Source: Parcubacteria group bacterium Gr01-1014_8 (GTDB lineage: Bacteria > Patescibacteriota > Minisyncoccia > Phycocordibacterales > UBA2100). Taken from it: a stretch of DNA of 64,000 bases. Positions 1-64,000 of the stretch are shown here, in pieces (the stretch's first letter is position 1; every line of letters begins with the position of its first letter). A program made the translations under genes and the position numbers. The DNA lies in the NCBI GenBank assembly GCA_007376385.1, contig VMGC01000001.1, positions 320,001-384,000 on the forward strand. The letters run 5' to 3'. The notes under the pieces are model-generated. The model did no database searches. It saw nothing but the letters and a program-made list of their open reading frames with translations, and was not told the DNA's origin.

Positions 1-749
1 TCGCCTTTGCCGTACCACGCCGCGAATGCGCGGGAATCTTTGGGGAGGCAGTGCCCTCCGAATGAACGGCCATACCGAAGGTAACTGCGGCCGTCAAAAA
101 GAAAGTCGATGACACCTGCAATGCTCGCAAGCTCTTCTTTTGTCGAGGGTCTGCCTATCATATCGCCGAATTCGTTGACGAACGCGATGCGGGTCGCGTT
201 CCACAGATTGGAAAGGTATTTTATGAGCGATGCGTCATGTGGTGTACCCTCGAATGTTTTTCTGGATTTAGAACGCCACATATTGAATATCGATGGTTCG
301 GGTCGTGGATGTGGAAGAGAGCCGATTACAAGAAGATAGGGGTTGACGCACTCATCGACAGCCATTTTCTCGTGCAGAAATTCCGGCACATAGTAATCGA
401 ACTTCAGATTTTTCAATAAATCCGGAAGAATTGTCGAGCGGAGCATCACACCTCCCCGTACACCCGAAAGGGAATTGAGCGCTTTTTGGATGTTGGAGAT
501 ATCCTGGGTGCCGTCTTCGGAAACGCGATCACCAACGCACACTATGTACCACGTGTGTTCGGAATCTTTTTCTTTCAACTCCGGTAATCGCGGAATTGCA
601 TCGTATAGCGCAGTATGTCCGGTGTAATGTCGCGGCGGATTTCCCGGATCGAAATATGACACCTCATATCCGAGTATTTTCATAGCAAGAGCGTTCGCCT
701 GTCCCACCCAGCCGAAACCAACGATGACCATTTTTTCGCTCGTTGACAT
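1..749 (-). CDS. UDP-glucose/GDP-mannose 6-dehydrogenase family protein, N-terminal ~250 aa (C-terminus lies beyond window start)
   Basis: Minus-strand ORF running off the window edge; Met codon at 749..747. Translation starts MSTSEKMVIVGFGWVGQANA (Rossmann GxGxxG). It contains YVPEFLHEKMAVDECVNPYLLVIGS, which resembles the NPEFLREG motif. It also contains FGGHCLPKD, matching the catalytic-Cys motif GGSCFPKD of the UDP-Glc DH family. Confidence 0.7.
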   Translation of the reverse strand, partial: MSTSEKMVIVGFGWVGQANALAMKILGYEVSYFDPGNPPRHYTGHTALYDAIPRLPELKEKDSEHTWYIVCVGDRVSEDGTQDISNIQKALNSLSGVRGGVMLRSTILPDLLKNLKFDYYVPEFLHEKMAVDECVNPYLLVIGSLPHPRPEPSIFNMWRSKSRKTFEGTPHDASLIKYLSNLWNATRIAFVNEFGDMIGRPSTKEELASIAGVIDFLFDGRSYLRYGRSFGGHCLPKDSRAFAAWYGKG

Positions 750-796
750 AGATAAAGACGAATATAGCACGGAAGCCCAATCGACTGTATATTGCC

Positions 797-1618
797 ATGG
801 TCATGAAAAACAAACGGAAGAAGCGCGTTGTTGCGGTCTCTGGCGGATTCGACCCTTTGCACATCGGCCACGTGCGAATGTTTGAGGCGGCGCGAAAGCT
901 CGGCGACAAGCTCGTTGTGATCCTCAACAACGACAATTGGCTGAAGGATAAAAAAGGGTTTGCGTTCATGCCGGAAAAAGAGCGCAAAGAACTCATCGAG
1001 GCGTTGCCGTTTGTCGATCAGGTCGTGGTTACAGACCACAAGAAGGGAGATCCTGATCGTTCTGTCGTGCGTGCGCTCCGACACGTGAAGCCCCATATAT
1101 TCGCCAACGGCGGGGATCGTGACACAAGAGATGCGAAGAAAAAGACATCCTCACTGAACGCGGATCAGAATTTTTGCATACAGCATGGCACACGGGTGGT
1201 CTTCAATGTTGGTCGCGGAGGCAAGGTGCAATCGTCTTCGTGGATGATACAAGACGCGGCGAGGCACACGGCGCGTAGCGTTCGCCCATGGGGTGAATTT
1301 TATGGTTGGGATGCCGGGGGAAACTGGTATGTGAAGACGATCTATGTGCGTCCGAACAAAAGACTAAGTCTCCAGTATCATAACAAGCGCAGTGAATCAT
1401 GGATGCTTGTTTCAGGGGATGCAACCGCGACAATCGGCAAGAAAGGCGAAAAATTAACCCGTGTGAAGCTGAAGAGGGGCGAGGCGTTCACTGTTCCGAA
1501 GGGTTACGTTCATCGACTCGAATCAAAAAAAGGCGGTACGCTCGTTGAGATAGCGCTTGGAAGTTCGTTCAATGAGAAGGATATCGTGCGATTGCAGGAC
1601 GATTTTAAGCGTTTCTAG
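797..1618 (+). CDS. Bifunctional-looking nucleotidyltransferase (cytidylyltransferase-like, HxGH) fused to type-II phosphomannose-isomerase-like cupin domain
   Basis: N-terminus VVAVSGGFDPLHIGHVRMFEAARKLGDKLVVILNND has the HIGH nucleotidyltransferase signature (glycerol-3-P cytidylyltransferase / RfaE domain II-like). C-terminus KRLSLQYHNKRSESWMLVSGDATATIG...VPKGYVHRLE matches the SLQxHxxRxEHW cupin of GDP-mannose pyrophosphorylase/PMI type II. Confidence 0.6.
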   Translation: MVMKNKRKKRVVAVSGGFDPLHIGHVRMFEAARKLGDKLVVILNNDNWLKDKKGFAFMPEKERKELIEALPFVDQVVVTDHKKGDPDRSVVRALRHVKPHIFANGGDRDTRDAKKKTSSLNADQNFCIQHGTRVVFNVGRGGKVQSSSWMIQDAARHTARSVRPWGEFYGWDAGGNWYVKTIYVRPNKRLSLQYHNKRSESWMLVSGDATATIGKKGEKLTRVKLKRGEAFTVPKGYVHRLESKKGGTLVEIALGSSFNEKDIVRLQDDFKRF

Positions 1619-1627
1619 CGTGCTACG

Positions 1628-2059
1628 ATGCGCGAGAGTATGCAGTCACTCGTTGATTTCGTTCGCCAGCTCTACGCATCGCACGGCCGTATTGTTCGTT
1701 TTTTAGTGTCGGGCGGAACAGGGGCGACTACCAATTTTCTGACGCTCTTCATTCTGACAGAATATGCGGGAGTGTGGTATTTGCTTTCAGCCAGTATCGC
1801 GCTTGCAGTTGGATTTACCATGAGTTTTATCCTGCAGAAATTCTGGACGTTTGAGAACAGCTCGCTCGCGAGAGTGCACATTCAGGTGCCATTACACGTT
1901 ACACTCGGGCTTACTAACCTCGTTCTGAACACCATTGCTCTGTATATCCTCGTTGAATGGTTTGGACTCTGGTATATGCTGGGCCAACTTATTGCGGGCG
2001 TATTTCTCGCGTGCCTCAATTACTATACGTACCGGACGCATATTTTTAAGCCCGAATGA
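1628..2059 (+). CDS. GtrA-family membrane protein (polyprenyl-phosphate-sugar flippase-like)
   Basis: 143 aa with 4 predicted TM helices. Motifs RFLVSGGTGATTNFLTLFIL and ILQKFWTF are typical of GtrA (pfam04138). Overlaps the downstream GT2 gene by 4 nt (ATGA). Confidence 0.8.
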   Translation: MRESMQSLVDFVRQLYASHGRIVRFLVSGGTGATTNFLTLFILTEYAGVWYLLSASIALAVGFTMSFILQKFWTFENSSLARVHIQVPLHVTLGLTNLVLNTIALYILVEWFGLWYMLGQLIAGVFLACLNYYTYRTHIFKPE

Positions 2060-2739
2060 GATTATCCATTATCATACCGGCGTATAACGAGGCGAGAACA
2101 ATCGGCACGCTTATTGAGCGCGTACAGAGTGTTCAATTGGAAGGATACGAAAAGGAAATCATCGTCGTGGATGATGGCTCTAAGGATGAGACGAGTGCTA
2201 TTGCAAAACGCTCAGGCGTTATTGTTGTTGTCCATCCGAAAAATCGCGGCAAAGGTGCGGCTGTGCGGACAGGCTTTGAAAAAGCGACAGGGAAGTATGT
2301 TGTCGTTCAGGACGCAGACTTAGAGTATGACCCGAATGATTTTCGAGCGATGCTCCGGTGTGCGAAGGAAAAGGGGGCGCAGGTGATATACGGCTCAAGG
2401 CGTTTGCCGCGAGCCAACGAGAAACCAAATCGAGGAGCCTGGTATTTTTATGCAGGTGGACTTCTTCTCACGATTCTCACGAACATTCTCTATCGAACGC
2501 GAATCACCGATGAGCCGACATGTTACAAAATGATCCACCGAGATGTTTTAAAAAAGATCCGGCTTACTGCTGAAGGGTTCGAATTTTGTCCCGAAATTAC
2601 GGCGAAAATCGCACGACTCGGAATCCCTATTTATGAGGTGCCCATCAGCTACGCTCCTCGCTCGGTCGCTGAAGGAAAAAAGATCCGATTACGCGATTGG
2701 TTCATCGCGGTCTGGACGCTTTTGAAAAATAGACTGTAG
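2056..2739 (+). CDS. GT2-family glycosyltransferase (polyprenyl-phosphate sugar transferase, GtrB/DPM1-like)
   Basis: MRLSIIIPAYNEARTI...IIVVDDGSKDET...VVVQDADLEYDP (DxD) is classic GT2. Confidence 0.85.
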   Translation: MRLSIIIPAYNEARTIGTLIERVQSVQLEGYEKEIIVVDDGSKDETSAIAKRSGVIVVVHPKNRGKGAAVRTGFEKATGKYVVVQDADLEYDPNDFRAMLRCAKEKGAQVIYGSRRLPRANEKPNRGAWYFYAGGLLLTILTNILYRTRITDEPTCYKMIHRDVLKKIRLTAEGFEFCPEITAKIARLGIPIYEVPISYAPRSVAEGKKIRLRDWFIAVWTLLKNRL

Positions 2740-4053
2740 CGCGAATATCGTGAACACGAATATGAACGGGTCAATGGGCACGCGAAAGCGACCGTTTACC
2801 GCAAGTCCTATCACGATAGTTGTGGCGGCAAAGTATCCAACGAGTCCCGCGACAAACAGTAACTTAGGGGAAATACCGTTGATGAAGGTGTAACGAGTGA
2901 CTCCATAGGCAGAGAGGAGTGCTGTGATTATCCAAAACAATCTTCCGATGAGCACGAACGCCTCCGGTCTTTGCATGAGTGTGAGCGCGAAGCGCATAGC
3001 CTCGATGGGTCTGGTGAGCAGTGTTGAGATTGGCGGATGTTCAAAAGACATACGGATATCAGATCTATCCAGAATCGTTGCGTACGTGTCGTGCGTAAAG
3101 AATGCAAATATCGTCATGCCTGCCGACATCGCAAAACCTTTTTTGTGTTTTTTTAGTTCAGCAACCGCACGTTCTTTGAACACAACCGCGTTCCCGAGGT
3201 TGATGTCTTCTATGCTCCCTACATTCTCGCGCTCGAAGAATTCTTCAGCCGCCTCTTCATAGGTAATTCCTTTTTCGAAAGCTATCGTGGAGGGTACAAG
3301 ATATGCATACAGGTTGCTCACCGGCTGTACGACAAGGCTTGTTGTTCCAAACGTCGTGTAATTTCTATACATCCACGGGGAGAGAATGAGCACAAAGATT
3401 GAGGCAAAAAGAGCAGATTGAAACACGAGCGGCTTCCAGTTCTTGCCGTGTATGAGGATGAGAAGAGGGATCAAGAGAATAGGCGCGTATTGCATGGTTG
3501 GCTTGATGAGCGTTGCAATGCCCAGAAGAAGCGATGCCGTTGCAAGAGTCCAGAGCTTTTGCTGGTCGAAAAAACGAATAAGCAGCCACACGGAGGGAAA
3601 AAATAGGAACAGGAACAGTGTTTCAGTCATGACTGTGCCGGTCAAATATGCAGTAAGCGGCTCAACAGCAGAGAGGACGCCAACGATGATGCTTGCGCGC
3701 GGTGTTAAGAATTCCCGTGCGATACGCCACGCGAATATCGTGCTGATGCTTCCTAAGAGTATTTGGAGAAAGAAGATCGGTTCATAATTTCCGAATAACA
3801 GTGCGATGCCTGCGAGCAGGTATGGGTACAGAGGTGTTCGTACTGAGTCTGGAACAAAAGGAGCCTCACTGCTCCTGGTAAAACCGTTACCAGCGAGAAT
3901 GTTTTCGCTGAGTTCATAGTAACCGTCAAATGCAACAGCTTCAGGGGAAAAATGTCCTTCATCGAATATGGAAAAAGGGAGGAATGAGATGCGCACTGCA
4001 AGTGCGATCAAGAATATGATGAGAGGAATTTTCCAGTTGCCGGCAAATTGCAC
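2689..4053 (-). CDS. Polytopic membrane protein, putative GT-C-fold glycosyltransferase (ArnT/PMT-like)
   Basis: 454 aa with about 11 hydrophobic helices. Positioned between two GtrA+GT2 pairs, which is the canonical three-component lipid-linked glycosylation arrangement. N-terminal region resembles ArnT/PMT_2 topology. Function not proven by motif. Confidence 0.5.
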   Translation of the reverse strand: MQFAGNWKIPLIIFLIALAVRISFLPFSIFDEGHFSPEAVAFDGYYELSENILAGNGFTRSSEAPFVPDSVRTPLYPYLLAGIALLFGNYEPIFFLQILLGSISTIFAWRIAREFLTPRASIIVGVLSAVEPLTAYLTGTVMTETLFLFLFFPSVWLLIRFFDQQKLWTLATASLLLGIATLIKPTMQYAPILLIPLLILIHGKNWKPLVFQSALFASIFVLILSPWMYRNYTTFGTTSLVVQPVSNLYAYLVPSTIAFEKGITYEEAAEEFFERENVGSIEDINLGNAVVFKERAVAELKKHKKGFAMSAGMTIFAFFTHDTYATILDRSDIRMSFEHPPISTLLTRPIEAMRFALTLMQRPEAFVLIGRLFWIITALLSAYGVTRYTFINGISPKLLFVAGLVGYFAATTIVIGLAVNGRFRVPIDPFIFVFTIFALQSIFQKRPDRDEPIA

Positions 4054-4096
4054 ACCGCAATCGTAGCATAGCCGCTAAGGGTGCTAGCATGGGGCA

Positions 4097-4510
4097 ATGT
4101 CTTGGCTCATGTCATATATACGAACACATTTTCTTCAGCTTGTTCGTTTCGGCATATCCGGCAGTGTAGCCGCTCTTTCGGGCATCATAAGTTTGTATGT
4201 GCTCACGGACATCGTTGGAATCTGGTATGTAGCCTCCAGCGTTTTAGCGTTCTTCATAACGTTCATTATTGTATTCATTCTTCAAAAATTCTGGACGTTC
4301 AAGGAGACAAGCGTGAGTACGATTCCTCGGCAAACAGCTCAAAATTTTGCGCTCAGTATTTTCAATCTGTTTTTCAACACTGCGCTTATCTATGTGCTCG
4401 TGGATATAGCTGACCTCAACCATATACTCGCACAAGCACTCATTTACGGTCTCATTGGTGCGATAGATTTTTTCGTGTATAAGTATTGGATATTCCGCTT
4501 TGCGGACTAA
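4097..4510 (+). CDS. GtrA-family membrane protein (second copy)
   Basis: VRFGISGSVAALSGIISLYVLT...ILQKFWTFKETS, the same GtrA signature as 1628..2059. Confidence 0.8.
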   Translation: MSWLMSYIRTHFLQLVRFGISGSVAALSGIISLYVLTDIVGIWYVASSVLAFFITFIIVFILQKFWTFKETSVSTIPRQTAQNFALSIFNLFFNTALIYVLVDIADLNHILAQALIYGLIGAIDFFVYKYWIFRFAD

Positions 4511-5465
4511 CTGTATGGGCAAACCGAGAGTCTCCCTCATTGTTCCCGTGTATAACGAAGCCCTTTCGCTGCCATTGGTACATGCAGCAATTAAGGAATT
4601 GTACAAAGACTATGAAGATATGGAGACCATCTTCGTAAACGATGGTTCCAGAGACAATAGTATTGAGGTTCTGAAGAAGATTGCCGAGGGAGACAAGCGT
4701 GTCAAAGTTGTGTCGTTTTCGACGAACTATGGGCAGACTGCCGCCATCCTCGGCGGAATAGATCACGCACTGGGGGATATCATCATCCCGATGGATAGCG
4801 ATTTGGAAAATGACCCGCGAGATATTCCCAAGCTCGTTGCAGAGTTGGAAAAGGGATATGACGTTGTTTCGGGGTGGCGGCAAGATCGCTGGGGCGGCAG
4901 TTTCTTTTCGCGCAAATTGCCTTCAATCGCTGCCAACTGGCTCATTTCAGTGATAACCGGCGTCCATCTGCACGATTACGGCTGTACCTTAAAGGCATAC
5001 AGAAAAGAGGTCATCAAAGGAGTGCCGCTGTATGGCGAAATGCATCGATTCATTCCGGCATACGCCTCCTGGCAAGGAGCAAAAGTAACGGAAGTGCCTG
5101 TCCGGTATTCACCGCGCAAATTCGGCAAAAGCAATTATGGTTTCTCGCGCATACTGCGGGTTCTCCTCGACCTTCTATTGGTTCGCTTTCTCGATAGATA
5201 CATGGATAGACCGATACACTTTTTTGGAGGTCTAGGCATTTTTCTCTTCCTGCTGGGAGGGCTTGCAGGCTCGGCGGCCATCTTTTTGCGTATCTTTTAC
5301 GATTTACACATGGTACAGACGCCGCTTCCGACGCTCACAGCACTTCTTCTCATTATGGGTATGAATCTCATCATGATGGGAGTTCTCAGTGAAATGCAGA
5401 TGCGCACCTACTATGAGGCAAAAAAAGAGCGACCATATCGCATTCGAGAAACTATGAATATCTAA
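4500..5465 (+). CDS. GT2-family glycosyltransferase with C-terminal TM helices (polyprenyl-phosphate glycosyltransferase, ArnC/GtrB-like)
   Basis: VSLIVPVYNEALSL...VNDGSRDNS...IIPMDSDLENDP, followed by two C-terminal hydrophobic helices. Confidence 0.85.
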   Translation: MRTNCMGKPRVSLIVPVYNEALSLPLVHAAIKELYKDYEDMETIFVNDGSRDNSIEVLKKIAEGDKRVKVVSFSTNYGQTAAILGGIDHALGDIIIPMDSDLENDPRDIPKLVAELEKGYDVVSGWRQDRWGGSFFSRKLPSIAANWLISVITGVHLHDYGCTLKAYRKEVIKGVPLYGEMHRFIPAYASWQGAKVTEVPVRYSPRKFGKSNYGFSRILRVLLDLLLVRFLDRYMDRPIHFFGGLGIFLFLLGGLAGSAAIFLRIFYDLHMVQTPLPTLTALLLIMGMNLIMMGVLSEMQMRTYYEAKKERPYRIRETMNI

Positions 5466-5466
5466 C

Positions 5467-7320
5467 ATGTGCGGCATCGCGGGGTACGTGGGGAATGGGA
5501 CGCGAAAAGAACTCGATGCGATGTTGAAGGCGCTCGAGCATCGGGGTCCGGATGATTCCGGCATTCATATACGGGAAGATGTAGGATTTGGGCACAGGCG
5601 CCTCTCTATTATCGATACCAGTATGCGCGGTCACCAGCCCATGCTCTCGGCTGATAAGCGCGTCGTCATAATTCTGAATGGAGAGATATATAACTATCGA
5701 GAGCTGCAGAGGTCTATCAAGAACGCAGGAAGGCAGTTGATGAGCGATTCGGATACGGAAGTTCTTCTCCATTTATATGCGATGCACGGTGAGGATATGC
5801 TTCGCGACGTCGTGGGCATGTTCGCGTTCGCGCTCTATGACGAGAAGAATAAAAAGCTTATTCTTGCGAGGGACAGGATGGGTGAGAAGCCTCTTTACTG
5901 GAAACAAGACAAAGGTTGTTTGCGTTTTGCGTCTGAATTAAAAGGTCTGCTTGCTTCCGGTATAGAGAAGCGATTGAATGTAGAAGCACTGCAGCAGTAC
6001 CTATTATTTGATTTCGTGCCGACCCCGCTGTGCATAATAGAAGGTGTCAACAAACTTGAGGCCGGGACGATGCTCATTCTTGAACGAGGCACGGTATTCA
6101 TGCGTCCATTTTGGCAGCCGAAGGGGGAGAGCGATATCAGCGAAGACGATGCAGTAAAAAGACTTGATGTGCTTCTCCAAAAAAGCGTATCGCGCCAGCT
6201 CGTCGCAGATGTTCCGCTCGGGGTCTTTTTAAGCGGTGGATTGGACAGTTCGACAGTCGCGTACTATGCAAAACATGCCGTGCATTCGATTGACACTTTT
6301 TCAATCGGCTTTGATGACCCATCGTTCGATGAATCCGAGTATGCGAGAGAAGTTGCGAAGTTTCTTGGTACGAGACATCACGATAGAATAGTTTCCAGCG
6401 CTGATGCACTTGAGCTTGTGTCGAGCATAGCGGATGTATTCAGCGAGCCGGTGGCGGATGCCTCCGTGATTCCCACGATGCTTCTCTCGAAATTTGCACG
6501 TAGGTCAGTGACCGTCGCTCTCGGTGGGGATGGCAGCGATGAGTTATTCGCCGGGTACGTTACGTTTCAGGCGGATACGTTCTCGAAAATATACAGAATG
6601 ATGCCTGATGTTGTGAAAGACATCGTGGTAAGCGTGCTTGGAAGGATCCCTGCGTCGCACAAGAACTTTCCTCTTTCTTACAACCTCAAGAAATTTGTGG
6701 GCAGCACATCCGAGAACAGCGTGCACAGGCATCTTGAGTGGCTCGGCACATTTGGGAAGGACGCTCGGCGGAAAGTATCCGGCCCGCTTCTTCTCCCTCT
6801 TGTCGAAGATTCCAACGAATTCGCCATTCCCGACAGCCACGCAGACAACTTTGACGGGAGTGAACACAATAAGTTGCTCTTTACATATATGCGCATGTAT
6901 CTCATGGACCAGGTGTTGGTGAAAGTAGATAGAGCAAGCATGCACTATGCACTCGAGACGAGGGCTCCGTTTCTGGATCACACGCTTGTAGATTTTGTTT
7001 TGTCTCTGCCGTACAGCCTTAAGTACCATCGCGGAACGACGAAATATATTCTCAAGCAGCTCATGCGGGACAAATTGCCGCCCTCTATCGTGAATCGAAA
7101 AAAGAAGGGATTTGGCATACCTCTCGCGCGCTGGCTAGCTGGACCGCTTAGGCCCCTCTGCGAAGAACTGCTCTCCAAGCAATCGCTCAAAGAACATGGT
7201 CTTTTCGACGAGCGATACGTCGGTGTTCTGAAAGACATGCATATGCAGGGAAAGAGAGATAATCGCAAAGAGCTCTGGAACCTCATGGTCTTTCAGATGT
7301 GGTATCAGCGCTACATGTGA
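5467..7320 (+). CDS. asnB: Asparagine synthase (glutamine-hydrolysing)
   Basis: N-terminal nucleophile MCGIAGYVG, GHRRLSIID, the PP-loop SGGLDSS, and length 617 aa. Confidence 0.9.
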   Translation: MCGIAGYVGNGTRKELDAMLKALEHRGPDDSGIHIREDVGFGHRRLSIIDTSMRGHQPMLSADKRVVIILNGEIYNYRELQRSIKNAGRQLMSDSDTEVLLHLYAMHGEDMLRDVVGMFAFALYDEKNKKLILARDRMGEKPLYWKQDKGCLRFASELKGLLASGIEKRLNVEALQQYLLFDFVPTPLCIIEGVNKLEAGTMLILERGTVFMRPFWQPKGESDISEDDAVKRLDVLLQKSVSRQLVADVPLGVFLSGGLDSSTVAYYAKHAVHSIDTFSIGFDDPSFDESEYAREVAKFLGTRHHDRIVSSADALELVSSIADVFSEPVADASVIPTMLLSKFARRSVTVALGGDGSDELFAGYVTFQADTFSKIYRMMPDVVKDIVVSVLGRIPASHKNFPLSYNLKKFVGSTSENSVHRHLEWLGTFGKDARRKVSGPLLLPLVEDSNEFAIPDSHADNFDGSEHNKLLFTYMRMYLMDQVLVKVDRASMHYALETRAPFLDHTLVDFVLSLPYSLKYHRGTTKYILKQLMRDKLPPSIVNRKKKGFGIPLARWLAGPLRPLCEELLSKQSLKEHGLFDERYVGVLKDMHMQGKRDNRKELWNLMVFQMWYQRYM

Positions 7321-7401
7321 CCAAGCGGTGTAGAGGGGAAGTACTGAGCGCAGCAGCGTGAATGTGAGGTCAGTAGGCCGAATGTGAGGTAGAATGCCGC
7401 C

Positions 7402-7968
7402 ATGCCAAGAAAGCTTAATGTGGGTTGCGGCGGCGATAAGAAAGAGGGGTATGTAAATTTGGACTGGTTGGAGTTATTAAAACCGGATGTCGTCCACGAC
7501 TTGAATGCATTTCCGTATCCATTTAAGGATGGCTCGTTTGACTTGATCGAGGCGTATCACGCTCTCGAGCATCTAGAAAAACCATTCATGGTCATGAAAG
7601 AGATGCACAGGTTGCTAGCGAAGGGAGGCGTACTCCACGTAAAAGTCCCTCATTTTAGCCGAGGGTTTACACATGCGGAACATGAGCACGGTTTCGATGT
7701 CACATTTCCTCTCTATTTTGACAAGAAGTTTTCAGCACACGGATACTATGGCGTAGATTTTGCACTGCGATCAATGCGTCTTTCATGGCTTGCGTTCTTT
7801 CATTTGATGCCATTCATGGGATATGGTCCGATCCTCATACGGATCCTGCGAGGGGTAAATTCTGTTGTGTCAGGTCTCGCAAACCTATCGCCTGCCCTCG
7901 CGAGCCGCATCTGGTGTTTCTGGGTCGGCGGCTTTGATGAGATCGAATTCAAATTCATTAAGATATGA
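7402..7968 (+). CDS. Class I SAM-dependent methyltransferase
   Basis: LNVGCGGDKKEGYVNLD is the glycine-rich SAM-binding motif I (Methyltransf_11/23-like). Confidence 0.65.
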   Translation: MPRKLNVGCGGDKKEGYVNLDWLELLKPDVVHDLNAFPYPFKDGSFDLIEAYHALEHLEKPFMVMKEMHRLLAKGGVLHVKVPHFSRGFTHAEHEHGFDVTFPLYFDKKFSAHGYYGVDFALRSMRLSWLAFFHLMPFMGYGPILIRILRGVNSVVSGLANLSPALASRIWCFWVGGFDEIEFKFIKI

Positions 7969-8663
7969 GTGAAAAGGCTGCACTCTTTGATGTGCGGTAT
8001 TTTTTCAAACGGTGGCCGAATTTCTATTACGCCGTTGCGTACGTGTTCGGTCCGGTTCTCTTTACTGGTCTTGGTGCAAAAAAATTCTTGCGGAGATATC
8101 CGACCACTGGCTCCATTCTGAATCTAGGCAGCGGTCCGCGTATTCTGGGGAGTGGAGTAACGAACGTCGATATTGAATCGTACCCCGGTGTTTCTATACT
8201 AGCCGACGTCTGCGCGGTACCTTTGCCTGATGGAAGCGTATCGAGAATTGTCTCCGATAATGTCCTCGAACATGTTAAAGACCCGATCGCTGCCGTAAAG
8301 GAGATGGAACGATTATTAGAGTCCAACGGTCTTGCATACGTGTGCATCCCTTTCTTGTATCCGTTCCATTTTTCGCCGTATGATTATCAGCGGTGGACTG
8401 TGGGAGGATATCGAGAGCTATTCAAAAACTTTGAGATCATTGAGGTGGGCGTTCGCTCAGGTCCTTTTTCGGCGCTGTGTGCATTCCTTTGTCATTTTAC
8501 CGGCACTCTTTTTTCCTTCGGTACACCCACACTCAATTCTCTCATTACGAATGTGAGTATGTTCATCTTCTTTCCAATAAAGTATCTCGACATCGTGTTC
8601 GCGCATATACCCGAGGCGCACGCCGTTGCCGCCGTTCTGTACTGCGTTGTTCGCAAACGTTAG
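7965..8663 (+). CDS. Class I SAM-dependent methyltransferase (second, overlapping by ATGA)
   Basis: ILNLGSGPRILGSGVTNVDI...DNVLEHVKDP is the Methyltransf_11 pattern. Confidence 0.65.
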   Translation: MSEKAALFDVRYFFKRWPNFYYAVAYVFGPVLFTGLGAKKFLRRYPTTGSILNLGSGPRILGSGVTNVDIESYPGVSILADVCAVPLPDGSVSRIVSDNVLEHVKDPIAAVKEMERLLESNGLAYVCIPFLYPFHFSPYDYQRWTVGGYRELFKNFEIIEVGVRSGPFSALCAFLCHFTGTLFSFGTPTLNSLITNVSMFIFFPIKYLDIVFAHIPEAHAVAAVLYCVVRKR

Positions 8664-8667
8664 GCAT

Positions 8668-10398
8668 ATGAAAGAGTATTTGCATTCTCACGCTCTCGCG
8701 CTCGGGCTTGCGATCGTGGTTGGCATTGTGACGGTCATGCCGATGATTCTGGCGCCGATCTCCCTTGGCGCTGATTACAAGGGCATTCATTATCTTCCTC
8801 TGAATGACGAGGACATTTATCTTGCCCGCATTCACGAGATCCTCGACGGGCACTATAGCGTTACGTCACCGTTTCTGTATGACTATAAGGATGCTGCAAT
8901 GTTATGGCCTCCCATCAACGAATGGCTCTATGCTCTTCCAGCGTTCTTATTCGGGCTCTCAGCCGTCGTTGTCGCGAGCAAGTTTCTGCTCCCCGCTGGG
9001 TTGTTTTTCTTGATATACCTTTTGAGCCGGAAGCTCCTTGGTGAAGAAGACAAGTTAGCTGAAGTATGTGCGATCGCAGCGGGGCTTGTCGCAACGCTCG
9101 GTATTGTATTTGTCGATTACACATACATGGCGTGGTTTTTTGCCGGGAAAGAACACGCCCCGGTCATGTGGACGCGCCTTGTGAATCCCATAACGGGCGG
9201 TGTTGAACTCTTTGCGTTCGTCACGTTACTCTGGTTTATCTGGGAAAGAAAGCGTCCGTATGCATTCGTCGCAGCTGGTTTTCTCCTCGCGCTCATGATC
9301 GGTTACTATTTCGCGTTCGGTATGGGCCTCGCGACCCTTGGCGTGCTGTTTTTTATCGCTCTTCTTCGCAAGGAATTTGCGGTAGCGCGTGAATTTGCAT
9401 ATGTCGGGGTCATTTCCTTACTTCTTGATGCGTGGATATGGTATAACGTTCTCTTTTCGATCGGCGGCGAGGAAGGGAAGGCGCTGGCGATGCGCAACGG
9501 CATGTTTTTTACCCACGAACTTGTCCTCAACAAGGCGCTTTTTCTTGCGACTACCTTCGTCGCGCTTTGTTATCTGTACACTTACGTATATAAGAACAAT
9601 AAGCAGTTTCTGCGCAGCTGGCTCTTTATATTCGCGCTTCTTGGGGCGTCGTGGCTTGCGTTCAATCAACAAGTGATAACGGGTCGGCAGATATGGTATC
9701 ACCACTTCGTGCAATACACCGTGCCCTTATCAATGCTCTCTGTTATTGCGGCGTCATACTTTACGTTGCGCTTCAGCATGCCTCGGCTTTTGCGTTTCGG
9801 CATGCTCGGTATCATCGTTGTGAGTCTCGCCTATGGAGTCTCGTGCATAGGAAGTTATGTCAGGGATATACCGCTATGGTTTGCTGGAGACCAGCGGTAC
9901 GGGGACCTGATGGCATGGCTGAACGAGAATGCGCCGGAGGATTGCGTCGTGCTGGACGTGCAGAACGAAGAGTTTCTCGCTCGCGCAATTCCGGCGTATA
10001 CCGCGTGCAATACATATTTTTCGGCGGTAACGTATGCCGGCATCCCCGAGGAACGCCTTGTGCATAATTTTCTTCTTCGTATGGTCTTGGATGGCACACA
10101 TAAGACGCAGGCCCTCGAATACCTACGTATGCATTCCGAAGATGTGCGAGCAGATTTCTATCCGGATTGGAACGCCATGTTCGGTCACGATGCAACTCCA
10201 TGGATCGAAGGTCGCATGCAAGCGCTCGAGAGTGAATATCAAACATTTGCCGAGGTGCCGCTTAAAGAACAGATGCAAAAATATCGTGTTGACTACGTAA
10301 TTTCAACAGAGGAATTAACCCCGAAGTTGATAGGATCTCTGAATGCAACAAAGCTCGATTCAGCGGGAGTATATCGGATCTATACGCTCGAGAAATGA
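8668..10398 (+). CDS. Large polytopic membrane protein with C-terminal extracytoplasmic domain; possible GT-C/YfhO-like glycosyl- or polymer-modifying enzyme
   Basis: Start placed at MKEYLHSH (8668), just after the upstream stop. About 12 TM helices, then a ~200-aa soluble C-terminal domain. No named motif recognised. Confidence 0.45.
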   Translation: MKEYLHSHALALGLAIVVGIVTVMPMILAPISLGADYKGIHYLPLNDEDIYLARIHEILDGHYSVTSPFLYDYKDAAMLWPPINEWLYALPAFLFGLSAVVVASKFLLPAGLFFLIYLLSRKLLGEEDKLAEVCAIAAGLVATLGIVFVDYTYMAWFFAGKEHAPVMWTRLVNPITGGVELFAFVTLLWFIWERKRPYAFVAAGFLLALMIGYYFAFGMGLATLGVLFFIALLRKEFAVAREFAYVGVISLLLDAWIWYNVLFSIGGEEGKALAMRNGMFFTHELVLNKALFLATTFVALCYLYTYVYKNNKQFLRSWLFIFALLGASWLAFNQQVITGRQIWYHHFVQYTVPLSMLSVIAASYFTLRFSMPRLLRFGMLGIIVVSLAYGVSCIGSYVRDIPLWFAGDQRYGDLMAWLNENAPEDCVVLDVQNEEFLARAIPAYTACNTYFSAVTYAGIPEERLVHNFLLRMVLDGTHKTQALEYLRMHSEDVRADFYPDWNAMFGHDATPWIEGRMQALESEYQTFAEVPLKEQMQKYRVDYVISTEELTPKLIGSLNATKLDSAGVYRIYTLEK

Positions 10399-12614
10399 CA
10401 GTGTTACAATGGGCGACACCTATGACTCTCGAGAAAGTGCTACGCTGGATCGCGATCATCGGGATTTTCGCGCTACCGTTCATTGTTCTCATCGTCTCGC
10501 GCTCGCTCTTTTTTCCGTTCATCACCGGAAAAAACTTTGCATTCCGCATTATTGTCGAGATAGTCGGCGGGGCGTGGGTGGCGCTCGCGCTCGTAAACCC
10601 GCTCTATAGGCCGAGGCGCTCATGGGTCTTGCTGGCGTTTACGCTGTTTGTCGTGTTGATAGGGATCTCAGATGCATTTGGCGTCAATCCGTTCAAGAGC
10701 TTTTGGAGCAATTATGAGCGCATGGAAGGATGGGTAACGCTTGCTCATCTCCTGGTGTATCTTGTTGCGGCCGTATCAATTCTAAACACGGAGCAATTAT
10801 GGAAACGGTGGTGGCATACATCGCTCGGCGTTTCAGTTCTTGTCGCATTTCACGGACTTTTTCAGCTTTTGGGATTCATAACTATCAATCAGGGGGGTGT
10901 TCGGCTCGATGCAACTTTTGGCAATGCGACATATCTCGGCGTGTACATGCTTTTCAATGTCTTTGTTGCGGCGCTCTTTCTTTCGCGTGCATGGAACGAG
11001 CATCCCCGCGAGCGCTTCATGTACTCGTCGCTCTACGGCGCACTGATCATTCTTGATACGTTCATACTGTTTTTCACCTCGACACGCGGTGCCATCCTCG
11101 GTCTCATCGGGGGCGTCTTATTCTCAGCAGCGCTGCTTATTGTGCTTTCGCCGAAATCACGCACGGCGTGGTATGCGGGGGCAGCTATCGCGGGGCTTGT
11201 CGTCCTTGCCGGCATGTTTTTACTCGTGAAAGATCAGGCATGGGTGCAAGGGATCGAGCCGTTGCACCGCCTGGCGTCCATCGCTGACGAGGGTGTTCCC
11301 GGTGCGCGGGTCATGAACTGGGGGATGGCGATGCAGGGATTTAAAGAGAGGCCTATCTTAGGTTGGGGCCAAGAGAATTATGCGGTCGTGTTCGACAAAT
11401 ACTATGACCCGCAGATGTTCGGGCAGGAGCCATGGTTTGACCGCGTACACAATATCATTTTCGACTGGCTCATTGCTGGCGGCCTGCTTGGCCTACTTCT
11501 GTATCTTGGCATATATGTCTTCGCGCTTCTTGCCATTTGGCGTTCGGGAGGATTCGCGCAATACGAACGCGCCATTCTTACGGGGCTTTTTGCCGGGTAC
11601 TTTTTCTATCTTATTTTTACATTCGATAACATTACAAGTTATCTTATGTTTGTTTCCCTTCTCGCGTACATCACGATGCGTTCTTCTTTTGACGCGAGGC
11701 CGATCTTTGATCAGATACTTCCCAAAAACACGCTTCCTTTCTTCGCGGTGCTTGCAGTTTTTCTTGTATCAGGTCTTTCATGGTCTGTGAACGCACATGC
11801 GCTCTTGGCGAACAAGCTCATCATTCTTGCTCTCTCGCCGCATTCGGAGGGCGCTTCAAAAAATTTGGAATATTTCAAAGCATCTATCGCGTACGGAACA
11901 TATGGGACGCAAGAAGCGAGAGAGCATTTATCGCAGACAGCAGCTCAGGCCATTCAGAGCACGGGGGTTCCTCTCGATGTACGCAGGGGATTTTTAGAGA
12001 CGGCAGCAAAGGAGATGAGCACGCAGGCCGAGGACTCGCCCCTCAATGCGCGTTTTCCATTTTTTCTAGGCGTACTTCTGGACTCAGCGGGGGACTATAA
12101 CAATGCAAAGCTGGCGCTCGAAAGAGCGAGAGAACTCTCTCCCAATAAACAAGCGATACTATTTGAGCTGGGCCTCAATGCACTCGCTCGGGGTGATAAT
12201 GCGGCAGCACTCAGCATTTTTGAGAGCGCATACAAACTAGCATCGAATTTTGCGGAAGCGCGAACATTCTACACTGCTGTTGCTATCCACACGGATGATC
12301 AAGCAGTTGAAGATCAGATGATACGCGTCATGGTTGAGAATGATCAGGCATTGGAGCCGCGTATTCTCTCGGCCTATGCTTCAAAAAACAGATACGATAA
12401 GATCGCAGCGCTTGCAGCCGCCCAGATACAAATGCATCCAGACGATGTTCAAGCGCATGTGACGTACTCCGCTGCGCTTTATAAAATAGGGAATGTGGAA
12501 GACGCTGTTCGCTCCCTGGAAGAGCTGAAACGCGTCATACCAGGTGCTGCCGCACAGGCAGATTCGTTGATAGCAGATATGTTGAACGGGACGTTAAAGG
12601 TTGGTCAGCAGTAG
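10395..12614 (+). CDS. O-antigen ligase/Wzy_C-family membrane protein with C-terminal TPR repeats
   Basis: Many TM helices. HNIIFDWLIAGGLLGLLLYLGIYVFAL matches the Wzy_C core (HN-x-Y-L-x-x-L-x-E-x-G). The C-terminal ~300 aa are TPR-like, Ala/Leu-rich repeats. Confidence 0.7.
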   Translation: MTVLQWATPMTLEKVLRWIAIIGIFALPFIVLIVSRSLFFPFITGKNFAFRIIVEIVGGAWVALALVNPLYRPRRSWVLLAFTLFVVLIGISDAFGVNPFKSFWSNYERMEGWVTLAHLLVYLVAAVSILNTEQLWKRWWHTSLGVSVLVAFHGLFQLLGFITINQGGVRLDATFGNATYLGVYMLFNVFVAALFLSRAWNEHPRERFMYSSLYGALIILDTFILFFTSTRGAILGLIGGVLFSAALLIVLSPKSRTAWYAGAAIAGLVVLAGMFLLVKDQAWVQGIEPLHRLASIADEGVPGARVMNWGMAMQGFKERPILGWGQENYAVVFDKYYDPQMFGQEPWFDRVHNIIFDWLIAGGLLGLLLYLGIYVFALLAIWRSGGFAQYERAILTGLFAGYFFYLIFTFDNITSYLMFVSLLAYITMRSSFDARPIFDQILPKNTLPFFAVLAVFLVSGLSWSVNAHALLANKLIILALSPHSEGASKNLEYFKASIAYGTYGTQEAREHLSQTAAQAIQSTGVPLDVRRGFLETAAKEMSTQAEDSPLNARFPFFLGVLLDSAGDYNNAKLALERARELSPNKQAILFELGLNALARGDNAAALSIFESAYKLASNFAEARTFYTAVAIHTDDQAVEDQMIRVMVENDQALEPRILSAYASKNRYDKIAALAAAQIQMHPDDVQAHVTYSAALYKIGNVEDAVRSLEELKRVIPGAAAQADSLIADMLNGTLKVGQQ

Positions 12615-12654
12615 ACAAAGATAGAAAGATGATATAATTGCGCGGTGAGTGCCA

Positions 12655-12690
12655 TTGCCTGTCTGCGTGCAGTACGCACAGGCAGAAAAG
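12655..12690 (-). repeat. Partial inverted copy of the 3' hairpin part of intergenic repeat family R
   Basis: gcctgtctgcgtgca...cgcacaggcag matches the reverse complement of cctgcctgtgcgatgcacgcagacaggc found in the 16111..16243 and 52335..52467 copies. Confidence 0.5.
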
Positions 12691-12741
12691 ATGGCGTCTC
12701 TCTAGAAAGTCGCGTAGATTCCCCCTCCGGGGGGATTTACG

Positions 12742-12787
12742 TTTTTGTACATTGCCCGAACATTGTTCGAGTGAGGCAGTACAAAAA
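12742..12787. repeat. Nested perfect palindromes (tttttgtac/gtacaaaaa enclosing cgaacattgttcg)
   Basis: Read directly: outer 9-nt arms at 12742-12750 and 12779-12787, and an inner 13-nt palindrome at 12757-12769. The adjacent 14-nt direct repeat gatttacgtttttg occurs at 12734 and again at 12953. Confidence 0.4.
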
Positions 12788-13266
12788 GGTAGATCCGGCC
12801 GCAGCTGGGATCCCCGCGTGCGGGGAGGCGAGGCGTGCCTACGAGCGACCTAGTTTTCTTATGAGCATAGCGAATTAGAAAACTGGAAGTACTCGTAGTG
12901 GTGCACATAGTATTTTGAAGCGGCATCGCGACAAAATACTTAGTGACTCGGAGATTTACGTTTTTGGATGATACACCCCGTGAGATACAACATATATACA
13001 TTTTGCTCGTGGGTGGTTTTGTTGCTAACACCTGATTACATCGACAGTTCTAATGCGCTATCTCATGGGGTACACTATTTGCATAAGGACCCAGTGTGGA
13101 GGGCGGCGGCACTCACATAGACTTTCACTTTGGAGCTCGCACCCGCCTTCCGCATTGGGTCTTTGCAAGTTAGACATTAGATAATGGAAATTAGACAAAA
13201 GAAATTTACAAAATAATTTTTTGCTTATTAAATCTAATTTCTAACTTCCACTTTCTATATATAAAG

Positions 13267-13275
13267 TTATCCACA
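13267..13275 (+). promoter_or_regulatory. Consensus DnaA box TTATCCACA inside a ~150-bp AT-rich island
   Basis: Exact TTATCCACA lies inside 13180-13330, which is about 25% GC against about 50% GC in the flanks. Only one box was found. Confidence 0.2.
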
Positions 13276-13400
13276 GTATCGTCGAATAAAACATATTAAT
13301 CACGCAATGAGTGCAATAATAAAAAAAACGCATCTCGCGTAACTTGAATCTGCGAATGGTGCGGGTCGAATGTTTAGTCGCAGGGGCATCTAAAAAATCT

Positions 13401-13454
13401 ATGGCAAAGAAAAAGAAAGCAAAGAAAAAGGCAAAGCGATCGAAGAGACGCTAG
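13401..13454 (+). CDS. 17-codon Lys/Arg-rich micro-ORF (MAKKKKAKKKAKRSKRR) directly upstream of secA
   Basis: ATG preceded by gcagggg (SD-like) 11 nt upstream. Stop lies 6 nt before the GTG that opens the secA reading frame. Coding status unproven. Confidence 0.15.
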   Translation: MAKKKKAKKKAKRSKRR

Positions 13455-13556
13455 TCAGGCGTGCTTCGAAAGAAAAGACCCTCCATTGCGGAGGGTCTTT
13501 TCGTGCGCGACCAGAGACTGCGAAAATCAGTCATTAGTGTTAGGATGTGCCTCTGT

Positions 13557-16094
13557 ATGGCATTCTGGAAAGGGTTGTTTGGCGATACGAGTACCGCCGC
13601 TCTAAAAAGCGCGATGCCCATTGTCGCAAGTACAAATGCCCTTGAGGACGGTATTCGCGCGCTCTCTGACGATGCGCTGCGGGGTAAGACCGCAGAATTC
13701 AAATTGCGTATAGAAAAGGGCGAAACGTTGGAGGTCTTGGCGCCGGAGGCGTTTGCGGTCGTTCGTGAAGCTGCGCGCCGCACTCTCGGGCAGCGTCATT
13801 TTGATGTTCAGCTTGTGGGAGGCATGGTGTTGCACACTGGCGGCATCGCAGAGATGCGCACGGGCGAAGGAAAAACCCTAGTCGCTACATTGCCCGCATA
13901 TCTGAACGCGCTTACGGGGAGCGGTGTGCACGTCGTGACAGTCAACGATTATCTCTCCCGCCGAGACGGAGTATGGATGGGGGAGATCTATTATGCGCTC
14001 GGGATGTCAGTTGGTATTTTGAATCATGAAGCATCATACCGATACGATCCTGCACACGTGTCCAAAGATTTGATAGAGGAAGAGGATAAGGAACGTGACC
14101 AGCTAGGGAGTTTTAAAGTGATGCATGATTTTTTAGCGCCATGCACGCGTACCGAAGCGTACGCATCCGATATCACCTACGGAACCAACAACGAGTTTGG
14201 TTTCGACTATCTTCGGGACAACTTGGAATACGAGCCGGAAAAACTCCGCCAGCGGCTTCCCGATAAAGGAGGCTACAACTTCGCCATTGTCGACGAAATA
14301 GACTCCATTCTCATCGATGAAGCGCGAACACCTCTTATTATTTCTGCGCCAGTCTCGGATGCGGAGCGGCTCTATGACAGATTTGCGGCGATAGCGCGAG
14401 GGCTTGCGGCCGAAGAGGATTACACGGTTGATGAAAAACACCGCCAGATAGCTCTTACCGATGCAGGCATCGAGAAAGCCGAAAAGGCGCTCGGCGTCGA
14501 GAATATCTACACGGACGCCGGAATAAAGTTGGTGCATCACTTGGAAACAGCAGTGCGTGCTAAGGCCCTCTTCCAAAAAGATCAGGAGTATGTGGTTCGT
14601 GATGGTGAAGTCATCATTGTCGATGAATCAACTGGACGCATGCAGCCCGGCAGAAGGTGGAGTGAAGGCCTGCACCAGGCGATAGAAGCAAAGGAGGGGG
14701 TTGCAATTCAGCAAGAGTCCCGAACATTCGCTTCCATCACATTCCAAAACTACTTTCGGTTATATAAGAAGCTTGCGGGAATGACCGGAACTGCAGCAAC
14801 CTCATCGGAGGAATTCTATAAAGTATATGGTCTGAATACTGTTGCGGTGCCGACCAATGTGCCGCCAAAAAGGGAAGATCACGAGGACCTTATCGTGCAA
14901 ACCGAGAACGGCAAGATGAAAGCAATCGCCAGGCGAGTGAAAGAATTGCACGAAAAGGGCCAGCCGGTCCTTGTAGGCACTGTCTCTGTGGAAAAGAACG
15001 AGCTTCTTTCTGTTCACTTTAGGCAGGAAGGCATCCCGCACGAGCTATTGAATGCCAAGAATCACGAGAGGGAGGGAGAAATAATAGCCCAGGCCGGGCG
15101 ACGTGGTGCGGTAACCATTGCGACAAACATGGCAGGTCGAGGTGTTGACATAAAGCTCGGGGGGAATCCTGCCACGAATGAAGAGTACGAAGCCGTGAAA
15201 GAGCTTGGAGGATTGTTTGTCCTTGGAACCGAACGGCACGAGGCGCGCCGCATCGACAATCAGCTTCGGGGTCGTGCGGGGCGTCAGGGGGACCCCGGTG
15301 GGACACAGTTTTTTGTATCTTTAGAAGATTCACTCATGCGCATATTCGCCTCCGATGTCATCAAACGGGTGATGGGCACGTTCAAGATCCCTGAAGATGA
15401 ACCCATCTTCAATTCCATGATAACGAGGTCGCTTGAAAAGGCCCAGACTCGCATCGAAGAGTTGAACTTTGACGCTCGAAAGCATGTTTTGTCGTACGAT
15501 GATGTGTTGAATATTCAGCGCCAGTCGATCTACGCACGTCGTAGAGCGCTTCTGACGGGAGGGAATGACGCAGTTGACGATGAACTCGCGCGCATTGTCG
15601 AGCCCGATTCCGATGTTATGCGCGCATTGGATGAGCGGAAAAAAGAAATGGGGGAGATGTTCTACAGAGTCTCGAGGCGATTTCTCTTACAAACGGTAGA
15701 CTTTTTGTGGGTGGAGCATCTTGAAGCAATGGAGTACTTGCGCTCAAGTGTGAACTTGCGCGCATATGGGCAGCGAGATCCGCTTGTCGAATATAAGAAG
15801 GAAGGCTTGAAATTGTTCCAGACCATGGAAGGTTCCTACGACGCCAATGTTGTCCAGTCGCTCCCGAACGTCCTACAGGCACAGAAAGATGGTGCTGTGC
15901 GTCCCGCAGCTTCCAAAAGTTTCTTTGCTAAGAGTGTAAGCGCAATTACAAACACCAAGAAAGGCCATGATGAGAAGAAATACGAGCGAAACGAAAAAGT
16001 AACGATCACAAATGGTACAGAAACAAAAGAGATGAAATTTAAGAAAGCAGAGCCGCTTCTGGCAGGAGGGGAGTGGAAGATCGTACAGAAATAG
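13557..16094 (+). CDS. secA: Preprotein translocase ATPase SecA
   Basis: Start chosen at MAFWKGLFGD (13557), which is SecA-like; the tracked ORF extends upstream to the GTG at 13461. DEAD-motor motifs present: MRTGEGKTLVATLPAYLNAL, VVTVNDYLSRRD, DEIDSILIDEARTPLIIS and TNMAGRGVDI. Lacks the C-terminal Zn-finger tail. Confidence 0.9.
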   Translation: MAFWKGLFGDTSTAALKSAMPIVASTNALEDGIRALSDDALRGKTAEFKLRIEKGETLEVLAPEAFAVVREAARRTLGQRHFDVQLVGGMVLHTGGIAEMRTGEGKTLVATLPAYLNALTGSGVHVVTVNDYLSRRDGVWMGEIYYALGMSVGILNHEASYRYDPAHVSKDLIEEEDKERDQLGSFKVMHDFLAPCTRTEAYASDITYGTNNEFGFDYLRDNLEYEPEKLRQRLPDKGGYNFAIVDEIDSILIDEARTPLIISAPVSDAERLYDRFAAIARGLAAEEDYTVDEKHRQIALTDAGIEKAEKALGVENIYTDAGIKLVHHLETAVRAKALFQKDQEYVVRDGEVIIVDESTGRMQPGRRWSEGLHQAIEAKEGVAIQQESRTFASITFQNYFRLYKKLAGMTGTAATSSEEFYKVYGLNTVAVPTNVPPKREDHEDLIVQTENGKMKAIARRVKELHEKGQPVLVGTVSVEKNELLSVHFRQEGIPHELLNAKNHEREGEIIAQAGRRGAVTIATNMAGRGVDIKLGGNPATNEEYEAVKELGGLFVLGTERHEARRIDNQLRGRAGRQGDPGGTQFFVSLEDSLMRIFASDVIKRVMGTFKIPEDEPIFNSMITRSLEKAQTRIEELNFDARKHVLSYDDVLNIQRQSIYARRRALLTGGNDAVDDELARIVEPDSDVMRALDERKKEMGEMFYRVSRRFLLQTVDFLWVEHLEAMEYLRSSVNLRAYGQRDPLVEYKKEGLKLFQTMEGSYDANVVQSLPNVLQAQKDGAVRPAASKSFFAKSVSAITNTKKGHDEKKYERNEKVTITNGTETKEMKFKKAEPLLAGGEWKIVQK

Positions 16095-16110
16095 TCCCGC
16101 CGCTTAAATT

Positions 16111-16243
16111 TATCTGTCGAGGATAGCAAGCGAAATGCGAAAGCGCAGGTTTCGCATTTCCGAGCGACACAGACAGCAAAGGTTCAAAGCCCCGCGGCTT
16201 GCCTGCCTGTGCGATGCACGCAGACAGGCCGCGGAATTTGGGA
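16111..16243 (+). repeat. Intergenic repeat element R, copy A (133 nt), immediately 3' of secA
   Basis: Identical over 133 nt to 52335..52467 apart from 1 nt. Contains a perfect 11-bp hairpin gaaatgcgaaa/tttcgcatttc and the second hairpin gcctgcctgtgcg/cacgcagacaggc. Followed by ccgaggaacctttat, which precedes the copy at 52335. Confidence 0.75.
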
Positions 16244-16387
16244 CCGAGGAACCTTTATATTCCGTAAGAAAATAGTGTATGCCCCATGAGATAGATCATC
16301 TAGATCGGTGATGCATATAGTTCAGTAGTAACATATGAGATTCCTGAAAAAGTGGCGTGAATTTATCTCACGGGGTATGCTTCCGGC

Positions 16388-17833
16388 ATGTCATACAAGG
16401 CAACGATAGGGCTTGAAATTCATGCAGAATTGAAGACAAGTACAAAAATGTTTTGCTCGTCTCAGAACAACGCCGACGAAACAAGAGCGAATGTCCACGT
16501 CTGCCCCATTTGTTTGGCGCATCCGGGTACGCTGCCTGTCATCAATAGGGAAGCGGTGCGGCAGGTGCTCCGCGTCGGGGTTGCGCTTAAAGGTACGTTG
16601 GCAGATTACACGGAATTTGACCGCAAGAATTATTTTTATCCAGATCTGCCTAAGGGCTACCAATTATCACAGTATGAATTTCCCCTTGTGTCAGGCGGAA
16701 GTTTAAATGGAGTAGACATCACGCGAGTTCACTTAGAAGAGGACACAGCGAGTTCAATTCATGACGAGATGACAGGGGAAACCCTTATTGATTACAATCG
16801 CGCGGGGGTGCCTTTGATGGAACTCGTTACGGAGCCAGTGATCCATAGCGCAAAGGAAGCAGGTGATTTTGGCCGAGAATTACAATTGCTCTTACGTTAT
16901 CTAGGTGCATCAGACGCTGACATGGAAAAAGGGCGCATGCGACTTGAAGCAAATATTTCTGTCTCAAATTCCGACGAACTAGGCACGAAGGTCGAAATAA
17001 AGAATATTAACTCTTTCCGGGCTATGGAGCGCGCGGTTGAACACGAGATAGCTAGGCAGACAGATATCCTCGATATGGGGCAAAAAATAGCTCAAGAGAC
17101 TCGCGGATGGGATGACTCTAAACAAGCGACGTTCAGCCAGCGTGTGAAGGAGGGTAGTGCGGATTATCGTTACTTTCCAGATCCAGATCTGCCGAGCCTC
17201 AAACTTTCGCAGATCGAGGAATTCTCAGAAGATGCGCTTAAAAAGACCCTTCCCGAGTTGCCCAGTGAGAGACGCCAGCGGTATATACATGCAGGCATTA
17301 AAGCTGCGGATGCTGAGCAATTTGCTGCATACCCACGCCTGGCAGACTTTATGGACAAAGTGATAGTTGGGAACATCAAGGATGAGGCATTTATACAACG
17401 TGCGACTAACTACATAGTGAACGACCTCGTGAGCATTATCCGAGACATCAATAAACGAGATACGGATTTGCGAGGCGAGATACCTATCTCCTCTATGAAC
17501 TTTACAAAGATTATGCGTATGCTCGGTGATAGAAGGATCTCGTCGAGGGGTGCGAAGGACCTGCTATCCTTGGTCATAAAGGAAGGCCGCGATCCGGAAA
17601 CGGTTGCGTCGGAGCGCGGTCTTCTTATAGATGCGGCCGGACTGGACGTCGAATCTGCGGTTCACAATGTTCTCACAAGGAATAAAGAAGTAGTTGCGGA
17701 CTATTTGTCCGGGAAGCAGAATGCGCTTCAATATTTGATCGGACAATGCATGAAAGAGCTCAAAGGTGCAGTTGAACCGACGGAGCTAAGAGTGATATTG
17801 ATGCAAACAATCTCATCTCGTAGCGCTACTTAA
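16388..17833 (+). CDS. gatB: Asp-tRNA(Asn)/Glu-tRNA(Gln) amidotransferase subunit B
   Basis: MSYKATIGLEIHAELKT...VHVCPICLAHPGTLPVIN...KNYFYPDLPKGYQ are canonical GatB motifs; 481 aa. Confidence 0.9.
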   Translation: MSYKATIGLEIHAELKTSTKMFCSSQNNADETRANVHVCPICLAHPGTLPVINREAVRQVLRVGVALKGTLADYTEFDRKNYFYPDLPKGYQLSQYEFPLVSGGSLNGVDITRVHLEEDTASSIHDEMTGETLIDYNRAGVPLMELVTEPVIHSAKEAGDFGRELQLLLRYLGASDADMEKGRMRLEANISVSNSDELGTKVEIKNINSFRAMERAVEHEIARQTDILDMGQKIAQETRGWDDSKQATFSQRVKEGSADYRYFPDPDLPSLKLSQIEEFSEDALKKTLPELPSERRQRYIHAGIKAADAEQFAAYPRLADFMDKVIVGNIKDEAFIQRATNYIVNDLVSIIRDINKRDTDLRGEIPISSMNFTKIMRMLGDRRISSRGAKDLLSLVIKEGRDPETVASERGLLIDAAGLDVESAVHNVLTRNKEVVADYLSGKQNALQYLIGQCMKELKGAVEPTELRVILMQTISSRSAT

Positions 17834-18386
17834 CTTCTTATAGCTCGTTGACCGTCCGTGCTGTTGTTGCACCAATGTTTGTTTGTGTATGTATCTTCCC
17901 AACGCTGAATAAATGAATTGCCTTGATTCGTGCAACTAAGTTAGCGGCTTCTCGAACCTTGGCCGACATGAAAGACATAAGAGATAATGTGGGCCCACAC
18001 AATTCCATCACTTCACCACGCAGAAATATTCACTCTCCGTGTTTATATGTACTTATGGGGGTACATGTTGAATTGTTGGCCATGCACGAATACGGCAATA
18101 CACTTATAGCTCGCATAATTGCACTGGGGGCTTACTTAATAATATTCATGTGTAAGTCTCGTTTATCTCTGAGTTTTTCTGACGTGTTACTCGAAGCTTA
18201 AATGAATTCGGCAGGGACGTCTTTGATGCGTATTTATTCGGGCCTGGTCCATGTGCATATACGTTCTTGAAAGTCATGAAAAAGGCTGCAAAATTTACTG
18301 AAATCCTGTCATTTTGGTCGAAAATACAGCCATTTTTGACTTTTTTGACTAATTATTGCGACCCAAGGCGGGGGGAAACAGCGCTA

Positions 18387-18440
18387 ACATAGCAAGGTCG
18401 GCGGTTGTCCACGCAAGGTCGGACCTTGCTTATATCTGCG
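18387..18440 (+). repeat. REP-like hairpin repeats (caaggtcgg...ccttg) at 5' end of transposase-like gene
   Basis: acatagcaaggtcggcggttgtccacgcaaggtcggaccttgc shares the motif caaggtcggacc with the repeats flanking the second transposase-like gene at 32819-32861 and 33573-33693. Confidence 0.5.
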
Positions 18441-19130
18441 TATTATACTGATTTGGTGGCAAAACGACGAAAAGTCGCCTATATAGCACCCTTTGATAGT
18501 GATAAGTACTATCACGTGCATAACGACGGAATTGATAGGCGAATACTATTCAGCTCCAAGCAGGATTTTGACCGCTTTGAAGCATATTTGTATCTGCTGA
18601 ATTCCACTGAAAGCCCGCGTGCGGCTAATTTTTTTACAGGCAATCGCCAGAACGAAATATTTCAAACGGGGAGAGGCGATAAATTAATAGCACTCGGAGC
18701 TTATTCGATCACGCCGCATGAATTTCACTTGCTTGCTGTGCCTCTGGTCGATGGGGGGATGGGGAAATTCATGCAGAAGCTTCAGACTGGATACACGATG
18801 TACTTCAATAGCAAGTACCAGCGTATGGGACGCATATTCCAGTCCTCATATAAGGCGGAATCAGCTCGATCAGCCGAGCATCTAAAATATATGTTCTGTT
18901 ATATTCATTTAAATCCTGCGCAGATCTTTGACAAAGAATGGGATTCGACAAACGAGAGGAGCGGACTTGCAACACACATATTGAGGGCAATGAATTATCG
19001 CTACTCGAGCGCAAATGAATATACCTCTCAAAAATTTATCATCACGACGCCGCATGAATTTCCGCCCTACATCAGAAGGGTGAGAGATGCGCGCGCGTAC
19101 TTGAAACTTTGGTCAAAGTTTAAAGAATAG
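18405..19130 (+). CDS. IS200/IS605-family Y1 (HUH) transposase-like protein, RAYT-like; variant HUH motif (HEFH)
   Basis: YYHVHNDGIDRRILF is the N-terminal Y1_Tnp motif. ITPHEFHLLAV aligns to PNHFHLML of the paralog at 32875..33561. FMQKLQTGYTMYFN and FQSSYKA carry the catalytic-Tyr region. About 50% identity to the second copy. Confidence 0.7.
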   Translation: MSTQGRTLLISAYYTDLVAKRRKVAYIAPFDSDKYYHVHNDGIDRRILFSSKQDFDRFEAYLYLLNSTESPRAANFFTGNRQNEIFQTGRGDKLIALGAYSITPHEFHLLAVPLVDGGMGKFMQKLQTGYTMYFNSKYQRMGRIFQSSYKAESARSAEHLKYMFCYIHLNPAQIFDKEWDSTNERSGLATHILRAMNYRYSSANEYTSQKFIITTPHEFPPYIRRVRDARAYLKLWSKFKE

Positions 19131-19320
19131 ACGCACATGCTCATAAAATCTATGCCGGAGTGAATCTGGTACAGTAGCGTCTTGACGTATTTAGAAAGCG
19201 TTGTGTAAGACTCTGTAGGTAAAGCCGGTCGCCTTCACGGCAGTAGACTCTGAGGATATCTCCACAGAGTACGCCAGATATGGAAGACAGTAGCCGTCAG
19301 GGCTAGTATAATCTCGGCAT

Positions 19321-20274
19321 ATGGCTCATGAGATAGTTCTCGGCGATACGACATACATTTCTTCAAAGCGCGCAGCCGAGATTACTGGATATGCCCAAGA
19401 TTATATTGGCCAACTCGCGCGTGCGGGGAAGATAATTGCACGAAGAATTGGAGGCCTTTGGTATGTTCTCGAAGAGTCTTTAAACAACTATAAGGCTGTG
19501 GCAGAACTTTATGTAGCGACTCCACCTCGGATGGATGATTCATACGCTTCTGCCTCTAAGGTTGCTGACACCCTTATTTCATTTGATGGAAAAGAGTATG
19601 TTTCAGCATCAGAAGCGGCTAGGCAGACTGCATATCACCAAGACTATATCGGGCAGCTAGCACGTACCGGCAGGATTTTGTCTAAGCAAGTCGGAGCGCG
19701 TTGGTTCGTCGAATTAAAAGGTCTAAGGGCTCACAAAGCCGAAAAAGATGCTCTCTTGGCTGCGGTGCAGCGTGAATCAGTGGGCCTTGTCCGCCCTGCA
19801 AAGAGCGGTCCCGATGCCGACAACTACAAGGTGCATTTCACATATACAGCTGATGAGAGGGAACTCCTGCCGTCTCTCCTTCGCAAAGATGCCTCAGGCA
19901 GCAATATTCAGCAGGATGCGGCCGAGTTAGAGCACGTAATACCGATTCGTATTGTGCGTGTTCCTCAAAATCCGGCAACAAGCAGCTATTCAGCTCGATC
20001 TGCTACTCGCTCCGTGCGGTTGCGAGTAAGAAAACCCTTATATTATGGTAGCTTATCCGCCGTGCTGGTGACTGTAGTGATTGTCATCGCATTTCATATA
20101 AATATACTAAACGCTGTCCCGATATTCGCGAATACCAACAAGTCGGGCGTTTTAAAAAACACGGCTCTTGCGGGAATAATTATGAACGTCGCAGCGGACT
20201 TTGCGGATCTCGCTCATGAATTGTTAGGGAATAAAGTCATTTACAATCGAGGTTCATACAAGCCCGATTTCTAG
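19321..20274 (+). CDS. Tail-anchored membrane protein with two tandem HTH_17/excisionase(MerR)-like motifs
   Basis: YISSKRAAEITGYAQDYIGQLARAGKIIARRIGGLWYV and YVSASEAARQTAYHQDYIGQLARTGRILSKQVGARWFV are two copies of the same motif. A single TM helix LYYGSLSAVLVTVVIVIAFHINIL sits near the C-terminus, preceded by RLRVRKP (positive-inside). The same motif is at the N-terminus of the downstream 4051-aa protein. Confidence 0.55.
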   Translation: MAHEIVLGDTTYISSKRAAEITGYAQDYIGQLARAGKIIARRIGGLWYVLEESLNNYKAVAELYVATPPRMDDSYASASKVADTLISFDGKEYVSASEAARQTAYHQDYIGQLARTGRILSKQVGARWFVELKGLRAHKAEKDALLAAVQRESVGLVRPAKSGPDADNYKVHFTYTADERELLPSLLRKDASGSNIQQDAAELEHVIPIRIVRVPQNPATSSYSARSATRSVRLRVRKPLYYGSLSAVLVTVVIVIAFHINILNAVPIFANTNKSGVLKNTALAGIIMNVAADFADLAHELLGNKVIYNRGSYKPDF

Positions 20275-20315
20275 ATTACTGAGCCATAACCAGCGCAAAT
20301 TCCCCAAAATAGGCT

Positions 20316-20339
20316 GTGAACACGGATTATCTCGGATGT
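20316..20339. promoter_or_regulatory. Perfect 24-bp palindrome (attatctcgga tg tccgagataat) between HTH-TM gene and giant gene
   Basis: Read directly: 11-bp arms with a 2-bp spacer, 40 nt after the upstream stop, with no T-tract. It therefore looks more like an operator than an intrinsic terminator. Confidence 0.35.
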
Positions 20340-20597
20340 CCGAGATAATCGCGACATTTAAGATATTGGTTATACGATGAGTCTAAAGCAATTGAATTCA
20401 TCTAAAAATACGAATTTCTGCAGCAATTAAGTGCATAAAATGCGATGTAAAGCCATGAGAGTTAGCGCAAATACAGCCGTCGCATAAGTTCGGATCACCA
20501 AAATCGTTCGATTTTATCCCCATGGATAGTGGATATGGGTGTCTGGGTGCCCGACATCGCTATTAAAATCTAGATAAGTCGTGCGGGATGATACTCC

Positions 20598-23500
20598 ATG
20601 TCTGATGAAATCTTTTTTGATGGTGTTCGATATATTTCGGCGCAGGAAGCTGCGACGTCGTTAGGTTTTTCGCGAGATTACATTGCGAGGCTTGCTCGAA
20701 TAGGCAAAGTCAAAGGCCGACAAATAGGAAAGAATTGGTACGTCGAATTTCGCTCAGTTCAAACGTTTGTCCTTGAGCAGGAGTACTTGCAGGGAAAGCG
20801 TAGAAAGGAGCTTGCGGAGAAGCGAGTCTTCGAATACCGCAAGCAGGTTGGCAGTACGGACGAGAGATCGAGCGATATTGTTGCCCCAGTTATTTTTGCC
20901 GATGCTGTATCAGTTTCTGCAAAGCAAAACAAGAGACATGCGGCTATTAAGGCGATGCTCGCGCGTGCAATGTCTCGCCGCGCCGACTTGAAGGTTCTGG
21001 CGCATGCGAACCGCGTTCATACGCCCTCGTTTTTTTCTGTGACGCCTGCCGTTGAGTTTCTGCACAAACTCACTGCTCTCATTACAGCGTTTGTACTGAC
21101 TTTTGGCGCGTATGCTTTTGTTAATGCGGACTACGCTCATTTTGCACTCGATTCTATACGCTCTGCTTCACGGAGTGTTGTTGCTGTCCCGAAATTGGTC
21201 TGGGGAGGTGATGCAGCACGTTGGGGTTCAGATACAGGTGCGCAACTCGCAGCTGTTGCATTGCAGACAGCTCAGTCGGCAAACCAAGCTGAATCATCCA
21301 TTACTTCATTCATGTCATCTGCCGCAAGAAATTTCAACCTTCACGTTAATGACTTATTGTACGGAGTTATTTATCCGAACATTCCTGGCATGGGTTCTTT
21401 CGCGTTCTCATCTGCGCGTGGCCGCGTCGATATTCAAATTGTTCCGTATCGCAGCGATGCGCCTGCAGCAAGATCGGCACCTGCTCCCTTGATCCGAACA
21501 GCAGTGTCAGCTCCAACAACTGTCATCAATCAACCGATAGTGGAACGCATCAGAGAGACGAAGAGCGTTGTCACGCTCGGCGGGATCAGTGAAGAGCTCC
21601 TAGCATCCAAGTTGCTTGAGCTCGACACCAAACTTTCTTCTCGCATGTTGTCGCTCACCTCTTCTAACGCAACGAGCATTACCCAGGTATATAACACCGT
21701 CGGCCAAATGGGTCGTATTGAACATTTAGATGATCTTGATCTTACAAACCCAACGATTACGAGAGGCACGTTGACGAACGTGAGGATCTCATCTCTTTCA
21801 GCCCCTCTCACAATCTCTGACGGCGGCACTGGAACCTCTAGCGCTCCTACGTATGGAAAAGTTCTCTTAGGAAATTCGAGCGGTGCGTATGATCTCGTCG
21901 CGACCTCATCGCTGGGTGTCGGCGGAACACCCGGCGGCTCGAGCACGCAGGTGCAATTTAACGATAGCGGTGCTTTCGGTGCGGATTCCACATTTACTTT
22001 CAACAGCACCAGCAATCTTCTTTCTTTCTCGAGCGCGTCATCTTCGTTGCAGTCTATTTTTGATCGCCTGTATGTCGGCGGAACGGCGACGACGACCATC
22101 TTCGGCTCCGCGACTTCCACCTTCGGGGCTGGTATCGAGACAACTGCCTTGAACGTTACTTCGAATAGCGCGAGCAGCACATTCGCAAACGGTATCTCGC
22201 TCTCTGCCGGGTGTTTCCGCGACGCGAGCGGGGCATGTCTGCAGAGCGCGACATTTGCGTATCTCTTCCCATCGGACGCAACCACAACCAAACTCACGTT
22301 CTCTGGCGGTTTGATCTCGCTCGCTTCAACGACGATCGGCAATGGCACACAAGCGGGAGGACTCACGATCTCCGGCGGCGCGACGACGACAGGGAATCTC
22401 TTGGTGCAGGGCAATGCGACGACGACAAACTTGGCAGTGTCTGGCACCGCATCGTCATCTGCCCTCGTCGCATCAAATTCATTTACGTTCTCGAATATAA
22501 CAGGCTTCCTCAAGGCGACCGCCGGCGTTGTCGCAACGGCCGCCATCAATCTCGCCTCCGACATCACCGGCATTCTTCCTGCTGGAAATGGCGGCACGGG
22601 ATGGGGCAATATCGCAGCGAACACGATCGTGCTTGGGAACGGCACGGGAGCTATCGCAACGACGAGCGCCGGCACCAACGGCCAGATGCTCGCGCTTGTT
22701 TCGGGAGTGCCGACGTGGACCGCGACGACCACATTCTCAGCCCCACTTGTATTTTTCGCAGGCAATGTCTCGATCGCAGCCTCGAATGGCAGCACAGACG
22801 GCTATCTCACTTCCGCTGACTGGACGCTCTTCAACAACAAAGTCTCTTCTTCTTCGCTCTCGACATTCACGGCAGCCTTCAAAGACTGGAACATTACGAC
22901 AAACACATTCGGCCAGTCCTCTCTCGCTCCAACAACAACGCAAAACATCGCAGTCACAGGCGTCGGCACATCCACATTCGCCGGAGGATTAGAAGCGTGG
23001 AGACAAATAGGCGCTCCATACTTCAACGCTACAAGTTCATCCGCAACGTCAACCTTCGCTGGTGGATTAAATGTGCTCGCCATTAACCAAACTGGTTCTG
23101 CGACATCGACGTTTGCGAATGGTTTGCAGCTTTCGAATGGTTGTATCCGATTACCCTCAGGGAGCTGCTTGGCATCTGTCGCAAATTCTTCGATTGATGA
23201 TCTTAGCGACGTCACTATCACCGCCGCCGCATACGGCGACCTTTTGATGCACAACGGGACTGCATGGGTTGATACTGCCACTAGTTCGCTTGGAATATTC
23301 ATTTCAGACACCGTTGGGACACTTGCCGTGGGGAGAGGAGGCACGGGGCTATCATCGACACCAACGTACGGCCAACTGCTCGTCGGAAATGCTTCGAGCG
23401 GCTACACGCTTTCCGCGACATCAACGCTCGGCATCGCGCTCTCTGACACCATAGGAACGCTGGCGGCGACACGGGGTGGTACAGGACTCTCATCCATCAC

Positions 23501-26500
23501 CAACAACCAACTTCTTCTTGGCGGCGCAGGAAACACGGTCACACAGATCGCCACTTCTTCGCTAAACCTTCTCACGACCGACATAATCGAAGGTTCAAGG
23601 CTTTTCTATACGGACAACCGTGTAGACACATACATACATGGGTCAACCACAATTCCAAAGACATACACAGCAAACACGTTCACGGGGGCGAACACATTCA
23701 ACAGTACTTTTACTCTCGGCACGCTCAATGGTCCCTTGCACGCAAACGCCGGCGTCGTCGGTGCGACGACATCTGTTCTCGCGATCTACGGCGGAACCGG
23801 GCAGACCTCGTATTCAACGGGTGACATTCTCTACGCATCCGGCGCAGCCGCACTCTCGAAACTCGGGATCGGCGGTGCGGGAGAGGTTCTAAAAATATCG
23901 GGAGGTGTCCCGACGTGGGGAACTGATTTGACTTCCGGAGGTGGCGCGGATGGCACATGGTCGACGACTACCTCACAAGTCTCTGGCACGTTGATCAATT
24001 ACCCTAACAATGCATCCGACATCGTTGCCATCGGCTCCACGGCGACGACATCTGCGGAGTACTGGTTTGACCCGAATACGACGATTGCCTATCTTTCAGG
24101 AAAAGTTGGCATCAGCACCACCTCCCCCTACTCAAAGTTAACGTTGTGGGGGAGCGCCTCACTATTTGAGGCAGTGAACACATCTTCGACAACGATCTTT
24201 TCAATAGGCCAATCAGGCGCGACAACAACGAATCTCGGAATTTCGGGAATAGCAAGTTCCCTGCTCAAAACAACATCTACCGGAGGAGTGGTTGCTGCGA
24301 TACCCGACACCGATTACCTCAATACCGCAAGTTCGATCGAATTACTTGGCGACGTCGCCGCGATGACGGAGAATTACGGCGATCTCTTGTATTGGAATGG
24401 CTCCGCGTGGGCTGATCTTGCGACGTCATCGCTTGGGATTGCGATCAGTGACACCACGGGAACACTTGCAGTTGCACGAGGCGGCACTGGTCAAACCACA
24501 TTCTCCTCCTCGCAACTTCTCTACGGAAACGGAACCAACGCGCTTTCGTCTGTCGCAACCTCCTCACTCTCCGCAGGAACCGGTGTCACGTTCTCTGGAA
24601 CTGCCGGCTCTCTCGTTGGAGGCACTGCACTCACCATCAATACACCGTGGACCATCTCCGGAAACAACATCTACAACAACAACATTGCAAATGCCGCCAT
24701 CGGCACATCAACTCCCTACGCCACCACCACGATCTGGGGTAACACTGCTTCAAAGATATTTGAAGTCGTTGCAAACGCTTCATCCACCGTATTCTCTGTT
24801 GCACAAAGTGGAGCTACTACAACCAACCTCGGCATTACTGGCGTCACCAATTCGCTCTTGAAGACCACATCAACCGGTGGAGTCGTTGCAGCGGTCGCAG
24901 GCACGGATTACGCGACACTGTCACAAACATTTGGAAAAGCGTGGGAGATCGACGGTAACGGCTTTACCGGATTCCTTGCACCGACAACAACGCAGAAAGT
25001 GTGGATCGGGCAGGCGTCGTCGACGCTTCTATCGGTGAATGGCCCTGCATACTTTGGCTCAACCGCAACCTCCTCATTCTCAACCGCCGGCGTCCTCACG
25101 CTTGCCACCGATCTCGCAGTCACCGAAGGAGGCACCGGAGCTTCCACGCTCACCGGCCTTCTCCAAGGAAACGGCACGTCGGCGTTCACCGCCATCACTG
25201 ATTCATCCACGGTGGGACAGATACTCCGTGTGACTGGTGCATCAACATACGCCTGGGGAGCACTGAACCTTGCAGACACTGACGCCATCACCGGAACGCT
25301 TCCCATCTCCAACGGAGGCACCAACAACACCACCTACTCCACCAACGCGCTCCTCTACTTTGACGGAACATCCATCACTGCTACTTCCACCAGACCCCTC
25401 TACGTCGGCGCTATCAATGCCACCACAACAGCCACCTCCACTTTTGCAGGAGGCATCTCTGTTCTCAACTTCGCACAGACAGGAACAGCAACAAGCACGC
25501 TCGCAAACGGGCTCACCTTAACCGGTGGCTGTGTCATGGTGAACGGAAACTGCATCTCACCCGTTGGGAACTCCTCCATCGAAGATTTGAACGACGTTGC
25601 TGCGATGACGGAGAACTATGGAGACCTTCTTGGATGGAACGGCAGCACGTGGACTGACTTTGCCACCACCTCACTCTTCACCGGTTCCAACGGGCAGATG
25701 CTTGCATACGCGAATGGCGGGTGGACGGGAGTTGCAACAACAACAGCCGGCACTGGTCTCACATACACCGGCTCTGCGTTCAATGTTGACCTTGGTACCT
25801 CTATTAGCGCAGCTGAGATCGCAGACGGCGATCACGGCGACTTCACATACACCAGCGGTGTTGCAGCCATCGATGCAAACGCCGTCACCCTCGGCACCGA
25901 CACAACAGGGAACTACGTTGCAACACTCGCAGATTCAGGCGGAGGAACACTCACCATCTCCAACTCAGGCAGCGAGACAGCGGCAGTGACAGCCTCCCTC
26001 AACCTTGGCAACGCCAACATCTGGACTGGCAAGCAGAACTTCTTTGGTTCTGCATCGTCGACGCTGTTCTCAGCGAACTGGCTCAAAGTCGGTCAAACAG
26101 CATCAACCACATTCGATTCCGCTGGCAACGCAACCATCGGCGGCACCTTGAACGTCACCGGTCAAACTACACTTGCCACTTCACTCACTGGATTACTCAA
26201 AGCAACCGCAGGAGTTGTCTCCTCTGCAACAGAAGGCACTGACTACCTCTCCAATGCACTCCGCGATTGGTCAGTACAAGGCAACGGATACCTTGCACCA
26301 ACGACAACGAGAGGAATCATCGTTGTTGCATCATCCACCATCGGCGCGGGAGGACAAGCGACGGGGCTCACCATTTCAGGAGGCGCGACGACGACGGGGA
26401 ATGCGTATTTTGCAGGGAATGTGGGTGTTGGGACAGCTGCACCAAGTCAAAAATTGCAAGTTGTTAACGGCGCTATTGATATCAACACCGACGACCAGTT

Positions 26501-29500
26501 CTTGTACTTCGGTAGCGGGGACGCCGGCATCAGGGAAAGCGGTGCCAATTTGAAATTTGAGACGTATACGGGCGCTGCACTCACCGAAAAAATGAGAATT
26601 ACTGGCGCAGGCAACGTCGGCATCGGGACCACCACTCCCGCAACCCTCCTCTCCATCGCCGGCACGAGCGGCCTCTTTGCCTCCACGACCGCCACCTCCA
26701 CCTTCCAAGGCGGCGGGATTAACTTGCTCACGGCGGCGGGGAATACGGGATGCTTTGCGGTGAATGGGACGTGTCTTTCCAATACCGCTTCCGGCATCGT
26801 CGGAAGCGGCACCACCGGACAATTTCCGTACTATGCCGCCAACGGCACGACTTTGACGGCGACCTCGACACTTTTCGTCTCGACCGCGAGCAATGTTGGG
26901 ATCGGTGCCACCTCTCCCGCAGCAAAGTTAGACGTCGAAGGTTCCGGTGCGGTCTTGACCGACATCATGGTAGGCAACTCACAGGCCAATGCAAACTTCG
27001 GTATTTCCGCGGCAGGAGTTCCCCACCTTTGGACGAACAATGCCTCGTGGCCGCTTGTGCTCGGTGTCGGTGGCGCAGAGAAAATGAGAGTGCACACGGA
27101 TGGAAACGTAGGGATCGGAGCAGGTGCAACGGGTCCCGGGGCACTCCTCACGGTTGACTCTGGTGCAGCGTCTCTCACGGACATCTTGGTCGGCAACTCG
27201 CAAGCGAACGCGAATTTCGGAATCTCCGCAGCGGGCGTAGCCCATCTGTGGTCAAATAATTCAAGTTGGCCTCTTGCGTTCGGCATTGGAGCCGCGGAAA
27301 ATATGCGAATCCACACGAACGGCAACGTGGGGCTCGGGAACACCTCCCCCTCCTACAAACTCGACGTCGCAGGGTTCATCAACACCGACCAATTCTCCGG
27401 CTACAAGCAGAACGGCACGACCATTCTCTATTCATCTTCGACGCTTGCCACGATGTTCGGCGGCTACCAGGCCGGCAATGGTCAAGTGCAATCAGGAACC
27501 GGACTCTACAATACCGCGTTTGGCTATCAGGCGCTCTTGAGCGCCACGTCGTCTAGCAGAAGCACAGCGGTCGGCTTTTCAGCGCTCGCAAGTCAGGCGA
27601 ATGCCAATGGCAACGATGCGCGTAATACCGCAGTTGGTTCCCAAGCGCTCGGCGGCACAACGTACGGTTACTACAACACAGCTGTCGGCTCTGATGCTCT
27701 CGCTGCCAACACGACCGGATACTTCAACAGCGCATTTGGCCAGGGCGCGCTCACTGGCAATACGACCGGCCGCGATAACATTGCAATTGGCTACAATTCC
27801 GTGAGTCAAAGTACAGCCGCCCTCGAAAATATAGGTATCGGCAACTCCTCGCTTTCAGGAGCGTCGCTCACGGGGGCAGACAACATCGCTATCGGTCGGC
27901 AGGCTGGGAGCGCCATGTCGAGCGGGAGTTACAACATACTGATTGGCCAATATCTCTACAACAGCGGCACCGTCTTTACTGGCTCAAACAACATCATCAT
28001 CGGGCGCGACATCGGCTCGACCGCATCTCCCTTGGTTTCGACGACAACAAGCAACGCGCTCAACATCGGCAACTTGATTTTCGCGACCAGTCTCGGCACG
28101 GCGGACACTCTTTCGACGGGTAATGTGGGTATTGGAACAGCGGCACCGAATTATCAACTTTCAAACAACTCCGCGAGTAATAACCTGGATTCGGGTTCCA
28201 CGGGGCTCTCGACCGCAAGTAGTTTCAACTGGGCGAACAACGGCTCCGGCTACGGTGCAGGATTGTATAACGCAAGCGCCAATTCGGATGCAAACGGGCT
28301 GTTGGTAAAAATTCGCGGTACGGCCTCTACCAACAAAATTCTCTCGCTCGACACGGGCACGACGCAAGCCGGCGCGGGAACAAATGTGCTGACGGTATTA
28401 GGAAGCGGCAACGTCGGCATTGGGACGACGAGTCCGCGCAGCGCCCTCTATTTCCAGGCGAACAGTAGCGATCCATCGTTAACATCATGGACAGGCATAG
28501 GGACGATGCGCGCTAGTACTGGTGTAGAACTTGCGATGGGTGCAGACGATACGACACCTTTCGGCGCGTGGCTGCAAACGAAAGACAGCACAAATGGCGG
28601 TACATCCTATCCACTGCTCCTCAATCCTCTCGGCGGCAACGTTGGCATCGGGACGACTACGCCTCAAACGGCGTTGCATGTAAACGGTATTCTCGCGGCA
28701 ACGCCAAGCTACGGCTTTTACTGGTACAACGGGGCAACATTCAAAGGCGCACTCAAGCATAACTCATCCAACGATAACCTTGAGATATACACCGCCTCTG
28801 ATGGCAGCACGCCGCGGCTCACAGTCCAAAGTTCTTCCGGCAACGTCGGTATCGGGACGACCAGTCCCGTGTCGATACTTGCTGTTGCTGGTGCCAATCC
28901 TGTACTTACCCTCAATCAAACGAGTAGCGGTAATGTTTCTGGCTTAAAGATAACGAATGGAGTAAATACGCTAGGCACATTTACAGTAGCAATAGATACA
29001 GGCGAGGTCAGGATAGGTGGTACGTCTAGCGGCGGTTATTATGATACTTTCTACGCCGATGGTTCGGAAAGGATGAGGATTACAGCAGCAGGCAACGTCG
29101 GCATCGGGACGACGACGCCGCAGTGGCTTTTGAATCCGACTTCGGCAAGCGCATCACAACTTGCCCTTTCGGCGGGGGCGGGCATCGCGCAATGGACGTT
29201 TAGGAATGCAGGCGGGAATTTGTATCTCTCAACAACTACCGTTGCAGGAACCGCAACGACATCGATAAGCGCGCTTGAGATTGCGGGCGGAGGATTAGGA
29301 ACGACAACCGTGAGAGGGCTAAACATCAGCGCTGGCGCAACATCAACGTCTAATGTGGGCTTCTCACTCACGAGCGGATGCTTTGCAACGCCCGCGGGCT
29401 GTATCTCGGGCGTTGGCGATTCTTCCATCGAAGCATTGAACGACGTTGCTGCGATGACGAAAAACTTCGGTGACTTACTGTATTGGAATGGCACAACATG

Positions 29501-32500
29501 GACTGATCTAGCAACGTCGTCGCTTGCGGTAAATTTCTCCGACCTCATTGGTTCAGCGACAGATGCACAGGTTACGAATGCGCTCACAATTTCCGGCGGC
29601 GTGATTTCGGGGACGAACACGGTGTCGGGTACGTGGAATACGACAAACACGCTTACCATCGGGAACGGCGGCGACCGCATCGACGTCAATTCGAGCGGAT
29701 GGGATGTGACGGACAGCGTGATTTCAGGCGCAACCTATCAAGGCAACACGATTGGCACCACCTACGGAGGCACAAATGCGACAGGTTTCAGCAGCCATGC
29801 GCTTCTTGCATTTAACGGTACGAGCATCGTCGCAACGTCTACTATCGGCTTTCAGTCATTTAATGCGACATCAACCACTGCGACGTCGACCATTGCTGGC
29901 GGCCTTGCAGTCGAGACCTCCGGCCTCGTGTACGACTACTCGACCAACCGCGTCGGCATTGGGACGGCGAGCCCTTCCAACAAATTACATATTGCATCAT
30001 CCGCGAATGACTCAACGCTTTTCATACAGCAAACGTCTGGCACACAGCGAGCTGATATCCGGATCGACAACGACGGCGGCTATATGCTTATCGGCCGCGA
30101 AAACAGTGCTGGCGGATCACTTGCGGTCGGTTCGACCGGCTATTTTGGCGTCATGAATGTCAACAATGCCTACGGTCTGCAATTTGGTACCAACAACACC
30201 GTCCGAGCGACGATCGACTCCTCCGGCAACGTCGGCATCGGGACGACGAGTCCAGCGACTTCGCTTTCAGTATCGGGAAGCGGGTACCTCACTGGCGCGC
30301 TTGGCGTAGGCGCGGTCGCGACGGGCTTCACCAACCTTCTCGTCAATGACAACTCAAACACTGCGCACAATAACGATGAGGGTATTGTTGTGAAAAATAC
30401 AAACACTGGCAGTTCTGCCGGCGCTAGCATCAATCTTCGAAACGACGGCACATATCATGGATTCATGCAGATGAATTCTGGGGCAAACACATCATTGGCG
30501 GGAGCAAATAGTTTCAACATCGGTGCTGAGCACAACATTAATTTCGGATTCATCACCAATGATGCGCTTCAGATGACATTGAATACCACCGGTCTCGGCA
30601 TCGGGAACACCTCCCCCTCCTACAAACTCGATGTCGCGGGGTTCATCAACACCGACCAATTCTCCGGCTACAAGCAGGCGGGGAATACTATACTGTATGC
30701 GTCGAGCACGAATGCCACGGTATTTGGTGGACAAGGCGCAGGAAGCGCGATGCAAACGTCTGGAACCGGTGCGTACAACACCGCGTTTGGGTACGGTGCC
30801 CTTACTACAGCGACATCGTCTAGTAGAAGCACTGCAATTGGATTTAATGCACTCGCCAACCAAGCGAACAGTAACGGCAACGACGCACGCAACACGGCCG
30901 TCGGTTCCGACTCTTTGGCGGCAACTACGTACGGCTACTACAACGTCGGCGTCGGCGCCTCGGCGCTCACCGCCAACACGACAGGCGCTTTCAACGTGGC
31001 ACTTGGTGTCGGGGCTTTGCAGACGGCAACATCCACGAACAACGTGACTGCCATCGGCTACAACGCGCTCGGCGCTATGATTTGTTGCGGCCCGGCAGGG
31101 ACGACGCCGGCAAATGTCGTGGTAGGCCACCAAGTCGCTCGTCAAGCGACGACTGCCTACGGTATTACAGGAATCGGGTATGGCGCCTTGGATTCGCTCA
31201 CGACCGGACACGACATCGTGGCACTTGGATCGCAGGCAGGGCATATGGTCACGACTGGCACTAACAGTATATTCCTTGGCGATCTCTCCGGCTTCAAAGA
31301 CAGTGCCGGTGCGAACACCGCCATCACGGGCGACAACAATATCATCATCGGCAATAACCAGCTCATGATCCCGAACGCCGCCGGCTCCAATCAACTCAAC
31401 ATCGGCAACCTCATCTTCGGCACCAGCCTCTCAACCGGCGCGACAGTTTCGACCGGCAACGTCGGCATTGGGACGACGAGCCCACGTTCGATTCTCCACG
31501 CTGTGGCCGGTGCTTCGGGAGTTTTGCCCAACGCAGGCACGACCTTCACTATGGAGAGCAACACGGCCAACTACTTGAGCATGCTCACAGCGAGCAACGC
31601 CGCAAACGGAATTCTCTTTGGTACGCCGACGAGCGCAATCGATGCCGGCATTCTCTACAACAGCAACGGTTCGGCACGAGATTTGCAGTTCCGCACCGGC
31701 GTCAACAACACGCGGATGACGATTGATTCTACCGGCAACGTCGGCATCGGGACGACGACGCCGTTTCGCAAACTTTCTATCACGGATGCAGTATCGACCG
31801 CACAGCAAGCGATCGCGTACGACTCGACGCGCTGGACTGACCTCCTTACAGACTCTGTTGGGGATCTCACCATCAATCCGCAAGGCGACGATGTGTTCTT
31901 GAATGCGGACAATCTTTGGGTGTGTACCGGCGGCTCGTGTCCGAGCGGGACGCCAGCAGGGACGGGTAATTTGATCGTTGAAACGAAATTGGGCGTGGCC
32001 AGTTCGACACCGTTCGCGACGCTCGGTGTGAAGGGTTCTGCTGCATCGACGGCATATACGTTCATGACAACCAACAGTTCCGATTCTCCGACGTTCAACA
32101 TCCAAGATAACGGCAATGTGGGTATTGGTACCACGACGCCCACGAAACAATTTTCCATCTCGAGTCTCCTCTATGTCGGTGCAGGCGGTGCAACAGGAAT
32201 GGGAACAGCGACATCGACTTTCCAAGGTGACATCAAGATAATTGGTAAACTTGATGTCGGTACGATTGACCCGGTCTATACAATAGACGGCACGAAGTAT
32301 GCGACGTATGGTCATTCAACCGTTGGTATCAAAGAAGAGGTAACGGCAAAACTGGCAGTCAACGAGTATGACGAAGCTCGAGATTTGTATCGAACAACAA
32401 TTCGTTTCGATGAGTTGGAAAAGGGAAGCGACCTTTGGCTTTTCTATGAGATCACTCGATTCGGACTTGAATGGGAGCATCTCGTCGTGAACTTGACGCC

Positions 32501-32753
32501 GGCATTCGACGGCCGCGTGTTCTACGAAGAAGATATCGTCGAGAACTCTCTGACAATATACGCCGACAAGTCCGGCTTTGTTTCTGCGCGGCTCATCGCG
32601 GACAGATTCGACGCAGAAACGTGGCCGAACATTCGTCCTGACCAGGACGGAAATACCGAAGGCACGCACAATATAACTTCGAAATTGCCGGGAGGGGTGC
32701 TCCGAGCGGCAGCTACAGCAACCGAAGCCGTCTCATCGTGGTTCAATGAATAA
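20598..32753 (+). CDS. Giant (4051 aa) repetitive Gly/Thr/Ser/Ala/Asn-rich surface fibre protein. N-terminal cytoplasmic HTH_17-like motif and one TM helix (N-in), then about 3880 aa of extracellular beta-rich repeats
   Basis: Single uninterrupted 12,156-nt ORF. N-terminus YISAQEAATSLGFSRDYIARLARIGKVKGRQIGKNWYV. TM helix LTALITAFVLTFGAYAFV at about aa 163-182. GNVGIGTTSP-x-x-KL recurs more than 10 times. The module DVAAMTENYGDLL-WNG--W-DLATSSLGI-ISDT-GTLA--RGGTG occurs 4 times. NTA-G--AL / NTTG beta-roll-like repeats. Two segments have near-identical DNA (about 27340 and about 30604; NTSPSYKLDVAGFINTDQFSGYKQ). Confidence 0.8.
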   Translation: MSDEIFFDGVRYISAQEAATSLGFSRDYIARLARIGKVKGRQIGKNWYVEFRSVQTFVLEQEYLQGKRRKELAEKRVFEYRKQVGSTDERSSDIVAPVIFADAVSVSAKQNKRHAAIKAMLARAMSRRADLKVLAHANRVHTPSFFSVTPAVEFLHKLTALITAFVLTFGAYAFVNADYAHFALDSIRSASRSVVAVPKLVWGGDAARWGSDTGAQLAAVALQTAQSANQAESSITSFMSSAARNFNLHVNDLLYGVIYPNIPGMGSFAFSSARGRVDIQIVPYRSDAPAARSAPAPLIRTAVSAPTTVINQPIVERIRETKSVVTLGGISEELLASKLLELDTKLSSRMLSLTSSNATSITQVYNTVGQMGRIEHLDDLDLTNPTITRGTLTNVRISSLSAPLTISDGGTGTSSAPTYGKVLLGNSSGAYDLVATSSLGVGGTPGGSSTQVQFNDSGAFGADSTFTFNSTSNLLSFSSASSSLQSIFDRLYVGGTATTTIFGSATSTFGAGIETTALNVTSNSASSTFANGISLSAGCFRDASGACLQSATFAYLFPSDATTTKLTFSGGLISLASTTIGNGTQAGGLTISGGATTTGNLLVQGNATTTNLAVSGTASSSALVASNSFTFSNITGFLKATAGVVATAAINLASDITGILPAGNGGTGWGNIAANTIVLGNGTGAIATTSAGTNGQMLALVSGVPTWTATTTFSAPLVFFAGNVSIAASNGSTDGYLTSADWTLFNNKVSSSSLSTFTAAFKDWNITTNTFGQSSLAPTTTQNIAVTGVGTSTFAGGLEAWRQIGAPYFNATSSSATSTFAGGLNVLAINQTGSATSTFANGLQLSNGCIRLPSGSCLASVANSSIDDLSDVTITAAAYGDLLMHNGTAWVDTATSSLGIFISDTVGTLAVGRGGTGLSSTPTYGQLLVGNASSGYTLSATSTLGIALSDTIGTLAATRGGTGLSSITNNQLLLGGAGNTVTQIATSSLNLLTTDIIEGSRLFYTDNRVDTYIHGSTTIPKTYTANTFTGANTFNSTFTLGTLNGPLHANAGVVGATTSVLAIYGGTGQTSYSTGDILYASGAAALSKLGIGGAGEVLKISGGVPTWGTDLTSGGGADGTWSTTTSQVSGTLINYPNNASDIVAIGSTATTSAEYWFDPNTTIAYLSGKVGISTTSPYSKLTLWGSASLFEAVNTSSTTIFSIGQSGATTTNLGISGIASSLLKTTSTGGVVAAIPDTDYLNTASSIELLGDVAAMTENYGDLLYWNGSAWADLATSSLGIAISDTTGTLAVARGGTGQTTFSSSQLLYGNGTNALSSVATSSLSAGTGVTFSGTAGSLVGGTALTINTPWTISGNNIYNNNIANAAIGTSTPYATTTIWGNTASKIFEVVANASSTVFSVAQSGATTTNLGITGVTNSLLKTTSTGGVVAAVAGTDYATLSQTFGKAWEIDGNGFTGFLAPTTTQKVWIGQASSTLLSVNGPAYFGSTATSSFSTAGVLTLATDLAVTEGGTGASTLTGLLQGNGTSAFTAITDSSTVGQILRVTGASTYAWGALNLADTDAITGTLPISNGGTNNTTYSTNALLYFDGTSITATSTRPLYVGAINATTTATSTFAGGISVLNFAQTGTATSTLANGLTLTGGCVMVNGNCISPVGNSSIEDLNDVAAMTENYGDLLGWNGSTWTDFATTSLFTGSNGQMLAYANGGWTGVATTTAGTGLTYTGSAFNVDLGTSISAAEIADGDHGDFTYTSGVAAIDANAVTLGTDTTGNYVATLADSGGGTLTISNSGSETAAVTASLNLGNANIWTGKQNFFGSASSTLFSANWLKVGQTASTTFDSAGNATIGGTLNVTGQTTLATSLTGLLKATAGVVSSATEGTDYLSNALRDWSVQGNGYLAPTTTRGIIVVASSTIGAGGQATGLTISGGATTTGNAYFAGNVGVGTAAPSQKLQVVNGAIDINTDDQFLYFGSGDAGIRESGANLKFETYTGAALTEKMRITGAGNVGIGTTTPATLLSIAGTSGLFASTTATSTFQGGGINLLTAAGNTGCFAVNGTCLSNTASGIVGSGTTGQFPYYAANGTTLTATSTLFVSTASNVGIGATSPAAKLDVEGSGAVLTDIMVGNSQANANFGISAAGVPHLWTNNASWPLVLGVGGAEKMRVHTDGNVGIGAGATGPGALLTVDSGAASLTDILVGNSQANANFGISAAGVAHLWSNNSSWPLAFGIGAAENMRIHTNGNVGLGNTSPSYKLDVAGFINTDQFSGYKQNGTTILYSSSTLATMFGGYQAGNGQVQSGTGLYNTAFGYQALLSATSSSRSTAVGFSALASQANANGNDARNTAVGSQALGGTTYGYYNTAVGSDALAANTTGYFNSAFGQGALTGNTTGRDNIAIGYNSVSQSTAALENIGIGNSSLSGASLTGADNIAIGRQAGSAMSSGSYNILIGQYLYNSGTVFTGSNNIIIGRDIGSTASPLVSTTTSNALNIGNLIFATSLGTADTLSTGNVGIGTAAPNYQLSNNSASNNLDSGSTGLSTASSFNWANNGSGYGAGLYNASANSDANGLLVKIRGTASTNKILSLDTGTTQAGAGTNVLTVLGSGNVGIGTTSPRSALYFQANSSDPSLTSWTGIGTMRASTGVELAMGADDTTPFGAWLQTKDSTNGGTSYPLLLNPLGGNVGIGTTTPQTALHVNGILAATPSYGFYWYNGATFKGALKHNSSNDNLEIYTASDGSTPRLTVQSSSGNVGIGTTSPVSILAVAGANPVLTLNQTSSGNVSGLKITNGVNTLGTFTVAIDTGEVRIGGTSSGGYYDTFYADGSERMRITAAGNVGIGTTTPQWLLNPTSASASQLALSAGAGIAQWTFRNAGGNLYLSTTTVAGTATTSISALEIAGGGLGTTTVRGLNISAGATSTSNVGFSLTSGCFATPAGCISGVGDSSIEALNDVAAMTKNFGDLLYWNGTTWTDLATSSLAVNFSDLIGSATDAQVTNALTISGGVISGTNTVSGTWNTTNTLTIGNGGDRIDVNSSGWDVTDSVISGATYQGNTIGTTYGGTNATGFSSHALLAFNGTSIVATSTIGFQSFNATSTTATSTIAGGLAVETSGLVYDYSTNRVGIGTASPSNKLHIASSANDSTLFIQQTSGTQRADIRIDNDGGYMLIGRENSAGGSLAVGSTGYFGVMNVNNAYGLQFGTNNTVRATIDSSGNVGIGTTSPATSLSVSGSGYLTGALGVGAVATGFTNLLVNDNSNTAHNNDEGIVVKNTNTGSSAGASINLRNDGTYHGFMQMNSGANTSLAGANSFNIGAEHNINFGFITNDALQMTLNTTGLGIGNTSPSYKLDVAGFINTDQFSGYKQAGNTILYASSTNATVFGGQGAGSAMQTSGTGAYNTAFGYGALTTATSSSRSTAIGFNALANQANSNGNDARNTAVGSDSLAATTYGYYNVGVGASALTANTTGAFNVALGVGALQTATSTNNVTAIGYNALGAMICCGPAGTTPANVVVGHQVARQATTAYGITGIGYGALDSLTTGHDIVALGSQAGHMVTTGTNSIFLGDLSGFKDSAGANTAITGDNNIIIGNNQLMIPNAAGSNQLNIGNLIFGTSLSTGATVSTGNVGIGTTSPRSILHAVAGASGVLPNAGTTFTMESNTANYLSMLTASNAANGILFGTPTSAIDAGILYNSNGSARDLQFRTGVNNTRMTIDSTGNVGIGTTTPFRKLSITDAVSTAQQAIAYDSTRWTDLLTDSVGDLTINPQGDDVFLNADNLWVCTGGSCPSGTPAGTGNLIVETKLGVASSTPFATLGVKGSAASTAYTFMTTNSSDSPTFNIQDNGNVGIGTTTPTKQFSISSLLYVGAGGATGMGTATSTFQGDIKIIGKLDVGTIDPVYTIDGTKYATYGHSTVGIKEEVTAKLAVNEYDEARDLYRTTIRFDELEKGSDLWLFYEITRFGLEWEHLVVNLTPAFDGRVFYEEDIVENSLTIYADKSGFVSARLIADRFDAETWPNIRPDQDGNTEGTHNITSKLPGGVLRAAATATEAVSSWFNE

Positions 32754-32818
32754 TTATGGTGAAAAATATGTTGTTTGGGATACTCGGAAATCGTGCGCTG
32801 ACTCCGGCCGAGGTGAAG

Positions 32819-32861
32819 CATCTCAAGGTCATATCGAGGTCGATATCAAGGTCGGACCTCG
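32819..32861 (+). repeat. REP-like repeat cluster, left flank of transposase-like gene
   Basis: atctcaaggtcatatcgaggtcgatatcaaggtcggacctcg: tandem atatc-a/gagg-tcg units with the hairpin cgaggtc/gacctcg. Confidence 0.55.
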
Positions 32862-32874
32862 ATACGCTTGTGTG

Positions 32875-33561
32875 TCACGGTGCCGCCGATTCCACGCGGA
32901 AGTCGAGCCATTCCGAGACCTGCGATTTAAAGTCGAGAGGCGAATCAAAGTACTCCGACAGCGCTGCGGCGTTCACGATGCGGCTCTCCAGACGTTTCTC
33001 ACGAGTGTAATCGTGAAAGCTCGACCAACGGTATCCGTCGAGGAATTTTTCCGCCGCGCGCCGGTTTGCGATGCCGGTTTCTTTCCAAGTCGGCTCGATG
33101 AGCTTGACGGGGTTCAGATGGATATACGAAACGAGGTATTTGAAGTATCGGTCGTCTGCCACGTGCGTCGCCTTATATTTCCCCTGAAAAAGGACGCCGC
33201 TTCGTTTTTGGCGGGTGTTAAAATACATCGTATACCCGGTTTGGAGCTTCTGCATGAATCGGGAAATACCGCCGTTCCTAATCTCACGAAGCATGAGGTG
33301 GAAGTGATTCGGCATGAGGCAGTGCGCGCATATGTCCACGAGCGGTTTTCCCCGATCAAGCGAGAGAAGATGGGGAAGAGAGGTCTGGATTTCGTTGCTG
33401 ATGTGCACGGTGTTCTCGCCGTTTGCAAGAAACAAAAGCGCGAGAAAGCGCTTATGGTCGGGTACAGAGGTAAAGATTTTCCGTTTTTCAGTGCCGCGGT
33501 TGTAGACATGATACGTCTCATCGACAGTAAACGGTATGCGTCTCATCTTCTGTATTTTCAC
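32875..33561 (-). CDS. IS200/IS605-family Y1 (HUH) transposase-like protein, RAYT-like
   Basis: ETYHVYNRGTEKRKIF; HUH in CLMPNHFHLML; FMQKLQTGYTMYFN; LFQGKYKATHV (Tyr); YIHLNP. Flanked on both sides by similar ~40-nt REP-like repeats in direct orientation. Confidence 0.75.
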   Translation of the reverse strand: MKIQKMRRIPFTVDETYHVYNRGTEKRKIFTSVPDHKRFLALLFLANGENTVHISNEIQTSLPHLLSLDRGKPLVDICAHCLMPNHFHLMLREIRNGGISRFMQKLQTGYTMYFNTRQKRSGVLFQGKYKATHVADDRYFKYLVSYIHLNPVKLIEPTWKETGIANRRAAEKFLDGYRWSSFHDYTREKRLESRIVNAAALSEYFDSPLDFKSQVSEWLDFRVESAAP

Positions 33562-33572
33562 TCGCGGTGCCT

Positions 33573-33693
33573 AAATATCAAGGCCCATATCAAGGCCCGA
33601 CCTCGATGGCGACGATGGCGATGGGAATGGAGATACTGTTGCCGACCGGCAGCAATATCTCAAATATCAAGGTCATATCAAGGTCGGACCTCG
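33573..33693 (+). repeat. REP-like repeat clusters, right flank of transposase-like gene
   Basis: aaatatcaaggcccatatcaaggcccgacctcgatgg (33573-33608) and atatctcaaatatcaaggtcatatcaaggtcggacctcgg (33655-33693) are near-copies of the left-flank repeat. Confidence 0.55.
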
Positions 33694-33703
33694 GGGGTGG
33701 TGG

Positions 33704-33961
33704 TTGCGCCTCGCCGCGAGGCGCTACGACACAGAAAAGTGGCCAAATCTACGGCCGGATCAAGACGGCTATACAACGGGCACGCATGTAATTAGTTCGA
33801 AGCCAAAGGCAGGCGAGCAGGCGAGGGATGAGAGCAAAGTGTCGCATGTATCGGCTGTAGTAACTGCGACCAGCGCTATCGCGCAGATCTCGTCATTCGC
33901 GACAAGTACCATTGAATTTGCGACCAGCACATTCTTCAAACTGCTAGCATGGTTTCAGTAA
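33704..33961 (+). pseudogene. Orphan 3' fragment paralogous to the C-terminus of the giant protein
   Basis: Encodes RYDTEKWPNLRPDQDGYTTGTHVISSKPK...TATSAIAQISSF, compared with the giant end RFDAETWPNIRPDQDGNTEGTHNITSKLP...AATATEAVSSWF. DNA identity is about 70%, so it is an old paralog rather than a fresh duplication. It begins inside REP-derived sequence. Confidence 0.4.
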
Positions 33962-34040
33962 ACGATATTTAAAGTTCAAGATGATTTAAAAAATGAAAAG
34001 TCCAAAACAGAGACAGAGATGCAATTCATGAGTATACTTA

Positions 34041-34604
34041 TTGACAATGCGTAAGCGAGATTTCTTCTACATCGCACTTCTCTGCTTTCTGCCTGCAGCT
34101 GCCTTCGCGGTGACCATGACCGTAAACACTGTCGTGACGGGCAATGTAAGTGTAGTCGGAGCGCTCTCGAAGGGTTCCGGTACGTTCATGATTGATCACC
34201 CGCTTGACCCGAAAAATTCGCTCCTGTACCATTCGTTCCTCGAATCTCCTGACGTCAAGAACATCTACGACGGTGTCGCGAATCTCGACAAGAACGGAGA
34301 GGCCACGATCGCGTTACCAGGTTATTTTCTTGCACTCAACAAGGATTTCAGGTATCTCGCGACATCAATGAGCGGGCCTATGCCGAATCTGCATCTCATG
34401 CGCGGAGTTCGGAGAGAGTGGTTTGTAGGCGACCCTACATTCAGGATAGCTGGGGGCGTACCGGGCGGCACTATCTCCTGGCAGGTAACGGGTATACGCA
34501 AGGATCCTCTCATTGTCGCGAATCCTATTATAGTCGAAGTTGAAAAGGGTGCTGAAGCACTGATATTAAAGGGGGAGTGTCTCTTTGAACTCCTTTGCAG
34601 ATGA
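34041..34604 (+). CDS. Secreted protein, paralog 1 of 3 sharing an unrecognised ~140-aa C-terminal domain
   Basis: Signal peptide MTMRKRDFFYIALLCFLPAAAFA, then GSGTFMIDHPLDPKNSLLYHSFLESPDVKNIYDG...ISWQVTGIRKDP...ANPIIVEV...CLFELLC. Confidence 0.6.
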   Translation: MTMRKRDFFYIALLCFLPAAAFAVTMTVNTVVTGNVSVVGALSKGSGTFMIDHPLDPKNSLLYHSFLESPDVKNIYDGVANLDKNGEATIALPGYFLALNKDFRYLATSMSGPMPNLHLMRGVRREWFVGDPTFRIAGGVPGGTISWQVTGIRKDPLIVANPIIVEVEKGAEALILKGECLFELLCR

Positions 34605-35925
34605 ACATATAATTATCATGCACACAAAACTTTCGACATATTCGTTGTTTTGGTGGGCTCTTGCACTCATCGTCGGCATTTCTTTTTTGCTTGCGCTTCT
34701 CTTTCCTGTAGAGAGATTGTCAGCCGCGCCCACGGTAAAAATCTATCTTGATTCAGGAACATCATTCGTCATCCCCGGAGATTGGAACTCTTCAAACAAT
34801 TCTATCGAAGTTATCGGCGGCGGCGGCGGCGGCGGTACTCCAAGCGCTCTTTGTAGCGCCGGAGGAGGAGGCGGCGCATATTCAAAAGCCGCGAACGTCT
34901 CGCTTACGGCCGGTGCGTCGGTTACCTACGCTATTGGTGATCGCGGTATCGAACAGACGGCAGGGGGTGATACGTATTTTTGTAATTCGACGTTGAACTG
35001 CGCTTCCATTTCTGGTACTGCCGTGCAGGCAGGTGCGAAGGGCGGAAATGGCGCCAGCGGTGGCACTGGAGGATCTGGCGGTGCATCCGCAAGCGGCGTT
35101 GGAAGCACCAAATTTAGTGGGGGAAATGGCGCCGGAACTGGAAGCAGCACTGGCGGCGGCGGCGGAGGTGCTGCTGGACTAAATGGTGCAGGTAATAACG
35201 GCTCGGGAACAACTGGCGGTAGTGGCGATGCTGGAAACGGCGGTGCAGGTGGGACCGCAAATAATCCCGGTGGTGCGGGTACCGAATACGATTCTGTACA
35301 CGGTTCCGGCGGAGGCGGTGGCGGAGCAACGGGCGCGGGCGGTGGCGCAGCGGGAGGGAATTTTGGGGGCGCCGGCGGCGGCGGATGCGCATCTGGAGGC
35401 ATCGGTAAACGAGGGATGATTGTTCTTACGTACGTTTCGTCTGCGACTCTTACACTTTCCGGAAATGTTAAATTCGCCGGCAATTTAACCATCACTAGTA
35501 CTTTAGCAAAAAGCTCCGGCACATTTGTGATTGACCATCCGCTCACGCCGCGCACGCATCTTTTGTACCACTCATTTGTTGAATCACCGGAAGTGAAGAA
35601 TCTCTACGACGGTATTGCAAAACTTGACGCGCAGGGCGAGGTAGCAATCGAGCTTCCCGATTATTTTGAAGCACTGAACAAAGATTTCCGCTATCAATTC
35701 TTTCCTCACTTCGAAGCGATGCCTGGTCTCTATGTGAAGCAAGAAGTGAAGGACAACTCATTCATCATAGCTGGAGGAAAGCCGGGCGGAGAAATATCGT
35801 GGCAAGTCACGGGTATCCGCCACGATGCGTTTATTCTCGCAAATCCGATTATCGTTGAGGTCCCGAAAACAAACTCGACTGTCGTGCCGAGGGGTATGTG
35901 TCTGTTTGAGCCGTTATGCAAATGA
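34585..35925 (+). CDS. Secreted Gly-rich protein, paralog 2 of 3 (same C-terminal domain)
   Basis: N-terminal TM/signal. About 230 aa of extreme Gly-rich low complexity (VIGGGGGGGTPS...GGGGGGAAGLNGAGNNGSG...). The C-terminus SSGTFVIDHPLTPRTHLLYHSFVESPEVKNLYDG...ISWQVTGIRHDA...CLFEPLC is shared with the neighbours. Confidence 0.6.
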   Translation: MNSFADEHIIIMHTKLSTYSLFWWALALIVGISFLLALLFPVERLSAAPTVKIYLDSGTSFVIPGDWNSSNNSIEVIGGGGGGGTPSALCSAGGGGGAYSKAANVSLTAGASVTYAIGDRGIEQTAGGDTYFCNSTLNCASISGTAVQAGAKGGNGASGGTGGSGGASASGVGSTKFSGGNGAGTGSSTGGGGGGAAGLNGAGNNGSGTTGGSGDAGNGGAGGTANNPGGAGTEYDSVHGSGGGGGGATGAGGGAAGGNFGGAGGGGCASGGIGKRGMIVLTYVSSATLTLSGNVKFAGNLTITSTLAKSSGTFVIDHPLTPRTHLLYHSFVESPEVKNLYDGIAKLDAQGEVAIELPDYFEALNKDFRYQFFPHFEAMPGLYVKQEVKDNSFIIAGGKPGGEISWQVTGIRHDAFILANPIIVEVPKTNSTVVPRGMCLFEPLCK

Positions 35926-36647
35926 GCGCTGTTCAGAGTGCGACGGTGTGTGGCGTATTGTCACTTGTGTTGGCGATTCTTTTCCCCATGCGAACTTTCG
36001 CGGGCTACGCTGAAAGTGCGTATTACTCGCAGTCGACCTACTACTCGCAGTCGACCTACTACTCGCAGTCGACCTACTATTCACAGGGAACATATGTGAC
36101 GACGTTTAGCAATAACGCGACGGCGGGAACTAATTTCACCGTCGCGGGCACGATTAATAAAGGTTCCGGTTCATTCGTCATCGACCATCCGCTCGATCCA
36201 AAAAATAAGCTGCTCTATCACTCGTTCGTTGAATCTCCTGACGTGAAGAATTTCTACGACGGTATAGCAACGCTCGACACAAAGGGCGAAGCAGTCATTC
36301 GGCTTCCCGCGTATTTTATGGCACTCAACAAAGAATTTCGGTACCAACTAAAACCCATTGGCGGGCCGCAGCCTGATCTGCACATTAAGGATGAAATCTC
36401 AGGAAATCGCTTTACGATTGCGGGTGGCGGGCCACGCGGGCGCGTATCGTGGCAGGTCACGGGGATCCGTCATGATCCGTACATCGAAGCGAATCCTATC
36501 GAGGTCGAGGTAAAAAAAGGTACAGATCCCGAGAAAAGCGTCTTCGTGCTCTATGGAGGGTTTTTGCACGAGGACATTTATCCGCAGACGATCCAACCCG
36601 CGATATCTACATATATGAGAAAGATACTTAGTTTGTTCGGCAATTGA
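35916..36647 (+). CDS. Secreted protein, paralog 3 of 3 with (STYYSQ)x4 tandem repeat and shared C-terminal domain
   Basis: Signal peptide. AYYSQSTYYSQSTYYSQSTYYSQGTY is a perfect 18-nt tandem repeat at 36031-36084. The C-terminus is GSGSFVIDHPLDPKNKLLYHSFVESPDVKNFYDG...VSWQVTGIRHDP. Confidence 0.6.
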   Translation: MQMSAVQSATVCGVLSLVLAILFPMRTFAGYAESAYYSQSTYYSQSTYYSQSTYYSQGTYVTTFSNNATAGTNFTVAGTINKGSGSFVIDHPLDPKNKLLYHSFVESPDVKNFYDGIATLDTKGEAVIRLPAYFMALNKEFRYQLKPIGGPQPDLHIKDEISGNRFTIAGGGPRGRVSWQVTGIRHDPYIEANPIEVEVKKGTDPEKSVFVLYGGFLHEDIYPQTIQPAISTYMRKILSLFGN

Positions 36648-36697
36648 CAGACGACTTATGTAGACATAGAGGAGATGTTATTGCATAGTAGCGCGAT

Positions 36698-37888
36698 ATG
36701 AAAAGGTCCACAGTGCTTTACGCCGTGTCCGCTCTTGTTATTGGAGGTTTTCTTGCGTACTGGTTTGTTCCTCTCGGGCCTGCATATTCTGAAGCAAATA
36801 CCATCGCGGATGGAGCATCAAATTTTAAAGAGCTCGCGGCGCGCTTCGGCGATCTCGCTCGCGAAAAGGGAGGAGCATATGCATTCGAGGTGTTGAAACG
36901 CGCTGAATTGCCGCCGAATACTGACCTGCATTTGTTGGGACATGAGGTCGGAAACATTCTATACGAACAGAAAGGTGTCGATGGTATTGCGGATTGCACG
37001 CAGGATTTTAGAAACGCCTGCTCGCATGCAATTGTTATCGGCGCTTTGAATGAGTTCGGCGGTGAGGCTGCATTACCTCTCATAAGCGATGCGTGCAAAA
37101 AGGCTCCAGGCGGAAGCGGAGCGTACACGATGTGTTATCACGGACTTGGCCATGGCGTGTTCGCGTTCTACAGCTATGACCTTTCAAAAACCGCTGAATT
37201 TTGCAGAAAGACCGGGACTCCCGAATACCACGAACGAGAATATGTTGAATGCGTCGGAGGTTCGGTGATGGAATTGATGGGAGGAGGCGGGCATGATAGG
37301 GAGGCGTGGCTTGCGGCGAGGGAGAAATATCTCGACCCGCATTCACCGCTCTCGCCGTGTATGGACAGCGCTGTGCCGGAAAGAGCGAAAATAATGTGCC
37401 TTACATATCTGACACCTCGTCTGTGGGAATTAGCAGGTATTGATATGGGAAACCCCTCACCTCATATGTTTGCAACTGCGTTCTCGTATTGCGATGCGAT
37501 CCCTCGCTCTCGCCCAGAACTTCGCGGTGCCTGCTACGGAGGGTTTGGCAAAGAATTCTTTCCGCTCGTAGCCTCGCGCGATATTCGCGATGATGTATCG
37601 TATTCAGACAGGCAACTCTCTACCGTCATCGATTGGTGCAGTTTTGCAGGGGATGTCGAAGGAACGTATGCGTGTGTGGGGGATGCGGTTGCGTCCGCAT
37701 TCTGGGGTGGGGAGAAAGATCCGAAAACAGCGTTTAGGCTCTGCGGCGCAGCAGATGGAACGTTGCAAGATGCATGTTTCGAACGACTCGCCGATGAAGT
37801 GACGATGTATATGCGAGGAGCAGAGAAAGATGAGCTATGCGCGCAGATCCCCGCACGTCTCGAGACCAAATGTTCAAAAAGTAGTTAG
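36698..37888 (+). CDS. Exported Cys/His-rich protein, family member P1 (unrecognised family)
   Basis: N-terminal TM anchor. Motifs DCTQDFRNACSHAIVIG, MCYHGLGHGV, ECVGGSVMELMGG and more than 14 Cys. Paralogous to 8 other genes in 37.9-55.2 kb. Confidence 0.65.
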   Translation: MKRSTVLYAVSALVIGGFLAYWFVPLGPAYSEANTIADGASNFKELAARFGDLAREKGGAYAFEVLKRAELPPNTDLHLLGHEVGNILYEQKGVDGIADCTQDFRNACSHAIVIGALNEFGGEAALPLISDACKKAPGGSGAYTMCYHGLGHGVFAFYSYDLSKTAEFCRKTGTPEYHEREYVECVGGSVMELMGGGGHDREAWLAAREKYLDPHSPLSPCMDSAVPERAKIMCLTYLTPRLWELAGIDMGNPSPHMFATAFSYCDAIPRSRPELRGACYGGFGKEFFPLVASRDIRDDVSYSDRQLSTVIDWCSFAGDVEGTYACVGDAVASAFWGGEKDPKTAFRLCGAADGTLQDACFERLADEVTMYMRGAEKDELCAQIPARLETKCSKSS

Positions 37889-37889
37889 T

Positions 37890-38933
37890 ATGCGGTTTCT
37901 GATGTGGATGGGCGGAGGAGTGCTTGCCGCTCTTTTTTCGTTTTTCCTGTTCCATTCATTGTATGCTGGGGGCGATCTATTCGTGCCGCATGAGTACGCA
38001 CCATTCGAAGAACAACGTGCGTATTGGCAACATCTCATCGAAAAAGAAGGTGCCGAAAACGCTCTCACTGCATTTTCTGTCCGAGTCGGATCATTATCTC
38101 TGAATACGCAGCATCAATTGGCTCACTCGTTCGGCGCTGCGCTTTTCCAGGCGGAAGGTATTGGTGGCATTTTCATATGCGATGCGCGATATTCGTTTGG
38201 TTGTTTCCATCAGTTCTTAGGAGATGCGATACAGGCGCTTGGTATCGAGCGTGTTCCGGATCTGAACACACGTTGCTTTGATGCGTCATCCGTAAGTCCC
38301 ATTTCTTGTACGCACGGCATTGGTCACGGGGTCCTCGCCTCGCTTGGGTATGATGATATAGCTCTCCAAAAAGGGCTCGAGATATGCAAAGGTCTGCCGG
38401 GAACGGAGCCCATTGGAGGATGTTATGGAGGCATTTTTATGGAATACAACGTACGCACAATGCTCGCAGAGCAGGCGACGGTACGAGAGTACGAAGGAAA
38501 TGTGTATGCGCCATGCGATTCGCTTGCGGCTGAATTTGTTCAAGGTTGCATATATTGGCAGCCACAATGGTGGCTTGTGACAGTGCTTGATGGGGTCTCT
38601 TCGGAAAAAGCGTATGCGAAAATGGGTTCATATTGCCGAGAATTCGCAAAAACACCGGAGTTATTGCGTGCATGTTTTGAAGGCTTGGGAAATATTGTCG
38701 AAGATGAGGCGGAGTATGAGCCATTGCAGGCGCGGAGGCTTTGTGACGCCGCAGGCGCGGGTACTCTGAGCAGCGTATATTGTCGCTCCGTCGGCGCGAA
38801 TCATTTTGGCATTGATGGCGGGGAAGATCAGGCTGTGTTGGTGTGCGAAGATCTTCAAGGAGACAAGAGAGCATATTGTATGGCGTATGCAAAAAATGAG
38901 ATAGGCCTCGCGCCGGAATTACGTGAATTATGA
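37890..38933 (+). CDS. Exported Cys/His-rich protein, family member P2
   Basis: Start placed at MRFLMWMGGG, right after the P1 stop. Motifs CFHQFLGDA, SCTHGIGHGV and GCYGGIFMEYN. Confidence 0.6.
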   Translation: MRFLMWMGGGVLAALFSFFLFHSLYAGGDLFVPHEYAPFEEQRAYWQHLIEKEGAENALTAFSVRVGSLSLNTQHQLAHSFGAALFQAEGIGGIFICDARYSFGCFHQFLGDAIQALGIERVPDLNTRCFDASSVSPISCTHGIGHGVLASLGYDDIALQKGLEICKGLPGTEPIGGCYGGIFMEYNVRTMLAEQATVREYEGNVYAPCDSLAAEFVQGCIYWQPQWWLVTVLDGVSSEKAYAKMGSYCREFAKTPELLRACFEGLGNIVEDEAEYEPLQARRLCDAAGAGTLSSVYCRSVGANHFGIDGGEDQAVLVCEDLQGDKRAYCMAYAKNEIGLAPELREL

Positions 38934-40063
38934 ACCGTTTATTTCTCGTAGTAATTGTGTTTATAGCGTTCGCTTTTATGGGATGGCAGGTGTGGGGCGA
39001 TGTGGACCCATTTGCTGAGTGTACCGGAGTCCATCGCAACGAATGTCTGGGCGCTGTCCTCAAAGAGATGGCAGATGTGCAGGGGATCGCGGCTGCGTTC
39101 GAGTCATTTACAGAACTTTACGACGAGCCGGATTTCACGAAAGATTGCCATCCAATAGTGCACGAAATGGGAAAAGGCGCATATGAGCGGTACAAACGAG
39201 GAAAACCACTCGAGGCGGTTCATGAACTTTCCTATTGCAGCTACGGTTTTTATCACGGATTTTTGGAAGCCATGGTACCGGATACTGGAGACCCCAAAAA
39301 GGCTCGTGAGTTGTGCGATAAGTTACAAGATGGCGTGACGGACGGCAGATCAGTTATCGGTCCTTGTCTTCATGGTTTTGGTCATGGGGTGACAGACGGC
39401 ACGAGGCCAGAGCGTTGGGGGAGTTTTGAGACCATGTCTGAGCCTTCGCTCGAGATATGTTCGTCTATCGCGCGACGTGATGATGAAAAAATGCTCTGTG
39501 CAGGCGGAGTTTTCAACGCGATCTCTATCATGTCGCTTTACAAGAAAAATGGGCTTGTCATTGATAAGGTGCATCCATACGCTCCGTGCGAGAAGCAAAC
39601 AGATGTGCGTGTCCGTGAGGCTTGCTTTCGGAATTTTCACCCGACAGTTTCTCATATAAATCATGAGCATTTTTTGCTTGCAGCGCACCAGGTTGAGGCA
39701 TTAGAGAAGGATGCGGATGCAATTCCCGCGATGGAGAACCTTGCGATCTATCAGTCAAGGAGGATGACCGAAGAATACACGGACCCATATATCGCTGCCT
39801 TTTGTCATCGAGTCCAGCCGCGGTTGCAGAACATGTGCGTAGAAGGTTTCGCGGTAGGTTTTCTTATCTTTGGCACACCAGGCGAAGAATATGAACGCGC
39901 TCTCACGTTCTGTCAGAATACCGAACTTCGCGGTGAACACGAGGAGCATTGCCTCAGACGAGTCATACAGTCTTCGAAGCAGCAATATTCAAGGGACGTG
40001 TATAAAAAAGTATGCATGAAAGTTCCGAGAGCGTTTCAGTACCTTTGCGAAGAACCCGCGTAA
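38930..40063 (+). CDS. Exported Cys/His-rich protein, family member P3
   Basis: Motifs DCHPIVHEMG, YCSYGFYHGF, PCLHGFGHGV and LCAGGVFNA. ATGA overlap with P2. Confidence 0.65.
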   Translation: MNRLFLVVIVFIAFAFMGWQVWGDVDPFAECTGVHRNECLGAVLKEMADVQGIAAAFESFTELYDEPDFTKDCHPIVHEMGKGAYERYKRGKPLEAVHELSYCSYGFYHGFLEAMVPDTGDPKKARELCDKLQDGVTDGRSVIGPCLHGFGHGVTDGTRPERWGSFETMSEPSLEICSSIARRDDEKMLCAGGVFNAISIMSLYKKNGLVIDKVHPYAPCEKQTDVRVREACFRNFHPTVSHINHEHFLLAAHQVEALEKDADAIPAMENLAIYQSRRMTEEYTDPYIAAFCHRVQPRLQNMCVEGFAVGFLIFGTPGEEYERALTFCQNTELRGEHEEHCLRRVIQSSKQQYSRDVYKKVCMKVPRAFQYLCEEPA

Positions 40064-40127
40064 AGAACCCTGCGACAGAAAGCGTGGGGCGTTCTCGGCG
40101 AGTCCGGTAAAGTACGTTCATTCATTT

Positions 40128-41636
40128 TCATCGGACTTCCAACAACCATGACAGTGCGTTATTCGCGTACGCGTCGCATGCGTCTAGCTCTTCGAATCCA
40201 AGAGCCTTGCAAATGACGTCGTTCTTGAAGCCCGCAAATTCACGCCAGTGTGTCGCACGCATAAAAAGAGCTCCTAGAAGGCAATTTTGTTGGTCGTTCG
40301 ATCCTGGGCCCATCTGACATTTTTCTACTACTTCTGAGTCAGTGAGATTCAGCCATGGGAGAGCGGTGTTGAATCCGATGCCAGTGAAGCACTTATCCCT
40401 GAATCGTGATGGGGCGCGGAGGCATCCCTTGATCGACTCTTCGCTGAAATAACCAGGGCTCCAAACGGTGGATTGATTCAAGTAACAGATCTCAAGCATT
40501 GGATCGTCTCCAGCAAGTTCGAGGGCATCGCACGGAAAATCAGGCCGTGTTTTATCGAGCCATGTTGTCGTATGTCCGCGTACGCCGAATCCAAGGGTGA
40601 CGAATACATTTTCCATGAATGCGCCGTGATAGCACATCTTTTTCCCACGTTCGTACGTGACAAGATCGCGGCACTTTTGCAGCGACAAGGGAAGGTCATA
40701 ATTGTGATACACCATGAGCCCATGGCCGATGACGTGCTCGCAGAAGATGCCTCGCAGCGAGTCAGCATTCTCTTTTAAACACCCCGCCGCATACTTTTTT
40801 ACGGTCTCATCGTCTCCGACATTTCCAAGTGATGATTCGATGACACCGTGGTAAAAACCGAATTGGCATCTTGTGTCTATCATCTGTTCATCGAGTATTG
40901 AGAGGCCGTTCAGCGCGTATGCGATACGGCCTAAAAAGTGTGCCTCCGAATGACACTCTCCCACCGCTACCTGCGAACCTGGATTATCCGGACGCTGTGA
41001 AGGATCCATCGAATCCTTGACCAGTTCATCGAGCATTTTTTCGTATCCGAACACGCGCATCCAATATTCGAGTTCAGCGTCAGTCCTGCTCACCTCTATC
41101 ATATTCAATTTTTCCAACACCGATACTCCAGATCTCGGAAAAAATCTGAAATAGAAATGCATCAGCGACGCATGAAATTTTCGAGCAGGAGATAGCGCCC
41201 CATAACGAGGCAGCTCGGATGGATCTCCGCTCCCCGAATCCTTGACTAGTACCGTACCTGAACGTTCCGGGTCCATGTGGTCATGAAAATTCCACGTTCC
41301 TGCTTGTTTGAATTTAAAGCGGAATGATGCGTCTTGCAGCAGTTCGTGGCAAGAATCGAATCCTTTATACGCGTCAGTGCCGCACTCACGGATATCCGAC
41401 CCGGGATATTGTGTATGCGTGGGATGTACGTCAGATGCAATCCAATGAGGTTCGGTGTCTTCATTCACGAAAAGGACGCTTTCTCCTTGGACTATCTCAA
41501 CCTGCGACGGTTCAAAACCGCTCGCCGTCATGCGAATCGTAGTGTATGTAGTTTCTGCCGAGAGTGTCTGCGGCAGTGCGCAAAGAATTGATAGCAGGAC
41601 GAGAGATGCGTTGGAAGCTGCTGTTTTTTTTGTCAT
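40128..41636 (-). CDS. Exported Cys/His-rich family member P4 with N-terminal His-rich cupredoxin-like domain
   Basis: Signal peptide. N-terminal domain TIRMTASGFEPSQVEIVQGESVLFVNED...WNFHDHMDPERSGTVLV, then the family motifs ECHSEAHFLG, RCQFGFYHGV, FCEHVIGHGL and MCYHGAFMEN. Confidence 0.65.
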   Translation of the reverse strand: MTKKTAASNASLVLLSILCALPQTLSAETTYTTIRMTASGFEPSQVEIVQGESVLFVNEDTEPHWIASDVHPTHTQYPGSDIRECGTDAYKGFDSCHELLQDASFRFKFKQAGTWNFHDHMDPERSGTVLVKDSGSGDPSELPRYGALSPARKFHASLMHFYFRFFPRSGVSVLEKLNMIEVSRTDAELEYWMRVFGYEKMLDELVKDSMDPSQRPDNPGSQVAVGECHSEAHFLGRIAYALNGLSILDEQMIDTRCQFGFYHGVIESSLGNVGDDETVKKYAAGCLKENADSLRGIFCEHVIGHGLMVYHNYDLPLSLQKCRDLVTYERGKKMCYHGAFMENVFVTLGFGVRGHTTTWLDKTRPDFPCDALELAGDDPMLEICYLNQSTVWSPGYFSEESIKGCLRAPSRFRDKCFTGIGFNTALPWLNLTDSEVVEKCQMGPGSNDQQNCLLGALFMRATHWREFAGFKNDVICKALGFEELDACDAYANNALSWLLEVR

Positions 41637-41664
41637 CGAACCCTAGTATAGCGGAAGAAGTTTT

Positions 41665-43245
41665 TCAGGCTACTTCGCGTTTTCTGATGATGAGGAACAC
41701 GATCGAGAGGATGGGAAGTATGAGCACATATTCTCCTAGAAGTGAGTACAGGGTTTTCGTGTCTTTGAGCGGCACTGATGCTGCGAGTATAGAAGGAGCT
41801 GAGTCAGAGCGCATCTCCACTTTTCCGCGGTTTGTGACGATGGAAGATGCCAGCCCGTTTCCTGCGATAGCTATGTAGCGATCATTTTCGACCGCACGTA
41901 CCTTTCCTAGGGAAAGTACGAGGTTGTCTACCAGATGCGATCCATGGAACCACGCCTGTCCGGCTGGATTTACGAATACCCGTGCTCCGCCCTGGGCAAG
42001 TTTCTGGTACAGATTTGGCGAGAGAATATCCGAACAGAAAAGCGCTCCGACTTCTGTTCCGTTGATATGTGCAGGGAACAGTTTTGTTCCTGAAGCAACG
42101 GAACGTTCCCTCATTGTGCTCTGCTCTGCATCAGACACACCAATAAGGCGGAGCAGCATGGCAAAGAGCCAGGGCGTATATTCTCCCTGTGGCACCAAGA
42201 ATATCTTCCGGTATGTTTCAGGCATCAAGGTGCCGTTTTCGTACATACGCATCTGGACGTATCTTTCAGAACCCGTTCTCACCGGACCTGAGTCAATGAA
42301 TGTAACGGCGTGATCGGGAAAAACTAACTTCGCGAATTCAGTCGGGTCTTCGTTACTATGAACGAAAAAATCTGTCGCTTCCGGAAAGACAATGATATCC
42401 GGCGGCTCATTTTCTTTTGCCCATATTCGTATGTATTCTGCGACTTCGCGTGCATGTTTTCGCTTGACCTCTAACGAATACAGCGAGGTGACAGGCATGC
42501 TTGTTGAAACGAGTGCGACACGCACCGATCCAGATTCATTTTGAAAAGTCCAACTCGGAAGAGAATAGGCTCTATCAAGAGCCGCAAGAGTCAACGCTCC
42601 GGAGAGGATAAGTGCGAACACGAGCCCTCGTTTTCTCGCGTTTTCATACTGAAAAATTACGTGATACAGAGAAAAGCCGAGAAAGACCGCAAGAAAGGTC
42701 AGTATGTATATGCCGCCAATGGAAGCGGATCGAAGAAAAGGAGAAAAATTAGTAAGAGAATATCCGAGCATCGTAGGTGAGAAGTGCGGGCCGGAAAATG
42801 AAAGGTCGCGTGCTGTGAGTATGGCAAATCCCCACATTTGCGCGTATTGCAATACTGTCCAAAGAGAAGCGGCAAGCAGTGCGGCATAGAAACCTGAGCG
42901 CTTGGATCGGACAAAGCCAGCCGCAAAGAGTGAGAAAAAGACGGCGAGGACGAGAGTGACCATGAGCCATGAGAACCCTACGAATATGATCCCTTTCCAC
43001 GGAGGAGAACCAGTCCAGTCGAGTGGCAACACGTCCCAGAACCATGCTATGGCAGTACCGCTGTAGGCAAAGCCAAAGAGAAGTCCAAGTATTGACGCAT
43101 CTCGGTATTGTTTCTCTTGCAGGCGGTGCAATACGTGAGCGAAGGGAATGAGTCCGAATACGGATACCAGCCATATGGACGGGAACAGTATTCCCGATGC
43201 AGCGATAACGCCTGAGAATATTGCAAGCAAACCAAAGACTACCAT
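41665..43245 (-). CDS. lnt: Apolipoprotein N-acyltransferase
   Basis: About 7 N-terminal TM helices, a C-terminal CN-hydrolase domain with FPEA (Glu), Lys, and GALFCSDI (catalytic Cys), then a terminal TM helix; 526 aa. Confidence 0.7.
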   Translation of the reverse strand: MVVFGLLAIFSGVIAASGILFPSIWLVSVFGLIPFAHVLHRLQEKQYRDASILGLLFGFAYSGTAIAWFWDVLPLDWTGSPPWKGIIFVGFSWLMVTLVLAVFFSLFAAGFVRSKRSGFYAALLAASLWTVLQYAQMWGFAILTARDLSFSGPHFSPTMLGYSLTNFSPFLRSASIGGIYILTFLAVFLGFSLYHVIFQYENARKRGLVFALILSGALTLAALDRAYSLPSWTFQNESGSVRVALVSTSMPVTSLYSLEVKRKHAREVAEYIRIWAKENEPPDIIVFPEATDFFVHSNEDPTEFAKLVFPDHAVTFIDSGPVRTGSERYVQMRMYENGTLMPETYRKIFLVPQGEYTPWLFAMLLRLIGVSDAEQSTMRERSVASGTKLFPAHINGTEVGALFCSDILSPNLYQKLAQGGARVFVNPAGQAWFHGSHLVDNLVLSLGKVRAVENDRYIAIAGNGLASSIVTNRGKVEMRSDSAPSILAASVPLKDTKTLYSLLGEYVLILPILSIVFLIIRKREVA

Positions 43246-44114
43246 CGTAAAGATCCGCGATAATCAGCGAGTCGGATGGAAAAGACGATATGCAGGATCG
43301 CCCAGATATAAAAGAAGAGCGGAGGGAATACATACGCGAGTACGATAGAACCCCACGCGGTATATGCAAATAGCGCATACAGAGCAAAAACAATGGCATG
43401 GATCGCAAGCATATCCTTCACATATGCACTTTGACGGTCAGGCTTGCTTCCGAATCGAAAATAAAAGTGCACGTACCAGCATACGTAATGCAGCAGAATG
43501 ACCGAGCCGGTGAGTTTTGTCGATGAAACTTGAATGTCAAAAAACCACAACGCAAATAGTCCTGCGGTGATAAGCAAAAGATACGCACTCAGTGCATCAG
43601 GACGGTATGTTCCGATCGCAATGCTCGCGACATAGGGAACTAGCAACACGATCGCGAGCATGACAAGAGACGAAGAGAATGTGGCTCCCAACATATATCT
43701 TGAGATAAGAGCTGTGAAAAGAAGCACTGGCGGCAACTGTTCAAGAGCGCGAGAGAGAGAACGTTCCTTCCCGAAGAGCGTCACTTCATCCTGAAAATGA
43801 TGTATGAAAAACACTACAGAAGCGACGAGAGCAAACCATGCTACTTGATCCGTTAGAATGGCAAGTGTGAACAGTGCAGTTGTAAGAGTAACGAATGCAG
43901 CGACCCACGTCATCGTCATCTTACCGGCTTTCCATTGGTAGTAGTATGCCCCGAGAAAATGACCTTGGCCGAAGATACTGAATGCGAGTCCGACCTGCAG
44001 GGGAGAAAGGTAGTAAACCGCAAGCGCGACAATGGCGAGGCCAAGCGATTTTTGTATGACCAATTCACGTGTCATAGTAGAAGTATGGTAGCACATACTG
44101 GCATATGAAATCAC
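43239..44114 (-). CDS. Polytopic membrane protein of unknown function (~8 TM)
   Basis: 291-aa hydrophobic ORF overlapping the lnt start by 7 nt. No motif recognised. Confidence 0.45.
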   Translation of the reverse strand: MISYASMCYHTSTMTRELVIQKSLGLAIVALAVYYLSPLQVGLAFSIFGQGHFLGAYYYQWKAGKMTMTWVAAFVTLTTALFTLAILTDQVAWFALVASVVFFIHHFQDEVTLFGKERSLSRALEQLPPVLLFTALISRYMLGATFSSSLVMLAIVLLVPYVASIAIGTYRPDALSAYLLLITAGLFALWFFDIQVSSTKLTGSVILLHYVCWYVHFYFRFGSKPDRQSAYVKDMLAIHAIVFALYALFAYTAWGSIVLAYVFPPLFFYIWAILHIVFSIRLADYRGSLRW

Positions 44115-45304
44115 ATCTTATTTTGATCGTGGGAGGCATAGGGCTATTTTTGCTTGGTATTTTTTTCATAGTCTCTATGCCAGTAGGTGCAATCGTCGTC
44201 GAAGACGTCGTTGAAGATCTAGGGGAATGTCTCCACGAGAATCAGGCAGAATTAGAGAGTTTTCCATGCGTGAGGGAGAAAATACAGTCGCTTCTTCTCG
44301 AATTGCCTGCGCATGAGATCATGCGTGCGGTTGAAGCGTCGTTTCCATATCAGTGTCATGCTGTTGGTCATATTCTCGGGCAAGAAACGTACAAGATGCT
44401 CGGCTCAGTGGAAAGCGCCTTCGGAGCATGCTCTCCTGCCTCGTGCGTTCACGCGTGCACACACGGAGTTGTCGGGGAAGTCTTTCTCTCTACACCCGGG
44501 ATAGGAGGATTGCCAGAAGAATGGAGGCATCCGAACATCGACTTGATACGCTCGGAAGGCTCTTTGCTTTGCAGGGATAGAACGACATGTCATGCGGTCG
44601 GTCATGTACTTTTTTTACTTTTTTTTGAGGACCTCTCAGGTGCGCTTTCTATGTGTGATGAAATCGCAGGAGATGAGGCATTTACATGTCACAGCGGCAT
44701 ATTTATGGAGAATGGTGGCGGGACATTTGCGCGCACGATCCCTGGCTTAGATGTTGAGCGGGAAGAGTATCGTGACCCCACTGATCTTCTTTCTCCCTGC
44801 AATACGGTCGCTGACCGCTACAAAAAGGCATGCTTTAGATTCTTGTATATAAATCAATATGACTATTTTAAGGATCACGGCATTACTGATCCGCATACGA
44901 TCTTCAACACGCAGACGGATGCCTGCGGTATTGTCACGGATCGTTTGCAGCGCAGAGCATGTTTCAGAAGCGTGGGCTGGTCTCTCCAGGGGATGCGCCG
45001 ACCGCTTCTTTCCGCGCACGTGCTCTGCAACTCGCTGACTGTCATAGAGGATCGCAGTGCATGTCTTTTTGGCGTGAGCGATTCATTCACGGATCAGGGT
45101 ATGAGCATCTCGGAAACCGGAGGGGCGTGCAGAGCAGTAAACAATGAGCAAGGCAAACGCGCATGTTATGGAGGAATTTTCATGGCACTTTCAGACAGAG
45201 AACCTGGTCTTCTCCCAAGCGTGTGCGATGGCGCTTCTGACAGCGCATGTCAAATGTCGTTGCAGGAATTTTTAGCGAATCCAGACAGTCGTGATTCTAT
45301 TTAG
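44105..45304 (+). CDS. Exported Cys/His-rich protein, family member P5
   Basis: TM anchor. Motifs YQCHAVGHILG, SCVHACTHGVVGE, TCHAVGHVLF and TCHSGIFMENGG. Confidence 0.6.
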   Translation: MKSHLILIVGGIGLFLLGIFFIVSMPVGAIVVEDVVEDLGECLHENQAELESFPCVREKIQSLLLELPAHEIMRAVEASFPYQCHAVGHILGQETYKMLGSVESAFGACSPASCVHACTHGVVGEVFLSTPGIGGLPEEWRHPNIDLIRSEGSLLCRDRTTCHAVGHVLFLLFFEDLSGALSMCDEIAGDEAFTCHSGIFMENGGGTFARTIPGLDVEREEYRDPTDLLSPCNTVADRYKKACFRFLYINQYDYFKDHGITDPHTIFNTQTDACGIVTDRLQRRACFRSVGWSLQGMRRPLLSAHVLCNSLTVIEDRSACLFGVSDSFTDQGMSISETGGACRAVNNEQGKRACYGGIFMALSDREPGLLPSVCDGASDSACQMSLQEFLANPDSRDSI

Positions 45305-45330
45305 ACACTATTTACTCAATTGTTGGCACA

Positions 45331-46446
45331 ATGAGTCACATGATACAGCGTCTCACAGTGGGTGTGCTCGTGGCTGTTCTATCAGCGTTAGGAAGTGTCT
45401 TCTGGTTTCTGTACAACGAACCCCCTCATCATTGTCTGAAAGAAGAAAACGTACGGTGGTGCTTCATACACGAGGCGCAAGCTATTGCCGCAATAGAGGG
45501 AGCACAGAAGGCATATTCATATGTGCACGATGTCATTAAAAAATATAGCGATTATAAGACCGAACACCTGGCACTTCATTATGTTGGTATGAAGGCATAT
45601 GACGAAGCGGGATCAGTAGACAAGGCTTTTACGCTCATCTATGGGGAAGATCAGATGGCTGATGATTCGATATATTACAGCGGTTTTCAACACGGGCTCT
45701 TCGAGCGATATTTTGAGGTGAATGGAGCACAGACACCGACTGTGCTCGGGAATGAGACGTGTCACACATATGCTTCATCGGAGTCCCTCGATGAGTTCAC
45801 CAGTACCCGCACGCGAGTGCTCGCAGCGGAATGCTATCACGCGATCGGTCACGCGATAATGTTCATATCTGACAATAATGTTGAGGCATCACTTTCGGCA
45901 TGTGACGCGTTCCCTCATCAATGGGAGCAACGGTGGTGTTACCATGGAGTGTTCATGGAGAATTATTATCTACACATTCCCGAATATCATCTCGGCGTCG
46001 CACGGCCGGATGCCGAAGGGCTTTCTGTAGTCGAGCTTTGCATGCGCGTTGGGGAAAAATATCGGGGAGAGTGCAGTTATTTCGTGGGCTGGGTGTATAT
46101 GCAAATGCATCCAAACGACTTTGCCGGAGCATTTTCCGAATGCGCGATGTTTCCGCAGAGTGATGCAAGGATATGTATCGCACGCGTGGGACGTTTTTTT
46201 GTAGCCGCATCGTCCGCAGGCGATCTCTCGGGCATGATCGCAACGTGTGAGAAGGCGCACCCATTCCTGCGTGAATGTTTGTACGGAACAGCCATCGGAT
46301 TGAACCAGGGAGTGGGTTTGTTTGAATATGTCAATAAAGGCAAAGGGCTATGTGATGTTCTTGAGGACGATATGCACGCGGATTGTGAAAACGCCCTGAC
46401 ACGGTCTCATGAAAGTCTTGCGCGGAAAGTAATAACCGAACTCTGA
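45331..46446 (+). CDS. Exported Cys/His-rich protein, family member P6
   Basis: TM anchor. Motifs ECYHAIGHAIMF and WCYHGVFMENYY. Confidence 0.6.
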   Translation: MSHMIQRLTVGVLVAVLSALGSVFWFLYNEPPHHCLKEENVRWCFIHEAQAIAAIEGAQKAYSYVHDVIKKYSDYKTEHLALHYVGMKAYDEAGSVDKAFTLIYGEDQMADDSIYYSGFQHGLFERYFEVNGAQTPTVLGNETCHTYASSESLDEFTSTRTRVLAAECYHAIGHAIMFISDNNVEASLSACDAFPHQWEQRWCYHGVFMENYYLHIPEYHLGVARPDAEGLSVVELCMRVGEKYRGECSYFVGWVYMQMHPNDFAGAFSECAMFPQSDARICIARVGRFFVAASSAGDLSGMIATCEKAHPFLRECLYGTAIGLNQGVGLFEYVNKGKGLCDVLEDDMHADCENALTRSHESLARKVITEL

Positions 46447-46460
46447 CTGGAGGGTCCCTT

Positions 46461-46901
46461 TTAGGGTCGTGGGAACGGCTCACCGATAAGGAGGTAGGAG
46501 AGCACCAATTGTCCTTGTGGGTTGATATATACAGAACCGTATCCATGTGTACCCGGGACGACGTCGTCAATCGTAGCCGGGGTTGTCGAACTAGTGCCAA
46601 CGACCGCGCCGTTCTCGATTATCACATCCCTGCGTTCTACGAAGAAGTCAGGGGCGAGGGAATACAAAGTCGGGACATCCAGGTTAACGCTGGGTATCCG
46701 CGTAATCCCTACCAATTTCCGATGCTCGAGGTCTATAGAGTACACGGTGAGAAATTCCGAGAATGCTAAAAAGCCGAAGATCTTCTCTGGCGCTGTCATG
46801 GCGCTAAGACGTTCGCGATAAACATAGAGTTCTTCGCCGGCGATGATGGTCGCGGATAGGACAAGGGATAGACAGCCGAGAATGATTGGAAGTCTGTTCA
46901 T
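46461..46901 (-). CDS. Small secreted protein of unknown function
   Basis: Signal peptide MNRLPIILGCLSLVLSATIIA plus about 125 aa. ATGA overlap with the upstream gene. Confidence 0.4.
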   Translation of the reverse strand: MNRLPIILGCLSLVLSATIIAGEELYVYRERLSAMTAPEKIFGFLAFSEFLTVYSIDLEHRKLVGITRIPSVNLDVPTLYSLAPDFFVERRDVIIENGAVVGTSSTTPATIDDVVPGTHGYGSVYINPQGQLVLSYLLIGEPFPRP

Positions 46902-47320
46902 GATCCTATACGTTTGGTGATGGTTATGTCCGTAGCGCGGAGCGTCCCCATTGTCTGCAGGTCTCTATTCACGCGTACGGTTGCTCCGGGCGGTAAGGGG
47001 ATCATTTTTCCTATTATGAATCTCTTCTCTTCCATGATACCCGCTCTGAACACATATTCTACAGATGACCACCTCGTGGCGTCATCGTATACGAATTCTA
47101 CTGTAACTCGCGGTTCTGCAATCGAGTAGCTACTCAGAGTTGAAACACGAAGCACGTGATCGGCGAGACGGTGATCAGTTACGATCCCATAATATGTACG
47201 CTCAGCATGCATTCCGTCTCGTGGTAGTGTAGGCATGAAAACATTAACGCCGAAAGACAATACGTATCCGCAGGCTCCCCCAAGAATTATCGGCAGCGCG
47301 TATCTTAGGGCGATATGCAT
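46898..47320 (-). CDS. Small signal-anchored protein of unknown function
   Basis: Start set at MHIALRYALPIILGG (47320). The longer tracked ORF (to 47515) would read through an intergenic repeat copy. Confidence 0.4.
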   Translation of the reverse strand: MHIALRYALPIILGGACGYVLSFGVNVFMPTLPRDGMHAERTYYGIVTDHRLADHVLRVSTLSSYSIAEPRVTVEFVYDDATRWSSVEYVFRAGIMEEKRFIIGKMIPLPPGATVRVNRDLQTMGTLRATDITITKRIGS

Positions 47321-47342
47321 CGAGTAATTATAGCTCGTAGTA

Positions 47343-47450
47343 AAGGTTCCTCGGAGCAAGCTCCGAGGTATTATGGAGCTCGCTTCGCTCGCGCAGTCTC
47401 GCAGCAGAGCTGCGAGATATTGAACCTGTGTTTGCTCCTCGGCTCGGAAA
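47343..47450 (-). repeat. Intergenic repeat family, L-part copy C (inverted, with 46-nt internal insertion)
   Basis: The reverse complement gives atttccgagccgaggagcaaacacaggttcaata[46-nt insert]cctcggagcttgctccgaggaaccttt, matching 52281-52334. Contains the perfect hairpin cctcggagc-ttg-ctccgagg. Confidence 0.6.
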
Positions 47451-47571
47451 TGCAAAAGTGCTCTTTTGCGTTTCTCTCGCAACGCTCGCAAATAAAGCGC
47501 ATGAGGGCGACCCATTTATGCGTATCGTTCTTCGCATCGTATTTGCTTGACATAGGCGTGCAGAATATGAT

Positions 47572-49182
47572 GTGCACAACATGCAACGCATCAGTGCTTT
47601 ATTGCTGGTACTTGTACTCGGCTCTTATGCAATGTATTACGCCATTCCGGAGGACGTATCCAACGTATCATGTGATAACTGCAATCTTGTGATCATCACG
47701 TTGGATAGCGTGAGGTTGGATCACATGGCTTTGTATGGTTATGAACGCTCGACAACCCCGAACATCGACAACTTCGGACAGGGCGCGTTGGTATTCACTA
47801 ATTATTTTTCGACGAGTTATTTGACGCCTGTTAGTGCATTTTCAATGCTCACTGGCAGATATCCTTTCAGCAATGGCGTCGTCAGTTTTTATTCATATTT
47901 GCGCGACGATGTTACTTCACTTGCGGAGACCCTACAGGCGGAGGGGTATCGTGCTGCGGCGTTCGGTTCTTCTCCAGAGTACGAACTCTTTCCTTCACTC
48001 AAAGAAAGCGGGATGCGAGGTTTCGATGTGTATAAAACTTTTACGTCTGATGATCCAGATATATTGCCCAGTCGTTCGCAGGTTCCAGTAGAGGAAGCAA
48101 TTGCCTGGGCCGAAGATTCTTCGCAGCCGTTTTTTTTATGGATGCCGATCGGCGCTGCGCACTGGCCATATGATCCATTTGAAGAACGAACTTTTACCGA
48201 TGCAGGTTACGACGGGTTTCTGCGGAATTTACCTTCCGGTTTTAAGACCTATAGTCAGATATATAAGGGGACATATTATCCGATACGTGAGGGGACAATG
48301 CCGAATGTCCGCCAGTCTCTGCATCTGCCGGAATATTCTTCCCGACATACCGAAGAGGTCGATCTGCTCCTTGAGTGGGGACCATCTGCAACTACCTCAT
48401 TGAATGCGGAGGACCTTGAATACGTTCGAGGTCGCTACGACGACGGACTGCTATTCATGGATCGCATCGTCGGCGACATAATTGCAACTCTCGAAGAAAA
48501 ACATTTGGATCGGGATACCATCATAATTATTGAATCGGTGCATGGTGAAGAATTGGGCGAGCGCGGTGTCATTGGGCACTATGATATTGATGAAGCAACG
48601 ATACGAAGTCCGTTGATGATCAAGGTGCCTGGAGCGCGTTCGCGCCGCATCGACGCTCTTATCTCTGGAGTCGACATCTATCCGACCGCGCTAAGTATGT
48701 TGGGAATCGATATGGCTATGCGCGATGGGATAGACTTTGTACCATTTCTTTCCGGAGTGACCTCAACAGAACCTCGGCAAGAAGTATTCCTTACGCGCAC
48801 GCCACTTTTCGAGACGCTCTATACGGTCGAAGGGGATAGCATGACATCTGCTCGTTACGAGCGATTGCGCTCTGAGGATGCGCGCATGCATTATCACGAT
48901 AGCGCGATCCGTACGAACGAATGGAAGCTCATTCATCGCACTAGCAGAGTGGCGTTGTCACGTTATTCATGGTGGCAGTATCTCACTGGGAATATTGAAA
49001 ATATCCCAGAATACGAGCTGTATTTTCTTCTTGACGATCCTCTTGAGACAACGAATCTGTATAACGAGCGTCCTGACATTGCGACGCCATTGCAGGAGCG
49101 CTTGAGCGCGTGGGAGAATACGCAGGCGAGTGATCGCAATCTATTAAAAATGCAAGATACGATACGGCAGGAATACTTTTAA
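47572..49182 (+). CDS. Sulfatase-family (alkaline-phosphatase superfamily) enzyme with Thr at nucleophile position; membrane-anchored
   Basis: N-terminal TM. LVIITLDSVRLDH (metal-binding Asp), SYLTPVSAFSMLTGRYP in place of C/S-x-P-x-R, FFLWMPIGAAHWPY and ESVHGEELGE. Confidence 0.65.
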   Translation: MHNMQRISALLLVLVLGSYAMYYAIPEDVSNVSCDNCNLVIITLDSVRLDHMALYGYERSTTPNIDNFGQGALVFTNYFSTSYLTPVSAFSMLTGRYPFSNGVVSFYSYLRDDVTSLAETLQAEGYRAAAFGSSPEYELFPSLKESGMRGFDVYKTFTSDDPDILPSRSQVPVEEAIAWAEDSSQPFFLWMPIGAAHWPYDPFEERTFTDAGYDGFLRNLPSGFKTYSQIYKGTYYPIREGTMPNVRQSLHLPEYSSRHTEEVDLLLEWGPSATTSLNAEDLEYVRGRYDDGLLFMDRIVGDIIATLEEKHLDRDTIIIIESVHGEELGERGVIGHYDIDEATIRSPLMIKVPGARSRRIDALISGVDIYPTALSMLGIDMAMRDGIDFVPFLSGVTSTEPRQEVFLTRTPLFETLYTVEGDSMTSARYERLRSEDARMHYHDSAIRTNEWKLIHRTSRVALSRYSWWQYLTGNIENIPEYELYFLLDDPLETTNLYNERPDIATPLQERLSAWENTQASDRNLLKMQDTIRQEYF

Positions 49183-49190
49183 ATGATCTT

Positions 49191-50612
49191 ATGATGTTGC
49201 TCTTTCCATCTAAAAAACATGCATTTGTTGTGGTGGGGTGTATCGTGATGCTCGCGGTCGCGACATTTTTCATACTTCGAGGAGGAGACGATCTCTCGTG
49301 CAGAGAGTGTAATGTAATTATCATTGGCGTCGACACACTCCGGGCGGACGCGTTGCATAGTCTTGGATATGAGCGTGAGACCACTCCGACCCTTGATGCG
49401 CTCGCCAATAAAGGTGTCATTTTCTCACAGGCAATCTCTGCATCGAGCTGGACGGTGCCATCATTCATGTCGATCTTTACGGGTATGTATCCCTCGGCGC
49501 ACAAGGTGACAAATAAATTCGTAAAATTTTCAAAAGACGCGAAGATACTCACAAATCTTAAAGATATTGATCCTGAGATCGAAACGTTCGCGATGATCAT
49601 GAAGAACGCAGGCTACGCAACCGGAGGCTTTACGGGGGATGCAGGAGTCTCAGCACAGTTCGGATACGGACAGGGGTATGATATATATACCGACGAAAAA
49701 ACCTTCGGCGGATTTGAGAATAGCGAGCAACATGCCTTGAAATGGCTGGATACTCTGGACTCCAAACAAAAGTTCTTTATGTTCTTCCATGGTTATGATC
49801 TGCATGGGCAACATGATCTAGATGACGATTCGTCCAGGGAATTTGTTCCTGAATATTCAGGGACGTACAAAGGCACGAAAGAAGAAGAGGCAATTATCCG
49901 TGAACAGCAACTGGAATGGGGAGGATTGTCACTCACGCCGGGGGACGTAGCATTCTGGCGGGGCATATATGACAGCAAGATCAAAGACGCAGATACGCGG
50001 CTTGCCAGTTTTATCGCGGAACTCGAAAAGAGGGGTCTTCTCAAAAATACGGTCATAGTTTTAGTGTCTGACCACGGAGAAGAGTTTTATGAACATAAAG
50101 GCATTGATCACGGACACTCTTTATATGATGAACAGGTTCATGTGCCTTTGATACTCATCGTTCCGGGTATGACCGGCGGAAGAAGGGTCGATGCGCAAGT
50201 AAGTACAATGGATATCGCTCCTTCAATTCTCGATATCCTCAACATCGCACCGAGCGCAGCTTTCGAAGAACAAACCGCTTTGAGACGCAGTCTTGTGCCG
50301 TATATTCTTGGATTGGAATTTCGCGGGTACGATATTTTTACCGAGACGGATTATCGCAACTCACGGCATCTTCGTTCAGTGCGTACCGCAGACGGGTGGA
50401 AGTACATACTCGATCTCGAAAGTAAACACGAAGAGCTTTATGACCTTCGCAATGATCCAGGTGAGTTAAAGGATTTAGCATCGAGCGAGGTAAAAAAGCG
50501 TGACGAGACTAGAAGAAGACTTCTCACTCACATGCGGGATGAACTTCATCAGACTTTGGATCAAGAAATACGCACTGATTGTCTCCCGGTATATGTTGGA
50601 GAGTGCGAGTAG
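49191..50612 (+). CDS. Sulfatase-family (alkaline-phosphatase superfamily) enzyme, second copy, Thr at nucleophile position
   Basis: N-terminal TM. IIIGVDTLRAD, SSWTVPSFMSIFTGMYP, VSDHGEEFYEHKGIDHGHSLYDEQVHVPLILIVPG. Confidence 0.65.
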   Translation: MMLLFPSKKHAFVVVGCIVMLAVATFFILRGGDDLSCRECNVIIIGVDTLRADALHSLGYERETTPTLDALANKGVIFSQAISASSWTVPSFMSIFTGMYPSAHKVTNKFVKFSKDAKILTNLKDIDPEIETFAMIMKNAGYATGGFTGDAGVSAQFGYGQGYDIYTDEKTFGGFENSEQHALKWLDTLDSKQKFFMFFHGYDLHGQHDLDDDSSREFVPEYSGTYKGTKEEEAIIREQQLEWGGLSLTPGDVAFWRGIYDSKIKDADTRLASFIAELEKRGLLKNTVIVLVSDHGEEFYEHKGIDHGHSLYDEQVHVPLILIVPGMTGGRRVDAQVSTMDIAPSILDILNIAPSAAFEEQTALRRSLVPYILGLEFRGYDIFTETDYRNSRHLRSVRTADGWKYILDLESKHEELYDLRNDPGELKDLASSEVKKRDETRRRLLTHMRDELHQTLDQEIRTDCLPVYVGECE

Positions 50613-50665
50613 TACTATCGATAGGGAAAATATATCTATTATCTGACAGATGATACTATGCGTTC

Positions 50666-51058
50666 ATGCGAGGGACGCAGGTTTTCGATAATATGTCGCT
50701 GACATATATTCTTGTTTCCGTACTCCTCTTTGTATTGGTAGTAACTTCTGTTCTGTATCTAAAGAAAGGGGATGTCCAGGATGTAAGGAAGCAAATTATT
50801 CTTGAGCAACAAGGATTTCAGCCGAGTGAGCTCACTGTCAAAAAAGGAAGCACGGTAACATTCACTACGACCGCCGCGCGACAGTTCTGGCCGGCTTCAA
50901 ATTTGCATCCAAGTCATGACATCTATCCTGATTTTGACGCGAAGCGGCCTCTTGAGAGCGATGAAGTATGGAGCTTCACTTTCAATACAGCAGGCGATTG
51001 GCCATTTCATGATCACATCCGATCATACTATGTTGGTGTCGTACACGTAATCGAGTAA
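50666..51058 (+). CDS. Membrane-anchored standalone cupredoxin-like His-rich domain protein
   Basis: TM anchor, then QGFQPSELTVKKGSTVTFTTT...WPASNLHPSHDIYPDFD...WSFTFNTAGDWPFHDHIRSYYVGVVHV. Same domain as the N-termini of P4 and P8. Confidence 0.55.
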   Translation: MRGTQVFDNMSLTYILVSVLLFVLVVTSVLYLKKGDVQDVRKQIILEQQGFQPSELTVKKGSTVTFTTTAARQFWPASNLHPSHDIYPDFDAKRPLESDEVWSFTFNTAGDWPFHDHIRSYYVGVVHVIE

Positions 51059-51072
51059 AGTGGAAGCTGTAT

Positions 51073-52272
51073 ATGCGTTTGTATATGAAGATAAGTGTCC
51101 TCTCAGCATTCTTGTTTGTGGGGCTCGCAGTGTTTTTCTTTATGCCGGGTACTCGGATGGCGCGCGCGGCAGAGGCCTGTTCCACCGGGCACGAAAAACA
51201 AGATGAGCAGATACAATGCTGGCTCGATATCATGCGTGCGGAAATGAGAGATGATGGAATAGGAGCCGCAATGAAGGTCTTTTCGTACGTATACAACACG
51301 TACCCCACATTCTCAGCTACAGGCTGTCATGTGCACGCGCATCGCGTGGGCGATATGGCGTATTATGAATTTTATCTTGCGAATCCTGATCTTGATGCTC
51401 TGGAATTTCCGCAAGAGACGGCAAGTTGCGGGTATGGCTTCTATCACGGCTTTTTCGAGCATCTTATTCAGGATAATCCCGATCCGTCATACATAACGTC
51501 CACATGCACATATTTTCATGAGCGGCTCGGGCACATGCTCGGCGACATGAGACAGATCTGCTATCACGGGAGCGGGCATGGACTTATGCTTGCGAGAACA
51601 GAAGAAGTAACGAACGATGATTGGGGGAATGCACAGGCGTTCGCAACAAAGCCGCTCGAACAGTGCGAGAAACTTTCTGAGGCGACAGTGCGTGAAAAAG
51701 AAGAATGTCGTGAGGGGATCTATAATGTGCTTGTTGATTGGATGGAGGGGAAAGAGTATGGATTTGTCTACAACGACATCCACCCGTTCGCAGTTTGCGA
51801 TGAGCTTCAAAATTACGATTGGAAAAAGGCATGTTACTACGAAATGTCCCAGAAATTGGACCGAGTATCGGCACGTGACCCTGTGCAGCTTGTCAAAATT
51901 ATTGCTCCGATACAGGACCCGAAATTACAACGCACCGCATTGTTGGTAGGTATCGCGGGAATGATGCAGTCAGTTGCAAACACCAATGCGTACGAATCCT
52001 TCATGCGTACGTGTGCGCAATTGGGCGAGAAGTCCAGGAACGACTGTGCCATCGGCGTCATTTCCGGGCTCTTCGAGCACGGGCTTCCTCAGGAAGAGTA
52101 TGTGAATGCCATACGCGCATGTCGTCTCGAGGAAATTGGATCATCCGGGATGGCTGCTTCGTGCTGGAAAGAGGTTTCGAATAAATTAATACGTTTTTAT
52201 ACCCCCCAGCGTGTGCAAGAGATCTGTCCAGAATTTCCAGAGGAATACCGATCTCTGTGCAGCAAGAAATGA
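51073..52272 (+). CDS. Exported Cys/His-rich protein, family member P7
   Basis: Motifs GCHVHAHRVG, SCGYGFYHGFFEH, ICYHGSGHGLML and ECREGIYNVL. Confidence 0.65.
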   Translation: MRLYMKISVLSAFLFVGLAVFFFMPGTRMARAAEACSTGHEKQDEQIQCWLDIMRAEMRDDGIGAAMKVFSYVYNTYPTFSATGCHVHAHRVGDMAYYEFYLANPDLDALEFPQETASCGYGFYHGFFEHLIQDNPDPSYITSTCTYFHERLGHMLGDMRQICYHGSGHGLMLARTEEVTNDDWGNAQAFATKPLEQCEKLSEATVREKEECREGIYNVLVDWMEGKEYGFVYNDIHPFAVCDELQNYDWKKACYYEMSQKLDRVSARDPVQLVKIIAPIQDPKLQRTALLVGIAGMMQSVANTNAYESFMRTCAQLGEKSRNDCAIGVISGLFEHGLPQEEYVNAIRACRLEEIGSSGMAASCWKEVSNKLIRFYTPQRVQEICPEFPEEYRSLCSKK

Positions 52273-52280
52273 AGAGCCTC

Positions 52281-52467
52281 TTTTATTTCCGAGCCGAGGA
52301 GCAAACACAGGTTCAATACCTCGGAGCTTGCTCCGAGGAACCTTTATCTGTCGAGGATAGCAAGCGAAATGCGAAAGTGCAGGTTTCGCATTTCCGAGCG
52401 ACACAGACAGCAAAGGTTCAAAGCCCCGCGGCTTGCCTGCCTGTGCGATGCACGCAGACAGGCCGCG
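52281..52467 (+). repeat. Intergenic repeat element, most complete copy B (L-part 52281-52334 + R 52335-52467)
   Basis: R is identical to 16111-16243 apart from 1 nt. The L-part matches the inverted copy at 47343-47450. R overlaps the last 41 codons of the minus-strand gene P8. Confidence 0.75.
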
Positions 52468-53894
52468 GAATTTGGGACGCATAACCCTTCAACAAGCTGC
52501 GGGTCGGATGCCTTTGCAAATACGAGCACGATCTTTTGGCACTGCAGAAGCTCTTGCTCTAACGTAAATTGGCCGCAAAATGCAATGGAGTGCCGTGCGC
52601 CCTTTTCAGGTGTCTCACGATGGAAGAAACCCGACACAACGCCGAGAATGCATGCTGCCCATTCTTCTTGATCCATGAGTTGACTGCACTCTTTTGCCAG
52701 ATGCGTGAATTCTGGCTCACCGACGCGGCGCCGTACCTCGTCATTTATAAGCGCTTGCATTGATTCGAGCCGTGCTGCCTTTACGGGTATCTGTCTTAGT
52801 AACGAGAAACCGTCTTCAAGTGAGTATTTGTTGTGGCGGATGTATCCGACACCGATCTCTATGGCGCATCCCGTCCAATATTCTGGCACTGCCCTGCAAA
52901 CACCGAGGGGATCGTCATGCCTGAACGAGATCCCGTATTCACCGGAACCAAGAGCTATTGAGAGCGAATTGAATACGCCGGAAGCACACCGTGTTCTTTC
53001 CCACTCTGGTTGAATTGCGCTCTCGCATGAGAGGAGTGCGCTTTTCGCCATTTTGTATTCGTCACCCCACTTGGTTGAATCAATAGAGTCGAACAGTGCA
53101 TGTCCGATGCCGTGATAACACGCGCCGACAGCATTGTGCCGTGATGTTGGCGTTCCTAGATGTGTGCTATCTCGCATCTTTTCGCAGTAGGCAACGGTTT
53201 GAGCGACTCCCTCATCTCCTGTGTCGCGAAGGGCTTGTTCCATGAATCCATGATAGAAACCGAAATTGCAATACGTGGTTTCTATCCTGTCAGCGACAGC
53301 GCCTCCGGCTTTGTATAGTTGATATGTCTGTATGCCGATATAGTGCGAAACGTCGTGACAATTTCTCTGAAATAACGGATCCTCAGCATTCCACTTTTCG
53401 AAAGCGTCGAACACTGCGTCGAGTCCTCCTTTCTTAAGAATACGGTCTATTTCACCGTCCCAGCAGTAGGCTTTTATTGTGTCGGTCGAGGAGTCGAGAC
53501 ATGCTTCGACACTTTCTCCTTCATATCCTAGGACGATAATTCTTCCCTGCACCATTGGGTGCATATGATCGTGGAATGGCCAGACCCCTGCACGCGAAAA
53601 AGTAAATTCCCATGGATCACCGGGCTGAATCGCGTGTGTTGGGTCGAAATCCGAATAGCGTCCATGGGACGGATGAGAATCCGACGCAGGCCACGAATCT
53701 GATATCGATGAATTAACGAAGATGACCGTGTCACCTTTGTTGATAGTAAGCCTCTCAGGCGAGAATCCGGTATTGGTTCTTGTGATGGTGTATGTCTGCG
53801 GAGAAAGATATGCGTATGCCATTCCTGCAAGAACCGCGACAGCAAGAAAAATAACTGCCAAAAGCTTAACAGAAAGAGAAAAATGCGCGCGCAT
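52344..53894 (-). CDS. Exported Cys/His-rich family member P8 with N-terminal cupredoxin-like domain; C-terminal 41 aa encoded by repeat element R
   Basis: N-terminal domain TYTITRTNTGFSPERLTINKGDTVIFVNSS...WPASDSHPSHGRYSDFD...VWPFHDHMHPMVQGRIIV. Family motifs NCHDVSHYIG, YCNFGFYHGF, ACYHGIGHAL and RCASGVFNS. The stop codon lies inside R copy B. Confidence 0.65.
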   Translation of the reverse strand: MRAHFSLSVKLLAVIFLAVAVLAGMAYAYLSPQTYTITRTNTGFSPERLTINKGDTVIFVNSSISDSWPASDSHPSHGRYSDFDPTHAIQPGDPWEFTFSRAGVWPFHDHMHPMVQGRIIVLGYEGESVEACLDSSTDTIKAYCWDGEIDRILKKGGLDAVFDAFEKWNAEDPLFQRNCHDVSHYIGIQTYQLYKAGGAVADRIETTYCNFGFYHGFMEQALRDTGDEGVAQTVAYCEKMRDSTHLGTPTSRHNAVGACYHGIGHALFDSIDSTKWGDEYKMAKSALLSCESAIQPEWERTRCASGVFNSLSIALGSGEYGISFRHDDPLGVCRAVPEYWTGCAIEIGVGYIRHNKYSLEDGFSLLRQIPVKAARLESMQALINDEVRRRVGEPEFTHLAKECSQLMDQEEWAACILGVVSGFFHRETPEKGARHSIAFCGQFTLEQELLQCQKIVLVFAKASDPQLVEGLCVPNSAACLRASHRQASRGALNLCCLCRSEMRNLHFRISLAILDR

Positions 53895-53982
53895 ATGCCC
53901 CTAGTATACGATGCCCGTTCAGGTTGTTTTTTAACGACTCTTGGGGCAGAATGGCATCCTCGTGGGGTAGCGCCCTTGCTTT

Positions 53983-55158
53983 ATGAAGTTCAGACTGAGT
54001 GTCTATATATGGCCTATTATCGCTGCGGCAGCGTTGCTCGGGGGCGCCTTTTTCTACGTTAATTTTTCCTCGCGTGCTGAAGCTGCAGCCATAGTCGAAA
54101 CATGTAAAAAGGAGCCAGACAACATGTTCTGTTACGAACGCGAAGTGCCGAAGCTGTATTCTTCTTACTCGATCCCGGAACTATTTGAATTCATCCGCGA
54201 GATCCGTCGTCTCGATCCGTCGTATCAGTTTTGCCATGTACTTGCGCATAAGCTCGGCGAAGAGGCCGTTGCAGAAGACCCGTCGCGCTGGCTGGATATG
54301 ATCCCTCTGAACCCGCGTGATGGAATGTGCAGCAACGGATTCATTCATGGCGTCATCGTAGGCAGGTTTCGCAATGACACGCTCGACAAGGAAACGCTCG
54401 AGAAAACGATACCTGATCTTGCGAGGGCGTGCGAACCGCGGGCGAACTGGTCTCCCAGTTCGTTGGACCAAGCGATTTGCTATCACGGCATGGGCCACCT
54501 TTTTATGTTCATAACGAACGCTGACATGCGGCTCTCGCTGGATACGTGCGCACGCATATCGCGAAGTGCAACTGGGGATTTTATGCGCGTCTGCCGAGAA
54601 GGCGTATTCATGCAAACATATCAGCCGCTTGAGCCGGACGATTTTGCTCTGCTAGAATTACTTCCTGAAAAACCGACGAAAGAAAATTACCGGCGCTTAT
54701 GCGCAGCGTACGCGAACGATCCAGAAGAAGGAGCGTGTCTTCGGGAAGCGTGGCCGTTCTTCCGCACCGACATTCTTAAAGGAACTGGTGCCATCAGTTT
54801 TTGCTCAGGACAACCAACCAAGGAGGAGGAAGAGATGTGCTACGAATCGGCTTCAACTATCATAGGAAGACAGCTTCTCGGGAACGATGAAAAAGCAAGT
54901 GCGGCGTGTGATGCTCTTCCTCAGAAATGGCAGAGCATATGCTACATTGCGGCTGCTCAAGCACTGCTGGAAGAAGATAGGGCGACGGGGAAGGCTGCAA
55001 TTTCTCTCTGCGAGAGAGGAAAGAATGGTGTTGCTGATACCTGCTTAAAGACACTTGCGATGCGAGCAAACTGGATATTTTCAAGCGGTGCAGCGGAAAA
55101 GGACGCATTTTGCGAGGCATTGCCGCGATTCAAGGAGGAGTGCGATCGGCGGCGCTAA
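53983..55158 (+). CDS. Exported Cys/His-rich protein, family member P9
   Basis: Motifs FCHVLAHKLG, MCSNGFIHGV, ICYHGMGHLF and VCREGVFMQT. Confidence 0.65.
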   Translation: MKFRLSVYIWPIIAAAALLGGAFFYVNFSSRAEAAAIVETCKKEPDNMFCYEREVPKLYSSYSIPELFEFIREIRRLDPSYQFCHVLAHKLGEEAVAEDPSRWLDMIPLNPRDGMCSNGFIHGVIVGRFRNDTLDKETLEKTIPDLARACEPRANWSPSSLDQAICYHGMGHLFMFITNADMRLSLDTCARISRSATGDFMRVCREGVFMQTYQPLEPDDFALLELLPEKPTKENYRRLCAAYANDPEEGACLREAWPFFRTDILKGTGAISFCSGQPTKEEEEMCYESASTIIGRQLLGNDEKASAACDALPQKWQSICYIAAAQALLEEDRATGKAAISLCERGKNGVADTCLKTLAMRANWIFSSGAAEKDAFCEALPRFKEECDRRR

Positions 55159-55183
55159 ATTCCGCGTATAGTATAATCTACCC

Positions 55184-56233
55184 ATGCAGCGTCTGTTGCA
55201 TTTTCTTTCCTACAACAACGCGGTCCCGATAGCTGTCTCCATAGTCTTCTTAGGAGGCACCGCGACGTTTGCCGCAACTAATCCGGAAGCCATCTTTGAT
55301 TCGGAGCAGTCTGTTCTCTCGATTGACAATACGTACATCGCAAATAAGGATCTTTCGGGTTATACGCCCACGATAGAGATACTTGGTGTCACCGAAGACT
55401 CGGAGAAATACTATGTCTCATACCGTTTGACGACCATTGATGTCGTAGACGCAATGTGGCGCGATGTTACAGAAAATGGGGTTCTCGAAGTCGCAAAGCC
55501 TGTTCTCGGACAATATGGCGATTTGGGTTTATATGCCACCGAACAATTCAAGCAATTAGTTGACCATGAGATAGCATACCTAAAAGAGGTCCAAGAAATA
55601 GAAAGAAAACAAGTTACTCCGAAAATTGTTGCAACAAGTTATAGCGGGTTGGTAGGGAAGTTGCTCGATGATAAAACTGAAACTCTGCCGGGATACACTC
55701 CGGTAGTGACGCCGCCTCCTATTGTTGTCGAGAACGTCTCTGCACCGGATACGAGCGGTCAAGTTGCAGGCGCATCAACGTCAGCAGTACCAACTTTAAG
55801 CATGCCGGTTATACAGATACTTGGGCCCAATCCGCATGAAATACCTGTCGGAGCAAATTTTGCCGATCTTGGCGTTGTTGTGAGCGATGACTCCGGATAT
55901 ATTCCCACCGTAAAGACGTTTGTGGATGGAACATTGTACGAGAGATCTCCTGTCACGGTTGATACGTCAAAGCCGCGCGAGTGGCACATACGGTACGAAG
56001 CGACTGACACAGATGGCAATATCGCGACTGCCGAGCGTCTCGTCATCGTTAAAGATCCCTTTGTTTCTCAGTCTGCACCGGAGTCTTCTGTCGCTTCGAG
56101 TACCTCGACGACGACTGAACCAACCGCCGCGAGCGAACCTCCTCCAGGATCTATTCCGATCTCTCCACCCGAATCGGCTCCAGATGCAGGGCAGACTTCT
56201 GCGACGACAACAACCGCGACCACAACGCCATGA
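55184..56233 (+). CDS. Secreted protein with DUF5011-like bacterial Ig-like domain and Ser/Thr/Pro-rich C-terminal tail
   Basis: Signal-like N-terminus. MPVIQILGPNPHEIPVGANFADLGVVVSDDSGYIPTVKTFVDGTL...YEATDTDGNIATAERLVIV matches the DUF5011 pattern (P-I-L-G-N, V-G-Y-D-G-A-D, T-D-GN). Tail SSTSTTTEPTAASEPPPGS...TTTATTTP. Confidence 0.55.
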   Translation: MQRLLHFLSYNNAVPIAVSIVFLGGTATFAATNPEAIFDSEQSVLSIDNTYIANKDLSGYTPTIEILGVTEDSEKYYVSYRLTTIDVVDAMWRDVTENGVLEVAKPVLGQYGDLGLYATEQFKQLVDHEIAYLKEVQEIERKQVTPKIVATSYSGLVGKLLDDKTETLPGYTPVVTPPPIVVENVSAPDTSGQVAGASTSAVPTLSMPVIQILGPNPHEIPVGANFADLGVVVSDDSGYIPTVKTFVDGTLYERSPVTVDTSKPREWHIRYEATDTDGNIATAERLVIVKDPFVSQSAPESSVASSTSTTTEPTAASEPPPGSIPISPPESAPDAGQTSATTTTATTTP

Positions 56234-56283
56234 CCGATACTTATCCCCTGTAATAATATTTCTTCCGTGGTATTCTCATCGCC

Positions 56284-56370
56284 ATGTCAGTAAAAATTGC
56301 CATTAATGGATTTAGAAGGACCCCAAAGGAAAGCGTAGCTTCCTACGGGGCGGGACTCATTTCAAATTAA
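56284..56370 (+). other. 28-codon mini-ORF mimicking the GAPDH N-terminus (MSVKIAINGFRRT...), 20 nt upstream of gap
   Basis: aaaattgccattaatggatttagaagga compared with the gap start aaaatagcgattaatggttttggaaggatagg. Contains the hairpin cgtag-cttc-ctacg. Confidence 0.2.
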
Positions 56371-56390
56371 CGAATTACAAATTTTAAAAT

Positions 56391-57398
56391 ATGGCAGCCA
56401 AAATAGCGATTAATGGTTTTGGAAGGATAGGAAGAGGTTTTTTAAGAGCGGTGCACGGTCGTCCTGAAATGGAAGTAATTGCCATTAATGACCTGGGGAC
56501 GCCGGAAAATCTGGCATATCTTTTGAAATATGACAGTGTCTACGGTCGCGCCAAATTTGAAGTGAAAGCGGGGGAAAAGGCGATCATCGTAGATGGTAAA
56601 TCGATTCCGGTGATCGGAGAAAGGGAGGTAGCGAATTTACCCTGGAAAAGCATGGGTATTGATATTGTCGTTGAATCAACGGGTCTTTTTACTGAAGCAG
56701 AAAAAGCAAAAATGCATCTCTCTGCCGGTGCGAAGCGCGTAGTCATCAGCGCTCCAGGCAAAGGAGAGGGTATTGATACGATACTCATCGGCGCGAATGA
56801 GGAGAAGTTTGGCAAGTCCGAAATCACATCCAACGCCTCATGTACGACGAACGCTGCGTCGCCTCTCATAGGAGTTCTTCTCGAATCTATCGGCATTGAA
56901 CGCGCGGTTTTGAATACGACGCATGCATACACGGCAAGTCAAAGTCTCGTCGATGGCGGCAAAGCCAAGGATATGCGCGAGCAGCGTGCTGCGGCGCAGA
57001 ACATGGTACCGACATCGACCGGTGCCGCAAAAGCAACGGCGCTCGCATATCCCTCTCTCAAAAATAAATTTGACGGTATTTCGGTGCGCGTTCCAGTGCC
57101 TGCTGGTTCAATAGTCGACGTGACGTTCGTACCGACGCGTCCTACAACGACCGACGAGGTGAATGATATTCTTAAAAAGGCTGCTGCGAGCGATCGCTGG
57201 AAGCGCGTCTTTGCTGTAAGCGAGGAGCCACTTGTCTCATCTGACATTCTCGGACTCCCGTACGGTGCTATAGCAGATCTAAGTATGACGCGTGTTGTTG
57301 ACGGGACGCTCGTAAAAGTAATGGCTTGGTACGACAACGAAATGGGATATTGCTACACGCTTGTGGAGCATGTCGCCGAAGTCGCGAAGCACTTGTAG
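56391..57398 (+). CDS. gap: Glyceraldehyde-3-phosphate dehydrogenase (type I)
   Basis: MAAKIAINGFGRIGRGFLRA, the catalytic SNASCTTNA and WYDNEMGY; 335 aa. Confidence 0.9.
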   Translation: MAAKIAINGFGRIGRGFLRAVHGRPEMEVIAINDLGTPENLAYLLKYDSVYGRAKFEVKAGEKAIIVDGKSIPVIGEREVANLPWKSMGIDIVVESTGLFTEAEKAKMHLSAGAKRVVISAPGKGEGIDTILIGANEEKFGKSEITSNASCTTNAASPLIGVLLESIGIERAVLNTTHAYTASQSLVDGGKAKDMREQRAAAQNMVPTSTGAAKATALAYPSLKNKFDGISVRVPVPAGSIVDVTFVPTRPTTTDEVNDILKKAAASDRWKRVFAVSEEPLVSSDILGLPYGAIADLSMTRVVDGTLVKVMAWYDNEMGYCYTLVEHVAEVAKHL

Positions 57399-57399
57399 C

Positions 57400-57891
57400 A
57401 TGCGTGTTTATCTCGCCACAGATCACGGCGGATTTGAACTCAAAAATAAACTTGTAGAGTTTATTACAACCCTCGGTCATGAGGCGGAGGATTGCGGCGC
57501 GTTTGTGAACGATCCGCATGACGACTATCCGGCGCTTATCGCCGCGGCTGCAAAAAAACTCAGAGACGACGTCGCAAAAAACATTGATAGCCGTGCAATC
57601 GTGATCGGGGGCTCGGGACAGGGGGAGGCGATCGTCGCCAATCGGTTCAAGGGAGTTCGTTGCGCACTCTACTATGGACCTGCGCAACGCGCGCAAACAG
57701 ATATGAGCGGGAAAGAGTTGGATATGCTCACATCAACTCGGGAGCACAACAACGCGAACGCTCTCTCTATTGGGGCGCGATTTCTTTCCGAACAGGAAGT
57801 AAAGGCCGCTGTTCTGAAATGGCTCTCGACGCCGTTTCCGGGAGAAGAACGTCATGTGCGCCGCGTAAAGCAAATTGATGAACAAAATTGA
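57400..57891 (+). CDS. rpiB: Ribose-5-phosphate isomerase B (RpiB/LacAB family)
   Basis: Start at MRVYLATDHGGFELK, 1 nt after the gap stop. Motifs GGSGQGEAIVANRFKGVRCAL. Confidence 0.8.
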   Translation: MRVYLATDHGGFELKNKLVEFITTLGHEAEDCGAFVNDPHDDYPALIAAAAKKLRDDVAKNIDSRAIVIGGSGQGEAIVANRFKGVRCALYYGPAQRAQTDMSGKELDMLTSTREHNNANALSIGARFLSEQEVKAAVLKWLSTPFPGEERHVRRVKQIDEQN

Positions 57892-57927
57892 CCTCGTGAG
57901 AAAAACACATGAACGTCGGCGCAACAT

Positions 57928-58638
57928 ATGAATAAGCCGAAAAAACAAAGCTCGCAAGAAAAATCGGGGCTATTTTCTCATGGGGTTGAGATCATCCCAA
58001 CCGTTGTTCCTGCGTCACTCGATGATGTTGTGAACGCTCGCGCAAAAAATCACTTTGCGTCCGGTCTTCATATCGATGCGGCTGACGGCTCGTTTGCGCC
58101 GAACACGACCTGGGTACCGAATCCAGAAGAAAAGATCCCCGACGCTGGTACTTCCGTGTATGAAGCGCACCTTATGGTTGATAACCCGTTGTCCACCGGT
58201 CTCGCCTTTGTTCGCGCTGGTGTAAAGCGCATCATCGGGCACGTCGAGGCGTTTTCAAACGCCGAATCGGCGCGCGAGGCTCTCCACATGTGGAAAAAAG
58301 CAGGGGCGAGTGAAGCGGGACTCGGTGTCTTATTGGATACGCCGCTCGATTCCCTTGAACCGTATCTCGAGTTTTGCGACGTGGTTCTTTTTATGTCTAT
58401 CGCAACAATAGGCGTACAGGGCATTCCATTTGACGAGAGAGGAATAGGGCGGGTCAAAGAATTCCACAAAAAGAATCCGCGCATCACTATTGCGGTAGAC
58501 GGAGGCGTCTCCGAAAAGAATATAAAAAAGTTCGCTCGCGCGGGCGCTACACGTTTTTCTGTCGGCTCTGCCCTCGTAAAGAGCGAAGATCCTGTTGGGA
58601 TGTATAACAAGCTGCACCATCTCGTCGGTACACAGTAA
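57928..58638 (+). CDS. rpe: Ribulose-phosphate 3-epimerase
   Basis: LHIDAADGSFAPNTTW and AVDGGVS are the Rpe signature; TIM-barrel size. Confidence 0.8.
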   Translation: MNKPKKQSSQEKSGLFSHGVEIIPTVVPASLDDVVNARAKNHFASGLHIDAADGSFAPNTTWVPNPEEKIPDAGTSVYEAHLMVDNPLSTGLAFVRAGVKRIIGHVEAFSNAESAREALHMWKKAGASEAGLGVLLDTPLDSLEPYLEFCDVVLFMSIATIGVQGIPFDERGIGRVKEFHKKNPRITIAVDGGVSEKNIKKFARAGATRFSVGSALVKSEDPVGMYNKLHHLVGTQ

Positions 58639-58775
58639 CCCGTTGACAATTCATACATGGCGCAGTAGCCTTGCACTATCATGGTTCGAGGCGCACTAAA
58701 TTTCTTTGGTTTTTGGTTTTATGAGCTCTCACTCGAGAGTTCGTTTGCGCGATCGTAAAAAAGATACGATACCGA

Positions 58776-58803
58776 AAACGAGCCCTCGAGAGAGGGCTCG
58801 TTT
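58776..58803 (+). terminator. Candidate intrinsic terminator after rpe (12-bp perfect stem aaacgagccctc/gagggctcgttt, weak T-tail)
   Basis: Read directly. The stem is GC-rich, and the 3' side ends in cgttt and is followed by agc. Confidence 0.35.
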
Positions 58804-58825
58804 AGCAAGAGCATAACCATAACCC

Positions 58826-59266
58826 ATGAACTTACTTCTTATCCATGGACCTAATCTGAATCGTTTTGGAGAGCGTGATGCGGCGCAATACGGTTCTGTT
58901 ACATTCGCACAAATCGAATCTCTTGTCGTTGATGAGACGAAGAAGCTGGGACACGGCGTAAAGAAATTTCAGTCAAATCACGAAGGTGCTCTCATTGATT
59001 TTCTGCAAGCAGAAAGCAAGAATGCGCACGGAATCATCATTAATCCGGGCGCTCTCTCCCACTACAGTTACGCTCTGTACGATGCGCTTGTCGATACGAA
59101 ATTGCCGGTCGTTGAGGTACACCTCTCAGACATCAAATCCCGGGAAGCGTGGAGACGAATCTCCGTAACTGCTCCTGCCTGCATCGCTCAAATTTCGGGA
59201 AAAAAGGAAGCGGGGTACAGCGAAGCTGTAGCGGTCTTGCATCAGCACCTTTCAAAACAAGTATGA
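58826..59266 (+). CDS. aroQ: 3-dehydroquinate dehydratase, type II
   Basis: LLLIHGPNLNRFGERDAAQYG...QSNHEGALIDFLQ...IIINPGALSHYSYALYDA. Confidence 0.85.
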   Translation: MNLLLIHGPNLNRFGERDAAQYGSVTFAQIESLVVDETKKLGHGVKKFQSNHEGALIDFLQAESKNAHGIIINPGALSHYSYALYDALVDTKLPVVEVHLSDIKSREAWRRISVTAPACIAQISGKKEAGYSEAVAVLHQHLSKQV

Positions 59267-60078
59267 CGGAAACAAAGAAACGAACCGCTGTTGTAGGGCA
59301 TCCAATTGCCCATAGTCTCAGTCCGCTCCTGCATAATGCAATTTATGAACGAGAACGAATTGATGCGGAAATGTTTCGCTACGACGAGACCGATATTGTT
59401 TCCTTTGTTTCTACGGTACGCGAAGAGCCGCTTCATTTGGTCGCAGTAACTCTTCCTCATAAACAAAGTGTCATTCCGCTTCTTGACGAGGTAGACCATG
59501 TTGCCTCGGAAATTGGTTCTGTAAATACCATCATAAATCGAGAGGGTATGTTGAAAGGGTCAAATACTGACTTCCTCGGAATTGCAACGTCGCTGGAAGA
59601 TCTCCCGCTCGAACACAAGAATGTACTTGTTCTCGGTGCAGGAGGCGCGGCACAACCAGTCGCGTATTATCTGCGTCAACAAAAAGCAGATCTGTATTGT
59701 TTCAACAGGGATGTTGAAAAGGCGCGAGAACTTTGCGAACGATTTGGCGGTACGCCAGTTGTGAATATAGATGATGTGAAAAATGTGGAATTTCGGCTCA
59801 TCATCAACGCGACGCCGCTTGGACTCAATAGCAGCGATACTTTGCCGATCCCTGAAGAGTTTTTGCACCCAGGCATGACTGTGTTTGATCTCATCTACAC
59901 ACCCACGAAATTGCAGGATATCGCAAAACGAAAAGGAGCGAATGTCATTTCAGGGTTAGGGATGTTTGTTGCGCAAGGCTTAGAGCAAGAGAAGCGCTGG
60001 CTCGGTAGAGAAATTGTCGATCCTGGGTATACTGCGCTACTTCGGGCGGAACTTGAGAAAAATAATGCACTAAATTAA
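59263..60078 (+). CDS. aroE: Shikimate dehydrogenase
   Basis: Start at MTETKKRTAVVGHPIAHSLSP (ATGA overlap with aroQ). Motifs SPLLHNA, VTLPHKQ, NTI and the NAD site GAGGAA. Confidence 0.8.
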   Translation: MTETKKRTAVVGHPIAHSLSPLLHNAIYERERIDAEMFRYDETDIVSFVSTVREEPLHLVAVTLPHKQSVIPLLDEVDHVASEIGSVNTIINREGMLKGSNTDFLGIATSLEDLPLEHKNVLVLGAGGAAQPVAYYLRQQKADLYCFNRDVEKARELCERFGGTPVVNIDDVKNVEFRLIINATPLGLNSSDTLPIPEEFLHPGMTVFDLIYTPTKLQDIAKRKGANVISGLGMFVAQGLEQEKRWLGREIVDPGYTALLRAELEKNNALN

Positions 60079-60082
60079 TAAT

Positions 60083-61141
60083 ATGACAACGGAAGAAACA
60101 ATGAACGTACGCGTCATCAAAAAGATGCCCTCGGCAGATGAGATGATCGCAGCGCATCCCATTTCAGATAAGGGGTTAGCTCGCGTTGAACAAGACCGAA
60201 AAGAAATAGCAGATATTCTTTCTGGGCGCGACAGCAGACTTCTTTTTATTGTCGGTCCATGTTCTGCCTGGCCGGAGGGGGCAGTCATCGAATATGCAAA
60301 GAGGCTCAAGAAACTTTCCGACAAAGTTAGAGATAAACTTAAACTCGTGATGCGTGTGTACATTCAAAAGCCTCGCACTATTCGTGGTTGGCTGGGGCCG
60401 GTAAATCAAGTTGATCCATACACGGAACCGGACATCGCGCTTGGCGCCGCGTATTGCAGAGATATGATGGTACAGATAGTAGAGATGGGGCTTCCCGTAG
60501 CGGATGAAGCGCTGTTTACTCACAACGCGAGGGGATTTGCAGAACTATTGTCGTGGATGGCTATCGGGGCTCGTAGCGTCGAGGATCAAGAACACCGCAT
60601 CTTTGCCTCCGGCGCACGTTGTCCTGTCGGCATGAAAAACAACACATCCGGCTCCATAGAGGTAGCAGTGAACGGTATCGTCGCCGCGCAACACCCGCAT
60701 CACGCTGTCGTTGATGGATATCAGGTAGAGACGAAGGGAAATGCCCTTGCGCATCTCGTATTGCGAGGAGGAGAAAAGGGTTCAAATTACGGCCCGGAGC
60801 ATATTCAAGAGGCAAACGCGCTCCTAAAGAAGCACAAAGTGAAGAATCCCTCCATCATCATTGATGTAAGCCATGAGAACTGCCGCGTGAACGGCGTAAA
60901 GGAGCCTACAAGACAGGGACAGGTCGTAAAAGAAGTTCTCTCCATCATGCGCGTCAATCCAGAATATAAGGCTTTGGTGAAGGGGTTCATGATGGAGAGT
61001 TTTATCAAAGAGGGATGTCAAAAGATCGAAAGTAAAACTGCCGAAACGATCGATAAAAGCGGACTTTCAATAACCGACCCTTGCGTCGGATGGGACGCAA
61101 CAGAAAAACTACTGTGCGAGGTGGCAAAAGAATATGTCTAA
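60083..61141 (+). CDS. 3-deoxy-7-phosphoheptulonate (DAHP) synthase, class I
   Basis: LLFIVGPCSAWPEGAVIEYAKRL...LVMRVYIQKPRTIRGWLG...IIDVSHENC. Confidence 0.85.
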   Translation: MTTEETMNVRVIKKMPSADEMIAAHPISDKGLARVEQDRKEIADILSGRDSRLLFIVGPCSAWPEGAVIEYAKRLKKLSDKVRDKLKLVMRVYIQKPRTIRGWLGPVNQVDPYTEPDIALGAAYCRDMMVQIVEMGLPVADEALFTHNARGFAELLSWMAIGARSVEDQEHRIFASGARCPVGMKNNTSGSIEVAVNGIVAAQHPHHAVVDGYQVETKGNALAHLVLRGGEKGSNYGPEHIQEANALLKKHKVKNPSIIIDVSHENCRVNGVKEPTRQGQVVKEVLSIMRVNPEYKALVKGFMMESFIKEGCQKIESKTAETIDKSGLSITDPCVGWDATEKLLCEVAKEYV

Positions 61142-62240
61142 ACGCATACAGCGAATTCAGGTGAAAACCGCTTACGCTTCGTATCCAATAGTAATTGGAA
61201 TGAATATCGAGCGGGAATTGGTGAATGTAGTAAAAAAAGAGGGAGCAAATCGCCGTGTAGCAGTCATTTCGGATGGTACGGTTGCGCGGCTCATCGCTAC
61301 GCGGATTGTTTCAGTTCTGAAAAAGAATGGTCTTAAAACAGAGCTCTTTACGTTTCCTGCGGGTGAAAAAAACAAAAACCAGCAGATTGTTACAAAGCTT
61401 CAGCACGCAATGCTGAAAAGAAAATATGGTCGAGACTCTCTTATTGTTGCGCTTGGCGGAGGAGTTACGGGTGACATGGCAGGATTCGTCGCTGCCACAT
61501 ACATGCGCGGTATTCCGTACATTCAAGTACCGACGACACTGCTTGCGATGGTAGATAGTTCCGTCGGAGGAAAGGTAGGCATTGATACGCCATTTGGGAA
61601 AAACACGGTGGGAGCTTTTTGGCAGCCGAAGGCAGTCATTGCGGACGCTGCGCACTTACGGCATCTGTCTCGAAAAGAATTAATAAGCGGATTGATAGAG
61701 GCAGTCAAGACGTTCTTTACTTCGGACAGACACATGCTTGCTGTCGCACAAAGGTTGGATCTGGATGATCCGTTCAGAACAGCAAACGAGCTTCAAGCGA
61801 TCATTTATCGGTCGATTTCAATCAAAGCTGCCATTATAGGTCGTGATGAACGCGAGTCAGCGGAGCGTCTTGTTGTTAATTTCGGGCACACGATCGGACA
61901 TGCGATTGAACTTCTGTCTGAATTCCGTATGCCGCATGGATATGCTGTCGGGTACGGCATTCTTGTAGAGAGCAAAATTGCAGAACTTCTCGGAACGATC
62001 TCATCCGATGAATATGTAAGTATCCGTGATCATTTAAAGCGTTTCGGTATCACGAAAGCGCCTCTTTCAAAATTTTCCATCGCGCGCGTATTGCATGTTG
62101 CTAAGACAGATAAGAAGAGTAAAAGCGGCGTTCCACACTATGTTCTTCTCTCGTCCATTGGCTCGGTGTATACAAAAGGAGGAGTGTACGCGTACCCCGT
62201 GAAGGAATCTATCGTTAGGAAGGCATATAGAACTGTATGA
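61134..62240 (+). CDS. aroB: 3-dehydroquinate synthase
   Basis: LIVALGGGVTGDMAGFVAATYMRGIPYIQVPTTLLAMVDSSVGGK...NFGHTIGHAIE. Confidence 0.85.
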   Translation: MSKRIQRIQVKTAYASYPIVIGMNIERELVNVVKKEGANRRVAVISDGTVARLIATRIVSVLKKNGLKTELFTFPAGEKNKNQQIVTKLQHAMLKRKYGRDSLIVALGGGVTGDMAGFVAATYMRGIPYIQVPTTLLAMVDSSVGGKVGIDTPFGKNTVGAFWQPKAVIADAAHLRHLSRKELISGLIEAVKTFFTSDRHMLAVAQRLDLDDPFRTANELQAIIYRSISIKAAIIGRDERESAERLVVNFGHTIGHAIELLSEFRMPHGYAVGYGILVESKIAELLGTISSDEYVSIRDHLKRFGITKAPLSKFSIARVLHVAKTDKKSKSGVPHYVLLSSIGSVYTKGGVYAYPVKESIVRKAYRTV

Positions 62241-62674
62241 AAGAGCGCGAGGTAACAGAGCGAGGCCAATATGTATTGCGTCTCATCAAGGATGAGGACG
62301 TTTTGCTGACGCTCGAGGATTTCTGCGCGCGAAAAGGGATTTTGTCTGGTTCTTTTAGGGCGATAGGTGCTGTGAAAGAGGCGAAGATAGGATACTACGA
62401 CCTGGCGTCAAAAAAGTACGGCTCAAAAGTGTATCTAGACGAAATGGAAGTTGCTTCAATGACGGGTAACGTCGCACAGGTCGACGGTAAACCATTCATA
62501 CATGTTCACGCGGTACTCTCCGGCATGAAGCCAGGCTCGGAGAATCAGCCGGTCGCCGGGCATGTTTTCGAAGCGATTGTAGCTGTAACGCTTGAAGTGC
62601 AGCTAACCGCGTTCAATGAGAATATCTCACGCGAATTTGACGATGATATAGGTCTCAAGTTGCTTAATATATAA
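62237..62674 (+). CDS. PPC/DUF296-domain protein (PD1-like putative DNA-binding)
   Basis: GYYDL...EVASMTGNVA...GKPFIHVHAVL...AGHVFEAIVAVTLEVQL matches the PCC/PPC domain pattern. Confidence 0.6.
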   Translation: MKEREVTERGQYVLRLIKDEDVLLTLEDFCARKGILSGSFRAIGAVKEAKIGYYDLASKKYGSKVYLDEMEVASMTGNVAQVDGKPFIHVHAVLSGMKPGSENQPVAGHVFEAIVAVTLEVQLTAFNENISREFDDDIGLKLLNI

Positions 62675-62725
62675 CGTCAGTCTTTTTCCATCGGGGGCAT
62701 TGGGAATATACTATATACTGCTTCA

Positions 62726-62977
62726 ATGTATCCTGATCCAAGTCCTGTATCTTTACAGTCCGTGCTTGCGATGCCAGCGCGTAGTCTCGTTAAATTGGGA
62801 ATTGCGGGGAGTGAGAAAACGGCGTATATACTTATCGTTTTTGTTGTCAGTGCGGCGCTTTTTTTGTTCATTTTTGTCCATAAGAAACCCGATGTACCTT
62901 CAGTCCCGAACCTTGTAAGCGAGCGAGCGCCGCAGCTTCCCGCGCCCATAAAAAAAGCAGGCACGCAAGCCAATTAA
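62726..62977 (+). CDS. Small single-TM protein of unknown function
   Basis: 83-aa ORF with the TM helix ILIVFVVSAALFLFIFV, directly upstream of the pseudopilin gene. Not homology-supported. Confidence 0.3.
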   Translation: MYPDPSPVSLQSVLAMPARSLVKLGIAGSEKTAYILIVFVVSAALFLFIFVHKKPDVPSVPNLVSERAPQLPAPIKKAGTQAN

Positions 62978-62984
62978 CCATGCG

Positions 62985-63527
62985 ATGAAAACTTCACGAG
63001 GGTTCACTCTTATCGAATTGCTAGTGGTCATTGCAATTATCGGGATCCTTTCTTCTGTCGTACTCGCGGCTCTGAACCAGGCACGTATTAAGGCTCGGAA
63101 TGCCCGTCGTGCTTCTGATCTCAAGCAATTACAGACAGCTCTTGAGTTGTATAATTCAGACAATAGCCACTACCCGTTCACTTCGGCGTCCGCGTATGAA
63201 TATCGAAGCACATGCTCAGGTCAAAGCTGGTGGGGAGGCTCATATGCACCGCAAGATGTCATTCCAGGCCTTGTCCCTGTCTACATCCCGGCAATGCCGC
63301 TTGAGCCTTCTGGCGGTATCGGTTCAAGCTGTTGTTATATCTACGGTGTTGCACCTGGCGGTACTGATTATAAACTGCTCGATTTCAATTGCGCCGAGAT
63401 CGATTACATGGGCTACCCAGGTCTTGTCGACGTGAATAGAGACGGAGGACCAAATACCTGTATCCTTGACGGGTCCGCACCGTGGGCGTGGGCTGTTTAT
63501 TCGGGGGAGGGATCGAAATGCATGTGA
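62985..63527 (+). CDS. Type IV pilin-like protein (prepilin N-terminal cleavage/methylation domain)
   Basis: MKTSRGFTLIELLVVIAIIGILSSVVLAAL is the classic class-III signal (G|FTLIE). Confidence 0.85.
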   Translation: MKTSRGFTLIELLVVIAIIGILSSVVLAALNQARIKARNARRASDLKQLQTALELYNSDNSHYPFTSASAYEYRSTCSGQSWWGGSYAPQDVIPGLVPVYIPAMPLEPSGGIGSSCCYIYGVAPGGTDYKLLDFNCAEIDYMGYPGLVDVNRDGGPNTCILDGSAPWAWAVYSGEGSKCM

Positions 63528-63607
63528 ATCACCGTTGACTCGAAGTTTCGATGACATCGGTATGAGCTTTTCTCCATGCCCATAAAGCGTTAGAATGGCG
63601 CATTGCT

Positions 63608-64000
63608 ATGGTGATAACAGACGCTGAAGTAAAAAACATCGAAGAGAAGGCGCTGGCAATTCGCAAGACCATCGTCGAAATGTTGGAGGCTGCTAAATCG
63701 GGACACTTGGCTGGACCGCTTGGCATGACTGATATTTTTGCCGCGCTGTATTTTCACGTACTCAAACACAACCCAAAAGATCCTGCGTGGGCGGAGCGGG
63801 ATAGATTATTCCTCTCGAACGGACATATTTGTCCAGTGCGATATTCCGCGATGGCTCATGCGGGATATTTTCCCGTAGAAGAATGTATGACGCTTCGCAA
63901 ATTCGGCTCTCGCCTGCAAGGGCATCCGGAGCGTGACATGCTTCCGGGTGTTGAGACCACATCAGGCCCGCTTGGCTCGGGTCTTTCGCAAGCATCAGGG
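63608..64000 (+). CDS. Transketolase, N-terminal subunit (partial; continues beyond window end)
   Basis: AKSGHLAGPLGMTDIFAALYFHVLKHNPKDPAWAERDRLFLSNGH...GHPE...ETTSGPLGSG is the TPP-binding N-terminal signature. Confidence 0.8.
   Translation, partial: MVITDAEVKNIEEKALAIRKTIVEMLEAAKSGHLAGPLGMTDIFAALYFHVLKHNPKDPAWAERDRLFLSNGHICPVRYSAMAHAGYFPVEECMTLRKFGSRLQGHPERDMLPGVETTSGPLGSGLSQASG

Follow-up and report, generated by a model that had tools for sequence, protein, structure and literature searches.

Two adjacent genes of Parcubacteria group bacterium Gr01-1014_8, here called A and B, belong to old, distinct paralogue families that travel as a pair. They are annotated as sulfatases, and their conserved residues indicate that they are most likely membrane-anchored phosphate-ester enzymes. 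On balance, the pair probably makes up a two-part extracytoplasmic phosphoesterase, anchored in the membrane, with an S1-sulfatase/PMH fold and Thr in place of FGly, in which B is catalytic and A auxiliary.

The gene pair and its products

Gene A lies at 47572..49182 on the + strand of the window (the whole stretch of 64,000 nucleotides that was analysed) and encodes 536 amino acids from a GTG start; the NCBI model starts it at the ATG at 47581, giving 533 amino acids. Gene B (49191..50612, + strand) encodes 473 amino acids. An ORF check of the window found both reading frames on the + strand at the coordinates proposed for them from the letters alone. The spacer between the A stop and the B start (49183..49190, + strand) measures 8 nt, so the two genes likely form one operon; a promoter and terminator scan around the pair gave results at chance level. 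The product of A is a 100% match to database entry P0121, 'MAG: Arylsulfatase A [Parcubacteria group bacterium Gr01-1014_8]', and members of the two families go by the database names 'sulfatase', 'Arylsulfatase A' and 'choline-sulfatase'.

Membership of PF00884, which a sequence-only reading had proposed for both proteins, was borne out by Pfam profile searches, with E = 3.5e-42 for A and E = 6.2e-46 for B, both far above chance (the Pfam cut-off for PF00884 is 25 bits). NCBIfam profiles gave partial, sub-threshold matches to A and B and no equivalog. A C-terminal subdomain of SGSH_C type accompanies the PF00884 alpha/beta fold in A and B, and together the two make up the two-subdomain architecture of S1 sulfatases.

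The same reading had given each protein a single transmembrane anchor, and hydropathy scans and AF2 models do place exactly one hydrophobic segment, a signal anchor, in each: residues 7-25 in A (47590..47646, + strand; helix 2-24 in the AF2 model) and residues about 8-30 in B (49212..49280, + strand), the latter followed by C37-x-x-C40. In both AF2 models, the anchor helix is linked to the first strand by no more than about 8 residues. This architecture had been called unusual, a description that cannot be kept, as relatives in the clade, of which there are thousands, have a signal peptide, a lipobox or a single anchor. ENPP ectoenzymes, which are Thr-type members of the same superfamily, are likewise single-pass. 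Relatives of A and B bear Sec or lipoprotein signals, and B has conserved Cys pairs, of which the C-terminal one, Cys464-x-Pro-Val-Tyr-x-x-x-Cys472 (50580..50606, + strand), is consistent with an extracytoplasmic disulfide.

A threonine at the FGly position

A does contain S-Y-L-T85-P-V-S-A, and B S-W-T88-V-P-S-F, the strings that had been singled out at the nucleophile position, and HMMER alignment with the solved FGly enzymes 4UPI and 4UPH puts Thr85 and Thr88 in the FGly column. In A, the stretch Thr85-Pro-Val-Ser-Ala89 (47824..47838, + strand) ends on Ala89 in the Arg column, where the family has Glu and sulfatases have Arg; in B, the stretch Trp87-Thr88-Val-Pro-Ser-Phe92 (49449..49466, + strand) has Phe92 there. 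No C/S-x-P/A-x-R motif was found anywhere in the aligned active-site helix of either protein. The AF2 models, both confident (pLDDT 90.5 for A), agree with the alignment: helix 85-94 of A begins at Thr85 and helix 88-97 of B at Thr88, the place of the N-terminus of the FGly-bearing helix in sulfatases.

This Thr is conserved well beyond the two proteins. Among about 240 homologues it occupies the FGly position in 120/120 family B proteins, 39/40 family A proteins and 78/78 more distant relatives, and for the best 150 representatives in a library of 1.84 billion proteins it is found in 146 of the 156 domains that were aligned. Clade signatures are W-T-[VL]-P-S-[FH] for family B and L-T-P-[IV]-S-E for family A. 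Because the motif is absent and the Thr is invariant or nearly so family-wide, A and B cannot be FGly sulfatases, as had been suspected from the outset. Among the scanned window ORFs of at least 150 amino acids, none matched PF03781 or radical-SAM (PF04055), in line with the earlier statement that no FGE or anSME gene is nearby. Protein P0337, which combines an FGE-like and a B-type domain, was considered as a link to FGly maturation and rejected: its B domain reads W-T-V-P-S-S and is preceded by an internal lipobox-like signal, so we read P0337 as two merged genes.

Metal-binding motifs had been ascribed to both proteins, which is right for B and only partly right for A. In B, the set Asp48/Thr88/Asp294/His295 is complete and, together with the His residues of the site, invariant in family B. 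Asp48 (49332..49334, + strand), in the context G-V-D-T-L-R-A-D, is found in 120/120 family B proteins, and the other end of the site is formed by S-D294-H295-G-E-E. The segment Asp294-His295-Gly-Glu297...His302...Asp306-His307 (50070..50111, + strand) holds predicted metal ligands together with a His at or near the Lys position of sulfatases and PMHs. His307 follows His295 by twelve residues, a spacing that is also seen in the MCR-1 residues D465/H466/E468/H478 (PMC5216409). The sulfatase Lys after D-[NH]-G aligns with His307 when 4UPH is used and with the variable His309 when 7STT is used, an ambiguity of about 2 residues; family B conserves no Lys at this position and has a His-rich segment instead. 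In His200-Gly-Tyr-Asp203-Leu-His205 (49788..49805, + strand), His205 falls in the column of the active-site His that sulfatases conserve, and the Thr-type clade conserves His200 and Asp203. Overall, 61 columns of family B are invariant across phyla.

The metal set of A is partial. Asp45 (47704..47706, + strand; context T-L-D-S-V-R-L-D-H) is at the first metal-ligand position, and Thr85 and His324 are present, but Val323 in S-V323-H-G-E-E (Val323-His324, 48538..48543, + strand) takes the place of the conserved PF00884 metal-ligand Asp. Across family A this position is Glu, Ile (in a Geobacter-type clade), Val or Thr, with no fixed Asp, and the acidic pair co-varies, Glu/Glu versus non-acidic states. 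The near-invariant His336 (48577..48579, + strand) lies twelve residues past His324, giving V323-H324-G-E326...H336 the same His spacing as in B.

Pairing and fusion of the two families

A and B are not simple tandem duplicates: they share 27% identity and represent two ancient paralogue families that move together. A family A gene adjoins the family B gene in 29/53 non-redundant family B loci and is fused to it in 1/53, and another sulfatase-like gene adjoins it in 10/53. Adjacency spans CPR bacteria, DPANN archaea, Bacteriovoracaceae and Geobacteraceae. Gene order is variable (A may precede B, B may precede A and overlap it by 4 bp, or the two may be divergent), and Geobacteraceae have a third A-like copy. 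B-A fusions, with B preceding A, occur in at least five diverged proteins. One of them, L025, was suspected to be a frameshift artefact; this idea was rejected in view of the four further fusions, which are only 34-40% identical and include one on a contig with archaeal marker genes.

A and B co-evolve: their distance matrices correlate with r = 0.905, a value reached in 0/2000 permutations, but adjacent genes are co-transferred anyway, so the correlation is no proof of physical contact between A and B. A evolves faster, with a divergence of 0.61 compared to 0.49 for B.

A search of 54 loci revealed no third neighbour conserved across phyla that would point to a substrate; neighbours were antisense shadow ORFs and lineage-specific genes only. 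Geobacteraceae loci contain MBL-fold and multihaem cytochrome genes, and Omnitrophota loci B12-radical-SAM and methyltransferase genes. Cys-rich neighbours were considered as part of the module and dismissed, as only close relatives in the Parcubacteria have them beside the pair. Some lineages show weak lipid-related neighbours: Lnt-like here, PEMT-like at one locus of Woesearchaeota and, in Geobacteraceae, an MBL-fold gene. The distribution of the family is wide and patchy, over bacteria and archaea whose envelopes differ greatly. No characterised member of the A/B clade turned up in the literature searches; EfAS, a Mn-dependent arylsulfatase, was tried as a characterised relative and set aside, as it uses Cys61/FGly.

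Model and alternatives

We propose the following model for the two-part phosphoesterase. In B, the residues Asp48, Thr88, Asp294 and His295 would bind a divalent metal, with His205, His302 and His307, and also His200 and Asp203, arranged around them. The metal-activated Thr88 alkoxide would attack the phosphate ester, and the phospho-Thr intermediate formed would then be released to water. A phosphodiester is the most likely class of substrate, and a monoester is possible. Such chemistry would be that of NPP, LtaS, EptA and MCR-1, making B a hydrolase and not a sulfatase. We also infer that B is a hydrolase rather than a transferase, and that A and B associate in a heteromeric complex. A would more likely act in physical association with B as an auxiliary protein, a substrate binder or a weakly active partner, because it evolves faster and has lost both the second metal-ligand Asp (Val323) and the family Glu at Thr+4. 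It may also be an enzyme in its own right, given that Thr, Asp45, His324 and His336 are kept in nearly all members.

A more far-reaching version of the model, which we put forward tentatively, sees A and B as an obligate heteromeric ectoenzyme, composed of a catalytic Thr-type B and an A with a degenerate metal site, and as the representative of a large, previously unrecognised class of two-subunit or fused phosphodiesterases spread by gene transfer. If this is true, the class would be shared among ultra-small symbionts (CPR, DPANN), predatory Bacteriovoracaceae, Geobacteraceae and others, and might let them take up phosphate, nucleotides or lipid head groups that they draw from host cells or from their surroundings.

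The two proteins could instead be independent enzymes that form no complex, act on related substrates or in successive steps, and are kept together solely by their operon, such as a phosphodiesterase and, as the next step, a phosphomonoesterase in the scavenging of extracellular organophosphate or nucleotides. The Thr, the first Asp and the His residues kept in both proteins speak for this, as do the variable gene order and the third A-like copy in Geobacteraceae, and the patchy spread over very different envelopes fits a universal environmental substrate. We consider the idea unlikely in view of the recurrent B-A fusions in diverged lineages and of family A, which drifts faster and whose metal-ligand position, with no fixed Asp, is Glu, Ile, Val or Thr. 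It is very improbable that both A and B are pseudoenzymes, that is, non-catalytic surface binding proteins on a sulfatase fold. The loss of a metal ligand in A and the example of YejM/PbgA, a Thr-type relative long held to be non-enzymatic (PMC7576196), are in its favour, but B retains every predicted ligand, and its 61 invariant columns across phyla are a pattern typical of active enzymes.

Phosphotransferases like LtaS, EptA and OpgB, which would take a phospho-alcohol head group (glycerol-phosphate, phosphoethanolamine) off a membrane lipid and pass it to a surface polymer or lipid, are a further model for A and B, one that we regard as quite improbable. It would account for the Thr nucleophile and the MCR-1-like D-H-G-E-x9-H, for the weak lipid-related neighbours in some lineages, and for the link of about 8 residues between anchor helix and first strand, which in the predicted structures would keep the domain at the membrane surface; the NCBIfam PEtN-transferase and LtaS models all score A and B far below their cut-offs. 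Genuine sulfatase activity, as annotated, with another residue for FGly or a Thr-based mechanism, is hardly credible. Database names and the best PDB matches, which are sulfatases, point in that direction, but the aligned active-site helix has no C/S-x-P/A-x-R, the Thr is conserved, the scanned window ORFs include no FGE or anSME, and according to SulfAtlas Thr cannot give FGly (PMC5066984).

These results have consequences beyond this gene pair. In the genomes of CPR, DPANN and many others, thousands of proteins that go under the names 'sulfatase', 'arylsulfatase A' or 'choline-sulfatase' almost certainly do not hydrolyse sulfate esters, and sulfur-cycling inferences from such mislabelled proteins are unsafe. 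In combining an S1-sulfatase scaffold with the Thr-type active site of phosphoryl-transferases, the clade would be a natural intermediate in which to study the switching of nucleophile and specificity in the alkaline-phosphatase superfamily. That a complete paralogue and a degenerate one form a conserved and sometimes fused pair suggests a partnership of enzyme and pseudoenzyme on the surface of cells that live by scavenging.

Relation to known systems

That PF00884 proteins can have Thr at the nucleophile position is already known. SulfAtlas (Barbeyron et al. 2016) reported Thr for Cys/Ser in 30/59 PF00884 seed sequences, and concluded that such members, being unable to yield FGly, are not to be called sulfatases (PMC5066984). 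A and B are cases of this mis-annotation, and differ from the named example there, T-x-N-x-E; pairing or fusions of the A/B type are not described in that work (PMC5066984).

The solved proteins that come nearest to A and B, in sequence as well as in fold, belong to the FGly sulfatases and PMHs and not to the Thr-type enzymes; for A, the closest PDB folds are S1 sulfatases, PMH and choline sulfatase. The best matches are the arylsulfatase/phosphonate-monoester-hydrolase (AS/PMH) group of the AP superfamily, with SpAS1 (4UPI), A. radiobacter PMH (4UPH), SpPMH (4UPK), RlPMH (2VQR) and EfAS (9KOQ), and the S1 carbohydrate sulfatases 7EBP, 7STT and others. Shared with A and B are the two subdomains and the first motif D-x-x-R-x-D; PMHs and EfAS also have His as fourth metal ligand (D-H), as in D294-H295 of B. 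However, these enzymes use FGly derived from Cys/Ser instead of Thr, have the motif Arg where B has Phe and A has Ala, and conserve a Lys after DHG where B has the His-rich segment. The NCBIfam PehA profile gives 83 bits against a cut-off of 900. Solved AS/PMH enzymes are homo-oligomers, whereas A and B occur as a hetero-pair.

A likeness to LtaS, EptA and NPP, which the sequence-only reading had stressed, holds for the active site of B, with its full set of Asp48, Thr88, Asp294 and His295 plus His307, and not for the fold, which is nearer to FGly sulfatases and PMHs than to LtaS/EptA. LtaS/LtaP, EptA/EptC/MCR-1, OpgB and GacH are extracytoplasmic, have their equivalent helix begin with a Thr nucleophile and hold the metal by an acidic residue, Thr, Asp and His (complete in B, partial in A); MCR-1 also shares D-H-G-E with a His twelve residues on (PMC5216409). 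LtaS, EptA and MCR-1 differ in their N-terminal 5-TM lipid-handling domain, whereas A and B have one N-terminal helix followed by the catalytic domain. The YejM/PbgA/LapC periplasmic domain (6VAT, 6XLP) belongs to a Gram-negative LPS regulator with a 5-TM domain and no paralogue partner. NPP/ENPP, PafA and PhoK (PF01663), soluble or single-pass ectoenzymes with a Thr nucleophile, provide the nearest functional parallel to the possible role of the pair, and B also matches PF01663 in Pfam, with 65.5 bits, above the gathering threshold.

The gene pair and its predicted fold

The two genes lie on the forward strand, 8 nt apart: A at 47572-49182 (536 aa with a GTG as start; in the deposited model the ATG at 47581 is used) and B at 49191-50612 (473 aa). 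Database entries 100% identical to them are named "MAG: Arylsulfatase A" and "MAG: sulfatase", respectively. Both match PF00884 unambiguously in Pfam (A, E = 3.5e-42; B, E = 6.2e-46), with weaker matches to SGSH_C and PF01663, and they share 27% identity. AlphaFold2 models built from the family alignments (pLDDT 90.5, pTM 0.92 for A; pLDDT 95.1, pTM 0.92 for B) show one N-terminal helix, a linker of about 8 residues and then the catalytic domain. The sequence-only reading had called the single transmembrane anchor unusual. It is no architectural oddity, since it is normal in the A/B clade and ENPP ectoenzymes have a single anchor too.

Structure prediction, which that reading had proposed as a check, places Thr88 of B and Thr85 of A as the first residue of the helix that bears formylglycine (FGly) in sulfatases (compare the description of EfAS). 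Among the fold matches of B, sulfatases and phosphonate monoester hydrolases (PMHs) rank first, ahead of YejM/PbgA (33), LtaP (30.7), LtaS (28.4), EptC (28.0), EptA (25.8), MCR-1 (25.0) and NPP (24.7), and Foldseek with A gives the same ranking picture. This ranking of the models indicates that A and B are evolutionarily similar to sulfatases and PMHs, not to LtaS/EptA.

Active-site residues

In alignments to the solved FGly enzymes 4UPI and 4UPH, the C-x-P-S-R columns are taken by W-T88-V-P-S-F in B and L-T85-P-V-S-A in A. The FGly column is thus Thr in both proteins, and the Arg column is Phe in B and Ala in A, so the earlier observation of Thr without the motif Arg is correct. Thr at this position is a family trait, not a quirk: all 120 close B homologues have it, as do 39 of 40 A homologues (Ser in the remaining one) and all 78 more distant relatives, which have the motif T-L-P-S-H and many of which carry TPR-repeat fusions. 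Searched exhaustively with phmmer, a library of 1.84 billion representative proteins yielded 16,308 representatives at E <= 1e-30; in the 156 aligned domains of the best 150 of these, the residue is Thr in 146, Ser in 4, Cys in 3, Ala in 2 and Ile in 1.

B-type proteins conserve Asp48, His200, Asp203, His205, Asp294, His295, His302 and His307, of which His205 aligns with the conserved sulfatase active-site His. An SDHGE-type motif had been claimed for both proteins; it is present in B (S-D294-H295-G-E-E), but A reads S-V323-H-G-E-E and lacks the Asp that ligates metal in PF00884 enzymes. D294-H295-G-E297-x9-H307 of B is spaced identically to D465/H466/E468/H478 of MCR-1, where H395 and H478 contact phospho-Thr or a second zinc (PMC5216409). 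The Lys of sulfatases and PMHs aligns at His307 or at most 2 residues off. B thus joins the scaffold of a sulfatase to an active site that resembles those of phosphoryl transferases.

Family A retains Asp45, Thr85, His197, His324 and His336, has two insertions, and is devoid of His200 and Asp203 equivalents. At the second ligand position, members of the CPR/Bacteriovorax type have Glu (S-E-H-G-E) and those of the Geobacter type have Ile, Val or Thr; this change covaries with the residue at Thr+4 (Glu versus Gln, Met or His). The A of the window is non-acidic at both positions (Val323, Ala89), and shares Val at 323 only with its closest homologue, P0122.

Distribution, pairing and fusion

Relatives of B are encoded at 553 or more loci of the GTDB species genomes scanned, in CPR bacteria (Saccharibacteria, Nomura-, Adler-, Moran- and Shapirobacteria), in DPANN archaea (Woese- and Aenigmatarchaeota), and in Methanoperedens, Bacteriovoracaceae, Omnitrophota, Elusimicrobia, Geobacteraceae, Pirellulaceae and others. 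Among 53 non-redundant true-B loci, an A-type gene is adjacent in 29 and fused to B in 1; another sulfatase-like gene adjoins B in 10, B stands without a partner despite room on the contig in 6, and B lies at a contig end in 7. Relatives of the window pair have A before B; many other loci have B before A with a 4-bp overlap, and the orientation is sometimes divergent. Geobacteraceae have the order B-A-A' (L028, L034-L036, L041, L046), with S-I-H-G-E in both A-type copies; an MBL-fold (Lactamase_B_2) gene and a multihaem cytochrome adjoin.

The A/B pair is a unit. Pairwise distances within the two families correlate over 30 pairs (r = 0.905, reached in 0/2000 permutations), with A diverging faster than B (0.61 versus 0.49). 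The B-A fusion is real: P0241 (locus L025, 6974-9976; 999 aa) is B-then-A and has lost the C-terminal Cys pair of B, and the further B-then-A fusions P0262, P0268, P0281 (locus L086, 6001-8841) and P0283 share just 34-40% identity with it. These proteins of 930-1000 aa stem from a Geobacteraceae MAG, a contig with archaeal markers (one fusion) and other metagenome contigs, and the 1.84-billion-protein library holds many two-domain representatives of about 900-1000 aa. A different candidate, P0337 (717 aa), joins a PF03781 FGE-sulfatase-like domain to a Thr-type B domain (W-T-V-P-S-S); because an internal lipobox-like signal separates the domains, it is probably two neighbouring genes merged in calling.

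Genomic surroundings

The scanned window ORFs (>=150 aa) include no FGE or radical-SAM maturase, in agreement with the earlier remark that none is seen nearby. Across phyla, the neighbourhoods of related loci revealed no conserved neighbour other than the partner gene. Around the pair, the window has an expanded set of Cys-rich proteins with membrane anchors and of cupredoxin-like domains without family assignment; their association with the pair is confined to close Parcubacteria relatives. Six or more of the Cys-rich proteins are paralogues with an N-terminal anchor and lie in 40128-46446 and 50666-55158 (44105-45304, 45331-46446, 51073-52272 and 53983-55158 on the + strand; 40128-41636 and 52344-53894 on the - strand). 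Each has 14-20 Cys, with C-x10-11-C pairs that recur at a spacing of about 35 aa and C-[YH]-H-[AG]-x-G-H motifs, and none matches Pfam, NCBIfam or PDB sequences. Such proteins flank the pair in the window and at four related loci (L001, L002, L005, L017). The three cupredoxin-like domains (PF13473; weak amicyanin and plastocyanin matches; motif H-P-S-H-D ... W-P-F-H-D-H) are at 50666-51058 (+) and at the N-termini of 52344-53894 (-) and 40128-41636 (-), the latter two fused to the Cys-rich repeat domain. The set may be a surface module related to copper or redox processes.

Upstream of the pair, at a distance of about 4 kb, is a gene like that for apolipoprotein N-acyltransferase (LNT_N + CN_hydrolase; 41665-43245, -). 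Farther away are a cell-envelope glycosylation cluster (797-12614: cytidylyltransferase/mannose-6-P isomerase, two GT2, PMT_2, asparagine synthase, methyltransferases and a Wzy_C/O-antigen-ligase-like protein with TPR fusion) and a giant ORF of 4051 aa (20598-32753, +) with reversed GC skew and a regional GC of 0.54-0.56 versus about 0.48-0.50 around, resembling the very large surface proteins that CPR genomes commonly encode.

A model for the pair

Our data somewhat favour a model in which B would act outside the cytoplasm as a metal-dependent phosphoesterase, with Thr88 as its nucleophile and turnover via a phospho-Thr intermediate, and A, a paralogue whose metal site is compromised, would work as its partner, probably in physical contact. 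That A and B are instead two independent enzymes acting sequentially is conceivable, if doubtful. LtaS/EptA-like transferases, for all the MCR-1-like spacing in B, are unlikely: the pair is without a multi-TM domain for handling lipids, and among its relatives many are simply secreted or lipid-tethered, for which reasons we favour a hydrolase over a transferase. Pseudoenzymes would be very improbable, and true sulfatases the least probable of all. The sequence-only reading holds up in its observation, and its interpretation finds partial support. The broad spread over bacteria and archaea with unrelated envelopes would favour a universal substrate, for example extracellular phosphodiesters, nucleotides or organophosphate.

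Comparison with known systems

As far as our searches show, the literature holds no description of a W-T-x-P-S clade with S1-type two-subdomain fold, of its size, or of the way in which its A and B members pair, fuse and co-evolve. That PF00884 proteins can have Thr instead of Cys/Ser is itself already known from LtaS, EptA, MCR-1 and YejM (PMC5216409, PMC7576196), and SulfAtlas explicitly warns against the name "sulfatase" for the 30 of 59 PF00884 seed sequences in which Thr is present (PMC5066984). The main value of the present analysis lies in a well-founded annotation correction and a modestly novel conserved enzyme pair.

Follow-up and report, generated by a model that had tools for sequence, protein, structure and literature searches.

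The window analyzed here is a 64,000-nt stretch of Parcubacteria group bacterium Gr01-1014_8 (assembly GCA_007376385.1, contig VMGC01000001.1, positions 320,001–384,000 of the forward strand). Within it, the minus-strand gene P8 ends inside one of two copies (R-A and R-B) of a repeat, and two further elements, S47 and S52, lie in the same window. The features of the locus are as follows.

52344–53894, minus strand: P8 open reading frame, 516 aa, deposited as TSC87250.1
52479–53894, minus strand: native part of P8, residues 1–472
52347–52478, minus strand: repeat-encoded tail of P8, residues 473–516, 44 codons
52344–52346, minus strand: TAA stop codon of P8, the reverse complement of the TTA inside TTTAT
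52348–52477 (edges ~52347–52478), plus strand: R-B, 3'-truncated R-type element, CTGTCG...GGGA
16109–16258, plus strand: R-A, full-length R-type element, TTTAT-CTGTCG...GGGA-CCGAGGAACCTTTAT, between SecA and gatB
16244–16258, plus strand: CCGAGGAACCTTTAT, the consensus 3' terminus of the repeat family, identical to 52333–52347
52250–52347, plus strand: S52, S-type element with a degenerate 5' part; 68.9 bits, E = 8.5e-14
47337–47498, minus strand: S47, full-length long-form S-type element in a divergent intergenic region; 147.8 bits against a model whose training set included S47
51073–52272, plus strand: 399-aa Cys/His-family gene (TSC87249.1), convergent with P8

The deposited protein TSC87250.1, encoded on a 407,897-bp contig, matches the 516-aa P8 exactly. 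With a Cupredoxin_1 domain at residues 14–121 (Pfam) and a Cys/His-rich region, P8 is predicted to be a membrane-anchored or secreted protein. The Cys/His-rich family (motif CYHG-x-GH) has at least eight paralogs (sites 36698–46446, 40128–41636, 51073–52272, 52344–53894, and 53983–55158), some with an N-terminal cupredoxin domain and most without a Pfam match, and a free-standing 130-aa cupredoxin-like ORF lies at 50666–51058.

The last native residue of P8 is Cys472 (codon 52479–52481), and the C-terminus reads ...EGLC-VPNSAACLRASHRQASRGALNLCCLCRSEMRNLHFRISLAILDR, with the entire tail encoded by the antisense strand of R-B. The TTTAT that holds the stop codon is at once the 3' terminus of S52 and the 5' boundary of R-B; the terminal CCTTTAT of S52 thus provides the P8 stop, while the 5' end of the same element runs across the final codons of the 399-aa gene and their stop. 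An earlier sequence-only reading had the minus-strand P8 frame run through this repeat copy, and the end residues that it quoted match those found here. The repeat origin that it proposed stands, though the count of 41 codons becomes 44 (52347–52478), the repeat edge that it placed at 52467 lies at 52477/52478, and the stop that it credited to R falls in the TTTAT common to the S52 3' end and the R-B edge. Its description of the other copy as purely intergenic agrees with the position of R-A between SecA and gatB. The comparison that it drew with paralog P4 is uninformative, the C-termini of P8 and P4 aligning poorly.

The two R copies are nearly identical: 16109–16243 and 52343–52477 differ at a single position (16144 C vs. 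52378 T), and a 63-nt R core has two matches in the window and none in shuffled sequence. R-B is predicted to fold at -56.7 kcal/mol (z = -4.4). It is free of stop codons in four of six frames—only 7% of 132-nt windows in the stretch are equally open—so read-through from P8 needs no special explanation. Elsewhere, a 29-nt match (90%) to the apex of the long R hairpin lies on the minus strand at 12657–12685, in the intergenic region between Wzy and SecA, and is also present in the sister locus L001. At S47, a 205-aa minus-strand ORF called in assembly ERZ27284378 (46898–47515) starts inside the element and reads through it; its true start is likely the ATG at 47320, just past S47, which would make S47 another spot where a repeat inflates a gene call.

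The ancestral end of P8 is preserved in sister assemblies. A 258-kb MEGAHIT contig of ENA ERZ27284378 and a Logan contig of SRR8863434 both encode P0001, a 490-aa protein that is 100% identical to P8 over residues 1–472 and then carries a different 18-aa tail, ending GKIDAQEHIPECSNQSSY; the point of divergence is the exact repeat boundary, and an independent Logan contig has the same intact tail. The P0001 tail carries a C-x(6-10)-C pair that aligns with the C-terminal Cys pair of homologs, and this pair ends 13 of 15 aligned relatives, P0001 included (the set comprising P0001, 13 more distant homologs, and one paralog from the window). P8 keeps the first Cys of the pair (472) and has lost the second. 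The sequence-only reading had held the tail to be element-derived, unless orthologs lacking R were to show the same tail; P0001, an ortholog not fused to R, has another, homolog-like one, and the origin it proposed is borne out. On the evidence of these alignments, the tail of P8 is derived and repeat-encoded, not ancestral.

The cost of the fusion to P8 is one Cys of the conserved terminal pair, and what it brings is a basic tail with four Cys that is conserved nowhere; the R-encoded peptide was absent from other proteins among the cluster representatives of a large protein database. Rather than a gained function, the fused tail is most likely a by-product, either neutral or mildly harmful. 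Both haplotypes exist in assemblies, and some 45 kb of comparable sequence is identical between the sister assemblies and the window but for one SNP, inside R-A. This identity indicates that both states occur in one near-clonal population and that the change is recent. At the loci of distant P8 homologs, a synteny comparison made to polarize the 36-kb insertion described below found no common neighborhood and no element.

Alignment of the two haplotypes shows what was lost. Positions 1–11417 of L001 correspond to 63894–52478 of the window and 11641–21473 to 16243–6411, and the 223 nt between these blocks are missing from the window. Of these, 56 nt are the end of P8, 106 nt are spacer, and 61 nt are, by the family model, from the 3' part (the 3' third) of a long-form R element, i.e., the displaced 18 codons of P8 were deleted along with 167 bp downstream. 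The loss begins exactly after GGGA, where the R-A core also ends, and the deletion ends show no clean microhomology, only a displaced AATTT. In the sister order, SecA is followed by one R-type element (197 nt) and, across 106 bp, by the convergent, intact P8; in the window, SecA is followed by R-A and gatB and, 36 kb further on, by the 399-aa gene, S52, R-B, and the convergent, truncated P8. Three junctions are specific to the window (R-A...GGGA/CCGAGGAACCTTTAT-ATTCCG; S52...CCTTTAT/CTGTCG; and R-B...GGGA/CGCATAACCC, the last leading into P8), where the sister assemblies have R-AACGAGCGG, P8 codon 472-GGGAAAATTG, and S52-TTTAT/ATTCCG.

At the native edge of the break, the P8 coding sequence GCATAACCCTTCAAC (52479–52493) is aligned by the family model to the element 3' terminus GGAACCTTTAT, at about the same offset from GGGA as the 3' terminus in R-A. 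It may be a cryptic end or target, or a chance match, and the resemblance is too weak to build on.

The 36-kb difference between the two haplotypes concerns a segment with the following features.

16259–52347, plus strand: 36-kb segment with gatB, two Y1_Tnp genes, a 4051-aa ORF, Lnt, sulfatases, and Cys/His paralogs
32875–33561, minus strand: Y1 HUH transposase-like gene, 228 aa, with NHFH, FQ, and YIHLNP motifs; PF01797 35.7 bits (cutoff 23)
18405–19130, plus strand: a second, more diverged Y1 HUH transposase-like paralog; PF01797 18 bits, below cutoff

In the window, this segment is bracketed by R-A and R-B as 130-nt direct repeats and, since 16244–16258 is identical to 52333–52347, it is also flanked by a 15-nt direct repeat. 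In ERZ27284378, the block is a separate 36,210-bp contig (k139_22030) whose last 139 nt repeat the first 139; this terminal overlap equals the assembler's k and gives the contig the appearance of a circle. Its closing junction runs S52...CCTTTAT/ATTCCG...gatB, without R, and the same junction is found on a Logan contig. The segment matches its flanks in GC content and GC skew, neither of which breaks along its length, and with its housekeeping cargo (gatB, lnt) it does not look foreign. Judged as an integrative element, it has the flanking direct repeats (R-A/R-B), but scans of its unannotated ORFs (seven against Pfam, nine against NCBIfam, and seven against PHROGs) detected neither a tyrosine nor a serine recombinase.

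The segment is 18 nt longer in the window than in the circular contig (36,089 vs. 36,071 nt), which may be a copy-number change of the 18-nt tandem repeat TACTACTCGCAGTCGACC at 36021–36086; the difference must fall in 36054–41072, the rest of the segment having been compared. The block also holds two sulfatases and a giant 4051-aa ORF (20598–32753) with many GNVGIGTT(S/T)P-type repeats, locally high GC, and negative GC skew.

How did the repeat come to end the gene? The simplest account would be that a mobile R landed near the 3' end of P8, at codon 472/473, and pushed the native end further downstream, and this would explain why the switch from native to new sequence falls on a repeat edge and fits a genome in which family members are dispersed, multi-copy, and nearly identical. 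Yet the displaced 56 nt of P8 and the 167 nt that follow them are nowhere in the stretch, R-B is without the family 3' end, its other side adjoins S52 and not P8 sequence, the sister haplotype already has a full-length R-type element 106 bp from P8, and the stretch also differs by the 36-kb segment bracketed by R copies. The missing 223 bp and the truncation of R-B largely refute a simple insertion, and we regard it as very unlikely. Of the earlier proposal that an intergenic mobile repeat remodeled the P8 C-terminus, the repeat-derived end is retained and the clean mobile insertion is not.

A different doubt is whether the fusion occurs in cells at all, i.e., whether the deposited contig wrongly threads a 36-kb circle into the chromosome via the repeat. 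The fusion haplotype is found in the deposited MAG contig only, the two otherwise 100% identical assemblies have intact P8 and a closed circle, Logan contigs cross both the codon-472 site and the S52-to-gatB junction unbroken, and the junctions R-A/CCGAGG and R-B/P8 left no sign in the ENA and Logan assemblies. However, none of the three junctions specific to the window has more than 5 nt in common with the alternative contexts, far below any assembler's overlap, and the fusion needs a second R copy, with R-A bearing a SNP of its own (16144 C) that is absent beside SecA in the sister assemblies. Because of these short overlaps and this SNP, we consider an assembler artefact quite unlikely. R-B and the R-A core are, moreover, cut at the same base; GC content and skew run smoothly through the segment; and the ends of Logan contigs fall exactly k-1 nt inside TTTATCTG... 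and at ...CCTTTAT, which allows extra contexts for both of these element ends. At the k of 31 used by Logan, L125 ends (position 5582) exactly 30 nt into TTTATCTGTCG... and L005 starts (position 1) with the 30-mer ending ...CCTTTAT plus A. Such ends are expected if the R 5' end and the S52 3' end each have a second context in SRR8863434, and are compatible with that context being the S52-R junction or further copies elsewhere.

A rearrangement anchored at the R element, not an insertion, probably produced the P8 tail on a truncated gene. In the proposed ancestral state, P8 would have been intact (490 aa) and convergent with SecA, with a full-length R-type element 106 bp beyond its 3' end. Rearrangement at that element would have removed the 223 bp (61 nt of the element, the 106-nt spacer, and the last 56 nt of P8, i.e., the rest of the 18 codons and the stop), after which the ribosome would pass from Cys472 into the antisense of the truncated element, open in that frame, and terminate 44 codons further on, at a TAA that the TTTAT junction with S52 creates. 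The order of events and the enzyme responsible are what we infer.

Since the 36-kb segment lies between two R copies in the same haplotype, recombination at repeats appears to reshape the locus. No one-step mechanism leads from the sister state to that of the window; every model takes two or three events. One route would be a Campbell-type exchange between R copies; were the integrated state ancestral, the sister would then have arisen by excision, with a 145-nt R element also lost at a TTTAT site. Another would be a transposition-like cointegrate in which R was duplicated at the S52 terminus, followed by a deletion adjoining R-B. As in Campbell-type or cointegrate systems, the segment has a direct repeat on either side here and occurs as a closed circle in the sister, and the deletion starts at a repeat copy. 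Unlike in those systems, neither an integrase nor a DDE transposase turned up among the scanned ORFs, which gave just the Y1 genes and a protein with an excisionase-type HTH; moreover, the observed circle is without R, and hence one exchange is not enough to turn either state into the other. The sole SNP in 45 kb lies in R-A, which suggests that the R copies are old and that the integrated state may be ancestral, in which case the sister state needs two events of its own. The excisionase-type protein (19321–20274; 317 aa, N-terminal HTH, PF12728, with TIGR01764 below cutoff) adjoins the first Y1 gene of the segment.

The repeat itself has relatives well beyond this genome. R, S47, and S52 share a module, GCATTTCCGAGC-N-GGTTCAA, plus hairpins, and by sequence and structure comparison R is a lineage-specific, diverged variant of a structured intergenic repeat family of CPR/Patescibacteria. 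The family spans 115–200 nt, the elements measured here being 113–197 nt long with 3–5 helices that include a long-range P1, and copies were found in 28 groundwater-type metagenome loci (S-type) and one Saccharibacteria MAG locus; in the scans of metagenomes and genome collections, R-type copies were found in no genome but this one. The layout runs from TTTAT through P1 (5' end and center), a variable hairpin P2, conserved loops, and one or two GC hairpins in AGGUU:AACCU to CCTTTAT, with the consensus TTTATTAGCGACGTAGAGCGAGAGAAAT - variable hairpin - ATTTCCGAGCCGAGGAGCTAATACAGGTTCAATA - GC hairpin - GGAACCTTTATT, the GC hairpin often being followed by a second module and hairpin. The helices are P1 (UAUUAGC:GCUAAUA), P2, P3 (AGGUU:AACCU), and the enclosed hairpins. 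Covariation strongly supports this fold: 89.3% of cells in the family structure are paired, compared with 35–50% when partners are slid, and 18 pairs change on both sides, which none of 500 shuffles reached.

R belongs to this family and has its fold. Against a covariance model built without any R sequence, R-A scores 66.8 bits over its full length (model positions 1–157 aligned, 3' end at the terminus CCGAGGAACCTTTAT) and the long-form R of the sister 57.1 bits, also full length; the loss of the 3' strand of P3 holds R-B to 27.3 bits. The minimum-free-energy fold of R-A retains P1 as CUGUC:GACAG, a whole-helix swap. S52 matches model-wide, with a degenerate 5' part and without the optional second module. 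Rfam 15 gave no match at gathering scores in the stretch and nothing over the elements at E up to 5–10 in the stretch and nine family loci. Full-text literature searches, on CPR repeat elements and on the core sequence, found no description of the family.

Several further leads were followed and dropped. GGTTCAA raised the possibility of a tRNA, tmRNA, or att-site remnant; ARAGORN found none, and the motif is the 5' strand of P3. A scan of genome collections with GCATTTCCGAGC...GGTTCAA returned 84 matches in unrelated taxa, near the estimated chance expectation, and among those re-checked only one (L059) was real by BLAST, the model finding nothing in five others. Viral contigs gave three chance matches and then none.

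Element ends repeatedly coincide with stop codons. Among 13 convergent genes that reach an element 3' end, nine stop at the TAA complementary to the terminal TTTAT, where reading frame alone would predict 1/3 (p = 0.009), at eight independent metagenome loci (L106, L098, L115, L104, L114, L109, L093, and L101) and in P8 at S52. Co-oriented upstream genes sometimes stop in the 5' TTATTAG, and a few genes run 8–29 codons into an element. The sequence-only reading had proposed a search for other copies fused to ORF 3' ends; other copies do touch gene ends by this count, with minimal overlaps. From these stops and short overlaps, the 44-codon tail of P8 appears as the extreme of a general tendency, which may reflect either insertion targeted to a stop-codon context or selection against longer read-through.

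What kind of entity the family represents can be addressed from its structure, its neighbors, and the two Y1 genes. The latter are paralogous (1.5e-39 to 2.1e-39), and their best NCBIfam model is NF047646 (REP-associated tyrosine transposase), at 43.6 and 21.7 bits with a cutoff of 80. It is possible, if tentative, that R/S elements are non-autonomous mobile DNA, moved as folded single strands by a Y1 HUH transposase, in the manner of IS200/IS605 or REP/RAYT, and inserted 3' of TTTAT. The elements have hairpins near both ends, no terminal inverted repeats, TTTAT at both boundaries, and GTAG in the conserved 5' block; G-U and A-C counts at paired positions are similar (35 vs. 28), so neither strand is favored; two Y1_Tnp genes lie within the 36-kb segment; and the circle and the window relate to each other as a TTTAT site without and with a 145-nt R element, although this one pair fits TTTAT-targeted insertion and equally a 5-bp duplication. 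Weighing on the other side, no Y1 gene lies within a few kb around 25 other elements, the Y1 motifs match subclass 2.1, listed without REP association (PMC6006769), and the 5' TTAT pairs within P1 and is hence part of the element. The two hairpins are also unlike, P2 varying freely while the loops are conserved, which is the opposite of a transposase-recognized hairpin.

That pattern of variation suits a functional RNA better: strongly conserved single-stranded blocks, covarying stems (long-range P1 among them), a 3' domain that consists of a GC hairpin and then UUUAUU, and the position of many copies directly after gene ends could describe a structured 3'-UTR or small RNA with a terminator-like GC hairpin and UUUAUU, in which case modules would have been duplicated around the genome and the ORF overlap would be incidental. 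A primarily RNA role is likewise possible, if tentative. Against it, orientation to neighbors is not fixed, with several copies antisense to both; several copies occur per locus in both orientations; a simple terminator scan does not flag the elements; the sense strand has no G-U excess; and no Rfam family matches.

Among known systems, the REP/BIME repeats and REPINs with their RAYT (TnpA_REP) proteins come to mind, being like R/S dispersed extragenic hairpin repeats, often beside stop codons and sometimes mosaics of modules, and the likeness may extend to the GTAG of the R/S 5' block and to the RAYT-like Y1 genes in the genome. REPs, however, are single palindromes of 20–40 bp (PMC3733652) or 21–65 nt (PMC6006769; Quentin et al., 2018), whereas R/S elements are multi-helix folds with a long-range helix and not short palindromes. 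The GTAG lies in the conserved block GCGACGTAGAGCGAG, ~11 nt from the foot of P2, and is replaced in R (GGATAG) and in S47. In contrast to RAYT systems, R/S elements do not flank the Y1 genes (the nearest is at least 2.1 kb away, with gatB between). Both Y1 proteins score below the NCBIfam RAYT cutoff, and one of the two passes that of PF01797.

R/S elements also resemble IS200/IS605 derivatives (PATE) in having no terminal inverted repeats, no clear target duplication, and subterminal hairpins: these are P2 on the 5' side and a GC hairpin on the 3' side, and the ends are not reverse complements. As at IS608-type ends, for which a geometry of subterminal hairpin and short sequence has been described (PMC6006769), TTTAT stands at the left flank and right end, ~20 nt before the first and ~10 nt after the last hairpin. 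Nearly all copies follow a TTTAT or TTAT and finish with TTTAT. Any target duplication is indistinguishable from the element's own TTTAT. Unlike in IS200/IS605, the left and right hairpins are unrelated and the left varies between copies, no tnpA(IS200) or tnpB was seen nearby, and the 5' TTAT is base-paired inside the element. Nor, on inspection, do the aligned 5' and 3' ends show the inverted termini of a TIR-type MITE (Correia, RUP).

Rickettsia palindromic elements (RPEs), mycobacterial MIRUs, and Correia elements are repeats that enter ORFs or extend over stop codons, and P8 resembles these cases in that part of a host protein, or the stop codon of its gene, comes from an intergenic repeat. 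The insertion of an RPE keeps the reading frame of the gene and preserves the coding sequence on either side; P8, on the contrary, lost its native end by deletion and took a new C-terminus from the antisense strand of the repeat, and there is no sequence relationship. The kind of event seen here, a repeat rewriting a protein end, is already known and ordinary.

What the fusion adds is a dated example of an intergenic repeat rewriting a protein end, with the before and after states in one population, which is rare. More important is the covariation-supported repeat family of CPR/Patescibacteria that it led to, absent from Rfam and with termini found repeatedly at stop codons. The same applies to the evidence that a 36-kb block with essential genes is both integrated and a closed circle in a near-clonal population; essential genes on an excisable or independent circle would be unusual for a CPR bacterium. 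Both by-products bear on how tiny, repeat-poor CPR genomes rearrange. It is an unlikely reading that R/S elements form a new TTTAT-bounded mobile or recombinogenic class in CPR whose crossovers switch the 36-kb block between integrated form and circle; if true, a CPR bacterium would keep essential genes on an excisable module, and repeat-driven rearrangements would routinely rewrite the ends of neighboring genes.
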